In this document: positions 1 through 64,000 of the stretch, piece by piece | Layout of the letters: the number at the start of each line of letters is the position of its first letter | Numbering within the stretch: position 1 is the stretch's first letter | NCBI RefSeq assembly: GCF_003334335.1 | Contig: NZ_QOWQ01000003.1 | Direction: 5' to 3' (one strand) | DNA from: Escherichia coli | GTDB taxonomy: Bacteria; Pseudomonadota; Gammaproteobacteria; Enterobacterales; Enterobacteriaceae | Length of the DNA: 64,000 bases | Notes under the pieces: model-generated | The model's database searches: none | What the model was told of the DNA's origin: nothing | What the model saw: the letters and a program-made list of their open reading frames with translations, nothing else | Translations under genes and position numbers: made by a program

Positions 1-235
1 ACGCGAGGCATCGTCTTAACGAGGCACCGAGGCGTCGCATTCTTCAGATGGTTCAACCCTTAAGTTAGCGCTTATGGGGTCAGGTCTCCCCGTTCCGCAA
101 GCTGCCGCGATTTTTCCCGCCACTGCTTCACGGCGATATCATCCAGGTAGGCGGGGGCTTTCGGTGGTCTTGCCATGCTTATTTTTCGTCAGATTATTTT
201 TCAAAAAATTCCCGTGCATAAAAATTTGGGGAGGC

Positions 236-285
236 GTTCGGTGCCCGGCGGGGTCGGGTTTGTCCTGAAAACGCCCCCCACCCCG
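236..285. promoter_or_regulatory. GC-rich imperfect inverted repeat, candidate cos/packaging site
   Basis: GGGGAGGCGT ... ACGCCCCCC arms around GCCCGGCGGGGTCGGGTTTG core, flanked by AT-rich DNA, immediately downstream of the HNH gene. Confidence 0.25.
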
Positions 286-298
286 TCATACAGCCTCA

Positions 299-481
299 TC
301 AGCGATTGCGGAAACATTCCATAACCTCGCGGTCACGGTCGGTTAATCGCTTCGCTGTGATGCGTTCTGCGCGTCCTGACGCTTTATCTTTATGCCCTGT
401 TTCCTGTGTCTTCCATGCGTCACGCTGCCTTATAAGTCCACGGATAAGGCGGTTTTGTTCCCGCTCATTCATCAGCGTCAT
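299..481 (-). CDS. Hypothetical small protein (about 60 aa) overlapping the HNH stop
   Basis: ATG at 481-479 overlaps the last HNH codons; C-terminal LTDRDREVMECF stretch looks HTH-like; no convincing RBS. Confidence 0.25.
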   Translation of the reverse strand: MTLMNEREQNRLIRGLIRQRDAWKTQETGHKDKASGRAERITAKRLTDRDREVMECFRNR

Positions 482-905
482 ACATCCAGTTATTGCGGTT
501 AGCGGCCCGTTCTTCCTCTTCACGAAATCCACCTGCGGCACGCTTGCTTTTTGTTGCCGGATCAAGCCACTTCGTTTTCTGGTTATGACACGCCTGGCAC
601 AATGGCTGATGGTTCCATTCGGGCCAGAAGAGAACATCATCACCGCCATTAATCGGGATAATGTGATCCACCACCACGGCGGGCGTATATATCCCCTTCT
701 CAAGGCATCGCACGCATAACGGGTTTTTACTCAGATACATGGCGCGGTATTTTTCCCACTGTCTGGAGTACCCACGCGCGCGGCGGTGTCCTCGTCTGGC
801 ATCCTCTGCACGCCATGCCGCCCGCCTGTGCTCCTCACACTTGCCGGACTTAACGCGCCTGTTACAGCCTGGTTCTGTACATCGTCTTAATGGTTGCCAC
901 GGCAT
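465..905 (-). CDS. HNH endonuclease, phage packaging-associated
   Basis: 146 aa with Cys-rich N-terminus and DHIIP...H...N...CH...CH HNH-type motif; start overlaps connector stop (ATGA). Confidence 0.85.
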   Translation of the reverse strand: MPWQPLRRCTEPGCNRRVKSGKCEEHRRAAWRAEDARRGHRRARGYSRQWEKYRAMYLSKNPLCVRCLEKGIYTPAVVVDHIIPINGGDDVLFWPEWNHQPLCQACHNQKTKWLDPATKSKRAAGGFREEEERAANRNNWMYDADE

Positions 906-1201
906 CAGTACACCCCCACATCACGGTAAGCCGTCCAGAGCGCGCCAATCGTCATGGGTACGCGCGTTTTTGCGTTATCCGCTACCAGCTGGCGATTCTC
1001 GTACAGGTGAGCGATAAACATCATGCAGCCAATCTTTATGGCTGGCGTGAACTCCAGCCCGTCATCAAAGCGCCTGCCTATATGTATCTGGCACGCCTCA
1101 AGCGATGCGGCAATGTATCCGCTGATTAACTGGTCTTCCTCGTCGCCATCGATGCGGCAATGGAGTTTCACTTCTTCCAGGGTGATAAGTTCTTCTGTCA
1201 T
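905..1201 (-). CDS. Head-tail connector protein, gp6-like
   Basis: 98 aa, N-terminal ITLEEVKLHCRIDGDEEDQLI motif typical of gp6-like connector proteins; translationally coupled to neighbours. Confidence 0.8.
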   Translation of the reverse strand: MTEELITLEEVKLHCRIDGDEEDQLISGYIAASLEACQIHIGRRFDDGLEFTPAIKIGCMMFIAHLYENRQLVADNAKTRVPMTIGALWTAYRDVGVY

Positions 1202-1536
1202 TTTTCCGCGCCCTCACGACAAAGAATTTCAAGGCGTGTCCTGGCGGCATCCGGCAGCGGTTGCCCGATGATATTCAGTACACGCCCCGCCAGCGGCCCC
1301 GTACTGACCTTTATCCGGCTGGTGGCGTTGATGTCCTTCCGGTACCGTATCCAGATCCTTACGGTACCAATCGCCAGCTCTGCACCCGATGAAATGGCCT
1401 CCTTGCTGCTGATCATGTTCACGCTTGCCCAGAGTGTGTGACCGTCCTCCCACGTTTCGAGTATTTCGCCGGTTATATCCCTGGTCTGTTTCAGGGTCTG
1501 AATCGTTACCCTGTCACGCAGTCGCCCTATGTTCAT
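1198..1536 (-). CDS. Head closure / head-tail joining protein
   Basis: About 113 aa from ATG at 1536 overlapping portal stop; RVTIQ ... IRYR pattern of head-tail joining family. Confidence 0.7.
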   Translation of the reverse strand: MNIGRLRDRVTIQTLKQTRDITGEILETWEDGHTLWASVNMISSKEAISSGAELAIGTVRIWIRYRKDINATSRIKVSTGPLAGRVLNIIGQPLPDAARTRLEILCREGAEK

Positions 1537-2744
1537 TCCGGTTTTTCTCCCTCGCTGATTTTTACTTCCTGTTTCCATGCCTGGCTGAACTCATCACCAC
1601 CATCACGCGGGGACAGCCCTTCACGTTCGCGGGCTTCGTTCGGGCACATAACGCCGGATTTGATGCCGCGTTCATAGGTGGCAAAGCGTTCGCCAGGTGT
1701 GGCCCGTAACAGGTCCGCGCTGTCAAACTCCACCTGATACCGGATACCAGGTACAGGCGAGGCCACCAGCAGGGCGTTTTTTATCTGCTGCTCAAAGTTC
1801 GCCAGCCACGGGCGCATTGTCATGGTGAGAAATGCGCGGCTTGCCTCGCTGAAATTGCTGTAGGTGCTGTTGCTGTATTCCTGCAGAAAAATCGGCGAGA
1901 CGTTGAACATTCGGGCGATGTCTTCAATGGTGAAGCGACGGGAGGCCAGCCATTCAGCATCCTGATTACTCATGCCCAGCTGCTGATAGCTCATACCCCC
2001 TTCAAGGATGGGCGTTTTTCCGGCGTTTCTGGCCCCTTTGTAGCGTTCCAGTGCGGCTAATGCCTGTTTGCCCTTCACGCCGTCCAGCCATTCGCCTGAC
2101 GTGATAACCCCTGCCGCCATCATGCCATCACGCATCACGCTCGCGCCGTGGCGTTGTTGGGCCAGCCCAAGCCCCAGCGATTCGCGGCAGATGGTTACAG
2201 GTGAGCGCCCCATAAAACCGTCATCCGTGGAGTAACGAAGGTGGAGAACCTCCCACGGTAAATAGTTGCGGGTGTTTCCGGTGTAGGCGTCAGTGATGCA
2301 GTAGCGCCAGTTGTGTTCGCCTGTCTGCTCCACGTTCACCGACTGCGGCGGGTAAGGATGTAAAGCCACCGGAAAACCATCACGCCCCCACTGAATCACC
2401 GCATAAGCATTACCGTTTAACAGGCAGTGGCGGATCATCATTCGCTTAAACTGGTAGGGAGTCTGCCACGCGTTCGGGCGCTCGTTGAGGATGTGATCGA
2501 CCGGATGAGAATCAAGCCACTCGCGGGCCTCCTTCCCCTTCTCATTGCGTACCAGGTACAGGTAACACGGCATGGTAGCCACCGCCTCAGAGATGACCGT
2601 CACGGCGTTCATGACGGCGGGCAGTGATTCCGCTGTCCCCGATGATACGTACTCACCCGCCCCCGTGTTCGATGTGCCAGCCAGCGCCATAAATTCATCA
2701 AGCGTCATGCTGCGCTGCTCTTTTTTTCTTCTGAAAAGCCACAT
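1533..2744 (-). CDS. Phage portal protein, HK97 family
   Basis: 403 aa with portal-family conserved core; sits between protease and head-closure genes. Confidence 0.9.
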   Translation of the reverse strand: MWLFRRKKEQRSMTLDEFMALAGTSNTGAGEYVSSGTAESLPAVMNAVTVISEAVATMPCYLYLVRNEKGKEAREWLDSHPVDHILNERPNAWQTPYQFKRMMIRHCLLNGNAYAVIQWGRDGFPVALHPYPPQSVNVEQTGEHNWRYCITDAYTGNTRNYLPWEVLHLRYSTDDGFMGRSPVTICRESLGLGLAQQRHGASVMRDGMMAAGVITSGEWLDGVKGKQALAALERYKGARNAGKTPILEGGMSYQQLGMSNQDAEWLASRRFTIEDIARMFNVSPIFLQEYSNSTYSNFSEASRAFLTMTMRPWLANFEQQIKNALLVASPVPGIRYQVEFDSADLLRATPGERFATYERGIKSGVMCPNEAREREGLSPRDGGDEFSQAWKQEVKISEGEKPE

Positions 2745-2745
2745 A

Positions 2746-3303
2746 TCACACCCCCGCTAAATCCACCCACCAGCGGCGATTATCCGCACGCGGCATTTTT
2801 TCGGGGTGCTGCTCATACAGGGAACGGCGGGCCAGCTCCACGCCGGAATCGGGGTAAGCCGGTACCGATGTAACGGTAATTTCGTACAGTTCCGCCACCA
2901 GCACGGTGCGCACGCATGGATCTGTTGTGGTATCCCATACATCCTTACGGGAGCGAAAGCCAAAGCTCATCCCCGAGATGTCCCCACGCTTAACCAGTTC
3001 GATAACGTCGCGCCCTGTACTGGTATCCGGTGGGGTCAGTTCAAAGCGTAACCCTGTTTCGTCCTCTTCCAGTTTCAGCGTGCCGGAACGGGTACGCCCC
3101 AGCAACATGCTGTGGTCATGCTCATACAGGCCGCGAACGTCATTACCCGCCGCAAGCCATTCAGTAAACGCTCCCCGCTGGAATTTTTCGTAAAACTCCC
3201 CCCATAGCAGCTCTGAAAGCTTATCCCAGCGAACAACGTAGCCTGTAAGCGTGTTGCTGGCGCTGGTGGTGATTTCCGATGACCGGATTTCCATACTCTT
3301 CAT
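2746..3303 (-). CDS. Prohead (head maturation) protease, HK97 family
   Basis: About 185 aa; ORF track gives 2746..3318 but ATG at 3303 has the better RBS (GGGTGA); HK97 protease-like sequence. Confidence 0.85.
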   Translation of the reverse strand: MKSMEIRSSEITTSASNTLTGYVVRWDKLSELLWGEFYEKFQRGAFTEWLAAGNDVRGLYEHDHSMLLGRTRSGTLKLEEDETGLRFELTPPDTSTGRDVIELVKRGDISGMSFGFRSRKDVWDTTTDPCVRTVLVAELYEITVTSVPAYPDSGVELARRSLYEQHPEKMPRADNRRWWVDLAGV

Positions 3304-3318
3304 AATTTTTTCACCCAT

Positions 3319-3347
3319 AAAACACTAAAGGGGCTTTTAAGCCCCTT
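3319..3347 (-). terminator. Intercistronic hairpin/attenuator after major capsid gene
   Basis: AAGGGGC-loop-GCCCCTT stem followed by U-rich tract on minus strand between capsid stop and protease start. Confidence 0.5.
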
Positions 3348-3357
3348 CTGTATGCTG

Positions 3358-4515
3358 TTAATCGTCGTCCTGTGGCAGTTCCAGAATCTTGATCGCGTTC
3401 GAATCCACCACGCCACCGCCTAAATATTTCTGCGTGAAAATTTTGATGAAGCCCGGCTCTGTGAGGTTGTCCGGTCTGGTGCGAACACCTGTTTCGTGAT
3501 CAACAATGTAGTAACCGCGTTTGAAGTCACCCAGGGCAATAACGTTATCAGGCATAAACTCCAGATATTCGACCGGAAGGCCCAGCAACGTATCAGGATC
3601 ACCCGCCTGTAAACGGTCACGCCAGATGTAATCACCGTTCGCGTTCTTCACCTTCTGGAGTTTTGCCGCCGTCGTGGAGTTAACCACCCAGACCGCGTTT
3701 TTGCGGTATTTTTTACGTAATGCAAATTTCAGGTCGATCAGCGGGTCCGCAGATGTCCACGCCAGAGATTCGGAAGGTTTAATTACCTGCAACGTACCAA
3801 AATCACGCTCTTTGTCGTTCTTCTCTGCACGGGGTACGGATAAAAAGCCTTTTGCTTTTTTGTCACCGTCGCCCACAACCAGATCGCTTTCTTCGGTTTC
3901 CGTGAAGGTGTCGCCAATCTCGCCCGTCAGCCATGAAAGGATGTCCACATCGGAAAAATCCACGATTTCCTGTGTGGTGCGCGGGTACGCATAGACCGGA
4001 TACAGCTTAATGCTCACCTCGTTAATCTGCGGGGTGCTGGTCTGTTCGCGTGTCTTACCCTCTTCACCGTGGTTAACGGTCGCACCGCCAGCGGAAACAA
4101 GCTGCTTAAACTCGTTGCTGCTGATTTTCTTCACGGTACAGATGCGGCGCATGGTGGATTCATCCGTCAGCATTCGCATGATTTCGGTGTTCAGTTCGGG
4201 GATAACGGTATAACCACCATCAGCGGGAACGCCTGTACTTAATGCGCGGGTTTCACCTGTCAGGATGTAGTTGCGGAGTTCTGCCGGGTCAGTGGTCTGG
4301 CTGCTTTTACCTGGCTTGCTGCGCTCTTCGTCTGCAATGGCTTCAAGGCGGGAAATGTCTTTATCGAGGGATTCAGCTTTAGCGCGTAATTCGTCAAATG
4401 TTGCGCCCTCAGCATCGTTAAGACTGCGGTTTTCTTTTTCCGCGTTCTCCAGCATGTCGCGCATCTGATTTTTAATGGCGGTTTTCTGCTGGCGTAATTC
4501 GATTATTCTCGGCAT
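3358..4515 (-). CDS. Major capsid protein, HK97 fold, with N-terminal coiled-coil delta domain
   Basis: 385 aa; charged coiled-coil N-terminus then HK97-type capsid body; adjacent to prohead protease. Confidence 0.9.
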   Translation of the reverse strand: MPRIIELRQQKTAIKNQMRDMLENAEKENRSLNDAEGATFDELRAKAESLDKDISRLEAIADEERSKPGKSSQTTDPAELRNYILTGETRALSTGVPADGGYTVIPELNTEIMRMLTDESTMRRICTVKKISSNEFKQLVSAGGATVNHGEEGKTREQTSTPQINEVSIKLYPVYAYPRTTQEIVDFSDVDILSWLTGEIGDTFTETEESDLVVGDGDKKAKGFLSVPRAEKNDKERDFGTLQVIKPSESLAWTSADPLIDLKFALRKKYRKNAVWVVNSTTAAKLQKVKNANGDYIWRDRLQAGDPDTLLGLPVEYLEFMPDNVIALGDFKRGYYIVDHETGVRTRPDNLTEPGFIKIFTQKYLGGGVVDSNAIKILELPQDDD

Positions 4516-4522
4516 AAAAAAA

Positions 4523-4552
4523 GTCCTGGGGTTAAGTAAGGAACTCCAGGAC
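4523..4552 (-). promoter_or_regulatory. Hairpin plus U-run immediately 5' of capsid start codon
   Basis: GTCCTGG ... CCAGGAC stem (7 bp, about 16 nt loop) followed by TTTTTTT then ATG; no canonical SD at normal spacing. Confidence 0.35.
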
Positions 4553-4729
4553 GCGGCAAAAACTCAACCGTTTTTCATAAGGAAATCAGCAATCGCACCG
4601 ATCGTTTTCCCGCCTGGTAATGAATATTGGCGAGAACATTAACAGGCGGAAAAGTGGCCCCAGCGTCCTGGCACCACGGGCGAGAATAATCATGATTCAG
4701 TTCGGGTAAAATATGCCGATCCTGTCAGT

Positions 4730-4756
4730 GAACAACGTGGAACAACCGCGAACAAA
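4730..4756. promoter_or_regulatory. Three GAACAAC direct repeats at 10-bp phasing upstream of head operon
   Basis: gAACAACgtg gAACAACcgc gAACAAAtaa on plus strand (GTTGTTC on the transcribed minus strand), about 215 bp upstream of capsid start. Confidence 0.45.
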
Positions 4757-4761
4757 TAATT

Positions 4762-4796
4762 TACAAAAAATGACAAAAAGCCGGATTGCTCCGGCT
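4762..4796 (-). terminator. Rho-independent terminator after small cargo gene
   Basis: GCCGGAgcaaTCCGGC hairpin followed by TTTTTGTCATTTTTTG on minus strand. Confidence 0.7.
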
Positions 4797-4806
4797 GTAT
4801 GCGTGC

Positions 4807-5031
4807 TCAGTCCCTGATCCCTTTCAGAAATTCTATCAATGCATCTATCTGTTCAGGATTTACCGCCAGCATTTCACCGGACAGAGCACATCTCACAAAA
4901 CCATGCTGATCCTTTTCAATCAGTGCGCCCGTCTCCAGGAATGCGCGGTAATCATTGATGCTCATCGTCTCCATGTTGTCAGCATGGTATTTATCACGCT
5001 GTTTTAATATCTCATCAAATTTCATCGGCAT
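4807..5031 (-). CDS. Hypothetical protein, 74 aa, terminator-bounded cargo (moron-like) gene
   Basis: ATG at 5031 with GAGGAA RBS; terminators on both sides; no recognisable family. Confidence 0.55.
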   Translation of the reverse strand: MPMKFDEILKQRDKYHADNMETMSINDYRAFLETGALIEKDQHGFVRCALSGEMLAVNPEQIDALIEFLKGIRD

Positions 5032-5123
5032 TGTTTTTTCCTCTGTTGTGTCTGTTTGTTTCAGATAGTAACTATGCCTGACCGTGACGAAAACCCGGTA
5101 ATGCGCCATACCGTTTCAACTGG

Positions 5124-5149
5124 TGCAAAAAAAGCCGGATTTCTCCGGC
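5124..5149 (-). terminator. Rho-independent terminator ending the early/replication operon
   Basis: GCCGGAgaaaTCCGGC hairpin followed by TTTTTTT on minus strand; near-identical to hairpin at 4780-4795. Confidence 0.7.
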
Positions 5150-5156
5150 TGTGTGA

Positions 5157-5429
5157 TTAGCTGTCCTGGTAATTTCGCCATATTTCATCACCAGCACCAT
5201 CCATACCCATTTCGGCATAAGTGCGATCGACCGCCTTTTTCAGGTCTCCGTAATTATCCGGCGGCTCCGGTGGCCTCTGTGCCTTCCTGGAACATTCCAG
5301 CCGTCGCATCGTAACCTGATGCCGTTCCTTGTCTGTCTCCACCAGCAGCATGACTTCACCCCATCGCGCCGACGCCCTCCGGTAAAAGCCTTTTGCCTCG
5401 AGTTCCTCCGCTATGCGGTCATGTACCAT
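5157..5429 (-). CDS. Hypothetical protein, 90 aa
   Basis: ATG at 5429 with strong RBS (GAGGGGGTGA), 10 nt after SSB stop; no recognisable family. Confidence 0.55.
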   Translation of the reverse strand: MVHDRIAEELEAKGFYRRASARWGEVMLLVETDKERHQVTMRRLECSRKAQRPPEPPDNYGDLKKAVDRTYAEMGMDGAGDEIWRNYQDS

Positions 5430-5439
5430 CGTCACCCCC

Positions 5440-5850
5440 TCAGAACGGAATATCATCACCGTAGGGGTCATCGTCTCCCGCTGGTGGCTGATTACCCTGT
5501 GTGCCTGTGGTTTTGCGTCTGTTCCCGCCAGGACGTGCCGCACGGGCACTGATTACGCTGTCTGCAATAACCTGATACCCCTGTCGTGTTTCCCCGTTCT
5601 GTCCGGTCCACTGGCTTACCTGCATCGTGCCGGATACGCTGGCAACATCGCCTTTTTGATGTTTAGCCAGGAAATCGGCCTGTTTGCCAAATGCGATAAC
5701 CGATAACCATAACGTCGCCTGTCCGTCATGTGCTTGGCTGCATGGCAACGATACCGCCATACGCGCCAGAGTCATCGGTGTGCCCTTGCTGCTCTGTTTT
5801 ACCAGCGGGTCGTCCACCAGGCGCCCGTAAGCTGCAATTTGTGCTGTCAT
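5440..5850 (-). CDS. ssb: Single-stranded DNA-binding protein
   Basis: 136 aa; OB-fold region aligns with E. coli SSB; Gly/Gln-rich linker and acidic C-terminal tip ending DDIPF. Confidence 0.85.
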   Translation of the reverse strand: MTAQIAAYGRLVDDPLVKQSSKGTPMTLARMAVSLPCSQAHDGQATLWLSVIAFGKQADFLAKHQKGDVASVSGTMQVSQWTGQNGETRQGYQVIADSVISARAARPGGNRRKTTGTQGNQPPAGDDDPYGDDIPF

Positions 5851-5859
5851 ATTGCCACC

Positions 5860-6165
5860 TCAGTGAAGCGATCCGGCGTTGTTCTTTTTCATCTCTTCCA
5901 TCATTTTTTCAGTGAGCATTACGCACTGAAAACCCATGTTTTTGATGTCTACGGGTTTCATGCCTTTGTCAGTGGATATCACAGGCAGAATATCCTGATA
6001 CACATCGCGGTCAGGGTAACTAAGCACACAAAGCGCCCATGATGCCACGGGTGAGGATCCTTCGTCTGTTTCAACCCACCAGCCTGGTGTAGCTGCGCTT
6101 ATTTGCTGAATCGTGATCCGTCCGTTGTGCTTGTAAAGTTTTTCACCAAATTTTGGTTCGCTCAT
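5860..6165 (-). CDS. Hypothetical protein, 101 aa
   Basis: Start overlaps upstream gene stop (ATGA); operon context; no recognisable family. Confidence 0.5.
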   Translation of the reverse strand: MSEPKFGEKLYKHNGRITIQQISAATPGWWVETDEGSSPVASWALCVLSYPDRDVYQDILPVISTDKGMKPVDIKNMGFQCVMLTEKMMEEMKKNNAGSLH

Positions 6166-6413
6166 GATTCCAACTCTCCGGTTTTAACGTTGATTGTTGT
6201 TACCTGTTCCGCTTCGGCAATCTCACGTTCTGTCAGCGTGGCAAAGTTTGCCGCTGCTGTGGTCATGAATGCGCTTATCAGGTCGGGATGTTCTTTCGCG
6301 TATCCTTCCCCCGCGTGGCGGTCTATCGTTCTGATTGCCACCTTTAAGGCGTGCTCTGTCATGTCTAACGCTTTATATTTTGGCTCTGTTCTGTCTCTGT
6401 GTTTTTGAGTCAT
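6162..6413 (-). CDS. Hypothetical protein, about 84 aa
   Basis: ORF track gives 6162..6545 but that N-terminal extension runs through the iteron array; ATG at 6413 has GAGGTG RBS. Confidence 0.45.
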   Translation of the reverse strand: MTQKHRDRTEPKYKALDMTEHALKVAIRTIDRHAGEGYAKEHPDLISAFMTTAAANFATLTEREIAEAEQVTTINVKTGELES

Positions 6414-6620
6414 TTGCCCACCTCTACCCACTTTTTTCGCCCACTTTTTACGTTTTCCCACTTCGTCCAACGTGGGAAATTTGGGATTTATATCATCTTG
6501 TTTCATAGGTATTTTTTTAGTGCCCACTTTTTGGGATATATACACGTGGGAAAGTGGGTAATTTTGTTAAAATTACGTTAAATCGCCCACCTTTCCCACT
6601 TTTAATGCCCACTTTTTACA
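6414..6620. repeat. Candidate replication origin: iteron array around an AT-rich spacer
   Basis: At least 10 copies of (G/T)CCCAC(T)n / GTGGGAAA in both orientations flanking an AT-rich segment (about 6478-6518), directly 3' of the replication protein gene. Confidence 0.6.
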
Positions 6621-8013
6621 GTGGTCCTACATCATCACCGTCAATGTAGATCACGTCGTCTTTTTCCAGTTTGGCTAACCATCGTTTAAGGTGTTTTGTG
6701 TCATACCCCAGCTTTTTCATATCGTCACGTAACAGCGGGATCGTGCACTTGTCGCCGTGCTGTGTGCGTGAACGTATGCACCCCCATAGCGCGGTATGGT
6801 TTTCCGTCTTGTTGCCTGCCTCCTCGATGCGCTCCAGTTCAACGGGAGGGCGCGGCTTATCCACCACCACCAGCGACGTGATTAACTCCCCGTCAGCGTC
6901 GGTAAAAAGCTCCACCACCCGCAAATCATAGGCAGCCTCTTTGAGTTCCTCCGCGTCCTTCATTTTGGTGCATGAGATAACCAGCGCTTCGCTTCCTGCG
7001 TCCTCCCTGCGTATCCGGTATTCAGCATCCAGCGAAGCACGAAATGCACTGGAACCGCGCGCGCCTTTCGTCTCATCCTTGCCGGAATGGTGAACCACCA
7101 GCACCGTGGCCCCTGTGCGCCGTTTAAGCTCGTCACACCCACGGATAAACGCCCCCATATCACGGGAATCATTTTCATCATTGCCACCAAAGCAACGCGC
7201 CAGAGTATCAAGAATAATCATGCGTACAGGTTTACCCGTTTCCCGCTCCACCTGACGGGCAGCGATAACCAGTTCATCAACATCAAGCGGGACAGCCGGA
7301 AAAACTGGACGGTTTACCAGATACAGATTTTTCACCTGCTCACCGTGCACAACCTCCCAGGCTTTTACACGACGCGGAACGCCGATACCGCCTTCACCAA
7401 CCACATAGAGAACAGCGCCATGCGCCACCCTGCGGCCTCCCCACTGGCGGCCCGTGGAAACGTGACACGCCCACGAACCCGCAAGGAATGATTTATAGGA
7501 ACCGCTTGCCCCGTATATGCTGCATAGCGACGATGCCGGAATAATCCCCTTTACCACGTAATCTAATTGCGTGTCGTATCCGGCAGATCCAACGCTCATC
7601 GGTAGCGTGGTTTTTCGCTGGTGGTGTTCTTCCCCTGGCTTTTTCCCCCGCTCCCGTTCCAGATATTCGCGCCAGTTCTCCCGCTTCTGGCTGTGTATCC
7701 CTTCGGGGTAATAATTCGCATCAGTTACGCCCGCCGCCGCCAGCTTGTGCGCAATGGCATTAATATTTGATGGCCTGATGTGGCCTGCCTTGTACAGCCG
7801 GACACAATAGCGCCCCTCGTCGATGATTCTCAGGTCTGCCAGTTCATCCAGTTGATCATCAGCCAGCACAATGGGAGGCACATTATCGCCAGCCAGTCGC
7901 CCGTCCTGTTCCTGCCACTGTTTCGCATGTGCCCACGCATCACTACCCGCAAAAATGATGACTTCGGTCATCTTGTCGTAAGGCTGTTTTTTTAAGTTCG
8001 GTGCGCTTTTCAT
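6616..8013 (-). CDS. Satellite replication protein, RecA/DnaB-like P-loop ATPase with N-terminal extension
   Basis: 465 aa; Walker A GASGSYKS and ILDTLARCFGG...VHHSGK helicase-like motifs; followed by the iteron array. Confidence 0.85.
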   Translation of the reverse strand: MKSAPNLKKQPYDKMTEVIIFAGSDAWAHAKQWQEQDGRLAGDNVPPIVLADDQLDELADLRIIDEGRYCVRLYKAGHIRPSNINAIAHKLAAAGVTDANYYPEGIHSQKRENWREYLERERGKKPGEEHHQRKTTLPMSVGSAGYDTQLDYVVKGIIPASSLCSIYGASGSYKSFLAGSWACHVSTGRQWGGRRVAHGAVLYVVGEGGIGVPRRVKAWEVVHGEQVKNLYLVNRPVFPAVPLDVDELVIAARQVERETGKPVRMIILDTLARCFGGNDENDSRDMGAFIRGCDELKRRTGATVLVVHHSGKDETKGARGSSAFRASLDAEYRIRREDAGSEALVISCTKMKDAEELKEAAYDLRVVELFTDADGELITSLVVVDKPRPPVELERIEEAGNKTENHTALWGCIRSRTQHGDKCTIPLLRDDMKKLGYDTKHLKRWLAKLEKDDVIYIDGDDVGPL

Positions 8014-8309
8014 TTCTTGCCCCTGAATCCGTTAATCATGTTTTTCATCTTCTGAATATTGGCGCGTGCTTTCTCCCTGCTGGTGGGCACGTTACGCGGT
8101 ACGGCCTGCACCAGAGAAAAATCACGCCGGAACTGATAAACAGGCATCACGCAATCATATTCGTAACTTTCACGACGGTAGGTTACGCGCCGTTCCTCCA
8201 CGCCCTTAATCATTACCGTGCCGCCGTACTGGTCGCGGTAAATATCACCGCGCGTAAATTTAGGGTGAGTGTTGCCACTGGCAGTTAAGCCAGAATATTT
8301 AAGTTTCAT
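8010..8309 (-). CDS. Hypothetical protein, 99 aa
   Basis: ATG with GGAG RBS; stop overlaps rep start. Confidence 0.5.
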   Translation of the reverse strand: MKLKYSGLTASGNTHPKFTRGDIYRDQYGGTVMIKGVEERRVTYRRESYEYDCVMPVYQFRRDFSLVQAVPRNVPTSREKARANIQKMKNMINGFRGKK

Positions 8310-8314
8310 TATTT

Positions 8315-8548
8315 TTATTCTCCGGTGTGCTGTTCGTTATATCTGTCGTGCAATGTCTCTATTTCTTGTAGTTCCATTATTACAGGCTCAAGAAGCGTTA
8401 TTAATGCCGTGACAATTCTTGATTTTTGTTTGTCGCGTTCATTGTCGCCAAGTGTTTCAAGCCATATGCGCAATATTTCCAGCATGTTTTCACTGTGAGA
8501 AAGTGCAAGAAATACGCGTTCTGTTGTTTCGTGGTAAATATCACGCAT
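8315..8548 (-). CDS. Hypothetical protein, 77 aa
   Basis: ATG at 8548 with GAGGA RBS; operon context. Confidence 0.5.
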   Translation of the reverse strand: MRDIYHETTERVFLALSHSENMLEILRIWLETLGDNERDKQKSRIVTALITLLEPVIMELQEIETLHDRYNEQHTGE

Positions 8549-8620
8549 GGCTTACATCCTCAGGAAATTTTCTTCTGTAACGCGCCTCTGCCACATATTC
8601 CGCATAATCGGCGGCGATAT

Positions 8621-8773
8621 TCAGTACATCAAGCCCGTTGATTTATATTCTCTCGTGGAAAGTAAGAAAAAAGCCGCTCTAATAAGTTCTGGCATTGACG
8701 AAAGCGCATCAGCCGCATCATCAGGAACGCCGGAAAATTCTTGTTTCAGGGAATTAAAACGATCATCACGCAT
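8621..8773 (-). CDS. Hypothetical small protein, about 50 aa
   Basis: ATG at 8773 preceded by GGGGGG RBS; overlaps upstream gene stop by 8 nt. Confidence 0.3.
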   Translation of the reverse strand: MRDDRFNSLKQEFSGVPDDAADALSSMPELIRAAFFLLSTREYKSTGLMY

Positions 8774-8996
8774 AACCCCCCCCATTTTCACAATCAGCAA
8801 CAAGAATATTTTTAGCGTCATTCAGCGACCGCGTTGCGGTGTATCGGATACATTCCAGGGCGAATAGTGTGTATTCTTCCCTTTCTTCCCTTTCTTCCTT
8901 TTGTGCAAGCTCTGCTGTGCATTCAATATCAATAAGCGCGTGCATCAGCGTAGTGAGTGCGGCGGCGGCTGCGTCCGGTGTGGTTTTATTGCACAT
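8766..8996 (-). CDS. Hypothetical protein, about 76 aa, acidic Glu-rich segment
   Basis: ATG at 8996 overlapping the stop of the upstream gene. Confidence 0.4.
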   Translation of the reverse strand: MCNKTTPDAAAAALTTLMHALIDIECTAELAQKEEREEREEYTLFALECIRYTATRSLNDAKNILVADCENGGGYA

Positions 8997-9216
8997 GTAC
9001 CCCTCCGCATTTTTTTTCGTTAGAAATAAGCGTTCTTCTTTCCTGTTCATCGATCAGGAATACGCAGACCTCACCGCTAAGGCGTTTAAGTAAGCCGATG
9101 ATTGCCCCTGATTCGCTGTCGGTCATCATGCCTGGGTAATCCTCTGCCAGTGCGCAAATAACTTCGATTTGGTGGGCGCGTTCTGCTGCCTGTTGTAGTG
9201 TGATTTCCTGGCTCAT
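8986..9216 (-). CDS. Hypothetical protein, 76 aa
   Basis: ATG at 9216 overlapping stop of upstream ORF (ATGA). Confidence 0.5.
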   Translation of the reverse strand: MSQEITLQQAAERAHQIEVICALAEDYPGMMTDSESGAIIGLLKRLSGEVCVFLIDEQERRTLISNEKKCGGVHVQ

Positions 9217-9413
9217 AAGCCTACCCCCTGACGAATACGGGCAGCGAATACCATCACGCAGCCAGCCGGGGATTGCAGGCGTGCTTCCTGTTCGCTGGTG
9301 GCCTCAATGGTAATCACGCGCGGTTGTGCAGTGCTCAGGGCGATAAAACGCCAAATGTATTTATTCAGGTTGTGCGAGTCCCGCCCTTGCGGGTGTGTGG
9401 TATGATTTCTCAT
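9213..9413 (-). CDS. Hypothetical protein, 66 aa, first gene of leftward operon
   Basis: ATG at 9413 with GAGGTAG RBS; this is the only plausible part of the spurious 340-aa ORF 9213..10235. Confidence 0.45.
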   Translation of the reverse strand: MRNHTTHPQGRDSHNLNKYIWRFIALSTAQPRVITIEATSEQEARLQSPAGCVMVFAARIRQGVGL

Positions 9414-9508
9414 AGCTACCTCGATACTCTCGTTATCGTTGGTGGTTAGAAGCCCGGTTAGTGTTAGCGCACTGCCGGGTTTCGTCGTTTCTGCACCTTG
9501 CGCCAACA

Positions 9509-9566
9509 AGGTGTTGAACACCAATTTAAACCCAGGTGTTAAACACGTCAAGTGTTGAACACTTAT
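9509..9566. promoter_or_regulatory. Three palindromic operators in divergent promoter region
   Basis: GGTGTTGAACACC, GGTGTTAAACAC and AGTGTTGAACACT; last one contains TTGAAC -35 candidate with CATACT -10 about 17 bp downstream for the RHH gene. Confidence 0.5.
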
Positions 9567-9612
9567 TTTTTTTCCTGCATACTGCATTTGTTTTTTATGA
9601 GGGGTACACCAC

Positions 9613-9792
9613 ATGGCGACAAAAGCAGTAAACGCAAAATCACAAACCGTTGCGGCAAGGGTTCCGCATGAAGTTATGAACAATGTTGAGGCGGTAAAAA
9701 TGCCTGGCGAAAGTACGGGGCAATTTGTTACTGCAGCATTAAAACGAGAAGTTGAATATCGCCAGCGGCGCAAGGCCAAAGAACCAGAGTAA
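9613..9792 (+). CDS. Ribbon-helix-helix DNA-binding protein, 59 aa, candidate satellite repressor
   Basis: Not in ORF track (below 60 aa); ATG with GAGGGG RBS; AARVPHEV beta-strand then helices, typical Arc/CopG-like pattern. Confidence 0.55.
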   Translation: MATKAVNAKSQTVAARVPHEVMNNVEAVKMPGESTGQFVTAALKREVEYRQRRKAKEPE

Positions 9793-9834
9793 TCACCATC
9801 AGCGCCGTGGTGTAAGGTATTACGGCGCATTGCT

Positions 9835-10023
9835 ATGCAGGACAACACAATGACCGATAAAGAATTGACCAAAACATTATCACCGGCACGGAAAAGACGG
9901 CGCAGAAAGATAGAGCATGAATCAGAAAGATTCGCGCCATGTGCTTTTGCCCTTGAGCAATTCCTTAAAGAGTACAGGGAAAAGCGCTCATTGCAGGTAT
10001 GGCAACGAACTGAACCAGACTGA
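9835..10023 (+). CDS. Hypothetical small basic protein, 62 aa
   Basis: Lies between the RHH gene and a plus-strand terminator in the same transcription unit; weak RBS. Confidence 0.35.
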   Translation: MQDNTMTDKELTKTLSPARKRRRRKIEHESERFAPCAFALEQFLKEYREKRSLQVWQRTEPD

Positions 10024-10116
10024 TAGCATTGCCCACCAGCCTGATAGCGACTATCATTGCCGTTCTTATGTTTGGGATCACACACACAAACGGCGCAGCG
10101 GGTTATCTGTTCAGAA

Positions 10117-10148
10117 AGGCGGCTCCATTTCGGGGCCGCTTTTTTTAT
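10117..10148 (+). terminator. Rho-independent terminator of the RHH operon
   Basis: GCGGC...GCCGC hairpin followed by TTTTTTTT. Confidence 0.65.
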
Positions 10149-10292
10149 ACCTGAAAAACCCCAATTTTGTTGTTTTTCAGTTTCACCAGGGCGAACGAAT
10201 CCCCGCCCACGTTCTGGCGTATATTCAATCTTCATGGTTATAGCTCTGTGTTCAGATGATTGATGTGTGGCGGCTGCGTGCCGCCAGCGTGA

Positions 10293-10481
10293 TTAATGAA
10301 CTGCCTTGCAGCTATCCTTCCAGGCCAGAACCTCGGATAAAGACCAGCCAACGGAACGACCGCCAAGTTTACGACGTGATGGGAATTGTCCGGCCTTTTC
10401 CAGGCGGTAGCGACACGTACGGCTAAGGCCGGTTAGTTTTTCGCATTCTTTTTCACGTATAAACCGATCAGTGCTTAACAC
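10293..10481 (-). CDS. alpA: AlpA-family transcriptional regulator/excisionase
   Basis: GTG start at 10481 with strong RBS (AAGGGGGG); ORF track extends to a TTG at 10562; EKLTGLSRTCRYRLEKAGQFP HTH typical of AlpA. Confidence 0.75.
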   Translation of the reverse strand: MLSTDRFIREKECEKLTGLSRTCRYRLEKAGQFPSRRKLGGRSVGWSLSEVLAWKDSCKAVH

Positions 10482-10631
10482 TATTGCCCCCCTTTCGTTT
10501 CTTAAAGAGTCATCAGGTGTCTTATTGTGTCGTATTGTTCCCGCTAGAGTGATGAATGGCAAATATTGAGGATGTATTATTTACAGAAAATGAAACAGTA
10601 AGAATAAAATCTTTTAAATTCATGTTAATAC

Positions 10632-10666
10632 AAAGGCATAAAATATTGTTTCATGCCTTTTTTTTC
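10632..10666 (+). terminator. Hairpin plus T8 terminator in int-alpA spacer
   Basis: GGCAT...ATGCC stem followed by TTTTTTTT on plus strand. Confidence 0.45.
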
Positions 10667-10754
10667 GCTCTTTAAAGAGTGATTCGCTAGTGTATAAAAA
10701 ACCAGTGACACATTAAAAATCAGCCACTTATAAATCTGTATGCTTTTTCGCCTC

Positions 10755-10810
10755 TTGTTCGTGGTTGTTCCACATTGTTGCTCATTGTTGCACGTTGTAT
10801 CTGTTCGCAT
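10755..10810. promoter_or_regulatory. Five to six TTGTT(C/G) direct repeats at 10-bp phasing
   Basis: cTTGTTCgtgg TTGTTCcaca TTGTTGctca TTGTTGcacg TTGTATctg TTCGC between int stop and alpA; same motif as at 4730-4756. Confidence 0.45.
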
Positions 10811-10846
10811 ATCCAGTATGCGCATACTGAAAAAACACGAAAAAAA

Positions 10847-12064
10847 TTATTTTCTTCTGGCTACGGGTAGCGTGGTTACGTTTTCATGTGTTCCCGCCAG
10901 TATCCCTAACCGCTCCGTCCACATATCCAGCGCATTGCGTTTAGCATCCAGATAACGGGAATGATTATAAACTCGCTGCATTCCTGGCATCTGGTGGCCT
11001 GTAAGCTGCTCCACGACATGCGGATCAACGCCTAAATCGTTCAGCATGGTTGTAAAGGTGCGCCGGATGTCATGCAGTGACCAGTGAGGATGATTAAGCC
11101 TCCTGTGCGCTAATCTTCCATACTGCGATACGCTGGCCTCCTGTTTCACTTCCCCCAGCAATAAGCCCGTGTGCCTGTTCTGCTCCACCAGCTGCGTGAC
11201 GAACGGCAGGATCGCTTCCGGTATGGGCCGGAATATTGCGACCTTCGTTTTGCTGTGCTCCTTCGGAACGGTCCATAGCATTTCCGTAAAATCCCACTCC
11301 CCGATCTCCGATAACCTCAGTTCTACCGTTCTGGCTCCGAAGACAATCAGGAGGCGGATTAACGCGACGTAGTAAGGGGAGAATATTTTTTTGTCCAGTG
11401 CCTGCAATAATTCGCCAAGTTCTTTGTTACTTAAGACACGTTCGCTTATATCCGGTTTTTTCCCAACGTCCGCCACGTTCAGATCGTCCAGAACGTTGCT
11501 GATTGCATAGCGCCGCCTACGGCAGAACTTAAGCGCCTGTTTGCACGCCTGTAGCACGAATCCGGCAGTAACAGGCGTTCGCTTTGCCACCTGGTCAAAA
11601 CAGGCCAGCCAGTGCCGTAGCTCGCATTTATCCAGCGGCATAGCACCAATCTGCTGTATTACGTGATTATTAAGTCGCCTTTTCAGGGCGATATAATCCA
11701 CGCGGTTTTCCTTTACGTAATACTCAAGCCAGTAGGTGAGCGCATCGCCAACCGTTACGGGCTTTAACGCTTCCTGTACGGTGTAATTCATCTCATGACG
11801 TGGATTTTTCCCCTCAGCCAGCCATGTGCGACACTGTGCGGCTTTTTCCCTGGCTGCTTTCAGGCTCAGATCAGGATAACTTCCCAGCTTAATGCGTTCG
11901 GGTCGTGTCTCCCTTCCCGTTCCGGCCCTGTATGTGAAATACCAGGTCAATTTCCCTGATGTTAAATATTTCACGCTCAGGTTTCCGCCATCACTATAAA
12001 ACGTGTTTTTCTCCGCTGGCTTACCATGAAGTTTCCTTAGCAAGGTATCGCTCAGTTTGTTCAT
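10847..12064 (-). CDS. int: Tyrosine integrase, P4-like
   Basis: About 405 aa from ATG at 12064 (ORF track starts at a GTG at 12076); P4-type N-terminal arm-binding region and C-terminal catalytic region with HDIRRTF and trailing Tyr; next to insertion junction. Confidence 0.9.
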   Translation of the reverse strand: MNKLSDTLLRKLHGKPAEKNTFYSDGGNLSVKYLTSGKLTWYFTYRAGTGRETRPERIKLGSYPDLSLKAAREKAAQCRTWLAEGKNPRHEMNYTVQEALKPVTVGDALTYWLEYYVKENRVDYIALKRRLNNHVIQQIGAMPLDKCELRHWLACFDQVAKRTPVTAGFVLQACKQALKFCRRRRYAISNVLDDLNVADVGKKPDISERVLSNKELGELLQALDKKIFSPYYVALIRLLIVFGARTVELRLSEIGEWDFTEMLWTVPKEHSKTKVAIFRPIPEAILPFVTQLVEQNRHTGLLLGEVKQEASVSQYGRLAHRRLNHPHWSLHDIRRTFTTMLNDLGVDPHVVEQLTGHQMPGMQRVYNHSRYLDAKRNALDMWTERLGILAGTHENVTTLPVARRK

Positions 12065-12100
12065 TGCTCTGCTCACGTTTTACCCCCTCTTTACGAAAAA

Positions 12101-12123
12101 GTGACTACACCAGTGACTACACC
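12101..12123. repeat. Tandem direct repeat (A)GTGACTACACC x2 between int and insertion junction
   Basis: Two adjacent copies seen directly in sequence; candidate integrase arm-type site or promoter element. Confidence 0.35.
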
Positions 12124-12252
12124 GATCGTTGCACAAAGGGCTACAACGTGAAACAAGCTGGAACAAGGAAAATCACAAATCTGTTGATAATCAAAAACAT
12201 AATGCACAGCCTGAAACATTATGAAACAGCAAAAAACACTAAATGATAAAAT

Positions 12253-13158
12253 GCTGTTATTCTTAACCCGCTGGTGCAACACATGGTCCGCTGGCGTGTG
12301 CCGCGTGTACTGGCGGTGTCGATTTTGATGACCATCATCGTGATGGCGATGGTGTTGCTATTAGCTTATCTGGGTTCCGCGCTCAACGAGTTGACGCGGA
12401 CGTTACCGCAATATCGCAACTCTATTATGACGCCGCTGCAAGCGCTTGAAGCGTTGTTGCAACGCGTAGGGATTGACGTCTCAGTTGACCAGCTGGCGCA
12501 TTATATTGATCCGAACGCGGCGATGACGTTGCTCACCAACTTATTGACGCAGTTATCTAATGCCATGTCATCAATATTTTTATTGCTGCTGACGGTGCTG
12601 TTTATGCTGCTCGAAGTGCCACAATTGCCCGGAAAATTTCAGCAAATGATGGCGCGTCCGGTTGAAGGGATGGCGGCGATTCAACGTGCGATTGACAGTG
12701 TTTCTCATTATCTGGTGCTGAAAACAGCCATCAGCATCATCACCGGCCTGGTCGCCTGGGCGATGCTCGCCGCACTCGATGTTCGCTTCGCTTTTGTCTG
12801 GGGATTGCTGGCCTTTGCGCTTAATTACATCCCGAATATTGGTTCAGTCCTCGCGGCAATCCCCCCTATCGCTCAGGTACTGGTGTTTAATGGCTTCTAC
12901 GAAGCGTTGCTGGTGCTGGCGGGATATCTGCTGATTAATCTGGTCTTCGGCAATATTCTGGAGCCGCGTATCATGGGGCGTGGGCTGGGGCTTTCCACAT
13001 TGGTGGTATTTTTGTCGTTGATTTTTTGGGGATGGTTGTTAGGACCGGTGGGTATGCTGCTTTCCGTGCCGTTGACAATTATTGTCAAAATTGCGCTTGA
13101 ACAAACAGCGGGAGGTCAAAGCATCGCCGTTCTGTTAAGCGATCTCAATAAAGAGTGA
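12253..13158 (+). pseudogene. tqsA: tqsA (AI-2 exporter) 3' fragment, 5' end displaced by the satellite
   Basis: Protein matches TqsA from about residue 50 onward; in-frame TAA immediately upstream at the junction; only GTG/ATG internal starts remain. Confidence 0.8.
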
Positions 13159-13179
13159 CGGCCTCAGCAGAGGCCGTCA
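13157..13179. terminator. Bidirectional hairpin between tqsA and pntB
   Basis: GACGGCCTCagcagAGGCCGTC. Confidence 0.45.
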
Positions 13180-13182
13180 GGG

Positions 13183-14574
<1,392 letters not shown>

Positions 14575-14581
14575 TTACCCC

Positions 14582-16177
<1,596 letters not shown>

Positions 16178-16637
16178 TCATGTACGAGCTAAATGTTACT
16201 CCGTTAAAATAAATTAGTAACAAACGCCCTATAACGTACTGAAAATTATGCCTGTGATCTAGCGCCAAAAATCAGTATTTCGGCGTGAACTCGCAAAATA
16301 TTAACGATTCAGCCGTGATAGTGGGATAAACACCTTAGAACGCCGGATAAAGACTGATAATTGTCTTCGACGGTCGGGTAAAACGAGACATCGCCCCGGC
16401 ACGAATCACTACTTAACATTAAATTAACTTATACAATTCAGTTGCTTCAGTAGTAATGATGCTGATACGGCTGTTTTTTAAGCATAGACGGTCATTTGAG
16501 CAGGATTAAAATTGGCTTAAGGAATGTGATATGAAAAATGACGCAGACAGTTACACCGTTTAAATGCAATAATCAGCCACGTTTCTCGTTAATAACAATA
16601 CCAGTACCTGGTTTGCGCAAGGCGAAGGATTATTTTT

Positions 16638-17582
16638 ATGAAGCTTAAGAACACCCTCCTGGCGTCGGCACTGCTTTCTGCTACGGCATTCTCCGTTAAC
16701 GCAGCAACAGAACTGACACCGGAGCAAGCGGCAGCGGTTAAACCTTTTGACCGTGTAGTGGTTACCGGTCGTTTTAATGCTATTGGCGAAGCGGTGAAAG
16801 CCGTTTCTCGTCGCGCAGATAAAGAAGGTGCCGCCTCTTTTTATGTTGTCGACACTTCTGATTTTGGTAACAGCGGTAACTGGCGTGTGGTCGCTGACCT
16901 CTATAAAGCCGATGCTGAAAAAGCAGAAGAAACAAGTAATCGCGTAATTAACGGTGTTGTCGAACTGCCGAAAGATCAGGCTGTTCTGATTGAACCGTTT
17001 GACACGGTCACCGTCCAGGGCTTCTATCGTAGCCAGCCAGAAGTCAATGATGCCATCACCAAAGCGGCAAAAGCGAAAGGTGCCTACTCTTTCTACATCG
17101 TTCGTCAAATCGATGCCAACCAGGGCGGCAACCAGCGTATTACTGCATTCATCTATAAAAAAGATGCTAAGAAACGTATCGTCCAGAGCCCGGATGTGAT
17201 CCCGGCAGATTCCGAAGCAGGACGTGCAGCTCTGGCTGCCGGTGGCGAAGCCGCGAAGAAAGTTGAGATCCCGGGTGTTGCGACTACCGCATCACCAAGT
17301 TCTGAAGTCGGTCGCTTCTTTGAAACCCAGTCATCAAAAGGCGGGCGTTACACCGTCACGCTCCCGGATGGCACTAAAGTCGAAGAACTGAACAAAGCGA
17401 CCGCAGCGATGATGGTCCCGTTCGACAGCATCAAATTCTCTGGCAACTACGGCAACATGACCGAAGTCTCCTATCAGGTTGCGAAACGTGCCGCGAAGAA
17501 AGGTGCTAAGTATTACCACATCACCCGCCAGTGGCAGGAACGTGGTAATAACCTGACCGTCAGCGCAGATCTGTATAAATAA
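16638..17582 (+). CDS. ydgH: Periplasmic DUF1471-repeat protein YdgH
   Basis: 314 aa with signal peptide, matches E. coli YdgH. Confidence 0.9.
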   Translation: MKLKNTLLASALLSATAFSVNAATELTPEQAAAVKPFDRVVVTGRFNAIGEAVKAVSRRADKEGAASFYVVDTSDFGNSGNWRVVADLYKADAEKAEETSNRVINGVVELPKDQAVLIEPFDTVTVQGFYRSQPEVNDAITKAAKAKGAYSFYIVRQIDANQGGNQRITAFIYKKDAKKRIVQSPDVIPADSEAGRAALAAGGEAAKKVEIPGVATTASPSSEVGRFFETQSSKGGRYTVTLPDGTKVEELNKATAAMMVPFDSIKFSGNYGNMTEVSYQVAKRAAKKGAKYYHITRQWQERGNNLTVSADLYK

Positions 17583-17600
17583 CTATTCAGTTACTCCTAT

Positions 17601-17631
17601 AAGGCGGCTTGATGCCGCCTTTCGCATTTTT
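17601..17631 (+). terminator. Rho-independent terminator after ydgH
   Basis: GGCGGCttgatGCCGCC followed by T-rich tract. Confidence 0.6.
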
Positions 17632-17767
17632 AGTCACAAATTTCCCCGCGACCATTGCATGCAGACACATCTCTTCGTAAAATCCCGCGCTTCAGTGGCA
17701 AACTCCATTTTTATGCGTTTTGCCCTAATATTTATTCTTCTTATCACGTTTTAATCACTGGATATCG

Positions 17768-19150
17768 ATGGAAAAGAAACTGGGACTGAGCGCACTCACC
17801 GCGCTGGTATTAAGCTCAATGCTGGGCGCGGGTGTTTTCAGTCTGCCGCAAAATATGGCGGCAGTTGCCAGCCCGGCAGCACTGCTCATCGGCTGGGGTA
17901 TTACTGGCGCTGGCATTTTATTGCTGGCCTTTGCCATGCTGATCCTCACGCGCATTCGTCCCGAACTTGACGGCGGTATCTTTACCTATGCCCGCGAAGG
18001 GTTTGGCGAGCTAATCGGCTTTTGTTCCGCATGGGGATACTGGCTGTGCGCAGTCATCGCCAACGTCTCCTATCTGGTGATCGTTTTTTCCGCGTTAAGC
18101 TTTTTTACGGACACGCCGGAATTGCGCCTGTTTGGCGATGGTAATACCTGGCAATCGATAGTCGGTGCATCGGCTTTATTGTGGATTGTTCACTTTTTGA
18201 TCCTGCGCGGGGTGCAAACCGCTGCCAGCATTAACCTGGTGGCGACACTGGCAAAATTGTTGCCGCTGGGTCTGTTTGTTGTGCTGGCGATGATGATGTT
18301 CAAACTGGATACCTTCAAGCTCGACTTCACCGGACTTGCACTTGGCGTACCCGTTTGGGAACAGGTGAAAAACACCATGCTGATCACCCTGTGGGTTTTC
18401 ATTGGTGTGGAAGGTGCCGTGGTTGTTTCTGCGCGTGCGCGTAATAAACGTGATGTTGGCAAAGCGACACTGCTGGCGGTTCTCTCCGCTCTGGGCGTTT
18501 ACTTGCTGGTAACGCTGCTTTCGCTGGGTGTGGTGGCACGTCCTGAACTGGCTGAAATTCGTAACCCGTCAATGGCCGGTCTGATGGTGGAAATGATGGG
18601 ACCATGGGGCGAAATCATCATCGCTGCCGGTTTGATCGTTTCCGTTTGCGGCGCGTACTTAAGCTGGACCATCATGGCAGCAGAAGTACCGTTCCTGGCC
18701 GCCACTCATAAAGCATTCCCGCGCATTTTTGCGCGCCAGAACGCACAAGCTGCGCCATCCGCCTCACTGTGGTTGACCAACATCTGCGTGCAAATTTGTC
18801 TGGTACTCATCTGGCTGACCGGTTCCGATTACAACACGTTGCTGACCATCGCCTCAGAAATGATTCTGGTGCCCTATTTCCTGGTCGGCGCGTTCTTGCT
18901 GAAAATCGCAACCCGTCCACTGCATAAAGCGGTAGGTGTCGGTGCCTGCATTTATGGCTTATGGTTATTGTACGCCTCTGGTCCAATGCACTTGCTGTTA
19001 TCCGTTGTTCTGTATGCACCGGGGCTGCTGGTTTTCCTGTACGCGCGCAAAACGCATACCCATGATAATGTACTGAACCGTCAGGAAATGGTGCTGATTG
19101 GCATGCTGTTAATTGCCTCAGTTCCGGCGACCTGGATGCTGGTGGGATAA
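17768..19150 (+). CDS. ydgI: Putative arginine:ornithine antiporter (APC family)
   Basis: 460 aa multi-pass membrane protein, matches E. coli YdgI/ArcD. Confidence 0.9.
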   Translation: MEKKLGLSALTALVLSSMLGAGVFSLPQNMAAVASPAALLIGWGITGAGILLLAFAMLILTRIRPELDGGIFTYAREGFGELIGFCSAWGYWLCAVIANVSYLVIVFSALSFFTDTPELRLFGDGNTWQSIVGASALLWIVHFLILRGVQTAASINLVATLAKLLPLGLFVVLAMMMFKLDTFKLDFTGLALGVPVWEQVKNTMLITLWVFIGVEGAVVVSARARNKRDVGKATLLAVLSALGVYLLVTLLSLGVVARPELAEIRNPSMAGLMVEMMGPWGEIIIAAGLIVSVCGAYLSWTIMAAEVPFLAATHKAFPRIFARQNAQAAPSASLWLTNICVQICLVLIWLTGSDYNTLLTIASEMILVPYFLVGAFLLKIATRPLHKAVGVGACIYGLWLLYASGPMHLLLSVVLYAPGLLVFLYARKTHTHDNVLNRQEMVLIGMLLIASVPATWMLVG

Positions 19151-19186
19151 CGTTCATCCCATCGTTGGATAGCAAAGGAGATAACG

Positions 19187-19909
19187 ATGGGTAAAACCCA
19201 GCCCTTGCCAATATTAATTACTGGCGGAGGTCGTCGCATCGGCCTCGCCCTCGCATGGCATTTCATTAATCAAAAGCAACCGGTGATTGTCAGCTATCGG
19301 ACACACTATCCAGCCATTGATGGACTGATTAATGCAGGTGCGCAGTGTATTCAGGCTGATTTTTCGACCAACGACGGTGTGATGGCGTTTGCCGATGAAG
19401 TACTAAAAAGCACCCATGGTCTGCGTGCTATTTTGCATAACGCCAGTGCGTGGATGGCGGAAAAACCGGGTGCGCCACTGGCCGACGTACTGGCTTGCAT
19501 GATGCAGATCCACGTTAATACCCCATACCTGCTCAACCATGCGCTGGAAAGATTACTGCGTGGGCACGGACACGCCGCCAGCGATATCATTCACTTTACC
19601 GATTATGTGGTGGAGCGCGGTAGCGACAAACATATTGCGTATGCTGCAAGCAAAGCGGCACTGGATAATATGACCCGCTCGTTTGCCCGCAAGCTGGCAC
19701 CGGAAGTGAAAGTGAATTCTATTGCGCCATCGCTGATCCTGTTTAATGAACATGATGATGCCGAATATCGACAACAGGCGCTGAATAAATCACTGATGAA
19801 AACCGCGCCTGGCGAGAAAGAAGTGATCGACCTGGTCGATTACTTACTTACCAGTTGCTTTGTCACCGGACGCAGTTTCCCACTTGATGGCGGTCGTCAT
19901 CTGCGTTAA
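19187..19909 (+). CDS. folM: Dihydromonapterin reductase / dihydrofolate reductase FolM
   Basis: 240 aa short-chain dehydrogenase, matches E. coli FolM. Confidence 0.9.
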   Translation: MGKTQPLPILITGGGRRIGLALAWHFINQKQPVIVSYRTHYPAIDGLINAGAQCIQADFSTNDGVMAFADEVLKSTHGLRAILHNASAWMAEKPGAPLADVLACMMQIHVNTPYLLNHALERLLRGHGHAASDIIHFTDYVVERGSDKHIAYAASKAALDNMTRSFARKLAPEVKVNSIAPSLILFNEHDDAEYRQQALNKSLMKTAPGEKEVIDLVDYLLTSCFVTGRSFPLDGGRHLR

Positions 19910-20241
19910 TGCAGCTTTATCCAGCATATAATCAACACCCATGCGCTTATCCCCCAACACGCAACAGAACCAACAAAAGCGGCGGGCAAGCGCATCATTC
20001 CGGTGAAATACCACAGCGACACCAGGTAAACAAAATAGGGAATAATCGACCACATACTAAAAATGATGGTTGCGCGTAAGGCTTCAATGCCGCGTTCGCT
20101 GGCAACAATATAATGCGCGATAAGCGCAAAGGTCGGGAAAAGTGGAATCAGCCCGGCGATATAATAATTTTTCGTTTTTGCTAAAACACCAATCAACAGC
20201 ACTACCAGCGCACCGAGCGCGGCTTTGATTACCAGCCCCAT
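19906..20241 (-). CDS. ydgC: GlpM-family inner membrane protein YdgC
   Basis: 111 aa hydrophobic protein, matches E. coli YdgC. Confidence 0.85.
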   Translation of the reverse strand: MGLVIKAALGALVVLLIGVLAKTKNYYIAGLIPLFPTFALIAHYIVASERGIEALRATIIFSMWSIIPYFVYLVSLWYFTGMMRLPAAFVGSVACWGISAWVLIICWIKLH

Positions 20242-20369
20242 CTTTTTACCTTAACACTTCCATAACAAGTCATCAGTAGAATACCTGATGAAAACTTGTT
20301 TAGAAACGATTGATAGTAAGTAAAAACAGCGCGGTGTATTGTGACGTTTTTATATCTACCGTGAATGTT

Positions 20370-21089
20370 ATGAACACTATCGTATTTGTGGAAGATGATG
20401 CGGAAGTCGGTTCACTGATTGCCGCGTACCTGGCAAAACATGATATGCAGGTTACCGTAGAGCCGCGCGGCGACCAGGCCGAAGAAACCATTTTGCGAGA
20501 AAATCCGGATTTGGTGTTACTCGACATCATGCTACCAGGCAAGGACGGCATGACCATTTGTCGTGATTTACGCGCAAAGTGGTCTGGACCGATTGTTCTT
20601 CTAACCTCTCTCGATAGCGATATGAACCACATCCTGGCACTGGAAATGGGTGCCTGCGACTATATTCTCAAAACGACGCCCCCTGCTGTTTTGCTAGCGC
20701 GTTTACGTTTGCATTTGCGTCAGAATGAGCAAGCCACACTGACCAAAGGTCTTCAGGAAACGTCTCTGACTCCCTACAAAGCCCTGCATTTCGGCACGTT
20801 GACCATCGATCCCATCAACCGCGTAGTCACCCTGGCTAACACTGAAATCTCGCTCTCGACAGCTGATTTCGAATTATTGTGGGAATTAGCTACCCATGCC
20901 GGGCAAATCATGGACCGCGATGCATTGCTGAAAAATTTACGCGGCGTCAGTTATGACGGACTGGATCGTAGCGTGGACGTGGCTATTTCGCGGTTAAGAA
21001 AAAAACTGCTCGATAACGCCGCAGAACCTTATCGCATTAAAACTGTGCGTAACAAAGGCTATCTTTTTGCGCCTCATGCATGGGAATAA
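20370..21089 (+). CDS. rstA: Two-component response regulator RstA
   Basis: 239 aa from MNTIVFVEDD; ORF track extends upstream. Confidence 0.95.
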   Translation: MNTIVFVEDDAEVGSLIAAYLAKHDMQVTVEPRGDQAEETILRENPDLVLLDIMLPGKDGMTICRDLRAKWSGPIVLLTSLDSDMNHILALEMGACDYILKTTPPAVLLARLRLHLRQNEQATLTKGLQETSLTPYKALHFGTLTIDPINRVVTLANTEISLSTADFELLWELATHAGQIMDRDALLKNLRGVSYDGLDRSVDVAISRLRKKLLDNAAEPYRIKTVRNKGYLFAPHAWE

Positions 21090-21092
21090 GCG

Positions 21093-22394
21093 ATGAAAAA
21101 ACTGTTTATCCAGTTTTACCTGTTATTGTTTGTCTGCTTCCTTGTGATGTCTCTGCTGGTTGGGCTGGTGTACAAATTTACCGCCGAACGCGCGGGCAAA
21201 CAGTCGCTGGATGATTTGATGAACAGTTCGCTGTATCTGATGCGCAGCGAATTGCGTGAGATCCCCCCACACGACTGGGGTAAAACTCTGAAAGAGATGG
21301 ATTTAAATCTCTCTTTCGATCTGCGTGTCGAGCCACTGAGTAAATACCATCTTGATGATATTTCCATGCACCGACTGCGTGGCGGCGAAATTGTCGCCCT
21401 GGACGATCAGTACACGTTTTTGCAGCGTATCCCGCGCAGCCACTACGTGCTGGCAGTTGGTCCTGTTCCTTATCTTTATTATCTCCATCAGATGCGATTG
21501 CTGGATATCGCCCTGATCGCTTTTATTGCTATTTCCCTCGCCTTTCCGGTGTTTATCTGGATGCGTCCGCACTGGCAGGATATGTTAAAACTGGAAGCAG
21601 CGGCGCAACGATTTGGCGATGGGCATCTCAATGAACGTATCCACTTTGATGAGGGTTCGAGCTTTGAACGACTTGGCGTCGCATTTAACCAGATGGCGGA
21701 CAATATCAACGCCTTAATTGCCAGCAAAAAACAGCTTATTGACGGTATCGCTCACGAACTGCGAACACCGTTAGTGCGCCTGCGTTATCGACTGGAGATG
21801 AGCGATAACCTGAGCGCCGCCGAATCCCAGGCGTTGAATCGTGATATCAGTCAACTTGAAGCTTTAATTGAAGAGCTGCTGACTTATGCCCGACTCGATC
21901 GCCCACAAAACGAGCTTCATCTTAGCGAACCAGACCTGCCGTTGTGGCTGTCAACGCATCTGGCAGATATTCAGGCAGTAACGCCCGATAAAACGGTACG
22001 GATAAAAACGCTCGTGCAAGGCCATTATGCGGCGTTGGATATGCGCTTAATGGAGCGCGTGCTGGATAATTTGCTCAATAACGCCCTGCGGTACTGCCAT
22101 TCAACGGTTGAAACCAGCCTGCTACTGTCGGGGAATAGAGCGACATTAATTGTTGAGGATGATGGCCCAGGGATTGCCCCAGAAAACCGCGAACATATCT
22201 TTGAACCTTTTGTTCGCCTCGATCCCAGCCGGGATCGCTCAACCGGCGGCTGCGGGCTGGGGCTGGCAATTGTCCACTCTATAGCACTGGCAATGGGCGG
22301 TACGGTTAATTGTGACACCAGCGAACTGGGTGGTGCCCGCTTCTCGTTTAGCTGGCCGTTATGGCATAACATCCCGCAATTTACCTCTGCCTGA
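21093..22394 (+). CDS. rstB: Sensor histidine kinase RstB
   Basis: 433 aa, HAMP plus HisKA/HATPase motifs. Confidence 0.95.
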   Translation: MKKLFIQFYLLLFVCFLVMSLLVGLVYKFTAERAGKQSLDDLMNSSLYLMRSELREIPPHDWGKTLKEMDLNLSFDLRVEPLSKYHLDDISMHRLRGGEIVALDDQYTFLQRIPRSHYVLAVGPVPYLYYLHQMRLLDIALIAFIAISLAFPVFIWMRPHWQDMLKLEAAAQRFGDGHLNERIHFDEGSSFERLGVAFNQMADNINALIASKKQLIDGIAHELRTPLVRLRYRLEMSDNLSAAESQALNRDISQLEALIEELLTYARLDRPQNELHLSEPDLPLWLSTHLADIQAVTPDKTVRIKTLVQGHYAALDMRLMERVLDNLLNNALRYCHSTVETSLLLSGNRATLIVEDDGPGIAPENREHIFEPFVRLDPSRDRSTGGCGLGLAIVHSIALAMGGTVNCDTSELGGARFSFSWPLWHNIPQFTSA

Positions 22395-22436
22395 CACTAC
22401 GCGCACGATGGTCAAGTCACCACGACTGTGCTATAA

Positions 22437-24799
<2,363 letters not shown>

Positions 24800-24910
24800 G
24801 ACCTGCTCCTCACCTGATTAATTTTTTCTTTCTGTTTTGCTTTCGTTAAGCAACTTTTAGCTCACTTATTATTTACCATTTGATAACAAATGTTTGGTCT
24901 TTCGTGCCAT

Positions 24911-24938
24911 GTAAAAAAACCGCCCCGAAGGGCGGCTC
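24911..24938 (-). terminator. Rho-independent terminator after fumA
   Basis: GCCGCCCttcgGGGCGG hairpin followed by TTTTTTT on minus strand. Confidence 0.6.
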
Positions 24939-24941
24939 TGT

Positions 24942-26588
24942 TTATTTCACACAGCGGGTGCATTGTGTGAGTTGTATCTGCTGGAAGAAGTCATTTCCTT
25001 TATCATCCACAAGGATAAACGCCGGGAAATCTTCCACTTCAATTTTCCAGATGGCTTCCATTCCCAGTTCCGGATATTCAACACATTCCAGGCTCTTAAT
25101 ACTTCCCTGCGCCAATACAGCGGCCGGACCACCGATACTGCCAAGGTAGAAGCCGCCGTGTTTTTTACAGGCATCCGTCACCTGCTGGCTGCGGTTGCCT
25201 TTCGCCAGCATGATCATACTTCCGCCCTGCGCTTGCAGTTGATCGACATAAGAATCCATCCGTCCGGCGGTCGTTGGGCCAAGAGAACCGGAGGCATAAC
25301 CTTCCGGCGTTTTGGCCGGACCCGCGTAGTAAATCGGATGATCTTTGATGTACTGCGGCAGCCCTTCACCGTTATCCATCCGCTCTTTCAGTTTGGCGTG
25401 AGCAATATCACGACCGACGATAATCGTGCCGTTAAGCGATAAGCGTGTAGAAACGGGATACTGCGACAACTGTGCGAGGATCTCTTTCATCGGACGGTTA
25501 AGGTCAACGCGCACCGCTTCGCCTTCTCCCGCTTTGCGCAGCTCTTCCGGGATATATTTGCCTGGATTATGTTCCAGTTTTTCGATCCAGATCCCCTGAC
25601 GGTTGATCTTCGCTTTGATATTACGGTCAGCAGAGCAGGAGACGCCCATACCGACCGGGCAGGATGCGCCGTGACGTGGCAGGCGAATCACGCGGATGTC
25701 GTGAGCGAAGTATTTACCACCAAACTGCGCACCCAGACCAAGATTTTGCGCTTCGATCAGCAATTCTTTTTCCAGTTCCACATCGCGGAACGCCTGACCG
25801 TGCTCATTCCCTTCCGTTGGCAGTTCATCATAGTATTTCGCGGAAGCCAGTTTCACCGTTTTAAGGTTCGTTTCTGCAGAAGTTCCACCAATAACGAACG
25901 CAATATGATACGGAGGACAGGCCGCCGTACCCAGCGTGCGCATCTTCTCAACCAGGTAATTTTTCAGTTTCCCCGGCGTCAGTAACGCTTTGGTTTCCTG
26001 ATAGAGATACGTCTTGTTTGCCGAACCACCACCTTTGGCGATACAGAGGAATTTGTATTCGTCGCCATCAACGGCATAAAGATCGATCTGCGCTGGCAGA
26101 TTGGTGCCGGTATTCACTTCTTTATACATATCCAGCGGCGCGTTTTGCGAGTAGCGCAGATTATCTTCGATATAAGTGTTATAGACACCGCGCGCCAGCG
26201 CCGCTTCATCACCACCACCGGTCCATACACGCTGCCCTTTTTTACCAACAATAATCGCGGTGCCGGTATCCTGACAGGTTGGCAGAACGCCTTTCGCCGC
26301 GATGTCGGAGTTACGCAGGAATTGCAGCGCCACATATTTATCATTTTCGCTGGCCTCCGGGTCACGCAGAATGTCGGCCACCTGTTGTTGGTGCGCCGGA
26401 CGCAGCATGAACGACGCATCATGAAACGCCTGGCGCGCCAACAGAGTTAACGCTTCGAGTGCGACTTTCAAAATCTCCTGCCCTTCAAATTCAGATACGC
26501 TAACGTGTTCGCTGGTTAGCAGGTAATACTCAGTATCATCTTTTTTGAGTGGAAAAGGAGCCTGATAATGAAAGGGTTTGTTTGACAT
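24942..26588 (-). CDS. fumA: Fumarate hydratase class I, aerobic
   Basis: 548 aa, matches E. coli FumA. Confidence 0.95.
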
Positions 26589-26786
26589 TGTTCTCTCACT
26601 TACTGCCTGGTTTGGTTATGCTCTGGGCGGGTGTTCCGTTGCCCTGTTAAAAGCGAGTAACAATATCCTACACACTTTTTTAACAAAAACTGAGACTAGT
26701 ACGACTTTTTGCGGCTCCAGGTTACTTCCCGTAGGATTCTTGCTTTAATAGTGGGATTAATTTCCACATTAAAACAGGGATTGATC

Positions 26787-27962
26787 ATGCAAAAACTCAT
26801 TAACTCAGTGCAAAACTATGCCTGGGGCAGCAAAACGGCGTTGACTGAACTTTATGGTATGGAAAATCCGTCCAGCCAGCCGATGGCCGAGCTGTGGATG
26901 GGCGCACATCCGAAAAGCAGTTCACGAGTGCAGAATGCCGCCGGAGATATCGTTTCACTGCGTGATGTGATTGAGAGTGATAAATCGACTCTGCTCGGAG
27001 AGGCCGTTGCCAAACGCTTTGGCGAACTGCCTTTCCTGTTCAAAGTATTATGCGCAGCACAGCCACTCTCCATTCAGGTTCATCCAAACAAACACAATTC
27101 TGAAATCGGTTTTGCCAAAGAAAATGCCGCAGGTATCCCGATGGATGCCGCCGAGCGTAACTATAAAGATCCTAACCACAAGCCGGAGCTGGTTTTTGCG
27201 CTGACGCCTTTCCTTGCGATGAACGCGTTTCGTGAATTTTCCGAGATTGTCTCCCTACTCCAGCCGGTCGCAGGTGCACATCCGGCGATTGCTCACTTTT
27301 TACAACAGCCTGATGCCGAACGTTTAAGCGAACTGTTCGCCAGCCTGTTGAATATGCAGGGTGAAGAAAAATCCCGCGCGCTGGCGATTTTAAAATCGGC
27401 CCTCGATAGCCAGCAGGGTGAACCGTGGCAAACGATTCGTTTAATTTCTGAATTTTACCCGGAAGACAGCGGTCTGTTCTCCCCGCTATTGCTGAATGTG
27501 GTGAAATTGAACCCTGGCGAAGCGATGTTCCTGTTCGCTGAAACACCGCACGCTTACCTGCAAGGCGTGGCGCTGGAAGTGATGGCAAACTCCGATAACG
27601 TGCTGCGTGCGGGTCTGACGCCTAAATACATTGATATTCCGGAACTGGTTGCCAATGTGAAATTCGAAGCCAAACCGGCTAACCAGTTGTTGACCCAGCC
27701 GGTGAAACAAGGTGCAGAACTGGACTTCCCGATTCCAGTGGATGATTTTGCCTTCTCGCTGCATGACCTTAGTGATAAAGAAACCACCATTAGCCAGCAG
27801 AGTGCCGCCATTTTGTTCTGCGTCGAAGGCGATGCAACGTTGTGGAAAGGTTCTCAGCAGTTACAGCTTAAACCGGGTGAATCAGCGTTTATTGCCGCCA
27901 ACGAATCACCGGTGACTGTCAAAGGCCACGGCCGTTTAGCGCGTGTTTACAACAAGCTGTAA
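26787..27962 (+). CDS. manA: Mannose-6-phosphate isomerase
   Basis: 391 aa from MQKLINSVQNYAWGSK; ORF track extends upstream. Confidence 0.95.
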   Translation: MQKLINSVQNYAWGSKTALTELYGMENPSSQPMAELWMGAHPKSSSRVQNAAGDIVSLRDVIESDKSTLLGEAVAKRFGELPFLFKVLCAAQPLSIQVHPNKHNSEIGFAKENAAGIPMDAAERNYKDPNHKPELVFALTPFLAMNAFREFSEIVSLLQPVAGAHPAIAHFLQQPDAERLSELFASLLNMQGEEKSRALAILKSALDSQQGEPWQTIRLISEFYPEDSGLFSPLLLNVVKLNPGEAMFLFAETPHAYLQGVALEVMANSDNVLRAGLTPKYIDIPELVANVKFEAKPANQLLTQPVKQGAELDFPIPVDDFAFSLHDLSDKETTISQQSAAILFCVEGDATLWKGSQQLQLKPGESAFIAANESPVTVKGHGRLARVYNKL

Positions 27963-28062
27963 GAGCTTACTGAAAAAATTAACATCTCTTGCTAAGCTTA
28001 TTAAAGGCTTATAACACCTTCAGGCGGCCAGTCCGCCTGATTTCATTTTATGGATAATCATT

Positions 28063-29571
28063 ATGAATAAATCGCTGGTAGCGGTAGGCGTCATTGTTGC
28101 GCTAGGCGTAGTCTGGACAGGCGGCGCATGGTATACAGGCAAGAAGATTGAAACCCATCTCGAAGACATGGTCGCGCAGGCGAACGCGCAACTCAAACTG
28201 ACAGCTCCTGAATCCAACCTGGAAGTGAGTTATCAAAACTATCATCGCGGCGTATTCAGCAGCCAGTTGCAACTGTTGGTGAAACCCATTGCCGGGAAAG
28301 AAAATCCGTGGATTAAAAGCGGTCAGAGCGTCATCTTCAACGAATCGGTTGATCATGGTCCCTTCCCGCTTGCCCAGCTTAAAAAACTGAACCTGATCCC
28401 GTCGATGGCATCAATTCAAACCACGCTGGTTAATAACGAAGTAAGCAAACCACTGTTTGATATGGCAAAAGGTGAAACGCCTTTTGAGATTAACTCGCGC
28501 ATTGGTTACAGCGGTGATTCCAGTTCCGATATTTCGCTCAAGCCACTGAATTACGAGCAAAAGGATGAAAAAGTCGCCTTTAGCGGCGGCGAGTTCCAGT
28601 TAAATGCTGACAGAGACGGCAAAGCCATCTCCCTTTCCGGGGAGGCGCAAAGTGGTCGGATAGACGCAGTTAACGAATACAACCAGAAAGTGCAGTTGAC
28701 CTTTAATAATCTGAAAACCGACGGTTCCAGCACGCTGGCAAGTTTTGGTGAGCGTGTAGGAAATCAAAAACTGTCACTGGAAAAAATGACCATTTCAGTG
28801 GAAGGCAAAGAACTGGCACTGCTGGAAGGCATGGAGATCAGCGGTAAATCGGATCTGGTCAATGACGGTAAAACGATCAATAGCCAACTGGATTACTCGC
28901 TAAACAGCCTGAAGGTACAGAATCAGGATCTGGGCAGCGGCAAGCTGACTTTAAAAGTCGGCCAGATTGATGGTGAAGCCTGGCATCAGTTTAGCCAGCA
29001 ATATAACGCGCAAACTCAGGCGCTGCTGGCACAGCCAGAAATTGCCAACAACCCCGAACTTTATCAGGAGAAAGTGACGGAAGCCTTCTTTAGCGCCCTG
29101 CCGCTGATGCTGAAAGGCGATCCGGTGATTACTATCGCGCCGCTAAGCTGGAAAAACAGTCAGGGTGAAAGTGCCCTGAATCTGTCGCTGTTCCTGAAAG
29201 ATCCGGCAACGACTAAAGAAGCGCCGCAAACGCTGGCGCAGGAAGTAGATCGTTCGGTTAAATCTCTGGATGCGAAACTGACCATTCCGGTGGATATGGC
29301 AACTGAGTTTATGACTCAGGTAGCGAAGCTGGAAGGTTATCAGGAAGATCAAGCGAAAAAACTGGCGAAACAGCAAGTTGAAGGTGCATCAGCAATGGGG
29401 CAGATGTTCCGTCTGACCACCTTGCAGGACAATACCATCACCACCAGCCTGCAATATGCTAACGGTCAGATAACGTTAAATGGGCAGAAAATGTCGTTAG
29501 AAGATTTTGTTGGCATGTTTGCGATGCCAGCTCTTAACGTTCCGGCTGTACCGGCAATTCCGCAGCAGTAA
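28063..29571 (+). CDS. ydgA: DUF945 family protein YdgA
   Basis: 502 aa with signal/anchor, matches E. coli YdgA. Confidence 0.9.
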   Translation: MNKSLVAVGVIVALGVVWTGGAWYTGKKIETHLEDMVAQANAQLKLTAPESNLEVSYQNYHRGVFSSQLQLLVKPIAGKENPWIKSGQSVIFNESVDHGPFPLAQLKKLNLIPSMASIQTTLVNNEVSKPLFDMAKGETPFEINSRIGYSGDSSSDISLKPLNYEQKDEKVAFSGGEFQLNADRDGKAISLSGEAQSGRIDAVNEYNQKVQLTFNNLKTDGSSTLASFGERVGNQKLSLEKMTISVEGKELALLEGMEISGKSDLVNDGKTINSQLDYSLNSLKVQNQDLGSGKLTLKVGQIDGEAWHQFSQQYNAQTQALLAQPEIANNPELYQEKVTEAFFSALPLMLKGDPVITIAPLSWKNSQGESALNLSLFLKDPATTKEAPQTLAQEVDRSVKSLDAKLTIPVDMATEFMTQVAKLEGYQEDQAKKLAKQQVEGASAMGQMFRLTTLQDNTITTSLQYANGQITLNGQKMSLEDFVGMFAMPALNVPAVPAIPQQ

Positions 29572-29580
29572 TTCACGGCC

Positions 29581-29612
29581 AAAACGCCGGAGAATTTTCA
29601 CTCCGGCGTTTT
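29581..29612 (+). terminator. Rho-independent terminator after ydgA
   Basis: AACGCCGGAGaattttcaCTCCGGCGTT followed by TT. Confidence 0.6.
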
Positions 29613-29635
29613 CATCTGAAAACAAACCAGAGATT

Positions 29636-29733
29636 GCCTGATGCGCTACGCTTATCAGGCCTACCTTTTCCTGCAACACTTTGAATTTATGAGTTTTTGT
29701 AGGCTGGATAAGGCGTTTACGCCGCATCCGGCA
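29636..29733. repeat. Two REP (repetitive extragenic palindromic) elements
   Basis: GCCTGATGCGCTACGCTTATCAGGCCTAC and AGGCTGGATAAGGCGTTTACGCCGCATCCGGCA, typical REP consensus. Confidence 0.7.
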
Positions 29734-29762
29734 TAAAAAACGCGCACTTTGTCAACAATCTG

Positions 29763-29798
29763 AAACGCCGGAGATTTTTCTCTCCGGCGTTATTTTTT
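29763..29798. terminator. Hairpin near uidC 3' end
   Basis: AACGCCGGAGatttttctCTCCGGCGTT followed by ATTTTTT; near-copy of the hairpin at 29581-29612. Confidence 0.45.
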
Positions 29799-31062
29799 AC
29801 TTCAGCATAAAGTCATACTGAATACTCATTTTCACATCCCAGTAATTCAGGCGATCGCCCAGCGTACTGCCATCGCGCTTTTCCCGCCCTTTATCGGCAG
29901 CAAGAAAGAAATTCATCCCTTGTAACGGCCCTTCGCTGACCCGATAGTTCATACCACCTAAGATACCCGTGCCTTCAATCCGCACATCTCGTTTACTGGA
30001 TTCATAGCCGCGAGTCACAATCGGTGCAAATGTCAGCGTAAATTGCGGCGTTAAACGATAGTTGACGCCCAATTGCCAGGACTGCATTCCTTCACGGTTA
30101 CGATCAAGACTTAATGAAAAGGGATAGCCAATGTCGGTATCCACCACGGCACCATTCATTGCATGGCGCAAATAACCACCACTGCCAAATACACTTCCCC
30201 ACGGCGCATTCCAGGTCAATTGTCCACTAACCAACGCCGTTTCATTGGGCTGGCTGGTATTACGACTTAAACCTTCGAGCTGCGCGTAAAAGCCGAGCAA
30301 CTCCCCTTTCAACGTATAATTCGGGTCGAGCGGTATGCTTTTCTCGAGAATACTTTGTATCTGATTGGAAACATCTTTCTGTACCGATGCCCCCAGAGAA
30401 TAGCGACTGGTATCATCATGCCAACTGGCGGCTAAAAAAGAACGTGCGCGATGTTTATCGTATTTTCCCGTCTGGCTGTTATACACCCCTTCATCACGAA
30501 TACCGGTTGTTGAATCAGTCCATAAAAATACTCGTGAACGCCACATTCCCCACAGATCAATATTTGGTGTTAAAGCCCAATAACCTAATGCTCCTTCAGA
30601 AACTGTCGGTAATGTACGTTGCGAACTGCCAGCCATTAACGGAATACGATAAGGTAAGCTACCATAACTATAATCCGTCCCGAAGCGACCTAATTTAAGC
30701 AGGCTATTTTCACTGGGTTTTATTTTTACTGCCCCCAGGGCAAAGCCAAAACTTTTATCACCATCAAGATACCACCGGGTACTCATATCAGCACGAGCAC
30801 CTAATTTATAAACATAATACGCCCCGCCTTCAACGCCAATAATATTGGAATAATAACCACTATTGAAATCGAGCAATCCTCCCTGTACCCATGCGTAAAT
30901 ATCTCTTCCCGCGCCAGCACTGGGCTTATCCGCCCTGCGCAATTCGTTTTTCAGTCTGATGCGTAGTCCCGCTTCATCGTCAGCCAGTTGCGCCGCATAA
31001 GCAGAGGTAAGGCCAGAGGCAGCCGTCAGGCAAATAACGGCCATGGCCACTATTTTTCTCAT
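29797..31062 (-). CDS. uidC: Outer membrane porin for glucuronides
   Basis: 421 aa, signal peptide, matches E. coli UidC. Confidence 0.9.
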   Translation of the reverse strand: MRKIVAMAVICLTAASGLTSAYAAQLADDEAGLRIRLKNELRRADKPSAGAGRDIYAWVQGGLLDFNSGYYSNIIGVEGGAYYVYKLGARADMSTRWYLDGDKSFGFALGAVKIKPSENSLLKLGRFGTDYSYGSLPYRIPLMAGSSQRTLPTVSEGALGYWALTPNIDLWGMWRSRVFLWTDSTTGIRDEGVYNSQTGKYDKHRARSFLAASWHDDTSRYSLGASVQKDVSNQIQSILEKSIPLDPNYTLKGELLGFYAQLEGLSRNTSQPNETALVSGQLTWNAPWGSVFGSGGYLRHAMNGAVVDTDIGYPFSLSLDRNREGMQSWQLGVNYRLTPQFTLTFAPIVTRGYESSKRDVRIEGTGILGGMNYRVSEGPLQGMNFFLAADKGREKRDGSTLGDRLNYWDVKMSIQYDFMLK

Positions 31063-31100
31063 AGTTGCACCTTTGATGTTCTGATTATTTTTATTGAATA

Positions 31101-34333
<3,233 letters not shown>

Positions 34334-34672
34334 TTAACCAATTCTGTGTTGCACACAGTTATCTGTGAGAAACCCATGGAAGAGAAATGGAAATAAAAAG
34401 AACTGACACCGCGATCAAAAAACCAAAAACTGCAATACCCACAGCGTGATATAGATCGCATTAATCTTTAAAACAGCGTTGACAGAAGCCATAAAATAAG
34501 CAACCGAACGTTCGTTCGAGCGTATTGGGAACGATAAACTCTCATGACATATGGCTACAGTGAATATTTTGGGGGGAATTCTCCGAAGCCGGGAAGGATA
34601 ATTTTTGCACAGAGAAATTACGATATGAAACGCGGGCACAGTTATCACCAGCCCGCCGAAAAAGAGAGAGAA

Positions 34673-35263
34673 TCAGGATGCGGTTAAGATACCGCCAATC
34701 ATCGCGCGTAATCCCTGAGCAAACGACGCTTCACGCGCCAGGTCTTCCGCTTCGATATCGGCCAGTACACCGTAGGTCAGATCCAGCAGTAAACGTGAAG
34801 TCATTGCCGTGTTGATGTCTGGGCTTATCTCGCCTTTTTGCTGGGCATCACGCATCCGCTGGGCAACAAATTCCGTGATCGTCATATGCTTATTTTTAAG
34901 CATGGCGGCGACCTGTGGGTTACGCATCCCTTCCGCCATAATTTCAACCACCAGCGCCCGTTGTCCAAAGGCTTCATGGGTGAGAGAGACAATGGACTCG
35001 ACCATATAGTCAACGAAATGAATCCCTTCAATCGGTTCCCGGAAACGGGCCAGCGCCCTCTCCTGGTCCTGTAAGATAATCGCCTGAATCAAGGCTTCTT
35101 TGGAGATGAAATGGTGATAGAGCGTCCCGGGACTAATGGCGCAAGATTTACAGATGGCTTTCATCGAGGCACTGTGAAATCCATTTTCTGAAAAAATCTC
35201 TCTGGCAGCATTGAGGATCCGGGTCCGTGTCGGTTGTGCTTCAGTCTGCATGTTATCCATCAT
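34673..35263 (-). CDS. uidR: TetR-family repressor of uid operon
   Basis: 196 aa, matches E. coli UidR. Confidence 0.95.
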   Translation of the reverse strand: MMDNMQTEAQPTRTRILNAAREIFSENGFHSASMKAICKSCAISPGTLYHHFISKEALIQAIILQDQERALARFREPIEGIHFVDYMVESIVSLTHEAFGQRALVVEIMAEGMRNPQVAAMLKNKHMTITEFVAQRMRDAQQKGEISPDINTAMTSRLLLDLTYGVLADIEAEDLAREASFAQGLRAMIGGILTAS

Positions 35264-35483
35264 TAAACCATTATAGTTAGCGTGAATAACTAGTTTACCG
35301 CGTTGTCAGGTGAGCGCCTATCATTGCTGTTGAATAGTGCGAAGGCACACTCTATTCGTATACTTTTCACTCTGAAATTGGTTAACCAATAGCCGTGATT
35401 TGGCTGCCAGTTATTTAGCAGAGACGTTGATGAGTTTATCCCGGTAAACAACACGCACGGTTGTTTACCGGTCCGTTAGTGTA

Positions 35484-36251
35484 TTAATTGAGCTCCTGTA
35501 CCCCACCACCGGAGACGGTGAGAATTTGTCCGCTTACCCAGCTCGCAGCAGGCGAGCAAAGGAACAGCGCTGCGTTAGCAATATCTTGCGGTTGGCCCAG
35601 ACGTCTGATCGGCGTGTGCTGTAACATTTTTTGTTCAATTTCTGGTGTAATAACGGATTTCAGGGCATCGGTTAATATTGCCCCCGGCGCAATGCCATTT
35701 ACCCGAATATTTTTTTCACCCAGGTCAAACGCCATATTTCTGACCAGATGACTGGCCGCAGCTTTAGATGATGCATAGGAAGTCATGTTTATATTTTTAT
35801 TTTCTGCCGCCATAGAAGTGATGGTCAGAATAACGCCACCGCCATTTTTTTCCATTTCTGGCGCAACAAGTTGTGACAGATGGAAAAAAGAAAACACATT
35901 CAGTTCATAAGCACGGCGAAAATCCGCCATTGGCATATCAAACGGTTTAGGTCCACCGCCACCGGCGTTGTTAACCAGAATATCAACTTTACCCAGCTTA
36001 CTGATAGCAAAGTCTGCCAGTGCAGAGAGTTCCTGTTCGGAAGTAATATCACAACGGCAGGCAAATGCCTGACCACCCAGTTGTTGAATTTCGTCTACAA
36101 CATGGTTAGCTGCGTCGGCGTTAATATCACTGACCACCACAGATGCGCCAGCTGTCGCGAATGTAATGGCGATTTCTTTACCAATACCTGCACCCGCACC
36201 TGTGATGATGGCGCATTTTCCGTCGAGTCTCAGGTTGTCAGAATTAAACAC
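35484..36251 (-). CDS. hdhA: 7-alpha-hydroxysteroid dehydrogenase
   Basis: 255 aa SDR with GAGAGIG motif, matches E. coli HdhA. Confidence 0.95.
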   Translation of the reverse strand: MFNSDNLRLDGKCAIITGAGAGIGKEIAITFATAGASVVVSDINADAANHVVDEIQQLGGQAFACRCDITSEQELSALADFAISKLGKVDILVNNAGGGGPKPFDMPMADFRRAYELNVFSFFHLSQLVAPEMEKNGGGVILTITSMAAENKNINMTSYASSKAAASHLVRNMAFDLGEKNIRVNGIAPGAILTDALKSVITPEIEQKMLQHTPIRRLGQPQDIANAALFLCSPAASWVSGQILTVSGGGVQELN

Positions 36252-36362
36252 ATAAACCTCCTGTGAACTTCAGTAAAAATAAAAGGCACCGCCTGTGTGC
36301 CACATTTTTTATCATTAACCTTGAGGAAAGGACACTACCAGGTATAGCAGATAAAGAGAGGA

Positions 36363-39158
<2,796 letters not shown>

Positions 39159-39167
39159 GGATAAGAT

Positions 39168-40340
39168 ATGTTCGATTTTTCAAAGGTCGTGGATCGTCAT
39201 GGCACATGGTGTACACAGTGGGATTATGTCGCTGACCGTTTCGGCACTGCTGACCTGTTACCGTTCACGATTTCAGACATGGATTTTGCCACTGCCCCCT
39301 GCATTATCGAGGCGCTGAATCAGCGCCTGATGCACGGCGTATTTGGCTACAGCCGCTGGAAAAACGATGAGTTTCTCGCGGCTATTGCCCACTGGTTTTC
39401 CACCCAGCATTACACCGCCATCGATTCTCAGACGGTGGTGTATGGCCCTTCTGTCATCTATATGGTTTCAGAACTGATTCGTCAGTGGTCTGAAACAGGT
39501 GAAGGCGTGGTGATCCACACACCCGCCTATGACGCATTTTACAAGGCCATTGAAGGTAACCAGCGCACAGTAATGCCCGTTGCTTTAGAGAAGCAGGCTG
39601 ATGGTTGGTTTTGCGATATGGGCAAGTTGGAAGCCGTGTTGGCGAAACCAGAATGTAAAATTATGCTCCTGTGTAGCCCACAGAATCCTACCGGGAAAGT
39701 GTGGACGTGCGATGAGCTGGAGATCATGGCTGACCTGTGCGAGCGTCATGGTGTGCGGGTTATTTCCGATGAAATCCATATGGATATGGTTTGGGGCGAG
39801 CAGCCGCATATTCCCTGGAGTAATGTGGCTCGCGGAGACTGGGCGTTGCTAACGTCGGGCTCGAAAAGTTTCAATATTCCCGCCCTGACCGGTGCTTACG
39901 GGATTATAGAAAATAGCAGTAGCCGCGATGCCTATTTATCGGCACTGAAAGGCCGTGATGGGCTTTCTTCCCCTTCGGTACTGGCGTTAACTGCCCATAT
40001 CGCCGCCTATCAGCAAGGCGCGCCGTGGCTGGATGCCTTACGCATCTATCTGAAAGATAACCTGACGTATATCGCAGATAAAATGAACGCCGCGTTTCCT
40101 GAACTCAACTGGCAGATCCCACAATCCACTTATCTGGCATGGCTTGATTTACGTCCGTTGAATATTGACGACAACGCGTTGCAAAAAGCACTTATCGAAC
40201 AAGAAAAAGTCGCGATCATGCCGGGGTATACCTACGGTGAAGAAGGTCGTGGTTTTGTCCGTCTCAATGCCGGCTGCCCACGTTCGAAACTGGAAAAAGG
40301 TGTGGCTGGATTAATTAACGCCATCCGCGCTGTTCGTTAA
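39168..40340 (+). CDS. malY: PLP-dependent cystathionine beta-lyase / MalT regulator MalY
   Basis: 390 aa, matches E. coli MalY. Confidence 0.95.
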   Translation: MFDFSKVVDRHGTWCTQWDYVADRFGTADLLPFTISDMDFATAPCIIEALNQRLMHGVFGYSRWKNDEFLAAIAHWFSTQHYTAIDSQTVVYGPSVIYMVSELIRQWSETGEGVVIHTPAYDAFYKAIEGNQRTVMPVALEKQADGWFCDMGKLEAVLAKPECKIMLLCSPQNPTGKVWTCDELEIMADLCERHGVRVISDEIHMDMVWGEQPHIPWSNVARGDWALLTSGSKSFNIPALTGAYGIIENSSSRDAYLSALKGRDGLSSPSVLALTAHIAAYQQGAPWLDALRIYLKDNLTYIADKMNAAFPELNWQIPQSTYLAWLDLRPLNIDDNALQKALIEQEKVAIMPGYTYGEEGRGFVRLNAGCPRSKLEKGVAGLINAIRAVR

Positions 40341-40443
40341 CCCCAATTGCGCAACGTAAAAAATCGTTGCGCAATCGTGGATTTTTACCCTGCTTTGTTT
40401 TTATAATGGTGCGCACTTTTATATCCAGAAAAAGAGTGCGACC

Positions 40444-41445
40444 ATGATTGATACCACCCTGCCATTAACTGATATCCATCGCCACCTTGATGGCAACATT
40501 CGTCCCCAGACCATTCTTGAACTTGGCCGCCAGTATAATATCTCGCTTCCTGCACAATCCCTGGAAACACTGATTCCCCACGTTCAGGTCATTGCCAACG
40601 AACCCGATCTGGTGAGCTTTCTGACCAAACTTGACTGGGGCGTTAAAGTTCTCGCCTCTCTTGATGCCTGTCGCCGCGTGGCATTTGAAAACATTGAAGA
40701 TGCAGCCCGTCACGGCCTGCACTATGTCGAGCTGCGTTTTTCACCAGGCTACATGGCAATGGCACATCAGCTGCCTGTAGCGGGTGTTGTCGAAGCGGTG
40801 ATCGATGGCGTACGTGAAGGTTGCCGCACCTTTGGTGTGCAGGCGAAGCTTATCGGCATTATGAGCCGGACCTTCGGCGAAGCCGCCTGTCAGCAAGAGC
40901 TGGAGGCCTTTTTAGCCCACCGTGACCAGATTACCGCACTTGATTTAGCCGGTGATGAACTTGGTTTCCCGGGAAGTCTGTTCCTTTCTCACTTCAACCG
41001 CGCGCGTGATGCGGGCTGGCATATTACCGTCCATGCAGGCGAAGCTGCCGGGCCGGAAAGCATCTGGCAGGCGATTCGTGAACTGGGTGCGGAGCGTATT
41101 GGACATGGCGTAAAAGCCATTGAAGATCGGGCGCTGATGGATTTTCTCGCCGAGCAACAAATTGGTATTGAATCCTGTCTGACCTCCAATATTCAGACCA
41201 GCACCGTAGCAGAGCTGGCTGCACATCCGCTGAAAACGTTCCTTGAGCATGGCATTCGTGCCAGCATTAACACTGACGATCCCGGCGTACAGGGAGTGGA
41301 TATCATTCACGAATATACCGTTGCCGCGCCAGCTGCTGGGTTATCCCGCGAGCAAATCCGCCAGGCACAGATTAATGGTCTGGAAATGGCTTTCCTCAGC
41401 GCTGAGGAAAAACGCGCACTGCGAGAAAAAGTCGCCGCGAAGTAA
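40444..41445 (+). CDS. add: Adenosine deaminase
   Basis: 333 aa, matches E. coli Add. Confidence 0.95.
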
Positions 41446-41446
41446 C

Positions 41447-41479
41447 AAAATGGATGGTGCAAATGCACCATCCATTTTT
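41447..41479. terminator. Bidirectional terminator between add and ydgJ
   Basis: AAAATGGATGGTGCAaaTGCACCATCCATTTTT. Confidence 0.6.
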
Positions 41480-42519
41480 CATGCAAGGCACAAAGTCGCG
41501 CGATGTTTGGCGGATTCGATGCCCAGCTCAATCAACTCCATTACCTGGATTGCCTGGCTTGCCGGAACCGGATTTTCACCATCGCCATTTAACGCATCAC
41601 GAATAGCCGCATAGTAAGCCGGATAATTCCCAGGCACCGTCAACAGCGTTTCTTCGACACGTTCCTCACCTTCCACGCGGGTAAGTACGCCATCACGCAT
41701 ATCGTAGCCCCAGTCTTCCTGCGGTAGACGCTCGCCATTTTTCAGACGTTCTTCCTGTGGATCGAGGCCATATTTCACATAACTGCCTCGGGATCCATGC
41801 ACGATATACCGTGCTGACTCAGCGGCTGCCAGCATGGTACCGTGTAAAATGACTCGCCGCTGTGGATAGGACAAGATGGCGTGGAAATAATCGGTCGACT
41901 GCGCTCCGGGCCGTAACTGTGCCAAATCTACCGTCATGCTGACCGGTAAACCAAAAAGCGTAATGGCCTGATCAAGAAGATGTGGTGCTAAATCGTACCA
42001 GATACCGCTGCCTGGGCCGCCCTGTTCACGCCAACGATCGCGCACCTGCGGACGGAAGCGGTCAAAATGAGACTCAAAGTAAGCAACTTCACCCAGCACG
42101 CCTTCCGCGAGTAAACCTTTTAGCGTCAAGAAATCGCTATCCCAGCGACGGTTATGGAATACAGACAGCACACGCCCCAGGCTTTTTGCCAGCGCATCCA
42201 GCTCTCGCGCTTGTGACAGTGTCACGGTAAAGGGTTTATCAACGACCACATGTTTACCCGCCTCAAGCGCCGCTTTGGCTAACGGTAAATGGGTATCGTT
42301 GGGTGTAGGAATGACAATCAGGTCTATGTTGGGATCGTTAAACAGATGCTTCGGCTCAGAGACAACCGTAACCGTTGGCCAGTCGGCTTTTACTTTTGTT
42401 TCATCACTGCTGGAGATTACCGCCAGTTCCAGCCCGGGCGTGCCCGCAATCAGGGGCGCATGGAAGGTTTTGCTCGCATAACCATACCCAATCAACCCAA
42501 CACGGATGTTGTCGCTCAT
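41479..42519 (-). CDS. ydgJ: Gfo/Idh/MocA-family oxidoreductase YdgJ
   Basis: 346 aa from MSDNIRVGLIGYG; ORF track extends upstream. Confidence 0.9.
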   Translation of the reverse strand: MSDNIRVGLIGYGYASKTFHAPLIAGTPGLELAVISSSDETKVKADWPTVTVVSEPKHLFNDPNIDLIVIPTPNDTHLPLAKAALEAGKHVVVDKPFTVTLSQARELDALAKSLGRVLSVFHNRRWDSDFLTLKGLLAEGVLGEVAYFESHFDRFRPQVRDRWREQGGPGSGIWYDLAPHLLDQAITLFGLPVSMTVDLAQLRPGAQSTDYFHAILSYPQRRVILHGTMLAAAESARYIVHGSRGSYVKYGLDPQEERLKNGERLPQEDWGYDMRDGVLTRVEGEERVEETLLTVPGNYPAYYAAIRDALNGDGENPVPASQAIQVMELIELGIESAKHRATLCLA

Positions 42520-42761
42520 GTCATTGCCTCTCATTGAAGTATGATGGCTATTTGACACTATCCTTTACCCACGCTCAACAGTTTAATAACCTGCCAGCAA
42601 TAAGGGATGTTGTTTAACTTAAGTCAAAAAAATAGCGAATTTTCCAACGACAAAAGCTAAATATCGCAAAAACCTCAGTAAAAATCTTGCTGGAGCTATT
42701 ATTGCTAAGTAACATTTACCCCCTGAAGTTAATGGATCAATCAAGAGAGATGTGGGCTGTA

Positions 42762-42887
42762 ATGAATCGTCTTATTGAATTAACAGGTTGGATCGTTCTT
42801 GTCGTTTCAGTCATTCTTCTTGGCGTGGCGAGTCACATTGACAACTATCAGCCACCTGAACAGAGTGCTTCGGTACAACACAAGTAA
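42762..42887 (+). CDS. blr: Small membrane protein Blr (41 aa)
   Basis: MNRLIELTGWIVLVVSVILLGVASHIDNYQPPEQSASVQHK embedded in a longer ORF-track ORF. Confidence 0.8.
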   Translation: MNRLIELTGWIVLVVSVILLGVASHIDNYQPPEQSASVQHK

Positions 42888-43159
42888 GCTCTGCACTTGT
42901 GGAGCGACATGCTGCCCGTCCGGGTGCATGTTTTCACTTGTCGGATATTAAACCAGGAATTTATTATCTTGTTCGATGTTGTTGGTGATTGTCAGGGATA
43001 GTAAAGCGCGTTACTCTTTTCAGAGCAGTTTTTCATCCCTGAATATTTGCCATCAGCGCATTCTTATTATTGTAATAACACAAGCGTTCACTTTTGGTGA
43101 AATTTTATCATCACTAATAATACCTACCCCTTTGGTATTAATTATTTTATGGACCTTTT

Positions 43160-43375
43160 ATGACTGTTCAGGACTACTTATTAAAATTTCGCAAAATCAG
43201 TTCACTCGAAAGTCTGGAAAAACTCTACGACCATCTTAATTACACCCTGACGGACGATCAGGAACTGATCAATATGTATCGTGCTGCCGATCACCGTCGC
43301 GCAGAGCTGGTTTCTGGCGGGCGTTTGTTTGACCTCGGCCAGGTACCGAAGTCCGTCTGGCACTATGTCCAATAA
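43160..43375 (+). CDS. cnu: OriC-binding nucleoid-associated protein Cnu (YdgT)
   Basis: 71 aa, Hha-family, matches E. coli Cnu. Confidence 0.95.
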
Positions 43376-43460
43376 AGAAAGTAGCGATCGGTTATAAAAG
43401 CCTTATAATAACGCCCCTAAAATTAGATTTGCCTGTTTGCGTCGCTATTCTGGAGAACCT

Positions 43461-43901
43461 ATGACCACCACAACGCCACAACGTATTGGAGGCTGGTTGC
43501 TTGGCCCGTTGGCCTGGCTTTTAGTCGCTCTGTTGAGTACGACGCTGGCGTTGTTGCTGTATACCGCTGCGTTATCTTCTCCGCAAACATTTCAAACGCT
43601 CGGCGGACAAGCACTGACGACACAAATCTTATGGGGCGTTTCTTTTATTACCGCTATCGCCTTGTGGTATTACACACTGTGGTTGACCATCGCTTTCTTT
43701 AAACGTCGGCGTTGTGTTCCTAAACACTATATTATCTGGCTGCTTATTTCCGTATTGCTGGCAGTAAAAGCATTCGCTTTTTCACCCGTGGAAGATGGCA
43801 TAGCCGTTCGCCAGTTGCTGTTTACTTTGTTGGCAACCGCATTGATCGTCCCCTATTTCAAACGCTCGTCGCGGGTAAAAGCGACGTTTGTGAATCCGTA
43901 A
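43461..43901 (+). CDS. ydgK: Inner membrane protein YdgK
   Basis: 146 aa from MTTTTPQRIGG. Confidence 0.85.
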   Translation: MTTTTPQRIGGWLLGPLAWLLVALLSTTLALLLYTAALSSPQTFQTLGGQALTTQILWGVSFITAIALWYYTLWLTIAFFKRRRCVPKHYIIWLLISVLLAVKAFAFSPVEDGIAVRQLLFTLLATALIVPYFKRSSRVKATFVNP

Positions 43902-43977
43902 TAACCTTACAGTTAACCTGTTGTCGCCTGCTCTGGATTAACGGATAATAGGCGGCTTTTTTATTTCAGGCCGAAAA

Positions 43978-44558
43978 ATGACTGACTACCTGTTACTGTT
44001 TGTCGGAACTGTACTGGTCAATAACTTTGTACTGGTCAAGTTTCTCGGTCTCTGTCCGTTTATGGGGGTTTCCAAAAAACTGGAAACCGCGATGGGCATG
44101 GGGCTGGCAACAACGTTTGTGATGACGCTGGCGTCTATTTGCGCCTGGCTTATCGATACGTGGATTTTGATCCCACTTAATCTGATTTACCTGCGCACCC
44201 TGGCATTTATTCTGGTGATTGCTGTGGTCGTGCAGTTCACCGAGATGGTGGTGCGCAAAACCAGCCCGGTGCTTTACCGTCTGCTGGGGATTTTTTTGCC
44301 GCTTATCACCACCAACTGTGCAGTGCTCGGCGTGGCGTTGCTGAATATCAATCTCGGGCACAATTTCTTGCAGTCGGCGCTGTACGGTTTTTCCGCCGCT
44401 GTCGGTTTCTCGCTGGTGATGGTGCTCTTCGCCGCCATCCGCGAACGCCTTGCTGTGGCTGATGTCCCGGCACCTTTTCGCGGTAATGCCATTGCGTTAA
44501 TTACCGCAGGTCTTATGTCTCTGGCCTTTATGGGCTTTAGTGGTTTGGTGAAGTTGTA

Positions 44559-44559
<1 letters not shown>
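43978..44559 (+). CDS. rsxA: Rsx/Rnf electron transport complex subunit A
   Basis: 193 aa, matches E. coli RsxA. Confidence 0.95.
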
Positions 44560-47256
<2,697 letters not shown>

Positions 47257-48315
47257 ATGGTATTCAGAATAGCTAGCTCCCCTTATACCCATAACCAGCG
47301 CCAGACATCGCGCATTATGCTGTTGGTGTTGCTCGCAGCCGTGCCAGGAATCGCAGCGCAACTGTGGTTTTTTGGTTGGGGTACTCTCGTTCAGATCCTG
47401 TTGGCATCGGTTAGTGCTCTGTTAGCCGAAGCTCTCGTACTCAAACTACGCAAGCAGTCGGTAGCCGCAACGTTGAAAGATAACTCAGCATTGCTGACAG
47501 GCTTATTGCTGGCGGTAAGTATTCCCCCCCTCGCGCCATGGTGGATGGTCGTGCTGGGTACGGTGTTTGCGGTGATCATCGCTAAACAGTTGTATGGCGG
47601 TCTGGGACAAAACCCGTTTAATCCGGCAATGATTGGTTATGTGGTCTTACTGATCTCCTTCCCCGTGCAGATGACCAGCTGGTTACCGCCACATGAAATT
47701 GCGGTCAACATCCCTGGTTTTATCGACGCCATCCAGGTTATTTTTAGCGGTCATACCGCCAGTGGTGGTGATATGAACACACTACGCTTAGGTATTGATG
47801 GCATTAGTCAGGCGACACCGCTGGATACATTTAAAACCTCTGTCCGTGCCGGTCATTCGGTTGAACAGATTATGCAATATCCGATCTACAGCGGTATTCT
47901 GGCGGGCGCTGGTTGGCAATGGGTAAATCTCGCCTGGCTGGCTGGCGGCGTATGGTTGCTATGGCAGAAAGCGATTCGCTGGCATATTCCCCTCAGCTTC
48001 TTAGTAACGCTGGCGTTATGCGCAATGTTGGGCTGGTTGTTCTCACCAGAAACACTGGCAGCACCGCAAATTCATCTGCTGTCTGGAGCGACCATGCTCG
48101 GCGCATTCTTTATTTTGACTGACCCGGTTACCGCTTCTACGACCAATCGTGGTCGTCTTATTTTCGGCGCGCTTGCGGGCTTATTAGTCTGGTTGATCCG
48201 CAGTTTCGGCGGCTATCCTGACGGCGTGGCTTTTGCCGTCCTGCTGGCGAACATCACGGTTCCTCTGATCGATTACTACACGCGTCCGCGCGTCTACGGC
48301 CATCGCAAAGGGTAA
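47257..48315 (+). CDS. rsxD: Rsx complex subunit D
   Basis: 352 aa, matches E. coli RsxD. Confidence 0.95.
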
Positions 48316-48318
48316 ACC

Positions 48319-48939
48319 ATGCTGAAAACTATCCGAAAACACGGCATTACGTTGGCGCTATTTGCAGCGGGTTCAACAGGGTTAACTGCGGCCATCAACC
48401 AGATGACCAAAACGACGATTGCTGAACAGGCCAGTCTGCAACAAAAGGCGTTATTTGATCAGGTGCTGCCAGCCGAACGCTATAACAATGCGCTGGCACA
48501 GAGTTGCTATCTGGTAACTGCGCCAGAGTTAGGTAAAGGTGAGCATCGGGTTTACATCGCCAAACAGGATGACAAACCGGTAGCCGCCGTTCTGGAAGCA
48601 ACCGCGCCAGATGGCTATTCCGGTGCGATTCAGCTGCTGGTGGGAGCCGATTTTAACGGCACGGTACTTGGCACGCGCGTGACAGAGCACCACGAAACGC
48701 CAGGGCTTGGCGATAAAATCGAACTGCGCCTTTCTGACTGGATCACCCATTTTGCGGGTAAAAAAATCAGTGGTGCAGATGATGCGCACTGGGCGGTGAA
48801 GAAAGATGGTGGTGATTTCGACCAGTTCACCGGCGCGACGATTACTCCCCGCGCGGTGGTTAATGCGGTAAAACGCGCCGGATTGTACGCTCAGACGTTA
48901 CCGGCACAACTTTCTCAACTTCCTGCCTGTGGAGAATAA
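48319..48939 (+). CDS. rsxG: Rsx complex subunit G
   Basis: 206 aa, matches E. coli RsxG. Confidence 0.95.
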
Positions 48940-48942
48940 AGC

Positions 48943-49638
48943 GTGAGCGAAATTAAAGACGTTATTGTTCAGGGGTTGTGGAAAAACAACTCTGCGCTGG
49001 TCCAGTTGCTCGGCCTTTGTCCTCTGTTGGCGGTCACGTCCACTGCCACTAACGCTCTGGGTTTAGGACTTGCGACTACGCTGGTACTGACGCTGACCAA
49101 CCTGACCATTTCGACGCTGCGTCACTGGACGCCAGCCGAGATCCGCATTCCCATTTACGTGATGATCATCGCCTCGGTGGTCAGCGCTGTACAGATGCTG
49201 ATCAACGCCTACGCCTTTGGCCTGTATCAATCATTAGGGATTTTTATTCCGCTGATTGTCACTAACTGTATCGTTGTGGGCCGCGCTGAAGCCTTCGCCG
49301 CCAAAAAAGGTCCGGCGCTTTCGGCACTGGACGGCTTTTCAATTGGTATGGGCGCAACCTGCGCCATGTTCGTGCTGGGTTCACTACGCGAAATTATCGG
49401 CAATGGCACATTGTTTGACGGTGCAGATGCGCTGTTAGGTAGCTGGGCAAAAGTATTACGCGTGGAGATTTTCCACACCGACTCCCCTTTCCTGCTGGCG
49501 ATGCTGCCACCAGGTGCATTTATTGGCCTGGGACTGATGCTGGCAGGAAAATACCTGATTGATGAAAGAATGAAAAAGCGCCGTGCTGAAGCAGCTGCAG
49601 AACGTGCATTGCCAAACGGTGAAACAGGGAATGTCTGA
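48943..49638 (+). CDS. rsxE: Rsx complex subunit E
   Basis: 231 aa, matches E. coli RsxE. Confidence 0.95.
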
Positions 49639-50273
49639 TGAATAAAGCAAAACGCCTGGAGATCCTCACTCGCCTGCGTGAGAACAATCCTCATCCCACC
49701 ACCGAGCTTAATTTCAGTTCGCCTTTTGAATTGCTGATTGCCGTACTGCTTTCCGCTCAGGCGACCGATGTCAGTGTTAATAAGGCGACGGCGAAACTCT
49801 ACCCGGTGGCGAATACGCCTGCAGCGATGCTTGAACTGGGCGTTGAAGGGGTGAAAACCTATATCAAAACGATTGGGCTTTATAACAGCAAAGCAGAAAA
49901 TATCATCAAAACCTGCCGTATCTTGCTGGAGCAGCATAATGGCGAGGTTCCGGAAGATCGTGCTGCGCTTGAAGCCCTGCCCGGCGTAGGTCGTAAAACA
50001 GCCAACGTCGTATTAAACACTGCATTCGGCTGGCCGACTATTGCTGTCGACACGCACATTTTCCGCGTTTGTAATCGTACTCAATTTGCGCCGGGGAAAA
50101 ACGTCGAACAGGTAGAAGAAAAGCTACTGAAAGTGGTTCCAGCAGAGTTTAAAGTCGACTGCCACCATTGGTTGATCCTGCACGGGCGTTATACCTGCAT
50201 TGCCCGCAAGCCCCGCTGTGGCTCTTGTATTATTGAAGATCTTTGTGAATACAAAGAGAAAGTTGACATCTGA
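49638..50273 (+). CDS. nth: Endonuclease III
   Basis: 211 aa with C-terminal 4Fe-4S Cys cluster. Confidence 0.95.
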   Translation: MNKAKRLEILTRLRENNPHPTTELNFSSPFELLIAVLLSAQATDVSVNKATAKLYPVANTPAAMLELGVEGVKTYIKTIGLYNSKAENIIKTCRILLEQHNGEVPEDRAALEALPGVGRKTANVVLNTAFGWPTIAVDTHIFRVCNRTQFAPGKNVEQVEEKLLKVVPAEFKVDCHHWLILHGRYTCIARKPRCGSCIIEDLCEYKEKVDI

Positions 50274-50883
50274 AGAAAAGGGGTAACACCGATTACCCCA
50301 TTGATAACCTTTCTTTATCCTCTTTTAAAACATCTTTTTAACGTCAATGATGCCATTGCTTAGCGTTATCATCAGGTAATCCGTTTGCGGATAACCAAAA
50401 ATGCAGGTTAATTGTTTTTTTAATAGCGAAATTTTCTATTCATTCGTGATCAAGATCACGATGCTGTCGCAATGTAAAAACATTGCAAGAATCAGGTTAA
50501 AATCATTTAAATTTACACACGCAACAAATATTGACCTACAAAACATTACACTGGCTATTTTTCAGAAACTGGACTATCTCACTAGTAAAAACGCTAAATA
50601 GCAGAACATATCGCCGTTAAGCCATCACCCCCCTCTCAGTGCAGTGAAAAAATCTGCCGTTACGTTTTTTGAAAAATTTAACGCTGGATAACATTTCCCG
50701 GAATGGTTGAATTCCCCGCCTCAGTTATATGTAACAGATTATTACAAAGGACTTGTCTGAAAGTGCAAGATAGTGAACATTACCTGCCGTTTCCCCTCCC
50801 ACTATATCAATTGCGCGTATGTTTTTTATACATAACGCGAGAAAGCACCCCCGTTAATATGGGATGTAAAAAAAGAGGTAAAA

Positions 50884-52386
50884 GTGTCCACTGCAAACCA
50901 AAAACCAACTGAAAGCGTCAGTTTGAACGCTTTCAAACAACCGAAGGCGTTCTATCTCATCTTCTCGATTGAGTTATGGGAACGTTTTGGTTATTACGGC
51001 CTACAAGGAATTATGGCTGTTTACCTGGTTAAACAACTGGGTATGTCTGAAGCGGATTCAATCACCCTTTTCTCTTCCTTTAGTGCCCTGGTTTATGGTC
51101 TGGTCGCTATCGGCGGCTGGTTAGGTGACAAGGTACTGGGTACTAAACGCGTAATTATGCTCGGCGCTATTGTGCTGGCGATTGGTTATGCTCTGGTTGC
51201 CTGGTCTGGTCACGACGCCGGTATCGTTTATATGGGTATGGCGGCTATTGCGGTCGGTAACGGCCTGTTTAAAGCTAACCCGTCTTCTCTGCTTTCTACA
51301 TGCTATGAGAAAAACGACCCGCGTCTGGACGGTGCATTCACCATGTACTACATGTCCGTCAACATCGGCTCTTTCTTCTCTATGATTGCTACGCCGTGGC
51401 TGGCCGCGAAATACGGCTGGAGTGTTGCGTTTGCGTTGAGCGTTGTAGGCCTGCTGATCACTATCGTTAACTTCGCCTTCTGCCAACGCTGGGTTAAACA
51501 GTACGGTTCAAAACCAGACTTCGAGCCTATCAACTACCGTAACCTGCTGCTGACCATTATTGGTGTTGTGGCACTGATCGCTATCGCCACCTGGCTGCTG
51601 CACAATCAGGAAGTTGCGCGTATGGCGCTGGGCGTTGTTGCCTTCGGTATCGTGGTTATCTTCGGTAAAGAAGCCTTCGCGATGAAAGGTGCTGCGCGTC
51701 GTAAAATGATCGTTGCCTTCATCCTGATGCTCGAAGCCATTATCTTCTTCGTGCTGTACAGCCAGATGCCAACGTCACTGAACTTCTTTGCGATTCGTAA
51801 CGTTGAGCACTCCATTCTGGGTCTGGCCGTAGAACCTGAGCAGTATCAGGCACTGAACCCGTTCTGGATCATCATCGGTAGTCCGATTCTGGCCGCTATC
51901 TATAACAAGATGGGCGATACCCTGCCGATGCCAACCAAGTTTGCAATCGGCATGGTGATGTGTTCTGGTGCGTTCCTGATTCTGCCGCTGGGTGCAAAAT
52001 TCGCGTCTGACGCTGGTATCGTGTCTGTAAGCTGGCTGGTCGCAAGCTATGGCCTGCAGAGCATCGGGGAACTGATGATCTCTGGTCTGGGTCTGGCAAT
52101 GGTTGCTCAACTCGTTCCGCAGCGTCTGATGGGCTTCATTATGGGTAGCTGGTTCCTGACCACTGCCGGTGCAAACCTGATTGGTGGTTATGTTGCGGGT
52201 ATGATGGCTGTGCCGGATAACGTTACCGATCCGCTGATGTCACTGGAAGTCTATGGTCGCGTATTCTTGCAGATTGGTGTCGCTACTGCCGTTATTGCAG
52301 TACTGATGCTGCTGACCGCGCCGAAACTGCACCGCATGACGCAGGATGACGCTGCAGACAAAGCGGCGAAAGCAGCCGTAGCGTAA
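50884..52386 (+). CDS. dtpA: Proton-dependent di/tripeptide permease DtpA (TppB)
   Basis: 500 aa POT-family transporter. Confidence 0.95.
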
Positions 52387-52408
52387 AATTCAGGGAAACT
52401 CTTTTACA

Positions 52409-52442
52409 AGCCGCTAACTTTTCGTTAGCGGCTTTTTTTTTG
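52409..52442 (+). terminator. Rho-independent terminator after dtpA
   Basis: AGCCGCTAACttttcGTTAGCGGCT followed by T9. Confidence 0.7.
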
Positions 52443-52491
52443 TTCAGCAACGCACTACCATACTTTAAACCACAGACAAAAGGAGTTACCG

Positions 52492-53097
52492 ATGAAATTG
52501 TTCTACAAACCGGGTGCCTGCTCTCTCGCTTCCCATATCACCCTGCGTGAGAGCGGAAAGGATTTTACCCTCGTCAGTGTGGATTTAATGAAAAAACGTC
52601 TCGAAAACGGTGACGATTACTTTGCCGTTAACCCTAAGGGGCAGGTGCCTGCATTGCTGCTGGATGACGGTACTTTGCTGACGGAAGGCGTAGCGATTAT
52701 GCAGTATCTTGCCGACAGCGTCCCCGACCGCCAGTTGCTGGCACCGGTAAACAGTATTTCCCGCTATAAAACCATCGAATGGCTGAATTACATCGCCACC
52801 GAGCTGCATAAAGGTTTCACACCTCTGTTTCGCCCTGATACACCGGAAGAGTACAAACCGACAGTTCGCGCGCAGCTGGAGAAGAAGCTGCAATATGTGA
52901 ACGAGGCACTGAAGGATGAGCACTGGATCTGCGGGCAAAGATTTACAATTGCTGATGCCTATCTGTTTACGGTTCTGCGCTGGGCATACGCGGTGAAACT
53001 GAATCTGGAAGGGTTAGAGCACATTGCAGCATTTATGCAACGTATGGCTGAACGTCCGGAAGTACAAGACGCGCTGTCAGCGGAAGGCTTAAAGTAA
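52492..53097 (+). CDS. gstA: Glutathione S-transferase
   Basis: 201 aa, matches E. coli GstA. Confidence 0.95.
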
Positions 53098-53104
53098 TAG
53101 CCAT

Positions 53105-53128
53105 CGGCCCACAGGTCGTTGTGGGCCG
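53105..53128. terminator. Bidirectional hairpin between gstA and pdxY
   Basis: CGGCCCACAGGTCGTTGTGGGCCG. Confidence 0.55.
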
Positions 53129-53140
53129 AAATGAGATATT

Positions 53141-54004
53141 TCAGAGCTTTGTTGCGCTGAAGTAATGTTCTGGTTTGGCAATACGATCCTGAGCAGCCAC
53201 CACTTGCAGCTCATATTCCTGCATTGCTTTGGTGGTCACCATGATTTCGTAGACTGCAGCGGTCACATGTTCCAGCGCCTCCTGCAGCGTTGCCCCCTGA
53301 AGCAGTTTCACCAGCAGTAAACCGCTCGTCACATCACCAACACCTACCGGCTGGCGCATACCAAAATCCACCAGCGGACGGCTGATATGCCAGGCTTCAT
53401 CGGCGGTGACCAGCAGCATTTCAAAACGGTCACGGCTGTAGCCAGCTCGCGCCAGGTGTTTAACCAACACAATTTGTGGCCCTTGCGCAATGAGTTCGCG
53501 CGCTGCCAGAACCGCTTCTTCGACGTTATTTACCGCATGCTCACAGAGTATTTCCAGCTCAACCAGATTTGGCGCAATGATATCGCTGGCAGGCAAACCG
53601 TGCCGCACATGAAACTCTGCGACACCCGGTGCAACGATACAGCCTTTTTCCGGATGACCCATTACCGGATCGCAAAAATATTTCGCCTGCGGATTCGCGG
53701 CTTTCACCTGACGGACGATACCGAGGATATGTTCACCCTGCTCCGCCGATCCCAGATAGCCACTTAATACGGCATCACAGGTGTGTAATTTATCAATGGC
53801 GGCAATGCCTTGCACAATTTCGGTTAAATGGCTGGGCGGCATCACGCAGCCAGTCCATTTGCCGTATTGGGTGTGATTAGAAAATTGAACGGTGTTCAGC
53901 GGCCAGACGTTCGCGCCCAGGCGGCGCATCGGAAACTCTGCCGCACTGTTACCCGCATGACCATAAACAACGTGAGACTGGATAGCGAGAATATTTTTCA
54001 TCAT
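53141..54004 (-). CDS. pdxY: Pyridoxal kinase 2
   Basis: 287 aa, matches E. coli PdxY. Confidence 0.95.
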
Positions 54005-54062
54005 GTTCCCTGTATAAAAACCAGGGGGAGTGATTTCTCACTCCCCCTTTCCACTTAATGCA

Positions 54063-55337
54063 TTATTTCCAGCAAATCAGACAGTAATTCTTTTTACCGC
54101 GACGCAGTAAGGTAAAACGACCAAACAGACGATCTTCTTCTTTAAAGAAGTATTCAGGATCGGACTGTTTTTCACCGTTAATGGTGATGGCATTGGAGGC
54201 GATAGTTTTACGTGCCTGACCACGGGAAGGTTGCAGTTCAGAATCGACCAGTGCCTGCATCAGGTCTGCGCCCTTTTCCATCTCAACCATCGGTACGCCG
54301 TCCTGCGCCAGCTGTTCGAAGTCCGCTTCACTCAGCGCACTCAAAGAACCGCTGAACAGGCATTCGGTAATACGTTTTGCCGCCTGTAAACCTTCTTCAC
54401 CGTGAACCAGACGAGTCACCTGCTCCGCCAGTACATACTGGGCGCGCGGTGCTTTACCGCTGTTTTTATCTTCTTCTTCCAGGGCGTTGATCTCTTCAAT
54501 GCTCATAAAGGTGAAGAACTTCAGGAAGCGGTAAACGTCGGCATCCGCAGTGTTGATCCAGAACTGGTAGAATTTGTACGGGCTGGTTTTCTTCGGATCC
54601 AACCAGACTGCGCCGCCTTCAGTTTTACCAAATTTGGTGCCATCTGCTTTAGTGATCAGCGGAACGGTCAGGCCAAACACCTGATTCTGATGCAGACGAC
54701 GGGTCAGGTCGATACCAGAAGTGATGTTACCCCACTGGTCAGAACCACCAATTTGCAGCACCACACCGTACTGTTTGTTCAGACAGGCGAAGTCATAACC
54801 CTGCAACAGGTTGTAGGAAAACTCAGTGAACGAAATCCCCTGATCTTCACGGTTGAGACGCTGCTTAACCGCTTCTTTGTTGATCATCTGGTTAACGGAG
54901 AAGTGTTTGCCAATATCGCGCAGGAAGGTCAGCACATTCATATTGCCGAACCAGTCATAGTTGTTCGCCGCGATAGCAGAGTTTTCTCCACAGTCGAAAT
55001 CGAGGAACGGGGCAACCTGCTTACGGATTTTGTCCACCCACTCCTGAACAGTTTCTTCGGTGTTCAGCTTACGCTCGGCAGCTTTGAAGCTCGGGTCGCC
55101 AATCAGACCCGTCGCGCCGCCTACCAGCGCAACCGGCTTGTGGCCCGCCTGCTGGAAGCGTTTCAGGCATAACAATGGAACAAGATGCCCCAAATGCAAG
55201 CTGTCAGCGGTAGGATCGAAGCCGCAATAGAGCGCGATCGGGCCTTGCGCCAGTCGCTCTGCTAACGCTTCCTCGTCCGTCACCTGGGCTACCAGCCCCC
55301 GCTCTTGCAATTGTTTAATCAAGTTACTGCTTGCCAT
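54063..55337 (-). CDS. tyrS: Tyrosine-tRNA ligase
   Basis: 424 aa from [14 protein letters not shown]; HLGH and KFGKT motifs. Confidence 0.95.
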
Positions 55338-55465
55338 CAAAATCTCCATGTATATAACGACTGCACCTTTGCCGGTACACGACTTTTCGCCAGATGCGAA
55401 AGAGACATAGAATAAAGTGCCAGAATCAGGAGTACCAGCGATTAAAGCAAGATTTTTGCATCTTT

Positions 55466-56122
55466 TCAGGGTGCAAGACGATCAATCTTCCACGCATCAT
55501 TTTCACGCTGGTACAAAAAGCGGTCATGCAGGCGATGCTCACCACCCTGCCAGAACTCAATCTGTTCAAGGCTGACGCGAAAACCGCCCCAAAAGCTCGG
55601 CAATGGCACTTCGCCCTGTTGAAACTTCTGCTTCAGCTCCAGGAATTTACTTTCAAGGATACCGCGGGCAGAAATGCGACTGGACTGCTTCGAAACCCAT
55701 GCACCAATCTGGCTATCACGCGGGCGGCTATGAAAATATTTCATCACTTCGAGAGTCGAAAGTCGTTCTGCTTTACCGATCACCATCACCTGGCGCTCAA
55801 GGGTATGCCACGGGAACAGCAGGCTAACGCGCGGATTATTTTCGATTTGATGTGCTTTACGGCTGCCGAGGTTGGTGTAAAACACCATGCCTTTTTCGTC
55901 GTAATGTTTGAGTAAAACGATGCGCTGATAAGGCTGACCATGTTCATCCACGGTAGCGACCACCATCGCGGTAGGGTCCGCCAGTTTGGCTTCACAAGCC
56001 TGAGAGAGCCAACGTTCAAAAAGGGTTAATGGATCGGCGGGAAGATCGCGGCGGCGTAACCCGCCTTTGGTGTATTCACGGCGCAGATGCGCGATTTGCT
56101 GCAATTCGTCGTTATCAGACAT
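55466..56122 (-). CDS. pdxH: Pyridoxine/pyridoxamine 5'-phosphate oxidase
   Basis: 218 aa, matches E. coli PdxH. Confidence 0.95.
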
Positions 56123-56180
56123 GGTTTTCTTTACGGATTGTCAGTGGGTGACGCTATTGTGCGCCGCCCCTGGAAAAATC

Positions 56181-56510
56181 TCAACGCTGTGGATTTTGTA
56201 ACTGACAGTTATTCAAGACGATGCGGTCGCGTTTATAGACAGTCGCTTCATCGCCTTTCGACCAGAAAACATAGATTCCGTCAGTGTAACGCGCGCCAGA
56301 GGCTGAAATGCCCTGTTTGAGATGCAGTAGTTGATTATCGTAAACAAAACTGACCTCCTGGCGCGGATTATTCAGTTTGACCGTCAACGGTTTTTCATCA
56401 CACTGGTATTCCAGCGTATCGGTTTGCATGCGCTCAACCAGCTGATTAAAGGCGCTACAGCCGGAGAGAAGGACCGGCAAAATGATAATTAACAGTTTTT
56501 TCATAGTCAT
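56181..56510 (-). CDS. mliC: Membrane-bound lysozyme inhibitor of C-type lysozyme
   Basis: 109 aa lipoprotein, matches E. coli MliC (YdhA). Confidence 0.9.
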
Positions 56511-56607
56511 ATCCCGAAGACTTTCCTGGTCTGGAGGGCAATACGCCCTCCCTAACGTTCCAAGTGTAACGGCAGACGCGGTAAGAAAAATTCAGTTAAC
56601 TCTGATA

Positions 56608-57717
56608 TCACGGGTTAGCGGGGAAAATAGCCCCCAGTACCGTCTCCTGGCTTGCGCCAGTGACGGAAGGCAGATTTCCTGGTAATCCCGCCAGCGTCCG
56701 CCAGGCAAGCCAGGCGAAAGCCAATGCTTCCATGTCATCGCCACTAATGCCAACGGCATCGGTGGTGGTGACTTCTGTGCCTGGCAGTAATGCCGCCAGA
56801 CGCGCCATGAGTAGCGGATTACGACTACCTCCACCACATACCATCAATCGTTCGCAGCCACCGCTCAACAAAACTTGTTCAGAAATGGTCACGGCGGTGA
56901 GTTCTGCCAGTGTCGCCTGCACATCTCGGGGATCAACACCCGGAAAATGGCGCAAATGGCGCTCCAGCCAACCATAGTTAAAGTATTCGCGTCCGGTGCT
57001 TTTCGGTGCAGGTTGCGAGAAATACGGGTCGCTGAGCATATTTTGCAGCAGTGGGAGAATAACTTTACCCGCCCGTGCCCACTCGGCATCTTTATCGTAA
57101 GGTTTACCGGCCTGACGCCAGATCCAGGCATCCATCAGCATGTTACCAGGACCGGTATCGTAGCCCCCAACCGGCTGCCCAGGAATGAGCAGTGACAGAT
57201 TGGCGATGCCGCCAATATTGAGCACCATTCGTCGCTCGGTTGGGTGAGCCAGCAGCGCATGATGGAACGCAGGTACCAGCGGTGCGCCTTGTCCTCCCAA
57301 GGCAATATCGCGACGGCGAAAATCACCGACAACCGTAATTCCGGTGCGTGCCACAATTTGATTGTTATCGCCAATCTGTAAAGTGTGTGGTGCCACGCCC
57401 GTCGGTTCATGCCAGACGGTTTGACCGTGACAACCGATCGCAACTATATCTCTTGCCTGCAGATTTTGTTCCTTAAGCAAGGCATTGACCGCATCAGCAA
57501 AAAGTCGCCCGAGTTGAGTATCAAGCTGTCCAAACTGCGAAAGTGTAAGCTGCTGGCCCTGGCAAATATCCAGTACAGCCTGTTTCAGAGATACCGGGAT
57601 CGGCCAACTCAAACTTGCCAGCTGTGCGACCCGGTGTTCATCAATTGTCGCCAACACAACATCAACACCATCAAGGCTGGTGCCTGACATAACGCCAATA
57701 AAGCGGCCCGATTTCAT
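56608..57717 (-). CDS. anmK: Anhydro-N-acetylmuramic acid kinase
   Basis: 369 aa, matches E. coli AnmK. Confidence 0.95.
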
Positions 57718-57990
57718 AGTTCATCCTTTTTCAATCTGACGTTTGCGCACCACTCAAACATAAACTTTTCGTGAATACCATGCGGAATGACCGATTTTTA
57801 CCGTTGGTAGTAAAACATTATCTTCAAATCAATAATCATCATGAATGTTTTGTTTATAATTGGTTGATCCTACTTTCATTATGATTTGCTCATATTTGGT
57901 AGAACATGTAACCATGGATTCACATATGCCATATACTTTGACCATGAGGGATGCTTGCGTGGCGTTTCATGGTGAACAGGAGATTTTTCA

Positions 57991-58458
57991 ATGATTAAAC
58001 GCGTATTGGTTGTTTCAATGGTAGGTCTGTCTCTTGTCGGTTGTGTTAATAACGACACCCTGTCAGGGGATGTTTATACCGCTTCTGAAGCGAAACAAGT
58101 ACAGAATGTCAGCTATGGCACCATCGTTAACGTACGTCCGGTACAGATTCAGGGCGGTGATGATTCCAACGTTATCGGTGCAATTGGCGGTGCTGTTCTT
58201 GGTGGTTTCCTGGGGAATACTGTTGGTGGCGGAACCGGGCGTTCTCTGGCTACTGCAGCAGGCGCTGTTGCAGGTGGCGTAGCTGGTCAGGGCGTACAGA
58301 GTGCAATGAACAAAACGCAGGGTGTCGAGCTGGAAATTCGTAAAGACGATGGTAATACCATCATGGTGGTACAGAAACAAGGCAACACTCGTTTCTCTCC
58401 GGGCCAACGTGTCGTACTGGCCAGCAATGGCAGTCAGGTGACCGTTTCTCCGCGCTAA
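57991..58458 (+). CDS. slyB: Outer membrane lipoprotein SlyB
   Basis: 155 aa, lipobox and Gly-rich region. Confidence 0.95.
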   Translation: MIKRVLVVSMVGLSLVGCVNNDTLSGDVYTASEAKQVQNVSYGTIVNVRPVQIQGGDDSNVIGAIGGAVLGGFLGNTVGGGTGRSLATAAGAVAGGVAGQGVQSAMNKTQGVELEIRKDDGNTIMVVQKQGNTRFSPGQRVVLASNGSQVTVSPR

Positions 58459-58466
58459 ATAAGTTT

Positions 58467-58494
58467 GCGTGTGGTCAGGTTACTGACCACACGC
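58467..58494. terminator. Bidirectional terminator between slyB and slyA
   Basis: GCGTGTGGTCAGgttaCTGACCACACGC. Confidence 0.6.
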
Positions 58495-58504
58495 CCCCTT
58501 CATT

Positions 58505-58945
58505 TCACCCTTTGGCCTGTAACTCAATGATATTATGCTCAAGTTTTGCGATGAGCGTAATCAGTTGCTCCAGTTCCTCTGCGGAGATGCCATGTAATAT
58601 TTCCGCGCGGGTTTTGTTAATAACAGCTTCCATTTCGCTGATCAGCGGCTCTGCCTTTTCCGTCAGTTTAATACGTTTAGCCCGACGATCGCTGGCACAA
58701 GTTTGACGCGAAATTAACCCTTTTTCTTCCAGTTGGTCCAGAGTACGGACCAGTGATGGCTGCTCGATGCCAATCGCTTTTGCCAGTTGAATTTGCGACT
58801 GGTCTGGAGGTAACTGATGGATATTGTGTAACGTAACCCAATGGGTTTGTGTTAACTCCAGCGGTTTCAGGCGATGGTCTATCAGAGCACGCCATATGCG
58901 CACCAACCGTGCCAGATCAGAACCTAGTGGCGATTCCAATTTCAT
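58505..58945 (-). CDS. slyA: MarR-family transcriptional regulator SlyA
   Basis: Matches E. coli SlyA; exact start (ORF-track start vs annotated MESPLG start two codons in) uncertain. Confidence 0.95.
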
Positions 58946-59139
58946 CTCCTTATAATTAGCTTGCTAAGATATTATGCGGCTTTTAGAATAGTGTGCAGCA
59001 ATTGTATTGCTAAAACAAATGTATTGCTGCATTTGGTTACCGTCAGACATATTTTTCAGAAATTGCGCGTAAATTTTTCGCACTTAAAGAATATTTATTA
59101 ATCTAACGCAATATATTCGGTCGTAAAGGAATCTACTTT

Positions 59140-59376
59140 GTGAAGTTTATGCTCAATGCAACAGGATTGCCCTTACAAGATCTGGTGTTCGGTGCGTCCG
59201 TCTACTTTCCTCCGTTTTTCAAAGCATTCGCGTTTGGATTCGTCATCTGGCTTGTCGTACACCGCCTGCTTCGTGGCTGGATCTACGCCGGTGACATCTG
59301 GCATCCCTTGTTAATGGATTTATCGCTGTTTGCGATTTGCGTTTGCCTTGCTCTGGCAATACTGATTGCGTGGTAA
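59140..59376 (+). CDS. ydhI: DUF1656 inner membrane protein YdhI
   Basis: 78 aa. Confidence 0.85.
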
Positions 59377-59378
59377 CT

Positions 59379-60236
59379 ATGTCAATTAAAACAATTAAGT
59401 ATTTCTCAACAATCATTGTAGCGGTAGTTGCGGTTCTTGCCGGATGGTGGCTGTGGAATTATTACATGCAATCTCCGTGGACACGCGACGGGAAAATACG
59501 CGCAGAACAGGTTTCTATCACCCCACAGGTGTCGGGACGTATTGTTGAGCTGAATATAAAAGACAACCAGCTGGTTAACGCGGGGGATCTTCTGCTCACG
59601 ATCGATAAAACGCCCTTTCAGATCGCCGAGCTGAACGCACAGGCTCAGCTGGCGAAAGCGCAATCTGACCTCGCAAAAGCCAATAACGAAGCGAATCGTC
59701 GTCGTCATCTCTCACAAAATTTTATTTCTGCCGAAGAACTCGATACCGCTAACCTCAATGTTAAAGCGATGCAGGCCAGTGTTGATGCCGCACAGGCGAC
59801 GCTGAAACAGGCACAATGGCAACTGGCGCAAACGGAAATTCGCGCCCCGGTGAGTGGATGGGTGACTAACCTTACTACCCGCATCGGCGATTACGCTGAT
59901 ACCGGGAAACCGCTGTTTGCCCTTGTCGACAGCCACTCGTTTTACGTCATTGGTTATTTTGAAGAAACCAAGTTGCGCCATATCCGCGAAGGTGCACCAG
60001 CACAAATTACCCTCTATAGTGATAACAAAACGTTACAGGGTCACGTTTCCAGTATCGGTCGGGCGATTTATGATCAGAGCGTTGAAAGTGACTCAAGCCT
60101 TATTCCGGATGTTAAACCTAACGTCCCCTGGGTTCGACTCGCCCAACGCGTTCCCGTCCGCTTTGCGCTGGATAAAGTCCCAGGCGATGTCACGTTGGTG
60201 TCGGGCACCACCTGTAGCATTGCCGTAGGTCAATAA
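59379..60236 (+). CDS. ydhJ: Membrane fusion (HlyD-family) protein YdhJ
   Basis: 285 aa from [11 protein letters not shown]; ORF track extends upstream into ydhI. Confidence 0.9.
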
Positions 60237-62248
60237 TGAACGCATCGTCATGGTCCTTGCGCAATTTGCCCTGGTTCAGGGCCACGCTGGCGCAATGGCG
60301 TTATGCGTTACGCAATACCATTGCCATGTGTCTGGCGCTGACGGTTGCCTATTATTTAAATCTGGATGAACCCTATTGGGCGATGACCTCGGCTGCAGTG
60401 GTTAGCTTTCCCACCGTTGGCGGTGTTATCAGCAAAAGCCTCGGACGCATCGCTGGCAGTTTGCTCGGAGCCATTGCGGCACTGCTTCTTGCCGGGCATA
60501 CGCTCAATGAGCCGTGGTTTTTTCTATTGAGCATGTCGGCGTGGCTTGGCTTTTGTACCTGGGCCTGTGCGCACTTCACGAATAACGTCGCGTATGCATT
60601 TCAACTGGCGGGCTACACGGCTGCCATCATCGCCTTTCCGATGGTTAATATTACTGAGGCCAGCCAGCTGTGGGATATCGCTCAGGCGCGCGTTTGCGAG
60701 GTAATAGTCGGTATTTTGTGCGGCGGCATGATGATGATGATCCTGCCGAGCAGTTCCGATGCTACTGCCCTTTTAACCGCATTGAAAAACATGCACGCCC
60801 GATTACTGGAACATGCCAGTTTACTCTGGCAGCCTGAAACAACCGATGCCATTCGTGCAGCACATGAAGGGGTGATTGGGCAGATACTGACCATGAATTT
60901 GCTGCGTATCCAGGCTTTCTGGAGCCACTATCGTTTTCGCCAGCAAAACGCGCGCCTTAATGCGCTGCTCCACCAGCAATTACGTATGACCAGTGTCATC
61001 TCCAGCCTGCGACGTATGTTGCTCAACTGGCCCTCACCGCCAGGTGCCACACGAGAAATTCTCGAACAGTTGCTGACGGCGCTCGCCAGTTCGCAAACAG
61101 ATGTTTACACCGTCGCACGTATTATCGCCCCGCTACGCCCGACCAACGTCGCCGACTATCGGCACGTCGCCTTCTGGCAGCGACTACGTTATTTTTGCCG
61201 CCTTTATCTGCAAAGTAGTCAGGAATTACATCGTCTGCAAAGCGGTGTAGATGATCATACCAGACTCCCACGGACATCCGGCCTGGCTCGTCATACCGAT
61301 AACGCCGAAGCTATGTGGAGCGGGCTGCGTACATTTTGTACGTTGATGATGATTGGCGCATGGAGTATTGCTTCGCAATGGGATGCCGGTGCCAATGCAT
61401 TAACGCTGGCAGCAATTAGCTGCGTACTCTACTCCGCCGTCGCAGCACCGTTTAAGTCGTTGTCACTTCTGATGCGCACGCTGGTGTTACTTTCGCTATT
61501 CAGCTTTGTGGTCAAATTTGGTCTGATGGTCCAGATTAGCGATCTGTGGCAATTTTTACTGTTTCTCTTTCCACTGCTGGCGACAATGCAGCTTCTTAAA
61601 TTGCAGATGCCAAAATTTGCCGCATTGTGGGGGCAACTGATTGTTTTTATGGGTTCTTTTATCGCTGTCACTAATCCCCCGGTGTATGATTTTGCTGATT
61701 TTCTTAACGATAATCTGGCAAAAATCGTTGGCGTCGCGTTGGCGTGGTTAGCGTTCGCCATTCTGCGTCCAGGATCGGATGCTCGTAAAAGCCGCCGCCA
61801 TATTCGCGCGCTGCGCCGGGATTTTGTCGATCAGCTAAGCCGCCATCCAACACTGAGTGAAAGCGAATTTGAATCGCTCACTTATCATCACGTCAGTCAG
61901 TTGAGTAACAGCCAGGATGCGCTGGCTCGCCGTTGGTTATTACGCTGGGGTGTAGTGCTGCTGAACTGTTCTCATGTTGTCTGGCAATTGCGCGACTGGG
62001 AATCGCGTTCCGATCCGTTATCGCGAGTACGGGATAACTGTATTTCACTGTTGCGGGGAGTGATGAGTGAGCGTGGCGTTCAGCAAAAATCACTGGCGGC
62101 CACACTTGAAGAATTACAGCGGATTTGCGACAGCCTTGCCCGTCATCATCAACCTGCCGCCCGTGAGCTGGCGGCAATTGTCTGGCGGCTGTACTGCTCG
62201 CTTTCGCAACTTGAGCAAGCACCACCGCAAGGTACGCTGGCCTCTTAA
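60236..62248 (+). CDS. ydhK: FUSC-family efflux protein YdhK
   Basis: 670 aa multi-pass membrane protein. Confidence 0.9.
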
Positions 62249-62770
62249 TTACTTAATTACACCACAGGCATAGCGTTCACCGCCACCGCCCAGCGGTTTA
62301 GGTTGATCGGACATATTATCGCCGCCAACGTGGACCATCAGCGCTTTGTCTTTGATTTCATCCAGTGATTTCAGACGAGGCGCGATGACGGCATCGGTAG
62401 CTTTGCCGTCATTATTGACGACCAGTGCAGGCAGATCGCCTAAATGCCCGGCACCTTCTGGCCCTTCATGTTTACCGGTATTTTGTGGATCAAGATGCCC
62501 GCCTGCGGATTCCGCGGCGCTGGCTTTGCCATCTTTGGTGGCTGGCTGGCAGCTTCCTTTGGCATGAATATGGAAGCCATGTTCACCGGGGGGTAATGCT
62601 TTCAGATCGGGCGAAAACTCCAGACCTTTATCGGTTTCAGTAATGGTGACGCTACCAATTGACTGCCCTACCCCTTGCGACGTGACGAGGTTCATCTCGA
62701 CTTTTTCACTGGCAGCTTGTGCGCCGGTTGCAACAACCAGCGCCAGAATAGCCAGACTAAAACGTTTCAT
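62249..62770 (-). CDS. sodC: Periplasmic Cu/Zn superoxide dismutase
   Basis: 173 aa from MKRFSLAILAL; His-rich metal-binding motifs. Confidence 0.95.
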   Translation of the reverse strand: MKRFSLAILALVVATGAQAASEKVEMNLVTSQGVGQSIGSVTITETDKGLEFSPDLKALPPGEHGFHIHAKGSCQPATKDGKASAAESAGGHLDPQNTGKHEGPEGAGHLGDLPALVVNNDGKATDAVIAPRLKSLDEIKDKALMVHVGGDNMSDQPKPLGGGGERYACGVIK

Positions 62771-62850
62771 AGGACCTCCGTTCATTGTGCATTCCTGAAT
62801 AAGTGTAAACCAGTGACACATTTTTGAACGGCGGCTATTCCTAAAAGTGC

Positions 62851-63747
62851 TTACGGTACGTCGTACCCCAGTGCCGCTTTACGGATACGAAACCATTGTT
62901 GACGGGTCATTTTCAGTGTTTCTGCTTCGACAGCTGCCCGTACGCGCTCAATTTTACCTGAACCGATAATTGGCAGCGGCTGCGATGGTAAACGTAATAC
63001 CCAGGCGTAAACCACCTGTTCAATCGAGCCCGCGTTTAACTCCTCTGCCACCACAGCCAGTTCATCACGCAGCGGCTGGAAATAATCATCATTAAACAGA
63101 CGACCACCACCAAGGCAGGACCACGCCATCGGACGAACACGCAGTTGTTGTAGTTGGTCGAGCGTGCCATCCAGCAGTAACGGCTGATGCACCGGGGATA
63201 TTTCCACCTGATTAGTGGCAAGGGTAAACGGCAGACGTGATTGCAACAGGGCAAATTGCGCAGGCGTAAAGTTCGATACGCCAAAATGACGCACTTTGCC
63301 GCTCTGATGCAGATGTTTGAACGCGTCCGCCACTTCATCGGCATCCATTAACGGGTCTGGTCGGTGGATTAACAGCAAATCCAGATGATCGGTCGCGAGA
63401 TTAATTAGCGACTGTTCGGCGCTCTTAATGATGTGATCGCGGTCAGTGATGTAATGACCAATGACGTTTTCTTCACGCGCGGTCGTCGCGATACCGCATT
63501 TACTGACGATTTCCATCCGTTCACGCAGGTGAGGTGCCAGTTTCAGTGCCTCGCCAAACGCCGCTTCGCACTGATAGCCACCATAAATATCAGCATGGTC
63601 CACGGTGGTCACGCCGAGATCCAGATGCTCTTCAATAAAACTGACCAGCTGGCGGGCGGACATATTCCAGTCCATCAATCGCCAGTAGCCCATCACAAAA
63701 CGGGAAAACTCCGGGCCTTGCGGCGCAATAGTAATACGCTGAACCAT
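62851..63747 (-). CDS. ydhF: Aldo-keto reductase YdhF
   Basis: 298 aa, matches E. coli YdhF. Confidence 0.9.
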   Translation of the reverse strand: MVQRITIAPQGPEFSRFVMGYWRLMDWNMSARQLVSFIEEHLDLGVTTVDHADIYGGYQCEAAFGEALKLAPHLRERMEIVSKCGIATTAREENVIGHYITDRDHIIKSAEQSLINLATDHLDLLLIHRPDPLMDADEVADAFKHLHQSGKVRHFGVSNFTPAQFALLQSRLPFTLATNQVEISPVHQPLLLDGTLDQLQQLRVRPMAWSCLGGGRLFNDDYFQPLRDELAVVAEELNAGSIEQVVYAWVLRLPSQPLPIIGSGKIERVRAAVEAETLKMTRQQWFRIRKAALGYDVP

Positions 63748-63795
63748 AATCGCTTCCTCTTATCAGATATGAGAGGAGTATACGCAAGATTAGGT

Positions 63796-64000
63796 TCAAA
63801 AGAGTGATGGTTGCTCCGGTTCGTCTGATGACGCTGGCTTATTTGCGCGTAATTTGCGCATTAATCGCTGCCGACAAAGGCGCAGCACCTCTTGTTTTTC
63901 GCCATCGCTCATTTTATTCCAGTTAAAACGCTCATCACGACTACGAAAACAGCCGCGACAAAACCCGCGTTCGTCAGACTGGCAAATTCCCCGGCACGGG
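63796..64000 (-). CDS. ydhL: DUF1289 protein YdhL (partial, start outside window)
   Basis: Minus-strand frame shows Cys-rich CRGICQSDERGFCRGCFRSRDE motif ending in TGA at 63796-63798. Confidence 0.7.
   Translation of the reverse strand, partial: PCRGICQSDERGFCRGCFRSRDERFNWNKMSDGEKQEVLRLCRQRLMRKLRANKPASSDEPEQPSLF

Follow-up and report, generated by a model that had tools for sequence, protein, structure and literature searches.

The prototype capsid-forming PICI (cf-PICI) is EcCIEDL933 of Escherichia coli O157:H7 strain EDL933 (Alqurainy et al., 10.1101/2022.09.08.507074; He et al., 10.1101/2025.02.11.637232). In the published work it is induced through alpA by the helper phages HK106 and HK446, and mutation of alpA abolishes induction; mutations in the packaging module abolish transfer, not replication, with hypothetical gene 1792 as the exception. 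The prototype was shown by experiment to need helper tails, and its heads are T=4 particles of 47.5 nm with a genome of 15.5 kb. Helper-dependent induction and tail-dependent transfer have been demonstrated for few islands besides EcCIEDL933. The family has been in print since 2022–23, and SatelliteFinder, which detects such islands routinely, has found 969 of them; their left half is common to classical PICIs. Phage HK97 and the Rhodobacter capsulatus GTA (RcGTA) likewise possess an HK97-fold capsid, an S78 protease and an HK97-family portal. HNH-assisted cos packaging is shared with HK97, whose head is T=7 whereas the published cf-PICI head is T=4.

The DNA analysed here is a 64-kb stretch of E. 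coli sequence, referred to in its full length as the window. By sequence comparison, positions 76–12260 are very probably a cf-PICI of the EcCIEDL933 lineage that is inserted in the E. coli gene tqsA and damaged by an insertion sequence (IS). A first-pass annotation made from the bare sequence had already read the locus as a capsid-forming PICI, and direct comparison with the prototype supports this assignment beyond mere resemblance: the head and packaging proteins are 96–100% identical to those of EcCIEDL933, and the capsid protein matches PDB entry 9gyi_B. A cf-PICI can be recognised from raw sequence by a reader without tools. The biology of the element is already known, the prototype, its helpers, the capsid structure, the tail-less particles and a detection tool all having been published; the statement in the first-pass annotation that helper and inducing signal are unknown is outdated, HK106 and HK446 inducing the prototype via alpA.

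Head and packaging genes

The right-to-left packaging operon and the accessory gene upstream of it comprise the following features.

177–298, minus strand: candidate cos/packaging-initiation region, G+C-rich, between orf60 and terS (inference only)
299–481, minus strand: 60-aa conserved hypothetical protein (orf60) of the packaging operon; WP_000174068.1, the homologue in EDL933 and O157, is 100% identical
465–905, minus strand: HNH endonuclease, packaging cofactor (phrog_144, E 9e-45; 98.6% to EcCIEDL933)
905–1201, minus strand: head-tail adaptor/connector, Ad1 (phrog_40, E 5e-36; 99% to EcCIEDL933)
1198–1536, minus strand: head closure protein, Hc1 (phrog_25, E 1e-34; TIGR01563 above cutoff; 96.4% to EcCIEDL933)
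1533–2744, minus strand: portal, HK97 family (phrog_12, E 1e-116; 99.3% to EcCIEDL933)
2746–3318, minus strand: HK97-family prohead protease, S78 (phrog_80, E 8e-67; 98.9% to EcCIEDL933)
3358–4515, minus strand: major capsid protein, HK97 fold (phrog_10, E 5e-88; 99.7% to EcCIEDL933)
4807–5031, minus strand: 74-aa accessory ORF (phrog_1957) in a variable slot upstream of the packaging operon

The island genes lie on the minus strand. Every gene in the inventory of the first-pass annotation (P4-like integrase, AlpA, AAA-ATPase Rep, SSB, HK97-type head set, HNH) was found and matched a profile, the capsid-module proteins matching those of the HK97 family. The capsid protein is near-identical to PDB 9gyi_B over residues 1–385, its full length (E 5e-256); it also matches the RcGTA capsid (E 3e-46), and the portal matches solved HK97-family portal chains. 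The island departs from HK97 and RcGTA in having a rearranged gene order and a satellite-type backbone, and in lacking tail and lysis genes. The order agrees instead with that of EcCIEDL933: int, alpA, early genes, rep, ori, SSB, PerC, capsid, protease, portal, head closure, adaptor, HNH, orf60 and terS. Besides the head and packaging proteins, the two islands share AlpA (100% identity) and Int (91%), and their DNA is 97.9% identical over 76–5861 and 94% identical over 9795–12252, the int-alpA end. EcCIEDL933 differs in its replication protein, in the alpA-icd region, in its site between phoQ and roxA as opposed to tqsA, and in a terS that is free of the IS421 interruption seen here.

Segment 177–298 is conserved at 99–100% among relatives. 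Its position upstream of terS, as in the HNH-dependent cos systems of HK97 type in cf-PICIs, makes it a candidate for the cos region. The neighbouring orf60 product gave no family match in the profile scans. A terminator-like hairpin (3348–3327) lies 3′ of the major capsid gene, and two near-identical ones (5150–5133 and 4796–4779) bracket the 74-aa ORF, which is missing from the island of strain C7 and gave zero PADLOC or NCBIfam matches. A PADLOC scan of the small ORFs for defence cargo likewise returned zero matches.

An insertion sequence interrupts terS at the left edge

Two features occupy the left end of the window.

1–75, plus strand: terminal 75 bases of an IS421/IS186-type (IS4-family) element, right inverted-repeat end ...AGCGCTTATG; outside the island
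76–176, minus strand: 5′ fragment of terS, P27-family small terminase, codons 1–34 of 118; truncated by the IS and reading into a stop

The window, and probably also its source contig, starts inside the IS. Of 5,426 complete E. coli genomes, 2,144 contain IS copies that match bases 1–75 with 100% identity, and in strain 602354 the match directly follows an annotated 'IS4-like element IS421 family transposase'. Megablast matches to intact islands all start at base 76. The 34 aa of TerS are 100% identical to the N-termini encoded by terS of EDL933, H19 and O157 strain 2571, and the stop codon that ends the reading frame sits inside the IS end. On this comparison the ancestry of terS is clear, and TerS function is almost certainly lost. 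Because the IS cuts the small-terminase gene, this copy is, by analogy with the prototype, probably unable to package itself. The gene terL directly follows terS in all relatives inspected; in this copy it would lie beyond base 1.

The first-pass annotation had overlooked the disruption of terS by the IS. It had drawn the element from 1 to 12252, of which the right end holds but bases 1–75 fall to the IS, outside the island; similarly, the terminase that it had placed outside the window is out of view as regards terL, but codons 1–34 of terS lie inside, at 176–76.

The target of the IS in terS is GGGG-TCAGGTCT-CCCC (GGGG-N8-CCCC), the same palindromic type as the target GGGG-AATGAT-CCCC of the IS in L002. 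When window positions 1–400 were compared by megablast with the 5,426 complete E. coli genomes, no junction-spanning record was found, and an exact 40-mer scan of species-representative genomes for the junction gave no match. When the 34-aa TerS stub was looked up as an exact protein, five draft contigs were retrieved; they are independent and carry cf-PICI heads, and their ends in terS all fall within 3 bases of one position. Contigs would be expected to end together in this way if a repeated element were often present at that point.

Could the island be intact and functional, the IS stub at 1–75 being an assembly artefact of a contig misjoined or misended at a repeat? The IS part of ~75–78 bases lies exactly at the sequence start, as is typical of short-read contig ends, and the junction occurs in no complete genome. 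We nevertheless regard an artefact as improbable, as a chimera is unlikely to reproduce an exact IS terminus abutting a palindromic GGGG-N8-CCCC target in the manner of the genuine L002 insertion, and as the five independent draft contigs end within 3 bases of the same terS position. A 75-base IS stub at the start of a sequence is also a typical assembler leftover at a contig end, which fits a real insertion; a stub in this position says nothing on the far side of the insertion.

The preferred reading is that of a genuine IS in terS. IS-mediated deletion or inversion, instead of simple insertion, could have produced the junction; in a check for inversion, terL, attL and the tqsA 5′ fragment were absent from the rest of the 64-kb window. 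The visible part of the island measures ~12.2 kb, and complete relatives measure 15.3–15.4 kb; with the IS (~1.3 kb by the L002 copy) the full length would be ~16.6 kb, if nothing was deleted. For annotation, this copy is best recorded as an IS-disrupted, probably immobile cf-PICI. It is a possibility that GGGG-N8-CCCC in terS represents a recurrent IS186-type target at which cf-PICIs become immobilised in their hosts.

Complete relatives of the island

With a query coverage of at least 80%, the same variant occurs as a discrete island in ~160 complete genomes of E. coli. Islands at tqsA (H19, C7) and at phoQ/roxA (O157:H7) are att-bounded and 15.3–15.4 kb long. The tqsA attachment site is shared with the cf-PICIs of H19 (NZ_AP027165.1), B1_2, CD45, JB2 and C7. 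H19 is 97% identical in DNA over 97% of the query and carries the RepA-type Rep (94%); it differs over a short segment corresponding to window positions 9514–9753, while C7 differs in having a DNA-primase-family replication protein. In H19 and the related tqsA copies (15.3 kb), terS is intact, unlike here, and terL and attL are intact too.

The first-pass annotation had described an element devoid of tail, baseplate and lysis genes, and indeed none was found in 76–12260, where all ORFs were accounted for and scanned with profiles. Tail and holin/lysis genes, which are forbidden components in SatelliteFinder, are absent both from this interval and from the complete relatives inspected. Had such genes stood just left of the window, the element would have been an ordinary prophage; between the position of the window edge and attL, the complete relatives contain only terS, terL and a 93-aa ORF.

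These observations bear on the view that the locus is what remains of an ordinary HK97-like prophage whose tail and lysis genes lie beyond the edge or were deleted. The head genes are of the HK97 family, the left side is out of view and an IS sits at the edge, all of which would suit such a remnant. It is nonetheless very improbable, in that the locus recurs as a discrete island in ~160 complete genomes, with attL right after terL and one small ORF in the relatives inspected, and that the int, alpA, rep and iteron backbone is satellite-type and 94–100% identical to EcCIEDL933, whose dependence on helper tails was shown experimentally. Moreover, no similar phage genome exists among the phage records searched, except for a 16.5-kb 'induced prophage' with 75% identity over 14% of the query.

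Regulators and early operon

Upstream of the head genes lies a regulator gene, and between rep and int lie the small early-operon genes and alpA.

5157–5429, minus strand: PerC-family transcriptional regulator (phrog_994 and transcriptional-activator PHROGs; RefSeq relatives named 'PerC family')
8010–8309, minus strand: DUF4222 protein, early operon
8315–8548, minus strand: hyp77, early operon
8621–9050, minus strand: phrog_2512 homologue, frameshifted and split over two overlapping ORFs
8986–9216, minus strand: hyp76, early operon
9213–9413, minus strand: Icd-like protein, 66 aa (NF033153, E 2e-19, above cutoff)
9613–9792, plus strand: YlcI/YnfO-family small protein (NF041551, E 2e-16, above cutoff)
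10293–10481, minus strand: AlpA-type helix-turn-helix regulator, the induction switch (phrog_2790, E 8e-18)

The alpA gene adjoins int; over 62 aa its product shows 100% identity to that of the EcCIEDL933 gene, which the paper on that island names alpA. The H19 counterpart of the phrog_2512 homologue is annotated as 'frameshifted' too. The YlcI/YnfO gene, on the strand opposite the operon, is annotated in relatives. A 340-aa ORF at 9213–10235 was rejected as a real gene: only its residues 251–338 match a family (Icd-like), the supported YlcI/YnfO gene lies opposite, inside the extension, and RefSeq annotation is inconsistent there. Most likely, this ORF is the Icd-like gene with a spurious upstream extension.

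Replication module

The replication module contains an SSB, two small hypothetical proteins, an origin and a helicase gene.

5440–5850, minus strand: SSB, single-stranded DNA-binding protein (phrog_44, E 8e-38; TIGR00621, E 4e-14)
5860–6165, minus strand: 101-aa conserved hypothetical protein
6162–6413, minus strand: 83-aa conserved hypothetical protein; this and the 101-aa neighbour match phrog_27268 and phrog_1231, with homologues annotated in relatives
6425–6615, no strand: iteron-type replication origin, ~12 copies of (A/G)(A/G)GTGGG / CCCAC(T/C)TT on both strands, directly 3′ of rep
6616–8013, minus strand: replication initiator/helicase, RepA family (AAA_25 P-loop), 465 aa (Pfam PF13481, E 2.5e-43)

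The iteron origin proposed by the first-pass annotation is real. All six exact CCCACTTT sites of the 64-kb window cluster in 6427–6615, right after the rep stop codon, where chance would give ~2 over the whole window; degenerate copies occur on both strands (repeat families D1, D2, D3, D19 and I2–I10). Rep matches phrog_2850 over its full length of 465 aa and is 93–94% identical to its counterparts in H19 and O157 strain 2571, which are named 'helicase RepA family protein'. With the 710-aa DUF927 Rep of EcCIEDL933 it shares only the N-terminal 125 aa (68% identity); in place of that protein the present island has a RepA/AAA_25 helicase with iterons of its own. This exchange of the replication module adds to the examples of gene flow between the left halves of PICIs and cf-PICIs, as suggested in the SatelliteFinder paper.

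Integrase and attachment site

10847–12076, minus strand: P4-type tyrosine integrase (phrog_1, E 7e-72)
12098–12260, no strand: attR region with a tandem 12-mer AGTGACTACACC (two copies) and the 9-bp core TGCTGTTAT, inside tqsA

The integrase shares 99.5% identity with its H19 counterpart and 91% with that of EDL933. At the same end of the element, the att core TGCTGTTAT (12252–12260) splits tqsA, and the annotations of H19 and C7 likewise show this gene as split; attL is visible only in the relatives. The tandem AGTGACTACACC copies at 12100–12123 are repeated near attL in relatives and are probable integrase arm sites. By its position the island also inactivates tqsA, the AI-2 exporter gene.

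Although the P4-type integrase, AlpA, the Icd-like gene, the helicase-type Rep with iterons and the left half common to classical PICIs would suit a P4-like satellite or a classical PICI, which has no portal, adaptor or capsid of its own and redirects helper capsids (Sid/Psu, Rpp, CpmAB-type), such an identity is extremely improbable for an island with genes of its own for the major capsid protein, protease, portal, adaptor and head closure protein, among them three cf-PICI components (portal, head-tail connector, head-tail adaptor) forbidden in the SatelliteFinder PICI model, and in which no scanned ORF matched a PHROG annotated as Sid, Psu, Delta or Rpp.

Proposed life cycle

For the cf-PICI reading, the experiments published on EcCIEDL933 suggest the following course. 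The P4-type integrase would have put the island into tqsA. A helper phage would switch on alpA, and AlpA would activate the leftward operon; the island would then excise, and its SSB and RepA-type helicase would replicate it from the iteron origin. The packaging operon (capsid, protease, portal, head closure, adaptor, HNH, TerS and TerL) would give rise to small T=4 heads of the HK97 fold, which would be filled with island DNA only, by HNH-dependent cos packaging, and would join helper-made tails in the cell or after release. In this copy the IS421/IS186-type element after terS codon 34 should prevent TerS from being made, and expression of the downstream terL is probably disturbed. The copy should still respond to the helper, excise, replicate and make procapsids, but its packaging and transfer should require TerS given in trans. 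The sequence itself shows what the parts are, where the IS joins terS and that terS is truncated; how the island is induced, that its heads are T=4 and that transfer is lost are inferred from the prototype.

An antisense RNA candidate opposite the Icd-like gene

9413–9490, plus strand: candidate SymR-like cis-antisense small RNA, opposite the Shine-Dalgarno sequence/5′UTR of the Icd-like gene

This candidate is the only item of the locus that might yield something new. It is conserved and folds into two hairpins, the second terminator-like, with a fold z-score of −5.55. An Rfam scan at E ≤ 0.1 showed no immunity RNA of the P1 C4 or P4 CI type upstream of icd; its sole hit was SymR on the opposite strand, at the candidate, a weak match (33 bits, E 0.005) under the gathering score. 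Among 12 variants, 98.9% of cells are paired, four pairs show compensatory changes, and G-U pairs that fit the plus strand only make up 16% of cells. Literature searches on Icd-like/antisense control in satellites gave nothing relevant.

We tentatively propose, as a doubtful idea, that some of the PICI, cf-PICI and P4-like islands of E. coli, this one among them, use a SymR-like cis-antisense RNA (~75 nt, plus strand) to gate translation of the Icd-like protein. The start of the RNA would abut the Icd-like start codon, and the RNA would cover the ribosome-binding site; much as in a type I toxin-antitoxin pair, it would control whether a putative cell-division inhibitor is translated. This control would stand at the entry of the AlpA-driven operon. 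A consensus promoter scan found nine sites, where 11.4 are expected in shuffled sequence, and hence no excess, and no promoters are called on this basis. An extended −10-like motif precedes the antisense RNA candidate.

Identity of the island

Profile searches gave unambiguous names to the island genes from base 76 to ~12260. All of these genes lie on the minus strand, with the exception of one small plus-strand gene of the YlcI/YnfO family, and no tail, baseplate or lysis genes were found by the same searches over this interval.

Features of the island, with strand and identity to EcCIEDL933 (PS, named by profile search)
10847-12076, minus: P4-type tyrosine integrase (PS; 91%)
10293-10481, minus: AlpA-type HTH regulator (PS; 100%)
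9613-9792, plus: YlcI/YnfO-family gene (PS)
9213-9413, minus: Icd-like small protein (PS)
8010-9216, minus: four small early genes, one frameshifted (PS)
6616-8013, minus: RepA-family helicase (Pfam AAA_25, E 2.5e-43)
6162-6413 and 5860-6165, minus: two small ORFs
5440-5850, minus: SSB (PS; 96.3%)
5157-5429, minus: PerC-family regulator (PS)
4807-5031, minus: 74-aa accessory ORF, phrog_1957
3358-4515, minus: major capsid protein (PS; 99.7%)
2746-3318, minus: S78 prohead protease (PS; 98.9%)
1533-2744, minus: portal (PS; 99.3%)
1198-1536, minus: head closure protein (PS; 96.4%)
905-1201, minus: head-tail adaptor (PS; 99.0%)
465-905, minus: HNH endonuclease (PS; 98.6%)
299-481, minus: 60-aa ORF

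The prototype capsid-forming PICI (cf-PICI), EcCIEDL933, was taken from the EDL933 chromosome and compared directly at the DNA and protein levels. DNA identity was 97.9% over window 76-5861 and 94% over window 9795-12252. Along its whole length of 385 residues the capsid protein is near-identical to PDB 9gyi_B (E 5e-256); the next-best solved structures were capsids of the Rhodobacter capsulatus gene transfer agent, RcGTA (E 3e-46). Judged by sequence, the element is a cf-PICI of the EcCIEDL933 lineage. The first-pass annotation had read it as a tail-less, capsid-encoding satellite of this type, and the identity to the prototype bears this out. The intact relatives examined are 15.3-15.4 kb long with att repeats at both bounds, and past the position of the window edge they hold only the remaining terS, terL and a 93-aa ORF. 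Because these relatives carry no tail or lysis genes to the left of the edge and the capsid module matches the HK97 family, the interpretation stands.

Nine of the 11 SatelliteFinder core components are present and intact, terS is truncated and terL lies beyond the window edge; the visible island has none of the forbidden components (tails, holins). None of the 50,697 records of a phage collection resembles the element, bar a single 16.5 kb 'induced prophage', which matches 14% of the query at ~75% identity. The SatelliteFinder paper detected 969 cf-PICI islands, in 13% of Enterobacteriaceae genomes. The family, its prototype, helpers, structure and distribution are already known (Alqurainy et al., bioRxiv 10.1101/2022.09.08.507074; He et al., bioRxiv 10.1101/2025.02.11.637232); the new details are limited to the disruption by an insertion sequence (IS) and the tqsA-inserted, RepA-type mosaic.

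An insertion sequence splits terS

The left end had been misread in the first-pass annotation, which began the element at base 1: bases 1-75 are the end of an IS and not part of the island. Matches to related islands all begin at base 76 and none at base 1. Of the complete E. coli genomes, 2,144 carry 100% identical copies of bases 1-75 (median three); in an annotated example this sequence follows immediately after a gene labelled 'IS4-like element IS421 family transposase' and runs to the IS terminus. Bases 176-76 (minus strand) encode the first 34 residues of a P27-family small terminase (TerS), with 100% identity to TerS of EDL933 and of strain H19, after which the frame enters a stop codon within the IS end. 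Uninterrupted terS reads GGCGGGGGTCAGGTCTCCCCG at the insertion point; at the junction, the IS terminus (...GCGCTTATG) directly abuts GGGTCAGGTCTCCCC, a palindromic GGGG-N8-CCCC target comparable to the GGGG-AATGAT-CCCC of a reference IS copy. Taken together, the island matches from base 76, the IS end at 1-75 and the cut of terS at the target place the start of the window, as read from the sequence, within an IS421/IS186-type IS that splits the cf-PICI terS.

The junction was absent from the complete and species-representative genomes searched, and none of the 486 complete genomes covering at least 80% of a 400-base probe (window 1-400) carried the insertion. Neither terL, attL nor the 5' part of tqsA was found elsewhere in the 64 kb window. 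Cf-PICI head modules also occur on five unrelated draft contigs that stop within three bases of the same terS position; at least one of these has a different replication module. Such coincident ends would follow if terS frequently held a repeated element, and are no proof of it; they hint at a recurrent IS target or an assembly break at this position.

Expected behaviour of this copy

Our working model is drawn from published experiments on the prototype. EcCIEDL933 is induced by helper phages HK106 and HK446, and mutation of alpA prevents both induction and transfer. Mutants in each packaging-module gene still replicate but no longer transfer, the exception being a hypothetical gene whose mutants are severely impaired in transfer; helper tail mutations also abolish transfer. 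The prototype heads have the HK97 fold, T=4 geometry and a diameter of 47.5 nm, a size that suits the 15.5 kb genome, and tail-less, DNA-filled capsids are released that are able to join tails of other phages. For the present copy, integration, excision, regulation, replication and head assembly are predicted to be intact. The disrupted terS would block DNA packaging and transfer unless terminase were given in trans, and a polar effect of the insertion on terL is probable. A simple insertion would bring the island to ~16.6 kb, larger than its intact relatives.

A distinct replication module

The replication module is the sole module that differs between EcCIEDL933 and the window. Rep is a 465-aa RepA/AAA_25 helicase here (6616-8013) and a 710-aa DUF927 protein in EDL933 (7038-9170 of the chromosome segment L010); the two have in common only the N-terminal 125 residues, at 68% identity. 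The predicted iteron origin was confirmed, in that all six exact CCCACTTT sites of the 64 kb window fall within 6427-6615, directly past the rep stop codon. Counting degenerate copies, there are ~12 iterons, on both strands. H19 and O157:H7 strain 2571 carry the same RepA-type variant (93-94% identity), and matches covering at least 80% of the query come from ~160 complete E. coli genomes.

Replication modules are exchanged among otherwise near-identical cf-PICIs; the variants observed were the RepA/AAA_25 helicase, the DUF927 protein, a D5_N/Pox_D5 primase (L004) and a DNA-primase-family protein (strain C7).

Right end and flanking chromosome

The insertion site is tqsA, with the 9-bp core TGCTGTTAT at 12252-12260. 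The ORF at 12274-13158 (294 codons) is the C-terminal part of tqsA, and the RefSeq annotation of H19 and C7 has the gene split likewise. The gene split by the island is that of the AI-2 exporter. Near attR, a 12-mer occurs in tandem (AGTGACTACACC, twice, 12100-12123), and the tandem recurs near attL in complete relatives. The O157 islands have an integrase that differs by 9%, and there the 12-mer reads ATTAACTACACC, again twice; the repeat sequence co-varies with integrase type. The positions compared with the window were 5110-5168 of L001 and 2270-2328 of L003. The tandem 12-mers are probably arm-type binding sites of the integrase. From 12.3 to 64 kb the window is ordinary E. coli chromosome (tqsA, pntBA through uidA, rsx, tyrS), with 99.9-100% identity to many strains and no helper prophage.

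Gene layout and candidate transcription units

Terminator-like hairpins, found by consensus matching only, lie 3' of the capsid gene (3348-3327) and on either side of the 74-aa ORF (5150-5133 and 4796-4779). The latter pair is near-identical, AGCCGGAG-A/C-AATCCGGCT followed by a T-run (window 4779-5150, minus strand). The arrangement fits an early unit that extends through perC and a late unit for packaging. The 74-aa ORF, apparently an accessory cassette in a variable slot ahead of the packaging operon, is missing from the otherwise similar C7 island and gave no match in a defence-system search. At 8621-9050 (minus strand), two ORFs of 66 and 94 aa overlap and match the halves of one family, phrog_2512, and this gene is therefore frameshifted, as is its homologue in H19.

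The Icd-like locus and a candidate antisense RNA

The segment from the Icd-like gene to alpA is variable, and the gene downstream of alpA is known to differ among islands (He et al., bioRxiv 10.1101/2025.02.11.637232). A 340-aa ORF at 9213-10235 (minus strand) was rejected as a real gene: only its last ~90 residues match a family (Icd-like), and it overlaps the supported YlcI/YnfO-family gene at 9613-9792 on the opposite strand. RefSeq annotation of this interval is inconsistent: the pseudogenes called there are 'Icd-like' or 'ash family', partial or extended. The ORF is most likely spurious except for its Icd-like end.

A two-hairpin element at 9413-9490 (plus strand), preceded by an extended -10-like TGgTATGAT, adjoins the Icd-like start codon and spans its Shine-Dalgarno sequence. 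It matches Rfam SymR weakly (33 bits, E 0.005, under the gathering score) and folds far better than shuffled sequence (z = -5.55). An alignment of twelve variants taken from other E. coli islands has a mean column identity of 83%; standard pairs fill 98.9% of its pair cells, compared with 34-57% when the partners are slid, and four pairs show compensatory changes. G-U pairs make up 16% of the cells, and on the opposite strand these would read as A-C mismatches. The element is a candidate SymR-like antisense RNA that would regulate the Icd-like gene in cis; EcCIEDL933 lacks it. Of 5,426 complete genomes, 1,318 have this region adjacent to an Icd-like gene, and the plus-strand YlcI/YnfO gene comes after it in nearly all loci examined.

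Follow-up and report, generated by a model that had tools for sequence, protein, structure and literature searches.

The satellite island in tqsA

The window that we analyzed is a 64-kb stretch of a contig from an Escherichia coli assembly (GCF_003334335.1, NZ_QOWQ01000003.1). Its first 75 nt belong to an insertion sequence, and from base 76 to about 12,150 it holds a phage satellite, a capsid-forming PICI (cf-PICI) of the EcCIEDL933 type, which has tqsA as its integration site. The features of this region, with the profile matches that support them, are as follows.

1-75, plus strand: right end of an IS186/IS421 (IS4-family) insertion sequence, with the terminal 22-nt inverted repeat at 54-75 (...CAACCCTTAAGTTAGCGCTTAT)
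76-91, no strand assigned: insertion target GGGGTCAGGTCTCCCC (G4-N8-C4) inside terS, abutting the last base of the IS inverted repeat
72-176, minus strand: truncated terS, with native codons 1-33 plus 2 nt at 76-176 and the third base of Pro34 plus TAA given by the IS (72-75)
177-193, minus strand: leader between the conserved element and the terS start codon, not conserved
194-284, minus strand: conserved non-coding element of 91 nt, putative cf-PICI cos site, from the 26-species alignment
299-481, minus strand: small conserved ORF of 60 aa between the HNH gene and the putative cos element (phrog_3173, E 7.5e-37)
465-905, minus strand: HNH endonuclease of the packaging module (phrog_144, E 8.6e-45; PF01844 on homologues of identical length)
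905-1201, minus strand: head-tail adaptor (as a set with the head closure protein: TIGR01560, 91.4 bits; TIGR01563, 53.9 bits; phrog_40; phrog_25)
1198-1536/1578, minus strand: head closure protein (same profile set as the adaptor)
1533-2744, minus strand: portal
2746-3318, minus strand: HK97-type prohead protease
3358-4515, minus strand: major capsid protein (the portal, protease and capsid block 1533-4515 matching phrog_12, E 1e-116; phrog_80, E 8e-67; phrog_10, E 5e-88)
5440-5850, minus strand: SSB (phrog_44)
6616-8013, minus strand: primase/helicase (phrog_2850/906)
9213-10235, minus strand: repressor-like protein
10293-10481, minus strand: AlpA-like excisionase/regulator (phrog_2790, E 2.5e-17)
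10847-12076, minus strand: integrase (phrog_1, E 7e-72)
12274-13158: 3' part of tqsA, the gene in which the island ends

In intact relatives, the packaging half of the island runs through the major capsid protein, the HK97-type protease, the portal, head closure, the head-tail connector, HNH and the small ORF, and ends with terS, terL and one small gene; the preceding half comprises PerC, SSB, the primase/helicase, regulators, the AlpA-like protein and the integrase. An intact relative at the same site (L169) is an island of 15.2 kb that splits tqsA. By comparison with such relatives, the capsid-module proteins of the window (major capsid, protease, portal, adaptor and connector) are full length and the HNH gene is intact; TerS is a 34-codon stub, and terL is outside the window and would follow past the IS, at the place it has in L169 and in the O157 relative (L001). 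The small ORF, for which the sequence-only reading had proposed a profile search, is a member of phrog_3173; it is labeled ‘hypothetical protein’ in the relatives and is absent from the Pasteurellaceae and Xenorhabdus relatives. PHROGs matched both the small ORF and the HNH protein, for which the NCBIfam search returned no useful match.

The definition and gene order of the cf-PICIs, prototyped by the 15.4-kb EcCIEDL933, are matched by the genes inside the window, and for that prototype helper-phage induction and transfer via phage tails have been shown experimentally (Alqurainy et al., 10.1101/2022.09.08.507074). Mutation of each packaging-module gene of EcCIEDL933 abolished transfer, save for one hypothetical gene, the loss of which reduced it severely; a search of the available cf-PICI papers for ‘hypothetical gene 1792’ did not identify it. 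The two islands share the order int, alpA-like, replication, capsid, protease, portal, connectors, hnh, terS and, as expected for the window copy, terL, and the terS of EDL933 itself is 97.5% identical at the nucleotide level. They differ in that the window copy sits in tqsA and has its terS split by IS186/IS421; the O157 relative, for its part, sits beside phoQ.

The element had earlier been taken for a phage. The HK97-type capsid, protease and portal, the HNH protein and the P27-type TerS are all phage-like and would also suit an HK97-like prophage that ends here in a decayed terminase. Against this, no tail or lysis genes were found between base 76 and the tqsA junction at ~12.2 kb (the left 2.7 kb of the island being outside the window), nor do the intact relatives have any, as is likewise the case for EcCIEDL933. 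These relatives, at ~15 kb and so within the size range of cf-PICIs (about 10-18 kb), carry the integrase, the AlpA-like protein, the primase and the block from capsid to terL between the two halves of tqsA, and are of the EcCIEDL933 type. Further, in a search for phages sharing the cos-terS DNA only satellite-derived records matched. Hence, a prophage origin is extremely improbable, and we treat the island as a cf-PICI satellite.

The interruption of terS by IS186/IS421

The sequence-only reading had pointed to a minus-strand ORF of 34 codons at 72-176, which is present with exactly the translation it quoted, and had likened the peptide to the N-terminus of a P27-family small terminase subunit. 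This assignment is correct: the 34-aa stub matches phrog_83 (E 2.9e-6) and is identical to the start of the 118-aa TerS in intact relatives (residues 1-34, of which 33 come from native codons and one from a Pro codon rebuilt by the IS), the uninterrupted allele of which is recognized by TIGR01558 (60.1 bits against a cutoff of 45.6) and by phrog_83 (E 2.6e-39). At the DNA level, window 76-520 equals the intact relatives save one base, and 76-220 is 100% identical to genes annotated as ‘phage terminase small subunit P27 family’ in many genomes. The stub alone drew no match in an NCBIfam search, as might be expected of a coincidental likeness to TerS; given the perfect DNA identity to annotated terS genes, the phrog_83 match and the place of the peptide as the start of a TIGR01558 protein, the likelihood of such a coincidence is practically nil.

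The same reading had observed that the ORF hits a stop and is not continued in any frame, as is indeed the case, window 1-75 being unrelated DNA. The terS frame stops because these 75 nt are the right end of IS186/IS421, whose terminal bases supply the TAA. Thus, of the two options that had been offered, a degenerate terS or a chance resemblance, the first holds in so far as the gene is disrupted, though by an IS that cuts it and not by erosion, and the second falls away. Neither further terS nor terL sequence was found on looking across the 64-kb window; if the insertion is a simple one, both should lie beyond the IS, to the left of base 1.

The identity of the first 75 nt emerges from a comparison with other copies. 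Perfect (100% identical) copies of the window 1-80 query are present in 2142 of 5426 complete E. coli genomes, plasmids included, at a median of 3 and up to 22 per genome. In one fetched copy (L002), the match is formed by the last 75 nt of the element and abuts a gene annotated as ‘IS4-like element IS421 family transposase’. Window 54-75 is the exact reverse complement of the other IS end, and the resulting 22-nt inverted repeat, ATAAGCGCTAACTTAAGGGTTG, is perfect. Full IS186/IS421 copies (five fetched) measure 1337 bp, and all have a DDE transposase gene, which for the window copy is expected to the left of base 1. A group II intron at the left edge of the window had been suggested by a ‘reverse transcriptase’ annotation and by the ...TTAT at 71-75, which resembles the 3' end of such an intron; this candidate was ruled out, as in L002 the IS421 had itself landed in an intron RT gene, and the inverted repeat and target duplications are clear.

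We derived the target preference of IS186/IS421 from the same five copies: GGGG directly follows the right IS end in 5/5, and 4/5 have a duplication of 11-13 bp at their two sides, with the pattern GGGG-N3-6-CCC. The published target consensus of IS186 reportedly consists of at least four G, an N3-6 spacer and at least four C. The terS site resembles the hot spots of IS186 in the terminal repeat and in a target made up of a G-run, a short spacer and a C-run, of a kind that IS186 duplicates on insertion; its spacer, however, is 8 nt long as against 3-6 nt in the four sampled duplications. At the left junction, outside the window, a target duplication GGGGTCAGGTCTCCC(C) is expected. Insertion hot spots of IS186, such as the lon promoter, are the subject of SaiSree et al. 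2001, going by the title given in the reference list of PMC3045373.

A megablast search with window 1-1500 against the 5426 complete E. coli genomes recovered hundreds of loci at up to 99.8% identity, and every alignment begins at base 76. A three-way alignment likewise places the switch between IS and terS exactly at 75/76. The junction reads ...GAC CTG ACC CC/A TAA GCG C... on the minus strand (the slash marks the switch), and the insertion point falls after nucleotide 101 of the 357-nt terS.

The window begins inside a repeat, with the result that a single junction is visible, and this IS-terS junction was not found in any of the 5426 complete genomes. All the complete E. coli genomes with this terS (534/534) have it uninterrupted across the site, and its disruption is therefore unusual in finished genomes. 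These points would be compatible with a mis-join at a repeat in the assembly with no real insertion behind it. However, the junction is precise to the base, with the inverted-repeat end of the IS abutting a canonical GGGG...CCCC target as in the other copies. Moreover, in five independent draft assemblies contigs break off no more than 3 nt from this position, as is usual for short-read assemblies at a repeat insertion. An assembly artefact is accordingly very improbable, and we take the insertion of IS186/IS421 in terS to be real.

The conserved element upstream of terS

The non-coding stretch between the small ORF and terS is 122 nt long (177-298). The sequence-only reading had described, just past HNH, an AT-rich tract followed by a GC-rich imperfect palindrome resembling the cosN cores of lambda and HK97. 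Both tracts exist, with a GC fraction of 0.35-0.37 at 161-240 and 0.63-0.67 at 221-300, but in the opposite order on the transcribed strand: the minus strand reads HNH, small ORF, G-rich, C-rich, AT-rich and terS. The palindrome itself is weak. Its arms of 10 nt (229-238 and 270-279), separated by a 31-nt spacer, are 90% complementary and form just one of 11 pairs of similar quality within 600 nt; the RNA fold energy is no better than that of shuffled sequences (z = 0.11); and interruptions of the G-tract are uncompensated in the C-tract in the 26-species alignment (e.g., the species with GGGTAGGGG at the left), the two tracts being conserved each in its sequence and not as a pair. A reading of the GC-rich tract as a hairpin, terminator or promoter was also rejected, with the same z-score and with neither a terminator-like hairpin nor a minus-strand promoter match found in it. 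What stands above chance in this tract is its conservation across species and not its symmetry.

To measure this conservation, terS loci were taken from one genome per species and the upstream regions of 26 species were aligned. All are from Gammaproteobacteria and span the Enterobacterales, Aeromonadales (Aeromonas), Pasteurellales (Pasteurellaceae) and Orbales (Gilliamella). The alignment has the collinear consensus gGGtgGGGG....ttt.A.gAcAAa (about 14 variable nt) gG.ACC.cCCgCc.CCTcaAATTTTTAcGCacgg...TTTTTTtgAaAatA, which corresponds to window 284-194 on the minus strand. Its parts, in the direction of transcription, are as follows.

284-274, minus strand: G-tract, GGGGTGGGGGG
270-258, minus strand: TTTTCAGGACAAA
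about 257-241, minus strand: variable spacer
242-228, minus strand: C-tract, ACCGAACGCCTCCCC, predicted cleavage region
227-194, minus strand: AAATTTTTATGCACGGGAATTTTTTGAAAAATAA, putative TerS-binding block with a G and an A-tract

The mean pairwise identity among the 26 species is 71% for the whole element and 81% for the C-tract with the AT block, and drops to 36% upstream (about 45 columns) and 41% in the downstream leader; the terS coding DNA of the same genomes stands at 68%. The element lies at no fixed distance from terS; in Rodentibacter the gap is about 150 nt longer. Of the 5426 E. coli genomes, 534 contain the element, always adjoining terS and never on plasmids.

A different line of evidence comes from phage-derived assemblies of a related satellite. 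The 16.5-kb record LR881103.1 (deposited as ‘Escherichia phage vB_KppS-Ant’) represents KpCIDSM30104, the cf-PICI carried by K. pneumoniae DSM 30104; it was sequenced from phage-lysate DNA by way of a Nextera XT library and is >99% identical to the corresponding region of the host genome. It is homologous to the window island, with a TerS 84% identical and the same element between the small ORF and terS; it differs in belonging to a separate lineage, with about 80% DNA identity around cos, in having its terS intact and in carrying a further gene of 2.3 kb behind terL. The deposited sequence starts 22 nt ahead of terS and stops at ...GGTTTTCAGGAC (TTTTCAGGAC). In the chromosome of this strain (ATCC 13883; NZ_KN046818.1, around 3,123,700-3,123,900, with the candidate cos region ...CACCACCCGCCCCCTCAAATTTT...), the two ends are separated by another 69 nt, GAACACGAGGGCGCCAGGCACCACCCGCCCCCTCAAATTTTTTCGCACGGTGATTTTTTTGAAAATAAA, which are homologous to window 261-193 and centred on the C-tract. 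In tagmentation libraries, the outermost few tens of bases of a linear molecule are under-sampled, and a linear cos-ended genome would for that reason assemble with ~35 nt missing per end; so read, the gap puts the cut at its centre, the border between the C-tract and AAATTT.

PQ569648.1, a chimeric phage-derived assembly containing the same kind of satellite, is broken in the same intergenic region: its satellite runs from terS codon 2 to the end of the record just before the stop of the small ORF. The two assemblies, both of one Klebsiella satellite lineage, bracket the site to about 70-135 nt. KpCIDSM30104 DNA is reported to re-anneal via cohesive cos ends, for which no sequence is given (He et al.). 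In the accessible texts of the cf-PICI literature, we found no end-mapping and no delineation of the cos sequence, and searching full texts for a staphylococcal cos overhang (CGGCGGGGGC) brought up unrelated papers only.

A template for the layout is provided by HK97, whose DNA ends have a 10-nt 3' overhang and whose cleavage is stimulated by the HNH protein gp74 (Chechik et al. 2024, PMC11331095). Its minimal TerS site comprises positions 15-29 after the cut and is read via a guanine and the adjacent A-tract (PMC11331095). The mapped ends of HK97 join as ...GGGGGGGGGATCAAATCTTCAAAACCTTTGCCCCAAATGACCGCCGCCAAA/GTTTGAATTTAACGCTAACCCGATTTTTTTAG...ATG(terS), with the slash at the junction. In a MAFFT alignment, this junction is collinear with the cf-PICI element, the G-tract lying on the G-tract and ACCGCC on ACCGCC; the HK97 end falls within the C-tract, at its border with AAATTT; the HK97 ACGC...GATTTTTT is aligned on the cf-PICI ACGCACGGTGATTTTTTT; and the HK97 TerS site aligns with GATTTTTTT. 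The two systems thus share the order HNH, cos and terS, a G-tract ~45 nt upstream of a GC-rich cut region, and an ACGC...GATTTTTTT block ~15-30 nt downstream, where the HK97 TerS binds. This likeness is one of layout. The HK97 cos has no significant DNA similarity to the element (blastn-short E about 0.1-2), and HK97 lacks the small ORF found in the cf-PICI. Its TerS is not a member of TIGR01558, unlike that of the cf-PICIs, and has no sequence similarity to it; the analogy between the TerS sites is therefore possibly coincidental. Accordingly, the resemblance to lambda/HK97 cosN cores that had been claimed does not extend to detectable sequence homology and is reduced to a layout collinear with the HK97 cos. 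The accompanying argument, from the usual arrangement of HNH, cos and terS, fared better: the element lies between the HNH gene (465-905) and the terS start (176), in a tract that is very probably cos. We read the island as a user, now or formerly, of HK97-type HNH-dependent cos packaging, and its cos sequence as distinct.

If the HK97 model applies, TerS would bind the conserved G and A-tract block ATGCACGGGAATTTTTT (about 203-219), which we propose as the candidate TerS-binding site. A cut by TerL with the HNH protein would follow in the C-tract, 15-25 bp upstream, to generate cohesive ends, and packaging would proceed towards terS. An exact cut at window about 225-240 is a plausible placement by this analogy, to which we give somewhat less than an even chance.

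The position of the element directly upstream of terS, its AT-rich T-runs and its TTGAAA hexamer could also speak for a segment that mainly controls transcription or translation of terS-terL, as a promoter, attenuator or operator, with cos elsewhere in the island; conservation alone identifies no function. Such a segment, however, is supported neither by a sigma-70-like promoter nor by an intrinsic terminator on the coding strand, nor by any significant RNA structure, and its distance from the terS start is not conserved, as the Rodentibacter case illustrates. Both phage-derived assemblies of the relative, moreover, end on either side of the element, and its layout matches the mapped HK97 cos. 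We consider a mainly regulatory element unlikely. The two roles are compatible and not mutually exclusive, and a regulatory role beside that of cos is possible. The 194-284 element is, in our assessment, probably the cf-PICI cos site. The joint reading, with a cf-PICI in tqsA, IS186/IS421 in its terS and cos at 194-284, is one that we hold with good confidence.

Mobility of the island and breadth of the element

In this scheme, the packaging genes would be laid out on the minus strand as capsid, protease, portal, connectors, HNH, small ORF, cos, terS and terL. IS186/IS421 would have transposed into the GGGG-N8-CCCC target 101 nt into terS, leaving the 34-codon stub with its IS-supplied stop and displacing the rest of terS and terL by ~1.3 kb to the left, outside the window. 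As the rest of the island looks intact, the insertion probably happened recently. Given that the packaging genes of EcCIEDL933 are all required for transfer and that terS overlaps terL (by 17 nt in relatives), we infer that this copy is unable to package itself; it would have lost self-packaging unless TerS and TerL are supplied in trans, and the IS is likely polar on terL. What had appeared as a degenerate terminase thus resolves into one event, an IS186/IS421 insertion that would disable the packaging operon of an otherwise intact satellite, and exemplifies how such islands become fixed in chromosomes. As such, it is ordinary mobile-element decay.

The EcCIEDL933-type cf-PICIs are already known, and the 91-nt cos candidate across four orders is a useful by-product that adds no new system. 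It narrows the cf-PICI cos to an element with a testable cut region and a putative TerS-binding block. A cos so narrowed would help explain why cf-PICIs package only their own DNA, and bears on the occurrence of near-identical islands in different genera. A broader and more tentative proposal, which we think doubtful at present, is that the element is the near-universal cos of gammaproteobacterial cf-PICIs; it draws on the greater conservation of the element core (81%) relative to the coding DNA (68%) of the terS that is expected to recognize it. If this were so, cf-PICIs from different genera would have cross-compatible packaging machinery, and any cf-PICI resident in the same cell or entering it could still mobilize a terS-null copy such as the present one in trans. 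As a sequence tag, the motif would then also serve to find cf-PICIs and any orphan cos carriers that parasitize them.

Break points in terS

Islands 92-98.7% identical to that of the window lie on contigs of five draft assemblies. All five contigs end within 3 nt of the site in terS at which the window carries its IS element (equivalent to window 73-76), and two of them run 2-3 nt further into native terS sequence. These contig ends could reflect recurrent insertions of repeats at the GGGG-N8-CCCC site in terS or, alternatively, the relatedness of the strains. An interrupted terS was found in none of 534 complete genomes. The IS421 copy on plasmid pCP53-92k has G...C flanks that differ between its two sides, GGGGATCTCTCCC and GGGGTACAGCCCCC; being unlike, they form no target duplication, and they suggest that two IS copies on the plasmid have recombined.

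Island ends and a repressor-like reading frame

The following features were located in the window and in L169, a genome with an intact island at the same tqsA site:

window 9213-10235, minus strand: 340-aa ORF, with a family match (phrog_6196, transcriptional repressor) confined to its last 90 residues
window 12102-12134; L169 2103-2135 and 17103-17135: copies of a 33-nt repeat
window 12274-13158: 3' part of tqsA, which is split by the island and here adjoins pntB/pntA

The 33-nt imperfect direct repeat, TGACTACACCAGTGACTACACCG(T/A)TCG(G/T)TGCAC, lies close to both ends of the intact island, and the copy in the window is the one on the integrase side. It may be att-related or may represent integrase arm sites. 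The long ORF may be an artefact of mechanical ORF calling or a fusion; the annotation of the intact relative shows a number of small genes in the equivalent region, Icd-like cell-division inhibitors among them.

Two records named as phages

The record “Escherichia phage vB_KppS-Ant” (LR881103.1), which its own paper calls a filamentous ssDNA prophage, is, contrary to that description, the capsid-forming PICI carried by K. pneumoniae DSM 30104. Its gene set comprises the capsid, protease, portal, HNH, terS, terL and integrase; downstream of terL it also has a gene of 2.3 kb, with the annotation tape measure protein, that is missing from the E. coli islands. “Klebsiella phage P12620-1” (PQ569648.1, 106.5 kb; 86000-106503 examined) looks like a chimeric assembly: a capsid-forming PICI begins precisely at codon 2 of terS (locus position about 4640), where it is joined to DNA of no relation to it, and extends to the end of the record, stopping just short of the stop codon of the small ORF that lies between the HNH gene and the putative cos.

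terS copies in other genera

Contig searches showed that some genomes have many copies of this terS: “Pasteurellaceae bacterium Macca” has seven, and several species of Xenorhabdus have four to five each. Such genomes presumably harbor many capsid-forming PICIs. The conserved 91-nt non-coding element, the putative cos, is absent from the 210 nt next to terS in the Macca and Lonepinella copies, its place being taken by short AAATTT-centred hairpin repeats.

Follow-up and report, generated by a model that had tools for sequence, protein, structure and literature searches.

The window, that is, the whole 64,000-nucleotide stretch of Escherichia coli DNA analysed here, carries at 1–12.1 kb on the minus strand a capsid-forming PICI (cf-PICI) of the EcCIEDL933 type, and the region under study is its head-morphogenesis and packaging operon. 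E. coli islands that match the element at 96.9% encode int, AlpA, a RepA-type helicase, SSB, the head genes, HNH, TerS, and TerL; no tail or lysis genes are present in these matching islands. The element is ~95% identical in nucleotide sequence to the O157:H7 island EcCIEDL933 and shares with it int, alpA, rep, accessory genes, capsid, protease, portal, connectors, HNH, gene 1792, TerS, and TerL. AlpA of the EcCIEDL933-type satellite is essential for induction according to its published description. The protein families of the operon were assigned by PHROGs. The genes and the features around them are as follows.

1..75, no strand assigned: terminal part of an IS421 (IS4-like) element that interrupts terS, outside the satellite proper (8,423 places in E. 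coli genomes)
76..176, minus strand: P27-family small terminase, first ~33 codons, ATG 176..174 (L001 TerS mapping, MARPP...)
177..298, minus strand: GC-rich conserved intergenic block, probable cos region (LR881103 ends and starts in the homologous block)
299..481, minus strand: small ORF of 60 aa, positional homologue of EcCIEDL933 'gene 1792' (L001 annotation)
465..905, minus strand: HNH endonuclease (phrog_144, E 8.6e-45)
905..1201, minus strand: head-tail adaptor Ad1, connector (phrog_40, E 4.7e-36)
1198..1536, minus strand: head closure Hc1, longer ORF from 1578 (phrog_25, E 1.3e-34)
1533..2744, minus strand: portal protein (phrog_12, E 1.1e-116)
2746..3303, minus strand: HK97-family prohead (head maturation) protease, longest ORF from 3318 (phrog_80, E 7.6e-67)
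3317..3348, minus strand: post-capsid hairpin GAAGGGGCUUAAAAGCCCCUUU (3348..3327) with an interrupted U-tract (GC stem)
3358..4515, minus strand: major capsid protein, HK97 fold family, 385 aa (phrog_10, E 4.6e-88)

The assignments hold on this profile check (E 1.3e-34 to 1.1e-116) and bear out the order capsid, protease, portal, head closure, connector, HNH of the original prediction, with all genes on the minus strand. The capsid protein is 65–69% identical to homologues from Citrobacter, Erwinia, and Gilliamella. ATGA overlaps join portal to closure and closure to adaptor. The Hc1 start at 1536, which lies in the overlap with the portal stop, is the RefSeq start in L001 and is preceded by the SD GAGGGAG (-8.5 kcal/mol). 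The protease probably starts at 3303 rather than 3318, because the SD GGUGA precedes ATG 3303 and the first ATG is missing from variant L153. A mutant of gene 1792, the counterpart of the small ORF, shows poor transfer (10.1101/2022.09.08.507074).

The order capsid, protease, portal, Hc1, Ad1, HNH, small ORF, TerS, TerL is the normal, published layout of cf-PICIs; EcCIEDL933 and the proteobacterial cf-PICIs have the same gene content and order (10.1101/2022.09.08.507074; 10.1101/2025.02.11.637232). HK97 (NC_002167) has homologous capsid, protease, portal, Ad1, Hc1, HNH, and terminase families arranged as TerS, TerL, portal, protease, capsid, Ad1, Hc1; relative to it, capsid-protease-portal and Hc1-Ad1 are each reversed in cf-PICIs, and the terminase genes come last. 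The HK97-like order of portal, protease, capsid cited for comparison was confirmed in HK97 and in Pseudomonas phage VW-6S, which among true phages has the closest capsid. In contrast, capsid-first order recurs in divergent E. coli, Klebsiella, and Pasteurella cf-PICIs (L013, L014, vB_KppS-Ant, Pasteurella Pmp8). It is therefore a lineage signature, as had been suggested, but a known one and not new: the family-defining paper already describes the packaging modules of PICIs and of phages as having 'different genetic organisations' (10.1101/2022.09.08.507074).

The window copy differs from EcCIEDL933 in its attachment site, which adjoins an AI-2E transporter gene and pntB, and in its terS, which is cut by IS421. 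Similarity to intact cf-PICIs begins at window position 76, in-frame stop codons appear in the terS reading frame below position 81, and the inserted sequence is annotated in L373 as 'IS4-like element IS421 family transposase'. Given this insertion, the operon in this genome may be a relic. Its leader is identical to the leaders of other copies and nearly identical to that of the O157 copy.

The HK97 capsid gene directly follows the protease gene and has no leader, whereas the cf-PICI capsid gene is preceded by one. The features upstream of the capsid AUG are as follows.

4516..4522, minus strand: U7 tract between H3' and the capsid AUG (sequence; T7 or T8 in 26/26 lineage variants)
4523..4552, minus strand: leader hairpin H3', terminator-grade, 3' arm CCAGGAC holding the SD AGGA (fold, conservation)
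4546..4554, minus strand: GCGUCCUGG, 5' arm of H3' and putative partner of H1 in a long-range helix (invariant in 26 variants)
4558..4605, minus strand: linker with a small hairpin, lineage-specific, replaced by a pyrimidine-rich linker in other lineages (leader comparison)
4606..4653, minus strand: leader hairpin H2, UUUUCCGCCUG.../...CAGGCGGGAAAA (inverted repeat, covariation)
4654..4677, minus strand: leader hairpin H1 GUGGUGCCAGGACGCUGGGGCCAC, predicted transcript 5' end (conservation, covariation)
4671..4663, minus strand: candidate antiterminator or anti-sequestor CCAGGACGC within H1 (complementarity to the H3' 5' arm)
4683..4688, minus strand: predicted -10 hexamer TATTCT (leader alignment)
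4705..4710, minus strand: predicted -35 hexamer TTTACC, 16-nt spacer (leader alignment)
4730..4766, minus strand: TTGTAAATTAT motif and three TTGTTC direct repeats with a 10-bp period, candidate upstream activator site (sequence)
4779..4796, minus strand: intrinsic terminator of the upstream accessory ORF, insulating the leader (d = +20)

More than 125 distinct cf-PICI leaders share an invariant sigma70-like promoter, the 5'-terminal hairpin H1, a covarying H2, and an H3 that abuts the AUG. The promoter pattern is TTTAC-N16-TATnTT, with the spacer fixed at 16 nt in 125 distinct leaders. In the -35 hexamer, TTT is kept in 122–125 of 125 leaders and C at the fifth position in 105/125; in the -10 hexamer, T, A, and the final T are invariant in 125/125 (positions -11, -10, and -6 counted from H1). 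H1 opens with a purine (121 G, 4 A), placed 6 nt beyond the -10 hexamer. Further upstream, TGTAAA is invariant and the phased repeats are found in all leaders. A leader peptide is not conserved, since ~18% of leaders lack the upstream AUG and the length of the uORF is 10, 17, or 35 codons. Rfam has no family that matches the leader, true phages yield no match to it, and the bioRxiv preprints 10.1101/2022.09.08.507074 and 10.1101/2025.02.11.637232 make no mention of a promoter, terminator, or leader of the packaging operon. The leader is a conserved, apparently switchable RNA that is new to description.

The whole leader folds far better than shuffled sequences (z = -5.1). At the predicted pairs 92.6% of cells are paired, vs at most 48% with slid partners, and double changes occur at 16 pairs; the observed value was attained in 0/500 shuffles. 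Compensatory changes are found at 9/9 basal pairs of H2 (53 leaders). A covariance model built without the window lineage finds 4679..4592 (18 bits, E 1e-4). In addition, GU outnumbers AC in H2 (20 vs 4), which favours action as sense-strand RNA and is unexpected for a double-stranded DNA site. A role for the block as DNA, as a cos/pac site, a replication origin, or paired operators, would account for its phased direct repeats and inverted repeats, and a satellite must have a cos and an origin somewhere. However, the stems diverge freely in sequence yet stay paired, the block is in every case adjacent to the capsid AUG, and LR881103, a virion-derived record, has its ends in the GC-rich block adjoining terS and not in the leader. 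We regard such a role as highly improbable.

The 7-bp hairpin and U7 run noted directly before the capsid AUG are present, as H3' (4552..4523) and U7 (4522..4516). H3' consists of GUCCUGG/CCAGGAC (7 bp), an A.C mismatch, 3 bp, and an 8-nt loop, with a folding energy of about -13 to -15 kcal/mol. Its terminator discriminant (d = +14 in the window, +14 to +20 overall) resembles those of the two accessory-gene terminators (+20 and +25), vs -80 for H3 of other lineages. A chance feature of one lineage, devoid of function, might be suspected, as H3' alone is not exceptional against shuffles (z = -1.9) and simple terminator-like patterns are not enriched in the region (14, vs 11.2 expected from shuffled sequence). 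Nevertheless, we take H3' as real because T7 or T8 is kept in 26/26 lineage variants and stem changes are mostly pair-preserving. Among these variants the 5' arm is invariant and the 3' arm varies. Chance also fits the comparative data poorly, accounting neither for the 9 nt that match H1 perfectly nor for the homologous hairpin that all other lineages have, and is extremely unlikely.

The original prediction was wrong in stating that no SD lies at normal spacing: AGGA at 4527..4524 is 8 nt upstream of the capsid AUG. It sits in the 3' arm of H3', and at -4.0 kcal/mol it is the weakest SD among the clearly assigned operon starts (others -6 to -10); the SD of the probable protease start (3303) is similarly weak (-3.7 kcal/mol). 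A canonical SD before the capsid gene is absent in most cf-PICI lineages. The AUG itself is backed by N-termini that align across lineages (MPRIIELRQQK / MKKLLELRQQK), and 1–2-nt indels and an in-frame stop in the sequence upstream of it support its position.

H3' is only the last hairpin of the ~165-nt leader, the part seen in the earlier reading of this DNA; the key feature is its predicted alternative pairing with the 5'-terminal hairpin. In the window, 9 nt of 4546..4554 are 100% complementary to 4663–4671 in H1, and other lineages have 7–8 nt of H1:H3 complementarity at the homologous position. One H1:H3 position is U-A, G-C, or C-G by lineage, with 0/22 distinct rows unpaired, a covariation that spans only three lineages and ~two independent events in a sample biased by retrieval with exact H1/H3 motifs. 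The H1 base at this position also co-varies with its partner inside H1. Leaders retrieved by variant H3 sequence alone carry the matching H1 variant in 10/10 cases. Moreover, the loop of H1 is an invariant GACG, and the RBS hairpin holds an equally invariant CGUC complementary to it. The two leader states differ by only 1–6 kcal/mol, and in each of the three lineages the 'off' state is the one of minimum energy. These observations fit H1 and H3 pairings that are mutually exclusive, of which the alternative one would free the ribosome site.

Hairpins at the 5' end and U-rich enhancers are established means of raising expression. The leader could accordingly be a constitutive expression element in which H1 shields the mRNA against 5'-end-dependent decay, H3 is a structural spacer, and the U-run is an enhancer that binds ribosomal protein S1 and offsets the weak SD. 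In keeping with this proposal, transcription is predicted to start at the very first base of H1, capsid is the protein required in the largest amount, and most lineages have no canonical SD. A simple stabiliser, however, needs neither the three-way covariation nor an invariant GACG loop complementary to CGUC, and a terminator-grade leader hairpin lowers expression instead of raising it. We consider a purely constitutive element unlikely.

A U-run follows H3 only in the window (EDL933) lineage, where H3 is consequently terminator-grade; most lineages have none. Transcription attenuation, if real, would thus be special to the EDL933 lineage, and the shared function would be translational. The hairpin and U7 could also be an intrinsic terminator and nothing else, yielding a short leader RNA or insulation, with leaky read-through or a protein antiterminator that is loaded at the promoter, and no RNA–RNA switching. 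The terminator-grade score of H3' and the 'off' minimum-energy fold agree with this, and a terminator between a promoter and the first gene of a late or lysis-type operon, as predicted here, is also found with lambda Q at PR'-tR' and Pseudomonas aeruginosa AlpA at PalpB-tB (PMC7969949, PMC9371919). The satellite likewise encodes an AlpA, but it is a protein of 60–70 aa from family PF05930 (about 62–89 aa), shares neither size nor fold with the 21Q-like AlpA of Pseudomonas (~150 aa), and has no sequence match to Pseudomonas AlpA in PDB. No Q-like gene is seen, the -35 to -10 interval holds no binding element, and no pause element resembling a -10 was identified. The likeness to these terminator bypass systems is an analogy only. 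A terminator alone would leave unexplained the co-varying H1:H3 complementarity in three lineages and the homologous hairpin lacking a U-run in most lineages, and is improbable.

We favour, at a probability of about 0.5, an explanation that combines an operon in published cf-PICI order, a leader acting as attenuator and SD-sequestering switch, and a dosage skew. As read from the sequence, the operon would have a weak sigma70 promoter to itself (-35 4710..4705, -10 4688..4683), and the transcript would begin with a 5' UTR of ~165 nt in which H1 is followed by H2 and, at the end, by H3'. By default H1 and H3' would both form. H3' with U7 would then act as an intrinsic terminator and H3' would also bury the weak SD AGGA, so that few transcripts would reach the capsid gene and those few would be poorly translated. 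In the alternative state, the centre of H1 would pair with the 5' arm of H3', which would block the terminator or sequestering hairpin, leave AGGA-U7-AUG single-stranded, and turn the operon on. Candidates for the trigger are a factor from the PICI or the helper, a chaperone, processing of the RNA, and start-site choice.

Leaders that attenuate or sequester the SD include the trp and pyrBI attenuators, bgl RAT, the alternative mRNA structures of lambda cIII, and the rpoS leader. In such leaders, one segment pairs with either of two partners, giving a terminator and/or a hidden ribosome site in one case and preventing it in the other. The cf-PICI leader would resemble these, also in that the upstream partner is sequestered in a hairpin of its own (anti-antiterminator logic), and would differ in having no conserved leader peptide and, in most lineages, just the translational half of such a device.

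The capsid gene is promoter-proximal, and a conserved hairpin and U-rich tract part it from tightly packed, partly overlapping downstream genes. A GC stem and U-rich tail are kept with different stem sequences in ~70 relatives (the intact ones among 75 distinct capsid-protease spacers). With a discriminant score from negative to borderline, the hairpin would be a weak or partial terminator or a 3' stabiliser. The attenuator-like hairpin reported after the capsid gene is thus present and conserved, but it is not distinctive, since HK97 has a hairpin annotated 'putative terminator' directly after its major capsid gene. Together with the packed genes, this element might raise capsid over protease, portal, and connectors. 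A distinct regulatory logic for capsid dosage, as originally proposed, is plausible and is supported by the promoter-proximal capsid gene, the hairpin spacer, and the structured leader, although its no-SD premise falls.

The predicted -10 region and capsid codons 2–5 form an 11-nt perfect complement. This complementarity lies outside what the switch model explains and hints that RNA from further upstream may matter.

By sequence, the element in the window is a capsid-forming PICI (cf-PICI), a phage satellite, of the type of the published prototype EcCIEDL933. The layout of its int, AlpA, and replication genes is that of E. coli PICIs, the relative L001 alike. Genes for SSB and a PerC-family regulator, together with small ORFs, are recognized by PHROG profiles on the minus strand upstream of the head genes, and every gene within 465-4552 is on the minus strand as well. 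The element comprises the following features.

12076..10847, minus strand: int, tyrosine integrase, far upstream of the head operon
10562..10293, minus strand: AlpA-family regulator ORF (PF05930, E 1.9e-16)
8013..6616, minus strand: RepA-type helicase/primase (phrog_2850/906)
4515..3358, minus strand: major head protein (capsid), PHROG family 10
3318..2746, minus strand: head maturation protease, PHROG family 80 (RefSeq name 'HK97 family phage prohead protease')
2744..1533, minus strand: portal, PHROG family 12
1578/1536..1198, minus strand: head closure Hc1, by PHROG profile
1201..905, minus strand: head-tail adaptor Ad1, by PHROG profile
905..465, minus strand: HNH endonuclease, by PHROG profile
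481..299, minus strand: 60-codon ORF, counterpart of 'gene 1792', beyond the stretch covered by the original prediction
177-298, minus strand: GC-rich conserved block, between the gene-1792-like ORF and terS
ATG at 176, minus strand: terS (P27-family in the O157:H7 island), first ~33 codons only in the window
1-75, no strand assigned: end of the IS4-like IS421, interrupting terS ~100 nt into the gene

Over its first 12 kb, the window is 94-97% identical to islands of 155 complete E. coli genomes. The O157:H7 copy, located between phoQ and roxA, is EcCIEDL933 of the literature, the cf-PICI prototype. It carries int, an HTH regulator, icd-like, RepA, SSB, PerC, capsid, protease, portal, closure, connector, HNH, a small ORF, P27-family TerS, and TerL. 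In L001, whose homologous island is 12.5 kb long, no tail or lysis genes are annotated. The window island extends ~12 kb up to the IS, cf-PICIs being about 10-15 kb in size. For EcCIEDL933 alone, experiments have shown that a helper phage induces the element, that small capsids are produced, and that helper tails are used (10.1101/2022.09.08.507074).

The genes from capsid through HNH and the leader in front of them are intact in the window copy, and the start of TerS is present; the remaining terS and terL would fall past IS421 and the window edge. Intact relatives have both TerS and TerL. Since IS421 interrupts terS, the window copy is probably packaging-defective and unable to package itself. 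The virion-derived record LR881103 (vB_KppS-Ant) has both of its ends inside a block homologous to 177-298, which is therefore likely the cos site. A cos function for the capsid leader was set aside, as the LR881103 ends map by the terS block instead. At the other end of the island, the integrase adjoins an ORF of the AI-2E transporter family in which the first ~50 codons are missing, and pntB comes next (12274-14571). The attachment site is a different one in the O157:H7 copy, phoQ/roxA.

The original prediction gave the gene order as capsid, protease, portal, closure, connector, and HNH, which PHROG profiles bear out; beyond HNH follow the 60-codon ORF and TerS. The satellite shares homologous capsid, prohead protease, and portal families with HK97, in which the order is TerS, TerL, portal, protease, capsid, Ad1, and Hc1. 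In the satellite, capsid-protease-portal and Hc1-Ad1 are each reversed, with the terminase genes at the end. Of true phages, Pseudomonas phage VW-6S is the nearest by capsid similarity, and it too has the HK97 order. Across satellites, the order of the window recurs in L013 and L014 (two divergent E. coli cf-PICIs), in vB_KppS-Ant, and in the Pasteurella 'phage' Pmp8. The defining paper states that packaging modules of cf-PICIs and helpers 'have different genetic organisations' and that operon layouts differ among Firmicutes cf-PICIs (10.1101/2022.09.08.507074). Conserved in divergent cf-PICIs and already published, the capsid-first order is a known lineage signature. The proposal of such a signature was correct and already in print, and gene order alone, a published cf-PICI hallmark, contributes nothing new.

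The capsid start was described as an AUG directly preceded by a hairpin and a U7 run, with no SD at normal spacing. The RNA-strand sequence, ...GC-GUCCUGG-A-GUU-CCUUACUU-AAC-C-CCAGGAC-UUUUUUU-AUG, has the hairpin and the U7 run as described. It also has an SD: AGGA (4527..4524), located in the descending (3') arm of the hairpin, ends 8 nt upstream of the AUG. The original prediction is thus a mostly accurate description of a known satellite, wrong in this one detail. The predicted pairing of AGGA with the 16S tail is worth -4.0 kcal/mol, compared with -6 to -10 kcal/mol at other clearly assigned starts of the operon. The capsid AUG is the true start, because the N-termini align from residue 1 across lineages, because 1-2 nt indels occur upstream, and because the main lineage of relatives has an in-frame stop there without an alternative start.

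The pre-AUG hairpin, hereafter H3' (4552..4523), has the stem-loop and U-tract of an intrinsic terminator (-12.7 kcal/mol, U7, discriminant score d = +14). The discriminant was used in an approximate form of what is reportedly the formula of d'Aubenton-Carafa 1990. Values of d in the lineage of the window, that of EDL933, are +14 to +20, like those of two accessory-gene terminators upstream. The corresponding hairpin (H3) of other lineages is not terminator-grade (d = -80), and a U-run after H3 occurs only in the lineage of the window. Among 26 variants of this lineage, the 5' arm of H3' is invariant; the 3' arm has six variant forms, about half of which preserve pairing (A.C to A-U, G-C to G.U). 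We infer that transcripts would be released at U7.

H3' closes the series of hairpins H1, H2, and H3' in the leader. The capsid gene is preceded by a 290-nt spacer, which folds far better than shuffled sequence (z = -5.1) and is kept in E. coli even with a different upstream gene. Relatives were gathered by capsid protein, by exact leader motifs in IMG/VR, and by a capsid profile, giving a sample of 125 distinct leaders. The scan of genome contigs with the capsid protein gave only three close relatives, and most comparisons are with IMG/VR loci found via exact leader motifs, a retrieval that biases the visible variation. The window leader is identical to one IMG/VR copy and differs from the other copies by a few substitutions at most. 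In the 125 leaders, H1 is positioned at the predicted 5' end and H3 ends 5-8 nt before the AUG. H2, a long hairpin, is free to vary in sequence with its pairing kept, and all nine basal pairs (9/9) show double changes. For the whole leader structure, 92.6% of cells are paired versus 36-48% with slid partners, and none of 500 shuffles reaches the observed covariation. In H2, G-U pairs outnumber A-C mismatches 20 to 4, indicating that the sense strand is the folded strand.

A covariance model of H1 and H2, built with the lineage of the window excluded, matches 4679..4592 over its full length with 18 bits (next best 3 bits). This match appears only with filters off on 700 nt, with E 1e-4 there and about 0.01 for the full window; the search of the whole window with default filters gave no match. 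Rfam returned nothing at gathering score in the whole window and chance-level matches only (E > 2) for the leaders of the window and L014. Apart from chance-level matches, BLAST of the two types of leader against a set of 50,697 phage records matched cf-PICI-like records alone (vB_KppS-Ant, S.Kent 1-2-1, and P12620-1), and none of the true phages in the set has the leader. The preprint cf-PICI literature (10.1101/2022.09.08.507074; 10.1101/2025.02.11.637232) does not mention a promoter, terminator, or leader of the operon, and literature searches on a small RNA of EHEC at the SpLE2 locus, and on leaders or antitermination in PICIs, returned nothing relevant. The leader is apparently a conserved, undescribed RNA with a co-varying alternative pairing, of which the pre-AUG hairpin is the visible tip. 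Pasteurellaceae cf-PICIs (L170, L174, L178, L182, and others) are capsid-first too, with a ~60-nt leader in which a similar promoter is combined with a good GAGGA SD, or with an extra ORF abutting the capsid gene on its upstream side; only Enterobacterales seem to have the long leader with H1, H2, and H3.

The putative promoter of the operon is σ70-like. Its predicted elements in the window are as follows.

4730-4766, minus strand: TTGTAAATTAT and three TTGTTC direct repeats, upstream of the predicted promoter
4710..4705, minus strand: predicted -35, TTTACC
4688..4683, minus strand: predicted -10, TATTCT
4677, minus strand: predicted transcription start, G, first base of H1

Counted from the first base of H1, TTT at -33..-31 is present in 122-125 of the 125 leaders, and T, A, and T at -11, -10, and -6 are each present in all 125. 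The -35/-10 spacer is constant at 16 nt, and position 0 is a purine throughout. All 125 leaders also have TTGTAAATTAT followed by three hexamer repeats with 10-11 bp phasing. The hexamer is TTGTTC in the window and TTACCC or other types elsewhere. The geometry of the window repeats (TTGT-N6-TTGT-N6-TTGT) resembles that of lambda CII-type TTGC-N6-TTGC sites. Across 73 loci, the repeat type shows a visible but imperfect association with AlpA clade, compatible with linkage. TTGTAAATTAT is itself less likely the operon promoter: it lacks a conserved -35, and in many lineages a strong terminator (d = +29) separates it from H1. Its single occurrence in the window is no more than expected by chance for the motif alone.

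Type B leaders, found in many lineages (L003, L002, L014, and others), have a strong terminator-like hairpin downstream of the repeats and upstream of the predicted -10; one example is CCCCUGUCUCUGACGGGGG plus a U-run, with d = +29. The U-tract of this hairpin also serves as the -35 region. Further upstream in the window, two near-identical terminators (4779-4796 and 5133-5150), AGCCGGAG[A/C]AATCCGGCT plus a T-run, end small accessory genes, a PerC-family regulator and a phrog_1957 ORF, which suggests that the accessory genes upstream of the leader are cassette-like modules.

H3' has an alternative partner in H1. In the window, CCAGGACGC of H1 (4671..4663) is perfectly complementary over 9 nt to GCGUCCUGG (4554..4546) in the 5' arm of H3'. 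The heptamer CCAGGAC is present twice, within H1 and as the 3' arm of H3', so the 5' arm of H3' can pair with either. The complement is 7-8 nt long outside the lineage of the window: in the main lineage, AGACGUGA of H1 complements UCACGUCU in the H3 5' arm, and in a third lineage GACGGGA of H1 complements UCCCGUC. The three lineages are in register, with an invariant core GACG/CGUC. One flanking H1:H3 pair is U-A, G-C, or C-G and is unpaired in none of 22 distinct rows; the H1 base of this pair also changes jointly with the base it faces within H1 (A, C, or G). Such joint changes are the pattern that would be expected of a strand with two alternative partners. Ten leaders retrieved only by a variant H3 sequence all have the matching H1 variant (10/10), and their upstream repeats and H2 differ among themselves. 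Mutually exclusive pairing at the terminator/RBS hairpin is conserved, as seen in three lineages only. When forced, the long-range H1:H3 helix lies 6.0, 4.0, and 1.2 kcal/mol above the minimum-energy fold in the three lineages and leaves the SD, the U-run, and the AUG unpaired.

We propose, tentatively and with a probability of about 0.3, that the leader is an unrecognized class of cis-acting RNA switch, in which a reserve held in H1 and freed by a satellite- or helper-derived signal licenses capsid production. By default, H1 and H3' would both be formed and transcription would stop before the capsid gene; read-through RNA would be poorly translated, with the SD occluded in H3'. Upon opening of H1, its centre, acting as a putative anti-sequestor/antiterminator store, would capture the 5' arm of H3'; the terminator could not form, and AGGA-U7-AUG would be exposed. 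Where the U-run is lacking, as in the other lineages, the device would affect translation only.

Two alternatives are still to be taken seriously, since support for the switch comes from three lineages and from sequence comparison. The first in rank is a plain terminator bypassed by a protein factor; the second is a leader that constitutively stabilizes or enhances. A DNA site ranks third and chance last. Among proteins encoded by the element, we found no antiterminator of the Q or 21Q-like fold. Antitermination of the Pseudomonas AlpA type was rejected as a homology, since the two 'AlpA' proteins belong to different families. The PICI AlpA matches PF05930 and PDB 8c3t ('AlpA family phage regulatory protein') and not the cryo-EM AlpA chains; the fold of Pseudomonas AlpA is 21Q-like, and its residue numbers run past 140 (PMC9371919). 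The Pseudomonas system is an architectural analogy only. Leader-peptide attenuation was rejected as well: the upstream ATG is missing in ~18% of leaders, and the uORF has 10, 17, or 35 codons in the three lineages, without an SD.

cf-PICIs form capsids of their own, and only the tails come from helpers; how the capsid operon is switched on and dosed is not addressed in the cf-PICI literature surveyed. A conserved promoter and a covariation-supported RNA device before the capsid gene offer a concrete, testable handle on this control, with defined bases, predicted transcript ends, and a natural contrast between lineages with and without the U-run. If the RNA switch is real, the satellite would time and dose its capsids independently of the late regulators of the helper, and a phage-satellite case would join the few leaders in which transcription attenuation and ribosome-site sequestration occur together. 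The leader merits moderate interest.

Two further complements are specific to the lineage of the window, one of 11 nt (perfect) between the predicted -10 region (4681-4691) and capsid codons 2-5 (4501-4511), and one of 8/9 between the apical loop of H2 (4628-4636) and the start-codon region (4506-4514). They might silence read-through transcripts from upstream. In L013, a ProQ/FinO-family RNA-chaperone gene (5320-5862) lies close upstream of the capsid leader with one small ORF between, which is of note because an RNA-RNA exchange is proposed for the leader.

The predicted attenuator-like hairpin after the capsid gene is present as well, with GAAGGGGCUUAAAAGCCCCUUU at 3348..3327 followed by an interrupted U-tract. 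In 75 distinct capsid-protease spacers of relatives, a GC-rich stem, a tetraloop, and a U-rich tail are found, a few frameshifted or truncated copies excepted. The stems differ in sequence (GGGGC/GCCCC, GGAGGC/GCCUCC, GCGUUCCUG/CAGGAGCGC, and others). The classical discriminant is negative to borderline, so a weak terminator or a 3' stabilizer fits; HK97 likewise has an annotated 'putative terminator' at the same position. Downstream, the genes are tightly spaced: protease and portal are 1 nt apart, portal/closure and closure/adaptor overlap by ATGA, and adaptor and HNH overlap by 1 nt. A capsid gene placed next to the promoter, with a leaky stop after it, would be a simple route to more capsid than portal. 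For the protease, the second ATG (3303) is the probable start, with a GGUGA SD 7 nt upstream that is comparably weak to that of the capsid gene (-3.7 kcal/mol). RefSeq relatives use the ATG of the longest protease ORF (position 3318), and in the variant L153 this first ATG is replaced by ACA.

Follow-up and report, generated by a model that had tools for sequence, protein, structure and literature searches.

TTGTTC decamer arrays in the att arms, the int-alpA spacer and the capsid-upstream region of an Escherichia coli satellite as candidate operators for AlpA

One motif recurs at five places per element in the type of satellite that occupies part of the 64-kb window that we analyzed (the whole stretch of E. 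coli DNA, 64,000 nucleotides): in both att arms, at a distal and a proximal site of the int-alpA spacer, and upstream of the capsid gene. The arrays are made of 3 to 6 direct repeats placed exactly 10 bp (about one helical turn) apart, as in an operator array; they occur more often than by chance and are conserved in sequence and placement. We consider it rather probable that the satellite's own AlpA binds these TTGTTC(C/G)NNN decamers cooperatively, linking excision, alpA expression and head-gene expression; from these observations we infer that AlpA is what binds them, works on the capsid promoter directly and switches it on. The sequence-only reading had proposed that a shared binder couples excision to the head genes, leaving the binder open among AlpA, the integrase arm domain and others. 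The coupling is favored by the position, phase and core conserved in about 90 elements and by the arrays in both att arms; among the binders AlpA is favored, whereas the integrase arm domain, a PerC-like protein and a small ORF are argued against.

The element is inserted at tqsA and is a capsid-forming PICI (cf-PICI), with about 97-98% identity to EcCIEDL933 strains across the two control regions of the capsid operon and of alpA, at both of which O157:H7 genomes gave matches of 97-99%. The window begins within the element, such that its left end was seen in relatives only, and the gene content was taken from the annotation of a 96%-identical element in E. coli H19. As in the EcCIEDL933 type, int and alpA point the same way and are accompanied by a replication module and by an HK97-type head/packaging module comprising capsid, protease, portal, connectors, HNH, TerS and TerL; genes for tails or lysis are absent from the H19 annotation. 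Induction of EcCIEDL933 by the helper phage depends on alpA, and only tails are taken from the phage (bioRxiv 10.1101/2022.09.08.507074). In the window, the gene of the HK97-type major capsid protein (3358..4515, - strand) is the first of the head/packaging operon, and int (10847..12076, - strand) encodes a tyrosine integrase with an N-terminal arm DNA-binding domain, Arm-DNA-bind_3 in the domain search (PF13356, E = 1e-17; PF00589, E = 7.5e-16).

The distal int-alpA array (10755..10800, + strand) consists of the decamers TTGTTCGTGG TTGTTCCACA TTGTTGCTCA TTGTTGCACG TTGTATCTGT, that is, TTGTTC at 10755 and 10765, TTGTTG at 10775 and 10785, and TTGTAT at 10795, spaced by exactly 10 bp. Five to six repeats had been counted here in the sequence-only reading; five are in phase, but the sixth motif, CTGTTC at 10802-10807 (+ strand), is out of phase with them, six in-phase units being found in B-type relatives such as EcCICFT073. 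Its three copies in the opposite orientation at 4730-4756 are present in the raw sequence (GAACAA at 4730, 4740 and 4750 on the + strand, therefore TTGTTC three times on the coding, - strand), and the distance to the capsid operon, estimated at about 215 bp, is 215 bp from the array end to the capsid ATG (4515). The two arrays share a 17/18 match, GGTTGTTCCAC(A/G)TTGTT, and many array units read TTGTTCG. Both arrays of that reading are real, but two is an undercount, since a further array lies at 12131-12166 (- strand) and a weaker pair at 10525-10540 (+ strand). In the window, four arrays have three or more TTGT exactly 10 bp apart, versus 0.023 expected per 64 kb (mean of 300 shuffles of the 64-kb window, maximum 1), and TTGTTCN4TTGTT with at most one mismatch gave 8 matches versus 1.72 expected, a number reached in none of 100 shuffles.

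On the coding strand, the capsid-upstream array (4730..4756, - strand) reads TTGTTCGCGG TTGTTCCACG TTGTTC. Its last unit occupies the -35 position of a promoter-like sequence (TTGTTC, 16 nt, TATTTT at 4713-4708) that falls below the threshold of the promoter scanner. Directly upstream of the array there is a hairpin resembling an intrinsic terminator (4779..4796, - strand), AGCCGGAGCAATCCGGCT followed by a T run, which is kept in relatives and would shield the capsid operon against upstream read-through. A second, near-identical terminator (5133..5150, - strand) is located 3' of the PerC-like gene; the two terminators flank a small ORF of 74 aa (4807..5031, - strand), which looks like an inserted cassette, and in the cf-PICIs devoid of this ORF (10/36) a single terminator is followed by the array. 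The ORF had been labelled RHH, for which we found no support, its sole match being PHROG 1957 (unknown function). The 215-nt leader that separates the array from the capsid ATG (4516..4729, - strand) is strongly structured (MFE -71.1 kcal/mol, z = -3.35), and in its folding a hairpin and U7 right before the capsid ATG occlude the Shine-Dalgarno-like AGGA.

In the int-alpA spacer, the distal array is oriented toward the 3' end of int and away from alpA, and its counterparts in relatives, EcCICFT073 included, have 3, 5 or 6 units. Between this array and the int stop codon lies a perfect 16-bp palindrome, CAGTATGCGCATACTG (10814..10829, no strand), present in A-type relatives only. The proximal weak array (10525..10540, + strand), oriented as the distal one, is composed of TTGTGT at 10525 followed by TTGTTC at 10535, and is preceded by a degenerate unit at 10515; at its position the B-type relatives carry TTGTGTCGGA TTGTGTCAGG. 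The promoter predicted for alpA (10534..10562, - strand; TTGCCA, 17 nt, AACAAT) has both hexamers kept across diverged variants, and its -10 hexamer is part of a repeat unit.

The proposed binder, AlpA, is 62 aa long and encoded by alpA (10293..10481, - strand). It is a winged-helix protein with a Phage_AlpA domain (PF05930, E = 6.2e-17, residues 5-54) and belongs to PHROG 2790, "excisionase and transcriptional regulator". Its AF2 model (pLDDT 86) displays the excisionase fold, with a strand, a helix-turn-helix, a two-strand wing and a C-terminal helix; the best Foldseek matches included the GIsul2 excisionase (8c3t, TM 0.83, rmsd 1.0), RdfS (8dgl) and TorI (1z4h), and BldC and Pukovnik Xis were matched as well. 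Searched by sequence against the PDB, AlpA gave no match at E up to 1, such that the likeness to TorI is in fold only. AlpA is the so-called master activator of Gram-negative PICIs, and its overexpression is reported to have led to excision of EcCICFT073 and PICMI115. In EcCICFT073, AlpA alone activated PalpA-lacZ and its overexpression resulted in excision and replication, while a Pint reporter with an array within its region was unresponsive to AlpA (PMC6092414); EcCIEDL933 capsids were made without helper phage by overexpressing alpA (bioRxiv 10.1101/2025.02.11.637232). The arrays lie in the AlpA-responsive PalpA region and abut the sub-threshold promoter match before the capsid gene.

The arrays could instead be read by another protein, either a small protein of the satellite (DUF4222, Icd-like or YlcI/YnfO) or a host response regulator specific for direct repeats. 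Proteins of the three small types were found in 8/8 annotated E. coli array-bearing relatives inspected, regulators of the OmpR family use 10-11-bp phased direct repeats in place of a -35, and the tor box of TorR, CTGTTCATAT, has TGTTC at a 10-bp period, as in the arrays. Nevertheless, we hold this reading to be unlikely: by published accounts AlpA on its own turns on PalpA and sets off excision, replication and capsid production, and arrays beside the Int sites in both att arms have the placement expected of a recombination directionality factor (RDF). Two further satellite products were rejected as array binders, as the array is kept in the cf-PICIs that have lost the PerC-like protein (11/36) or the small ORF (10/36).

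The att-arm array upstream of int (12131..12166, - strand; TTGTTCCAGC TTGTTTCACG TTGTAGCCCT TTGTGC) was kept in every relative whose locus covers this region. In the other arm, relatives carry a co-oriented three-unit array that has the unit TTGTTCCACG in common with the capsid-upstream array, and the presence of arrays in both arms ties them directly to recombination. Each arm also has a 12-bp doublet. In the window it is GGTGTAGTCACT GGTGTAGTCAC (12101..12123, - strand), the only exact copies, with the int start on one side and the arm array, followed by the tqsA junction, on the other; the same doublet is found in the other arm of a near-identical element. Judged by their sequence and position, the doublets are probably the integrase arm-type sites: they resemble the validated P4-type IntS arm consensus TGKTGGTATC, stand at distances from the junctions of roughly 70-90 bp and 130-150 bp, and are restricted to the att arms, whereas the arrays also occur at promoters. 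The int-alpA spacer of EcCICFT073 has a 6-unit array and no doublet of the 12-bp type.

These doublets weigh on the possibility that the decamers themselves are arm-type sites for the N-terminal domain of Int, the internal copies regulating alpA and the capsid operon or titrating Int. Int does carry an Arm-DNA-bind_3 domain, the arrays are co-oriented in both arms as are the lambda P and P' sites, and arm sites typically stand in tandem about 10 bp apart, in the manner of P'1-P'3. Even so, we find this assignment improbable, since both arms have a separate doublet that resembles the IntS consensus, and since the decamers, which also occupy 2-3 internal sites, are neither confined to the attP arms nor matched to the integrase type. 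The late array is identical in elements with a 51%-identical integrase arm domain and different doublets, and PalpA responds to AlpA alone (PMC6092414). The doublets, furthermore, have the geometry of the "doubled motif" of HE-PICIs (PMC10111431), tgTGTATTGCantgTGTATTGCa, also two co-oriented copies by the int start at similar distances either side of the att centre (81 and 132 bp), where four half-sites are offered to the Int tetramer; the counterpart of that motif is the doublet, not the TTGTTC array. The doubled motif was reported missing from other PICIs (PMC10111431); positionally equivalent doublets with other sequences were seen here (GGTGTAGTCACT, GGTGTAGTTAAT, TGTGTGGTCAGT, GGTGTATCACTT). 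Three related loci (L003, L128 and L129) have a different integrase and different doublets, yet the same capsid-upstream array, which counts for AlpA as the binder; their AlpA homologue, only 47-53% identical, keeps the S-R-x-x-R-aromatic recognition helix. A single consensus TTGTTCG unit is left in their att arms, such that the same family would have to work at the late array with no complete array in the arms. In the sample, integrase and AlpA diverge in parallel, so covariation cannot separate them.

The motif search across related satellites that the sequence-only reading had called for found the arrays again, in matching positions, in about 90 related loci, with the TTGT cores and the 10-bp phase kept, the spacers drifting and the number of units shifting by whole decamers, that is, in 10-bp steps (as in L167). 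Conservation within the decamers is base-specific (TTGT, then T, C, C) and the spacers vary freely. The capsid-upstream array is present in 36/36 related loci that encode the capsid protein, with a single point change in two of them, and is the sole block still alignable between late modules that have diverged to 63-75% identity in their capsid proteins. A reading without a dedicated binder, by intrinsic curvature of phased T-rich decamers (UP element or intasome bend) or with the late copy as a relic att arm from capture of the capsid module, is very hard to credit: helically phased repeats do bend DNA, and the left-arm and late arrays share a unit, but the conservation is base-specific and not just A/T-rich, and a relic would decay rather than persist as the only conserved block.

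With AlpA as the binder, the cycle might proceed as follows. The helper phage turns alpA on, as reported in the literature, and AlpA, with its excisionase/RDF fold, would bind head-to-tail with one monomer per DNA turn. By occupying the arrays of the int-alpA spacer it would boost its own promoter, an autoactivation reported for EcCICFT073, whose spacer has the same array. At the arrays of both att arms, beside the paired 12-bp arm-type sites, it would direct excision; at the three decamers just past the terminator, abutting the weak promoter before the capsid gene, it would turn the head/packaging genes on only once it has accumulated. Several points go against the AlpA model. At the capsid promoter the arrays face the gene, whereas in the spacer they face away from alpA; the proximal pair lies across the -10 hexamer predicted for alpA, where binding is more often repressive. 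The unresponsive Pint reporter, the sub-threshold match of the capsid promoter, the lone arm unit of L003, L128 and L129 with their diverged AlpA, the parallel divergence of integrase and AlpA, and the presence of the three small protein types in all eight relatives inspected also count against it.

By analogy, the arrays may be a further case of RDF operators like those of TorI, Cox and Vis. P2 Cox and P4 Vis have an excisionase fold and several functions; both bind direct repeats arranged in tandem at intervals of about one helical turn, and the same repeats serve in attP, where they act in excision, and at promoters. Cox is a repressor of Pc and an activator of PLL of P4, itself a satellite, and Vis, a remote AlpA homologue, regulates the P4 late promoters. 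Their repeats differ in sequence from those described here, and P4 has no capsid operon, whereas the putative target of the present array is the satellite's own HK97-type head/packaging operon. TorI binds five cooperative sites in attL of KplE1 (CPS-53), the cores of which read GTTCG, GATCG or GTCCG; three of these sites are 2 nt apart within 28 bp, a 10-bp period, and they abut the -35 of PintS (PMC2951348). As proposed for AlpA, TorI is a small winged-helix RDF with sites among the integrase arm-type sites that also regulates transcription; however, it represses the integrase promoter only, with no structural-gene control known (PMC2951348), while the present arrays lie at 2-3 non-att places as well. 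RdfS of ICEMlSymR7A and BldC are winged-helix proteins that form head-to-tail oligomers with one protomer per DNA turn, RdfS being both an RDF at attP and a transcription factor; unlike AlpA, RdfS requires an extra N-terminal helix, and it has no clear consensus motif (PMC11963761), whereas the motif here is sharp.

In the PICI literature searched we found neither an AlpA operator nor an account of how the cf-PICI capsid operon is switched on, and the word "promoter" is absent from the cf-PICI preprints bioRxiv 10.1101/2022.09.08.507074 and 10.1101/2025.02.11.637232. The arrays give every stage of the cycle (excision, autoregulation, expression of the head genes) a defined DNA site that can be mutated, and they provide a sequence signature for the annotation of this PICI group; they also appear to distinguish two kinds of att-arm site, RDF-type decamers and integrase-type doublets. 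If AlpA is indeed the binder, a single 62-residue protein could time the whole satellite cycle. A bolder extension, which we put forward with considerable doubt, is that the capsid-upstream array is a "late switch" readable by any AlpA of this recognition-helix class, with cross-activation between co-resident cf-PICIs and with the activator and excision roles separated. AlpA of helper-embedded and hpt-site satellites, at 47-53% identity, falls in this class, and the att arms of these satellites are nearly array-less. Were this true, the AlpA of one satellite could trans-activate the head genes of another, co-resident cf-PICI, and the excision role may there have passed to a second AlpA-like gene overlapping int.

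As no array adjoins the RepA-helicase or primase gene (6616-8013), replication-origin iterons were rejected as an identity for the arrays. A different iteron set, TTGCGGGTTAT, is present elsewhere in the relatives, with three direct and three inverted copies flanking an A/T-rich core.

Direct repeats of the TTGTTC type, phased at 10 bp, lie in two control regions of the satellite, all of whose genes in this part of the window are carried on the minus strand. The distal array between int and alpA occupies the plus strand and has five units at exact 10-bp spacing, TTGTTC at 10755 and 10765, TTGTTG at 10775 and 10785, and TTGTAT at 10795; the sequence-only reading had counted five to six, of which the sixth motif, CTGTTC at 10802 (plus strand), is off the 10-bp phase. 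The capsid-upstream array appears on the plus strand as GAACAA at 4730, 4740 and 4750, that is, as three TTGTTC units on the coding strand, and the coordinates agree with the earlier description of an array in opposite orientation ending 215 bp ahead of the capsid ATG (4515). Common to both sites is GGTTGTTCCAC(A/G)TTGTT. Runs of three or more TTGT spaced exactly 10 bp apart were observed four times, against a mean of 0.023 and a maximum of 1 in 300 window shuffles that approximately kept the dinucleotide (first-order) composition, and TTGTTCN4TTGTT with at most one mismatch gave 8 matches against 1.72 expected, a number that none of 100 shuffles reached; the raw sequence and the shuffles therefore bear out the phased repeats first seen by eye. 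One of the four runs, TTGTTCGATG TTGTTGGTGA TTGT at 42969-42992 on the plus strand, is located in a host intergenic region flanked by an oxidoreductase gene (41479-42558, minus strand) and a membrane-protein gene (43437-43901, plus strand), and was treated as chance rather than as a functional copy, as about two such arrays are expected per genome by chance.

The satellite region is 96% identical to an annotated island inserted in tqsA of E. coli H19, and O157:H7 genomes share 97-99% identity with both control regions. The H19 island encodes, in order, an integrase, a 62-aa HTH protein, Icd-like proteins, YlcI/YnfO and DUF4222; then a RepA-family helicase, SSB, a PerC-family protein and a small hypothetical protein; and finally HK97-type capsid, protease, portal, head closure and connector proteins, HNH, TerS and TerL. 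The element is a capsid-forming PICI (cf-PICI) of the EcCIEDL933 type (bioRxiv 10.1101/2022.09.08.507074); the window starts within it, and its left end is known from relatives only. Both sites of the original observation are real, and further copies exist at both att arms and beside alpA. Directly upstream of int, up to the tqsA junction side, an arm array of four units runs on the minus strand from 12166 to 12131 (TTGTTCCAGC TTGTTTCACG TTGTAGCCCT TTGTGC); the end of the H19 element opposite int bears the array TTGTGTCTAT TTGTTCCACG TTGTTTCATA, and an opposite-end arm array was found in every relative with that end available. A proximal weak pair, TTGTGT at 10525 and TTGTTC at 10535 (plus strand), overlaps the predicted alpA promoter TTGCCA-17-AACAAT, itself conserved. 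On the coding strand, both arm arrays and the capsid array are oriented alike, and both int-alpA arrays are opposite.

The placement of the arrays and their conservation are both observed among the relatives, where a motif search recovered the same four positions in about 90 related loci (eight annotated E. coli relatives, EcCICFT073 and 80 IMG/VR contigs picked by AlpA alignment). These loci hold 35 distinct array sequences made of 52 distinct decamers, with the consensus TTGTTCCACG; apart from the TTGT by which arrays were detected, information sits at positions 5-7, with almost none at positions 8-10. The int-alpA array has 3, 5 or 6 units and changes by whole decamers, and an alignment of the int-alpA spacer made independently of the motif keeps ACAA cores every 10 bp while the spacers drift. 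The capsid-upstream array is present in all 36 capsid-encoding loci, with a single point change in two of them, and BLAST between late modules whose capsids are 63-75% identical aligned a sole block of about 50-60 bp, which contains the array together with the A/T-rich flank on its upstream side. Classical PICIs that lack the HK97 module (L006, EcCICFT073) have the arm and int-alpA arrays and no late array. A scan of a genome collection with TTGTTCN4TTGTTCN4TTGTT listed scattered matches, nearly all of them from unrelated taxa and presumably due to chance.

That one protein serves the early and late arrays, as the sequence-only reading had suggested, is favored by the shared conserved motif, and we infer that AlpA (gene 10293-10481, minus strand) is the best candidate for it. 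AlpA is found throughout the array-bearing relatives; 8/8 annotated E. coli relatives also encode the DUF4222, Icd-like and YlcI/YnfO proteins, which makes these less likely alternative candidates. AlpA matches PF05930 and PHROG 2790, "excisionase and transcriptional regulator", and its AF2 model (pLDDT 86) has the GIsul2 Xis structure 8c3t as the nearest solved fold (TM 0.83), followed by RdfS, TorI, BldC and Pukovnik Xis. In EcCICFT073, whose int-alpA spacer contains a six-unit array and no doublet, AlpA alone switches on a PalpA-lacZ fusion, not Pint, and its overexpression leads to excision and replication (PMC6092414); AlpA is necessary and sufficient for excision of PICMI115 (PMC10803314). 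A text search of the literature for the motif returned only noise, and the PICI literature searched describes neither the arrays nor an AlpA operator.

Integrase arm binding, the explanation for the repeats offered earlier beside AlpA, is harder to judge by covariation, since integrase and AlpA co-diverge in the sample and covariation with either doublet or array does not separate them. The late array stays identical where both the integrase (arm domain 51% identical) and the doublets differ, which argues against the integrase as decamer binder. The integrase probably has its own sites, judging from a 12-bp doublet, GGTGTAGTCACT GGTGTAGTCAC, located directly after the arm array on the minus strand (12123 to 12101). 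The left att arm bears an identical doublet, again next to its arm array (H19 element, L210 2413-2436); the window holds no other exact copies of the GGTGTAGTCACT doublet, and none stands beside the internal arrays. Every PICI type examined has a doublet in both att arms, with a sequence that varies with the type: GGTGTAGTTAAT in EcCICFT073-type elements, TGTGTGGTCAGT in the thiM-rcnR type, GGTGTATCACTT in the hpt-gcd type, and TGTGTATTGCAC in satellites embedded in the prophage terL gene, which is the published HE-PICI "doubled motif" (PMC10111431); further sites are L002 436-456 and 15272-15296 and the arms of the related loci L127, L129 and L212. The HE-PICI paper, which has the doublet only, places the doubled motif 81 and 132 bp from the att center, suggests four integrase arm domains as its binders, and states that the motif, TGTGTATTGCA, is missing from other PICIs (PMC10111431). 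The doublets here occupy an equivalent position, about 70-90 and 130-150 bp from the tqsA junctions, and are similar in sequence to TGKTGGTATC, the arm-type consensus validated for the P4-type IntS of ICEMlSymR7A. Because of this geometry, this likeness and the Arm-DNA-bind_3 domain of the integrase, the doublets are probably integrase arm-type sites and the decamers another kind of site.

A helper-phage protein as late activator is unlikely: EcCIEDL933 capsids are made helper-free in an alpA-overexpressing strain (bioRxiv 10.1101/2025.02.11.637232), and the late switch would therefore require no phage protein. The PerC-like protein is missing in 11/36 cf-PICIs, all of which keep the array, and was rejected as binder. 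The small ORF 4807-5031, labeled RHH in the sequence-only reading and suggested there for a binding assay, has PHROG 1957, with no function assigned there, as its sole match; it is missing in 10/36 array-keeping cf-PICIs and present in six PICIs without a late array, and was rejected. Origin iterons were rejected by position.

Using one set of phased direct repeats for att arms and promoters is characteristic of an excisionase-fold protein in P2 (Cox) and P4 (Vis), and with TorI these make the principle of array use well known. Xis, Cox, BldC and RdfS are described as polymerizing head-to-tail on DNA, one monomer per turn. TorI, the RDF of KplE1, has five cooperative sites with the cores GTTCG, GATCG and GTCCG; a 28-bp segment beside the PintS -35 holds three of these sites, separated by 2 nt and so equal to a 10-bp period (PMC2951348); many of the units here read TTGTTCG.

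We propose that a helper phage induces alpA and that AlpA would then polymerize head-to-tail along the decamers, one monomer per turn. At the att arms, AlpA and doublet-bound integrase would jointly drive excision; in the int-alpA spacer, AlpA would feed back positively on alpA. At the capsid operon, a terminator (4796-4779) would first block read-through, and with three decamers abutting a weak promoter the head genes would fire only after AlpA accumulation. The late site showed no consensus sigma-70 promoter at threshold, and the candidate promoter, TTGTTC, 16 nt and TATTTT (4713-4708), falls under the scanner threshold. For a plus-strand promoter, antisense to int and driven by the distal array, no conserved -10 was found. 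AlpA binding, its directness and the sign of regulation are what we infer here, and several findings weigh on them. The alpA and capsid sites differ in how their arrays face the gene they would control, and the proximal pair overlaps a -10, where binding is more typically repressive. In the reporter assays of PMC6092414, Pint did not respond to AlpA, and the Pint region contains an array. In the helper-embedded and hpt-site satellites, the AlpA homologues are 47-53% identical and the att arms keep one consensus TTGTTCG unit. With this finding, both the AlpA regulon of PICIs and the way in which cf-PICI head genes are controlled become open to direct testing.

Around the late site, near-identical terminator hairpins at 4779-4796 and 5133-5150 (minus strand; AGCCGGAG[C/A]AATCCGGCT, then a T run) bracket the 74-aa ORF 4807-5031; in 10/36 related cf-PICIs the ORF is absent and the terminator single, which gives the ORF the look of a cassette, complete in itself, that was inserted here. 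The 215-nt capsid leader (4516-4729, minus strand) folds at -71.1 kcal/mol (z = -3.35 vs shuffles) and ends, directly before the ATG, in a hairpin and U7 burying an AGGA Shine-Dalgarno-like sequence; this hairpin is not kept in the second late-module type. In EcCICFT073 (L212 13209-13668), the capsid and decoration genes are of lambda type and are preceded not by a TTGTTC array but by a long palindrome, ATCATAACTGGATG-A-ACATCCAGTTATGAT, which suggests that its late genes are under different control.

Between the distal array and the int stop codon is a perfect 16-bp palindrome, CAGTATGCGCATACTG (10814-10829), found in A-type relatives only; the hpt-site satellite L129 has a related inverted repeat, CATACTGATA...TATCAGTATG, upstream of alpA, and the palindrome could be an operator for a helper-phage inducer or a host factor. 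The A/T-rich int-alpA spacer also contains a conserved hairpin (10636-10668) with a T8 run on the plus strand, hairpin-forming on the minus strand too, after int. It is flanked by the direct repeat CTT(T)AAAGAGT(C/G)AT (about 10500-10512 and 10672-10685, some 173 bp apart), and hairpin and repeat are kept across diverged variants. An Rfam scan of 1-13000 returned a sub-threshold match alone, to the SymR antitoxin RNA model at 9414-9486 (plus strand; 33 bits vs a gathering score of 61, E = 0.0046), opposite to the satellite genes and near the YlcI/YnfO-type region, which may be chance.

Among the relatives, L003 and L004 (both E. coli 2014C-3075) and L128 (E. coli 06-00048) are helper-embedded cf-PICIs within a prophage terminase large-subunit gene, with two AlpA-like genes, one overlapping int and the other, of 92 aa, followed by a Bro-N gene. 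In L002 (about 745-880) and L003 (about 1540-1720, minus strand), three direct TTGCGGGTTAT and three inverted TAACCCGC repeats flank an A/T-rich core; they sit between terL and the left att arm and may mark the replication origin, or else the cos/packaging site, of type-2 cf-PICIs. The equivalent H19 region (L210) has other repeats.

Follow-up and report, generated by a model that had tools for sequence, protein, structure and literature searches.

A PchE-type PerC gene and an optional terminator-flanked small gene ahead of the packaging module of an Escherichia coli capsid-forming PICI

Genes and terminators between SSB and the capsid operon

The locus lies near the start of the window (the whole 64-kb stretch of Escherichia coli DNA that was analyzed). 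All of its features are located on the minus strand, which the earlier note on this DNA had not specified, and the order on that strand, from 5′ to 3′, is SSB, a 90-aa open reading frame (ORF), a first terminator (T1), a leader of ~100 nt, a 74-aa ORF, a second terminator (T2), a 260-nt leader, and the capsid gene. The SSB gene (136 aa; positions 5440 to 5850, minus strand) was identified by matches to PHROG 44 (E = 8e-38) and TIGR00621 (E = 3.6e-14) and by the RefSeq annotation of a 99.9%-identical locus. In the early (replication) operon of the satellite, it directly precedes the 90-aa ORF (positions 5157 to 5429, minus strand), which encodes a PerC-family regulator of the PchE type (Pfam PF06069, E = 3e-44) and is called perC hereafter; the perC start codon lies 10 nt past the SSB stop codon and is preceded by a GGGGG(T)GA ribosome-binding site. 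The 74-aa ORF (positions 4807 to 5031, minus strand) encodes an acidic protein matching PHROG 1957 (E = 7.1e-42). The first gene of the packaging module is that of an HK97-type major capsid protein (positions 3358 to 4515, minus strand), as supported by TIGR01554 (E = 1.6e-87), PHROG 10, and the annotation. Two small ORFs had been placed at these positions, between SSB and the capsid operon, in the earlier note, and this is confirmed. Both are real genes, given the Pfam match of PerC and, for the 74-aa gene, a pN/pS of 0.10 to 0.22 among its E. coli alleles, at least 161 homologues, and a confident AlphaFold2 model.

The 74-aa gene is flanked on both sides by near-identical terminators, in agreement with the earlier description. 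T1 (positions 5129 to 5155, minus strand) and T2 (positions 4775 to 4801, minus strand) are the upstream and downstream copies of a 27-nt direct repeat; they were defined by sequence repetition and folding, are 93% identical, and are spaced by 354 bp. T1, located directly past the perC stop codon, has a 7-bp stem (5150 to 5133, AGCCGGAGAAATCCGGCT followed by T7) with a GAAA loop, and T2 has its stem at 4796 to 4779 (AGCCGGAGCAATCCGGCT followed by T5) with a GCAA loop. RNA folding gave −12.6 kcal/mol (z = −3.2) for the T1 hairpin and −14.4 kcal/mol (z = −3.5) for the T2 hairpin. The 18-nt terminator pattern occurs in the 64-kb window at the T1 and T2 sites only, with 0.02 occurrences expected by chance. 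T1 ends perC, and T2 is the boundary between the early region and the packaging module; the homology to satellites with another capsid module stops just past T2. Since perC is tightly coupled to SSB and has a terminator on its downstream side only, the earlier description of both small genes as terminator-bounded does not extend to it. With its 7-bp stem and T7 tract, T1 looks efficient, and read-through may be low.

The leader of the 74-aa gene (~100 nt; positions 5032 to 5128, minus strand) carries the gene's own ribosome-binding site, as had been proposed, in the form of a GAGG located 9 to 10 nt upstream of the ATG. Some records contain a 100-aa extension, which we disfavor because the “MP...” start is conserved across the 74-aa family. 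A 42/48-aa ORF, labeled in RefSeq as “hypothetical” or as a “trigger factor” pseudogene, overlaps this leader and is probably an annotation artifact. A scan of the minus strand from position 3000 to 7000 revealed no sigma-70-like promoter, and the best sigma-70 hexamer pair between T1 and the 74-aa ATG, with 7 of 12 matches, was not convincing. The gene may have an activator-dependent promoter. The G+C content of the 74-aa unit is 44 to 45%, compared with 55 to 56% for perC and SSB.

The capsid operon leader (positions 4516 to 4774, minus strand) contains a conserved box, repeat motifs, and hairpins. The box, TTTTGTAAATTATTTG, spans 4768 to 4753 on the minus strand and is followed by three TTGTTC motifs in a 10-nt phase (4755 to 4730), a −10-like TATTCT (4688 to 4683), and a conserved hairpin, GTGGTGCCAGGACGCTGGGGCCAC (4677 to 4654). 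Folding further predicts that a hairpin followed by T7, at 4552 to 4523, sequesters an AGGA just upstream of the capsid ATG. An Rfam search returned no family matching this leader.

The 1.4-kb region is 99.9% identical to DNA of E. coli H19, and its counterpart in that strain is an element of 14 to 15 kb (about 14.5 kb) located between the split halves of tqsA. The annotation of the H19 locus includes an integrase, a small AlpA-type HTH protein, Icd-like proteins, DUF4222, a RepA helicase, SSB, PerC, and the capsid protein, and its packaging genes are those for capsid, prohead protease, portal, head closure, connector, HNH, TerS, and TerL; tail and lysis genes are absent from this annotation. 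As judged from this 99.9%-identical locus, the element has the gene architecture described for capsid-forming PICIs (bioRxiv 10.1101/2022.09.08.507074). The window therefore starts with a capsid-forming PICI (cf-PICI) inserted in tqsA, a near relative of the prototype EcCIEDL933, and the locus consists of the 3′-terminal part of its early (replication) operon and of one added unit.

EcCIEDL933 (O-island 51, CP-933C, or Sakai Sp7), the prototype cf-PICI of E. coli O157:H7, has the identical order of SSB, PerC, T1, 74-aa gene, T2, and capsid, and its proteins are 100% (74-aa protein), 91% (PerC), and 99.7% (capsid) identical to those of the window. The two elements differ in their integration sites (tqsA in the window, between phoQ and roxA in EDL933) and in their initiators (a RepA-type helicase in the window, a DUF927/primase type in EDL933). 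Because the locus is the same as that of EcCIEDL933, the 90-aa protein is the published PchE, and the 74-aa protein belongs to the catalogued PHROG 1957, the sequence arrangement is already known.

The PchE-type PerC protein

Neither small protein had been recognized in the earlier note; this no longer holds for the 90-aa protein, which is of the PerC/PchE type, while the 74-aa protein matches only PHROG 1957, a satellite-specific family with no assigned function. Residues 1 to 89 of the 90-aa protein align to positions 1 to 89 of the 90 positions of the PerC model, and the RefSeq name of the protein is PerC-family regulator. It is 91% identical to the PerC protein of EDL933 OI-51/EcCIEDL933, whose gene is likewise flanked by SSB and the 74-aa gene, and this copy has been named PchE, ECs1588 on Sp7 (PMC3378721, PMC2323221). 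PchE is a group-3 PerC homologue of EHEC with a full-length PerC domain, and its neighbors match those of the window's gene. The window's allele differs from PchE at 8 of 90 residues, and the PchE phenotypes are known for the O157 allele.

PchE lowers csgD/curli expression and adhesion and raises flagellar expression, and its own expression drops upon SOS induction (PMC6265319, PMC7369912). LEE1 is activated by EPEC PerC and by PchA-C but not by the PchE type; the PerC-like genes of EcCIEDL933 and EcCICFT073 had no effect on LEE1, and PerC-family genes are common in Gram-negative PICIs (PMC11773190). The 90-aa protein would be made alongside the replication genes and would act on host transcription as published for PchE. 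Of the host-affecting accessory cargo suggested for this locus, the part that stands is thus the 90-aa protein, as a regulator acting on host genes; the 74-aa gene does not behave like exchangeable cargo. With regard to anti-phage cargo, neither protein matched a PADLOC-DB v2 family at E ≤ 1, and the suggestion is not borne out. The locus is ordinary for EcCIEDL933-type satellites, with no sign of anti-phage cargo. The retention of PerC in almost every E. coli PICI is not explained by the published host-regulation phenotypes.

The conservation of perC exceeds what is expected for free cargo. [quoted passage not shown] This retention and constant place, together with the annotation of its PHROG relatives as transcriptional activators, would fit a PerC that is a core regulator of the satellite, with incidental cross-talk to host genes, and not cargo. 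We consider this reading rather unlikely, since the cf-PICIs of other genera have the capsid leader and its hairpin without PerC, the two E. coli packaging modules have unrelated leaders, and the published phenotypes concern host genes. Nevertheless, the near-universal retention of PerC in E. coli PICIs suggests that it may also serve the satellite itself, beside the PchE-like action on the host that we favor.

The PHROG 1957 family

The 74-aa protein is identical to WP_001132080.1 of EcCIEDL933, and its residues 1 to 74 align to positions 1 to 74 of the 82 positions of PHROG 1957. No match was obtained in Pfam, NCBIfam, PADLOC, or PDB sequences, no homologue was detected by tblastn in 50,697 phage genomes, and a literature search found no paper on ECs1589 or WP_001132080. 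While a word-indexed search retrieved only E. coli copies, with at least 92% identity, an exhaustive phmmer and profile search retrieved at least 161 relatives with 35 to 49% identity. Among the genera represented are Klebsiella, Citrobacter, Enterobacter, Raoultella, Serratia, Pectobacterium, Hafnia, and Kosakonia, and the annotation of every relative is “hypothetical.” All 10 diverged homologues tested matched PHROG 1957 along their entire length (E values from 7e-42 to 1.5e-17, the window's protein included). The residues common to the family are M1, I8, Y28, D41, H43, A56, E60, Q61, I66, and L69, and a “DHHGF” motif is among the shared features. Most relatives have a C-terminal tail of ~10 residues (“MPxPP...K”), which the E. 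coli allele lacks, and the E. coli allele has DQH in place of their DHH motif. The protein is acidic, with a pI of 4.9 and a family median of 5.0. Given the pN/pS values reported above, the gene is under purifying selection; across genera, sequence divergence is more rapid in the small protein than in the head proteins, with 38 to 42% identity versus 62 to 66% for the capsid and 65 to 80% for the portal.

Structure prediction, which had been proposed as a check for both proteins, yielded a confident model for this one. AlphaFold2 with a 50-sequence alignment gave an α3-β3-α fold with a pLDDT of 91.7, superseding a single-sequence model with a pLDDT of 57. A Foldseek search of the model against AFDB50 returned uncharacterized family members only, and no structural relative was found among known folds. 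Comparison with solved winged-helix/HTH (wHTH) domains and inspection for a basic surface did not place the protein among winged-helix/HTH proteins. Some candidate relationships were rejected. The match to N.BspD6I had a whole-sequence E value of 0.0014, but its domain i-Evalue was 1.1 and the fold search gave it no support, and the match to P0019, a 1,383-aa repeat protein, seems to be an artifact of composition or of repeats. Profile-profile comparison gave no kinship with PerC, and the “DUF3861” label of one AFDB family member was unsupported by a Pfam scan of 50 members.

In other genera, members of the family are found next to a replication origin. In Gilliamella, Klebsiella pneumoniae, Pectobacterium, Enterobacter soli, Serratia oryzae, and two metagenomic contigs, the replication gene encodes a D5-type primase in some cases and an AAA_25/RepA helicase in others; 220 to 300 bp past it, in the same orientation, comes the homologue, which precedes capsid, protease, and portal. 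The 220- to 300-bp stretch before the homologue consists of origin-like iterons. These elements were sampled partly through the small gene itself, so that its occurrence here is no measure of its frequency among cf-PICIs outside E. coli, and one relative (L073) has no family member. More distant members have other gene arrangements, with integrases or HK97-type head modules nearby. Neither PerC nor SSB was present in the other-genus elements examined. In L072, a more distant satellite of the E. coli type whose capsid is 69% identical, an 86-aa family member is translationally coupled to perC, with a start codon overlapping the end of perC; no terminator lies between the two genes, and another terminator and the same leader box follow downstream. 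Here, the family member merely closes the early operon as its final gene.

The region ahead of the packaging module of cf-PICIs is described as variable, cargo bearing, and “expected to encode immune systems” (bioRxiv 10.1101/2025.02.11.637232). In the other-genus loci, 262 to 1608 bp separate the small gene from the capsid gene, and this space is occupied by unrelated genes, often in the opposite orientation; the real variable slot is the gap from the small gene to the capsid leader. None of five genes from this slot in other loci matched PADLOC convincingly. The accessory and defense hot spots of PICIs occupy the variable position right before the packaging module; in the window, the hot spot proper is empty. 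Gene turnover in the slot of the 74-aa gene, which the earlier note had proposed to look for in related elements, was not seen: among the E. coli satellites inspected, no alternative gene occupies this slot, which is binary, and the variable genes found elsewhere sit downstream of it.

An optional unit and its possible role

Near-identical E. coli satellites either have the 354-bp unit or lack it cleanly, with the terminator repeat as the boundary. In a cf-PICI (FAH) and in the classical PICIs of CFT073, PKF11, and NR329, which have a lambda-like capsid/decoration module, the perC stop codon is followed by a single terminator with a T2-type loop, and the 354-bp unit is exactly missing. As seen in the alignments of FAH and CFT073, satellites without the unit have exactly one hybrid copy of the terminator at the junction. 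The experimentally characterized EcCICFT073 (PMC11773190), a classical E. coli PICI, has the backbone of rep, a hypothetical gene, SSB, and PerC as well as the T2-type junction terminator in common with the window; unlike the window, it lacks the 74-aa unit, and its packaging-redirection module is lambda-like (capsid E-like, decoration D-like), whereas the window has a full HK97 head module. In E2865, the unit is present and adjoins a lambda-like module with a different leader, and the homology with the window ends just past T2.

The same pattern was observed in larger samples. Among 5,426 complete genomes, 539 carry the unit and 766 carry perC; counted by places, there are 592 for the unit and 873 for perC, corresponding to ~68% of the perC loci, and the contiguous junction of perC, T1, and the 74-aa gene is kept in 518 of the 539 cassette-bearing genomes. 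In one sampled exception (L027), the cassette still adjoins a perC gene, with a diverged 3′ end. In IMG/VR, 37 loci with a capsid at least 97% identical were sampled. The unit was present in 16, of which 14 had two terminator copies, and absent from 21, of which 20 had one copy. Its presence was scattered over all initiator types and both PerC alleles. Strict conservation of both genes, which the earlier note had weighed against cargo, was thus approached by perC (36 of 37 loci), while the 74-aa gene is optional (16 of 37).

From these alignments, we infer that recombination across the 27-nt repeat would have removed the 354-bp unit or transferred it from one satellite to another, which would make it an optional module; deletion between direct repeats and insertion by duplication are equally compatible with the sequences. 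The lower G+C content of the unit and its clean presence or absence fit an independently acquired, moron-like unit. Since EcCICFT073, which has been mobilized experimentally, lacks the unit, the 74-aa protein is most likely non-essential.

Overall, we favor, with some reservation, a reading in which a PchE-type PerC gene ends the early operon and the 74-aa gene is an optional add-on that encodes a dispensable, protein-binding accessory factor. The more specific proposal that the 74-aa protein is a protein-binding modulator made upon induction is tentative and is based on its charge, size, and position; it is favored because the protein is acidic, has no DNA-binding fold, is encoded in the terminal position among the early genes, and is probably dispensable. 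In such a mechanism, the protein would be made with the early genes after induction by a helper phage, via read-through of T1, and would act by binding another protein, of the helper, the host, or the satellite, rather than DNA. It is also conceivable, although we hold it with low confidence, that PHROG 1957 represents a new kind of effector, specific to satellites and built on a small α3β3α fold not seen before, which would bind a helper-phage or host protein, for example a component of replication, packaging, or defense, to the benefit of the satellite.

The morons of lambdoid and HK97-like prophages lie between conserved genes and are autonomous, each with a promoter, a gene, and a terminator, and the 74-aa gene could accordingly be cargo of the moron type (anti-phage, helper-interference, or host-benefit) with its own transcription from the resident island, a possibility we judge unlikely. 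The unit resembles a moron in lying between genes that are adjacent in relatives, in having its own terminator, and in its deviant G+C content, ~10 points under that of perC and SSB; it is flanked by terminators on both sides, is cleanly present or absent between near-identical satellites, and lies in the recognized variable region ahead of the packaging module, where immune systems are expected. However, no promoter was detected and no PADLOC match was obtained, and the flanking terminators are, unlike those of morons, duplicates of each other. Moreover, the gene is syntenic across genera and not lineage-specific: diverged homologues occupy the matching position in other genera, with the truly variable genes downstream of them, the L072 family member is coupled to perC in an operon, and none of the E. 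coli satellites inspected has an alternative gene in the slot. The earlier label of moron-like is therefore apt for the discrete, terminator-bounded, low-G+C unit with its clean presence or absence, but not with respect to a promoter of its own or to its distribution.

A role in control of the capsid (late) operon, for instance by co-activation or antitermination through the conserved leader and hairpin, appears improbable. The 74-aa gene is always upstream of the capsid leader, and even in fragmentary contexts (L007/L008 and L013) the small gene is accompanied by the 25-nt conserved hairpin. Nevertheless, the acidic protein shows no fold that binds DNA or RNA, the gene is missing from 21 of the 37 E. 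coli cf-PICIs although these keep the same leader and hairpin, and it also adjoins a lambda-like capsid module that is unrelated and has another leader. Least probable of all is an origin-tied replication accessory (an initiator helper or a recruiter of host replication proteins), for although the start codon lies within ~30 to 60 nt of the last iteron in seven loci from other genera, with both initiator types, four genes separate the 74-aa gene from the iterons in E. coli, the pairing with unrelated initiators makes a specific initiator partner unlikely, and the functional EcCICFT073, like half of the E. coli cf-PICIs, does without the gene.

PHROG 1957 emerges as an overlooked, conserved, origin-adjacent gene in cf-PICIs across Enterobacterales, and the true variable slot of these elements lies between this small gene and the highly conserved hairpin of the capsid operon leader. 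The near-universal retention of PerC in E. coli PICIs raises the question of a role in the service of the satellite. For the dispensable accessory factor that we favor, the on/off polymorphism of E. coli, with its duplicated terminator, provides natural isogenic plus/minus islands for testing. If PHROG 1957 is indeed an effector, the terminator-repeat unit would be a switch that brings the effector into or out of otherwise identical islands.

Conserved elements in the capsid-operon leader

The leader of the capsid operon, which lies between terminator T2 and the HK97-type capsid gene, carries a hairpin of 24/25 nt (window 4654-4677, minus strand) that is also present in loci L006, L007, L008, L013-L018, L023 and L024 of the relatives used for comparison. 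As GTGGCACTCAGACGTGAGCCGCCAC, the hairpin is 100% identical among the Klebsiella, Pectobacterium, Serratia, Enterobacter and metagenomic loci, and the capsid proteins of the loci with this form share just 62-66% identity with that of the window. The E. coli form, GTGGTGCCAGGACGCTGGGGCCAC, retains the GACG loop, and its inner stem is changed from CTCA/TGAG to CCAG/CTGG, corresponding to two compensatory pairs. A conserved -10-like element, TGnnTATyyT, precedes the hairpin by 7-8 nt, and no match to the hairpin was found among Rfam families. The hairpin could mark where the late mRNA begins, or could act as an operator or as a packaging (cos) signal.

Directly after T2, the box TTTTGTAAATTATTTG and a set of TTGTTC motifs occupy window 4730-4768 (minus strand). 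The box is kept across genera, and the three TTGTTC motifs that follow it with an exact spacing of 10 nt are found in E. coli only. This region looks like a site to which an activator of the capsid operon would bind. At the other end of the leader, a second predicted hairpin, GTCCTGG(N15)CCAGGAC followed by seven T residues (window 4523-4552, minus strand; -14.1 kcal/mol, z = -4.0), extends as far as the capsid ATG, and the sole AGGA Shine-Dalgarno candidate is sequestered in it. This hairpin, which is restricted to E. coli-type leaders, may serve for attenuation or for the control of translation.

Presumed origin and regulatory genes

Immediately downstream of the RepA helicase gene lies an array of about nine AAGTGGGC(A/G) iterons (window 6414-6615, minus strand), which continues to the ATG start codon of an 84-aa ORF (6162-6413, minus strand). 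The array is presumed to be the replication origin; in other genera, different iterons, GTGCGGC and GTGAACAC, are found at this position. Just upstream of the helicase gene, a 99-aa DUF4222 protein is encoded (8010-8309, minus strand). It is the orthologue of RgdR (ECs1581), which has been described in published work as a LEE activator and motility repressor. The residues named for RgdR in PMC3378721 (D10, R20-G-D, K35, H45 and R61) are matched exactly by the EDL933 copy, whereas the window copy retains the RGD and has A10 and R45 instead of D10 and H45. A segment of the satellite regulatory region (9414-9486, plus strand) also weakly matched the SymR antitoxin RNA of Rfam, with 33 bits versus a gathering score of 61 (E=0.0046).

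The small-gene slot in other islands

A 42/48-aa ORF (5072-5218, minus strand), labeled in RefSeq as a "hypothetical protein" or a frameshifted "trigger factor," overlaps the 3' end of perC, the PchE-type regulator gene, as well as terminator T1, and is almost certainly an annotation artefact. A copy of the perC-T1-74-aa gene junction was also seen at 36577-36878 of the 187-kb record NZ_CP031350.1, the only place counted as lying on a plasmid; either a PICI has inserted into a plasmid here, or the assembly may be at fault.

In other genera, the variable slot that separates the small gene from the capsid leader holds mutually unrelated genes, often on the opposite strand (L014 7299-8072, L006 6164-7470, L018 7269-7610, L024 9298-9777 and L013 2814-3599), for which no Pfam domains were recorded and no credible PADLOC match was found. 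The slot of L017 was also invaded by an insertion sequence (DDE_Tnp_1). In the diverged E. coli-type cf-PICI L072 (region 5209-5717), a short PerC gene is overlapped at its end by an 86-aa PHROG 1957 allele of high G+C, and no terminator separates the two; the arrangement of L069 is similar. Therefore, the small gene at this position in E. coli-type islands exists as at least two widely differing alleles.

Follow-up and report, generated by a model that had tools for sequence, protein, structure and literature searches.

A short SSB gene in the replication module of an Escherichia coli capsid-forming satellite

Background

[quoted passage not shown] What might a satellite gain, then, by carrying a second ssb gene? 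The question is raised by a 64-kb window of E. coli DNA (the whole stretch analysed here), in which a 136-residue SSB is encoded by what appears to be a capsid-forming PICI (cf-PICI).

That satellites of this kind encode an SSB is already known: RefSeq/PGAP names WP_000126669.1 'single-stranded DNA-binding protein', and PMC10111431, a study of helper-embedded PICIs, lists SSB, treating 'Primase, SSB and DUF5906' as a PICI Replication category that colocalises with mapped origins. SSB goes unmentioned in the cf-PICI papers (10.1101/2022.09.08.507074, 10.1101/2025.02.11.637232), whose mutant series are restricted to packaging genes, and in the SatelliteFinder paper; we found no experimental work on any PICI SSB in the literature. 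The value of the present analysis is modest and lies in the context of the gene. The ssb gene is fixed in a rep-origin-small ORF-ssb layout shared by otherwise different E. coli satellites; roughly one complete E. coli genome in three carries it, and it is conserved while Rep and iterons are swapped; and it belongs to a short-linker SSB subfamily with no close homolog among 50,697 phage records.

Results and discussion

An intact reading frame under purifying selection

The features of the locus are collected in Table 1. The ssb product terminates in ...AGDDDPYGDDIPF* (final residues also given as GDDDPYGDDIPF in the ORF listing of the window) and is identical to RefSeq WP_000126669.1 of strain JB2. 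Immediately 5' of the ATG lies TGAGGTGGCAAT; here the TGA that ends the upstream ORF overlaps the Shine-Dalgarno-like sequence, an arrangement consistent with translational coupling.

Table 1. Features of the satellite ssb locus, in window coordinates
Feature	Position	Strand	Remarks
Capsid module of the cf-PICI	465..4515	minus	Major capsid, HK97 protease, portal, head closure, head-tail connector, HNH endonuclease
Intrinsic-terminator-like hairpin	5133..5150	minus	AGCCGGAGAAATCCGGCT then T7; repeat D2; directly 3' of perC
perC-family regulator gene	5157..5429	minus	10 nt 3' of ssb stop; last gene of the operon
ssb CDS	5440..5850	minus	136 aa + stop; ATG 5850-5848, TGA 5442-5440
Acidic C-terminal end, SSB-Ct-like tip	5443..5475	minus	D126-F136 (DDDPYGDDIPF); from sequence, homologs and AF2
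Basic motif	5512..5544	minus	R103-K113 (RAARPGGNRRK); immediately C-terminal to OB fold
OB-fold SSB domain	5554..5838	minus	Residues 5-99; Pfam PF00436
Ribosome-binding context of ssb	5851..5862	minus	Upstream ORF TGA overlaps Shine-Dalgarno-like GAGGTGG, 4 nt from ATG
orf101	5860..6165	minus	101-aa ORF upstream of ssb; phrog_27268
orf83	6162..6413	minus	83 aa; phrog_1231
Putative replication origin	6427..6615		7 AARGTGGG copies, both orientations, around AT-rich core; repeat families D1, D3, D5, I3
repA, RepA-family helicase/initiator	6616..8013	minus	465 aa; AAA_25 residues 146-314; PGAP 'helicase RepA family protein'
AlpA-like gene	10293..10562	minus	phrog_2790, E 8e-18
Satellite tyrosine integrase	10847..12076	minus	tqsA-proximal end of element

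Across nine E. coli alleles, the reading frame is intact in every case (9/9), with start, stop and position conserved. The dN/dS ratio ranges from 0.03 to 0.26 in the OB domain and from 0.18 to 0.62 in the tail, so that both parts of the protein are under purifying selection. Two plus-strand ORFs overlapping the gene (5413..5706 and 5728..6042) were dismissed, the purifying selection being in the ssb frame. These observations bear directly on the possibility that the gene is a prophage or plasmid relic that has lost its function and hitch-hikes with the satellite. Decay of this kind would be in keeping with a host that has its own essential SSB and with a window satellite that is damaged elsewhere (an IS421 end at terS), but a dN/dS well below 1 in domain and tail, an ORF intact in all nine alleles at a conserved position, and a family present in 1784 of 5426 genomes make it exceedingly improbable.

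The carrier element

Judged by its genes, the carrier of ssb is an EcCIEDL933-like cf-PICI inserted in tqsA. The preliminary description had called the SSB satellite-encoded, and it was right to do so: ssb lies between the integrase/AlpA/RepA module and the capsid/HNH module of an element inserted in tqsA, and neither positions 1-12076 of the window nor L001, the corresponding locus of strain JB2 (99.5% identical), contains any tail or lysis gene. Small ORFs, one of them with a DUF4222 domain, lie between the AlpA-like gene and repA. The gene names of the capsid module are those of the PGAP annotation of L001, where the element measures about 15.2 kb, sits in tqsA between pntB and mdtJ, and ends with TerS and TerL. 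In published work, cf-PICIs are characterized by the absence of tail and lysis genes, a size of about 10-18 kb and chromosomal integration (10.1101/2025.02.11.637232).

The same architecture recurs in an O157:H7 strain, where the insertion lies between phoQ and roxA and the SSB differs by one residue; gene order and size of this element are those of the published prototype EcCIEDL933 (10.1101/2022.09.08.507074). For EcCIEDL933, helper-phage induction and tail donation have been shown experimentally (10.1101/2022.09.08.507074).

Both terS and terL are intact in L001. Of terS, no more than the ~35 initial codons (76..179) fall inside the window; the remainder of terS and the whole of terL lie outside it. 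Window bases 1-75 are the terminal part of a copy of IS421 (IS4 family), which abuts terS at position 76. Since an IS421 copy abuts terS and packaging-module mutants of EcCIEDL933 lost transfer (10.1101/2022.09.08.507074), the window copy of the satellite is probably packaging-defective.

OB-fold domain and predicted DNA contacts

Profile and structure comparisons assign the protein to the SSB family. Pfam SSB (PF00436) matches residues 5-99 with an E-value of 8.7e-16 (58.3 bits), and the entire protein is covered by the PHROG family phrog_44, 'single strand DNA binding protein' (E 8e-38). Each of the 15 NCBIfam matches is to an SSB model; TIGR00621 misses its curated cut-off marginally (53.4 against 53.95 bits). 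Comparison with PDB sequences returned 23 distinct solved SSB sequences, the best being 1Z9F. An AF2 model, built from an alignment of 57 diverse homologs, has a mean pLDDT of 86.7 and exceeds 90 over residues 1-100, which are confidently modelled as an OB barrel with one helix (strands 3-11, 16-19, 25-36, 44-54, 69-82 and 88-100; helix 55-62). When this model was compared with the PDB using Foldseek, the top 50 hits were all bacterial SSBs with probability 1.00 and target-normalised TM scores of 0.65-0.83. Neither Pfam nor AF2 revealed an extra domain beside the OB fold. The protein is very probably a true SSB. The preliminary description, which had reported a short SSB of 136 residues with a DDIPF end at 5440..5850, agrees with the ORF listing and the sequence in coordinates, length and C-terminus, and is borne out by Pfam, PHROG, AF2, Foldseek and the conservation of the tip.

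Sequence identity with E. coli SSB (EcSSB) is 26% over 125 residues (BLASTP). Three of the four aromatic residues that stack on ssDNA are kept: W54, F60 and W88 of EcSSB correspond to W48, F54 and W81 of the satellite protein, which are conserved in 92%, 98% and 66% of the subfamily alignment, respectively. The fourth, W40, aligns with C37 at a variable position, and H55 of EcSSB aligns with L49. The conservation of the stacking aromatics argues that ssDNA binding itself is selected, beyond the tip alone.

Thermus and Deinococcus SSBs (2FXQ, 2CWA, 1SE8) come second and third after 1Z9F among PDB sequence matches, and the alignment with the Thermus sequence reaches the C-terminal tip. In these dimeric proteins each chain carries two OB folds, whereas the satellite SSB, with one OB fold, would need four chains for an equal assembly. 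We modelled a tandem AF2 construct, OB-(GGGGS)6-OB, in which the satellite OB domain is present twice, with a matching concatenated alignment. The resulting model (pTM 0.74) superposes over both domains on the Thermus/Deinococcus two-OB chains with a target-normalised TM of 0.55-0.60 and an rmsd of about 6 A. This superposition is suggestive at most, and would be compatible with canonical SSB dimer packing.

A short basic linker and a canonical tip

Beyond the OB fold, the tail of the satellite SSB is modelled as disordered from about residue 101, pLDDT falling to 57-69, and to about 57-64 over residues 111-136. It contains the basic motif R103-K113, an instance of the subfamily-wide pattern SAR(T/A)xRPGGxR(R/K)K, in which R106 is found in 90% and P107 in 84% of 60 diverse representatives. 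The acidic tip is equally recognizable among relatives: DPYGDDIPF is the terminus of 64 among 120 close homologs, most of the others having near variants of it, such as DPYGDNIPF in 24 of them, and distant homologs have the consensus FDDxIPF. Alleles of the gene differ by a 13-residue linker insertion (giving forms of 140-153 aa) and by tips such as DNIPF, DDIPL and DEDQF.

EcSSB ends in MDFDDDIPF, and this SSB-Ct recruits host replication and repair proteins. By analogy, the satellite tail may recruit the same host proteins, its last five residues being identical to those of EcSSB. The two proteins belong to the same Pfam family and share the OB fold and the D-D-I-P-F-COOH end (EcSSB: P0AGE0, 178 aa; PDB 1EQQ, 1EYG), but the satellite SSB is 42 residues shorter and scores 24.8 bits against 260 bits with the enterobacterial SSB model NF006533. 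Linker and tip together span about 35 aa in the satellite protein and about 65 aa in EcSSB. The satellite linker proper is about 25-30 aa long and basic, whereas that of EcSSB is about 55 aa long and rich in Gly, Gln and Pro; the conserved basic post-OB motif is absent from EcSSB. With such a short basic linker, cooperativity and partner access may differ from those of EcSSB.

The replication module

The putative origin begins straight after the repA stop codon, in a gap of ~200 bp (about 6615-6414). The word AARGTGGG matches seven times in the 64-kb window, where 3.8 matches are expected at random, and all seven lie within the putative origin. The ssb gene starts 565 bp downstream of this iteron cluster, in the same orientation as repA. 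In the 465-aa RepA protein, AAA_25 is the sole Pfam domain and no primase domain is recognizable.

The first gene past the origin, orf83, has no Pfam or NCBIfam match. Its homologs (81-83 aa) occupy the same place in five of seven distinct E. coli satellite types; one is absent from L005, and in L009 the likeness is limited to the first 18 aa. The next gene, orf101, is an optional insert that several related satellites lack, and was rejected as a conserved ssb partner for this reason. The genes orf83, orf101, ssb and perC form a tightly packed operon, and the first strong predicted terminator lies 3' of perC; this hairpin is the probable end of the ssb operon. One small ORF follows, and then a second copy of the hairpin. 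A scan of positions 4500-8400 yielded no convincing minus-strand sigma-70 promoter, and no ncRNA was found in positions 1-14000 with Rfam at the gathering threshold; C4/isrK-type ncRNAs are mentioned for PICIs in PMC10111431.

Iterons change while ssb is conserved

Gaps equivalent to the window origin are iteron-rich in related satellites, which supports the origin assignment at 6427..6615. The iteron word varies with the Rep allele, and the ssb located downstream is homologous throughout. The words are AAAGTGGG at the window locus, AGTGGGGA in L006, GGTGAACA in L007, L009 and L010, GGTAGAGG in L008, AGGTAGAC in L004, TAGGGATA in L005 and AACCCGT in L011. Among the E. coli loci, ssb alleles with 57-100% protein identity accompany six different iteron sequences. 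The initiators found with ssb are of at least three unrelated types: RepA helicase, 'DNA primase family' and P4-family primase. Because the iterons change with the Rep allele and ssb is conserved, origin specificity should belong to the Rep-iteron pair and not to the SSB, which looks like a generic, sequence-independent accessory.

We may still ask whether the SSB steers the host replisome to the satellite origin by contacting Rep or origin DNA. Its gene is co-oriented with repA at a short distance from the iterons, and local co-expression could favour action in cis. However, SSBs bind ssDNA without sequence specificity, the satellite protein has no extra domain, and the ssb alleles coexist with this variety of initiators and iterons; steering of this kind is decidedly unlikely. 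The preliminary description had suggested that a mobile-element SSB can redirect host machinery to the element's origin. As a targeted mechanism this is unsupported, iterons following the Rep allele and ssb remaining conserved.

Distribution of the ssb family

Of 5426 complete E. coli genomes, 1784 carry the family, in as many as six copies each, and 2321 of its 2323 E. coli matches are chromosomal. The few 'plasmid' matches include records of 10-23 kb, which may themselves be satellites.

Eight E. coli loci representing seven satellite types, and one further enterobacterial-type contig, share a single layout: rep/primase, then the iteron gap, one or more small ORFs, ssb and, usually, perC. 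The position of ssb is constant in cf-PICIs, be the initiator a RepA helicase (L001, L006) or of the 'DNA primase family' (L007, L008). It is kept in classical PICIs devoid of capsid genes (L005, L009; in one of the two, ProQ/FinO separates ssb from perC) and in elements located inside prophage late genes (L004, L010). Farther afield, a metagenomic contig carries a homolog of 52% identity, located between the gene for an 842-aa (primase-sized) protein and perC; a DNA ligase gene is adjacent, as it is at the ligB site of L005. Homologs with 34-46% identity occur in islands of the types int/HTH_17/SSB/Toprim/AAA_25 and int/DnaB-AAA_25/SSB/capsid.

One distant homolog directly precedes a gene for an ERF single-strand-annealing recombinase. 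This neighbour could point to a role in recombination or packaging, in which the SSB would aid strand annealing, or the formation or protection of concatemers destined for HNH/terminase packaging; RecO, RecQ and RecJ pathways are cited among SSB-Ct partners (PMC7913777). Yet the window satellite has no recombinase gene, perC and a terminator separate ssb from the packaging module, and ssb is also found in classical PICIs that have no packaging genes. We consider such a role very unlikely.

An exhaustive search of representative sequences returned 284 clusters at E <= 1e-10. They delineate a subfamily of 115-175-aa SSBs in which the basic motif follows the OB fold and precedes a short linker and the tip. 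No close phage homolog was found by tblastn against the 50,697 phage records: the best match has 33% identity. Recent capture of ssb from a helper phage was discarded, nothing in these records exceeding that value.

This element-specific lineage invites another reading, in which the SSB competes for the interaction hub of the host protein. By presenting many DDIPF tips, or by assembling with host SSB into mixed tetramers, it would titrate or re-route ExoI, RecQ, RecJ, PriA and chi, and thereby interfere with the helper phage or shield satellite DNA from host nucleases or SSB-sensing defence. It would account for a tip that is canonical although the OB domain shares no more than 26% identity with that of EcSSB, and for an unusually short linker with a conserved basic motif that EcSSB lacks; furthermore, interaction with defence pathways has been reported for SSB-like phage proteins whose tip reads FDDDIPF (10.64898/2026.04.29.721553). 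On the other hand, nothing in the locus ties ssb to interference genes, the gene belonging to a replication module beside the origin in every context examined, and the conserved stacking aromatics indicate selection for DNA binding and not for the tip alone. Competition for SSB partners is, in our view, unlikely.

A proposed role in satellite replication

Support of satellite replication is the main role that we find reasonably probable for this protein. Following helper induction and excision, the RepA-family helicase would recognize the AARGTGGG iterons beside repA and open the AT-rich core. SSB, made at this stage from the operon just downstream of the origin (orf83, orf101, ssb, perC), would coat satellite ssDNA at the opened origin and at the forks during amplification. 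Its DDIPF tip would offer host SSB-binding proteins the same docking peptide as host SSB. Among the partners of E. coli SSB are the chi subunit of Pol III, the primase DnaG, and PriA. As RepA has no recognizable primase domain, priming may depend on host DnaG, and coupling through the tip would matter most at this step. This rationale cannot extend to all satellites, as members of the same ssb family are also found with Rep proteins annotated as primases.

Two further benefits may be proposed. Satellite SSB could enlarge the pool of SSB at a time when helper and satellite DNA are both being replicated, and it could lessen the dependence of replication on a particular host. Both fit a generic gene, and they are relevant to the reported cross-genus spread of cf-PICIs. 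The gene is probably dispensable, since two thirds of complete E. coli genomes do not have the family and an essential SSB is supplied by the host.

We may also hypothesize that SSBs of the PICI lineage form a satellite- or island-specific clade, specialized beyond the function of a spare SSB, an idea that we hold to be distinctly improbable. If it were true, the basic motif and short linker could alter the display of the tip and favour capture of host primase, clamp loader or PriA on satellite DNA; alternatively, SSB partners could be withheld from the helper phage. A specialized SSB would then contribute to helper interference or to the host independence across genera that is reported for cf-PICIs.

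Comparison with SSBs of other mobile elements

Among SSBs of PICIs, cf-PICIs and helper-embedded PICIs (WP_000126669.1 and relatives), the window protein is simply one more member and differs in nothing material. F-plasmid-type Ssb is likewise an extra SSB borne by a mobile element. Plasmid SSBs end in an acidic tip resembling that of the host protein and are able to substitute for it in ssb mutants. Assignment of the satellite protein to the conjugative-plasmid SSBs (NF010292 / PRK13732) was rejected: its score with this model is 22.4 bits, the cut-off being 265, and its context is chromosomal and satellite-borne. Plasmid SSBs are full-length proteins of about 175-180 aa, whereas the satellite SSB has 136 aa and is encoded in a replication module. 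Plasmid ssb genes are located in the leading region, and their products act on incoming ssDNA after conjugation (PMC9849209). The substrates on entry also differ: plasmid SSBs serve incoming ssDNA, whereas the satellite enters cells as dsDNA in a capsid.

Probable modular exchange around a conserved ssb gene

The iteron word of the putative origin varies with the Rep allele among related satellites, and the adjoining ssb remains homologous, as seen at the equivalent gaps of the related loci L004 to L011. Seven distinct iteron words were found in total, six of them from E. coli loci. That the word changes with Rep beside a homologous ssb points to a modular exchange of Rep/origin cassettes.

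When the ssb gene (5440-5850) is compared with that of the related satellite locus L007 (6001-6411), the OB-coding part shows 21 synonymous and 3 non-synonymous differences (dS 0.37), but there is no difference in the tail-coding part or in the perC protein encoded downstream. Such mosaic divergence implies a recombination breakpoint within ssb.

Features of the window and of a related element
Feature	Position	Strand	Remark
Iteron-rich putative origin	6427-6615		Directly after repA; equivalent gaps in L004-L011
83-aa ORF, phrog_1231	6162-6413	-	C-terminal half strongly conserved
SSB basic motif RAARPGGNRRK	5512-5544	-	Residues 103-113, immediately past OB fold
Non-satellite repeat/IS end	1-75; junction 75/76		Multi-copy repeat beside IS421 transposase gene elsewhere
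Two terminator-like hairpins	4775-4801; 5129-5155	-	93% identical to each other
340-aa mechanical ORF	9213-10235	-	Counterpart region annotated by PGAP in near-identical locus
L004 PICI (NZ_CP041304.1)	2279-15955		Inside major capsid gene of lambdoid prophage

Basic motif and tip variants of the satellite SSB

The basic motif is the counterpart of a subfamily-wide SAR(T/A)xRPGGxR(R/K)K, which is lacking from canonical EcSSB. It is unusual for a basic patch to lie about 15 residues away from the acidic tip. Some ssb alleles, those of L004 (9001-9450; ...WGDDIPL) and L005 (9001-9462; ...PPFDDEDQF), carry non-canonical tips together with a 13-aa linker insertion. If the SSB tip is functional, partner binding by variants of the L004/L005 type may be altered.

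A conserved ORF past the putative origin

In five of the seven distinct E. coli satellite types examined, the first gene past the origin is a phrog_1231 homolog; among these seven, it is absent from L005, and in L009 only the first 18 aa are common. The conserved C-terminal half reads ...GEGYAKxHPELISAFMTTAAANFATLTEREIAEAEQVTTINVKTGE. Searches of Pfam and NCBIfam with the 83-aa ORF gave no match; it may be an unrecognised replication accessory.

Element boundaries and related elements

The repeat that opens the window is found in 2144 genomes, in up to 22 copies and including plasmids, and elsewhere sits just past an IS421 (IS4-like) transposase gene. As the terS gene of the satellite meets this IS end about 35 codons in, the cf-PICI copy is probably packaging-defective; the remainders of the IS and of terS, as well as terL, lie outside the window.

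The L004 PICI encodes int, a primase, ssb and a HEPN/DUF262 pair as well as capsid and decoration genes of its own; its place within the prophage is the helper-embedded arrangement that PMC10111431 describes for PICIs. Enterobacter and Klebsiella also have small, non-mobilizable 'plasmids' that encode homologs of the SSB (for example, NZ_CP066105.1, 15,459 bp; OW969629.1, 10,592 bp; NZ_CP033626.1, 22,859 bp). As their sizes fit satellites, these records may represent PICIs in an excised, circular form that were assembled as plasmids.

Hairpins and a doubtful ORF

The 340-aa ORF is probably not a real gene: at this region of the near-identical locus, PGAP annotates an Icd-like pseudogene overlapped by an opposite-strand YlcI/YnfO gene. 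On the minus strand, the two hairpins read AGCCGGAG(A/C)AATCCGGCT and then run into a stretch of T; between them lies a small cassette that holds a 74-aa ORF (phrog_1957).
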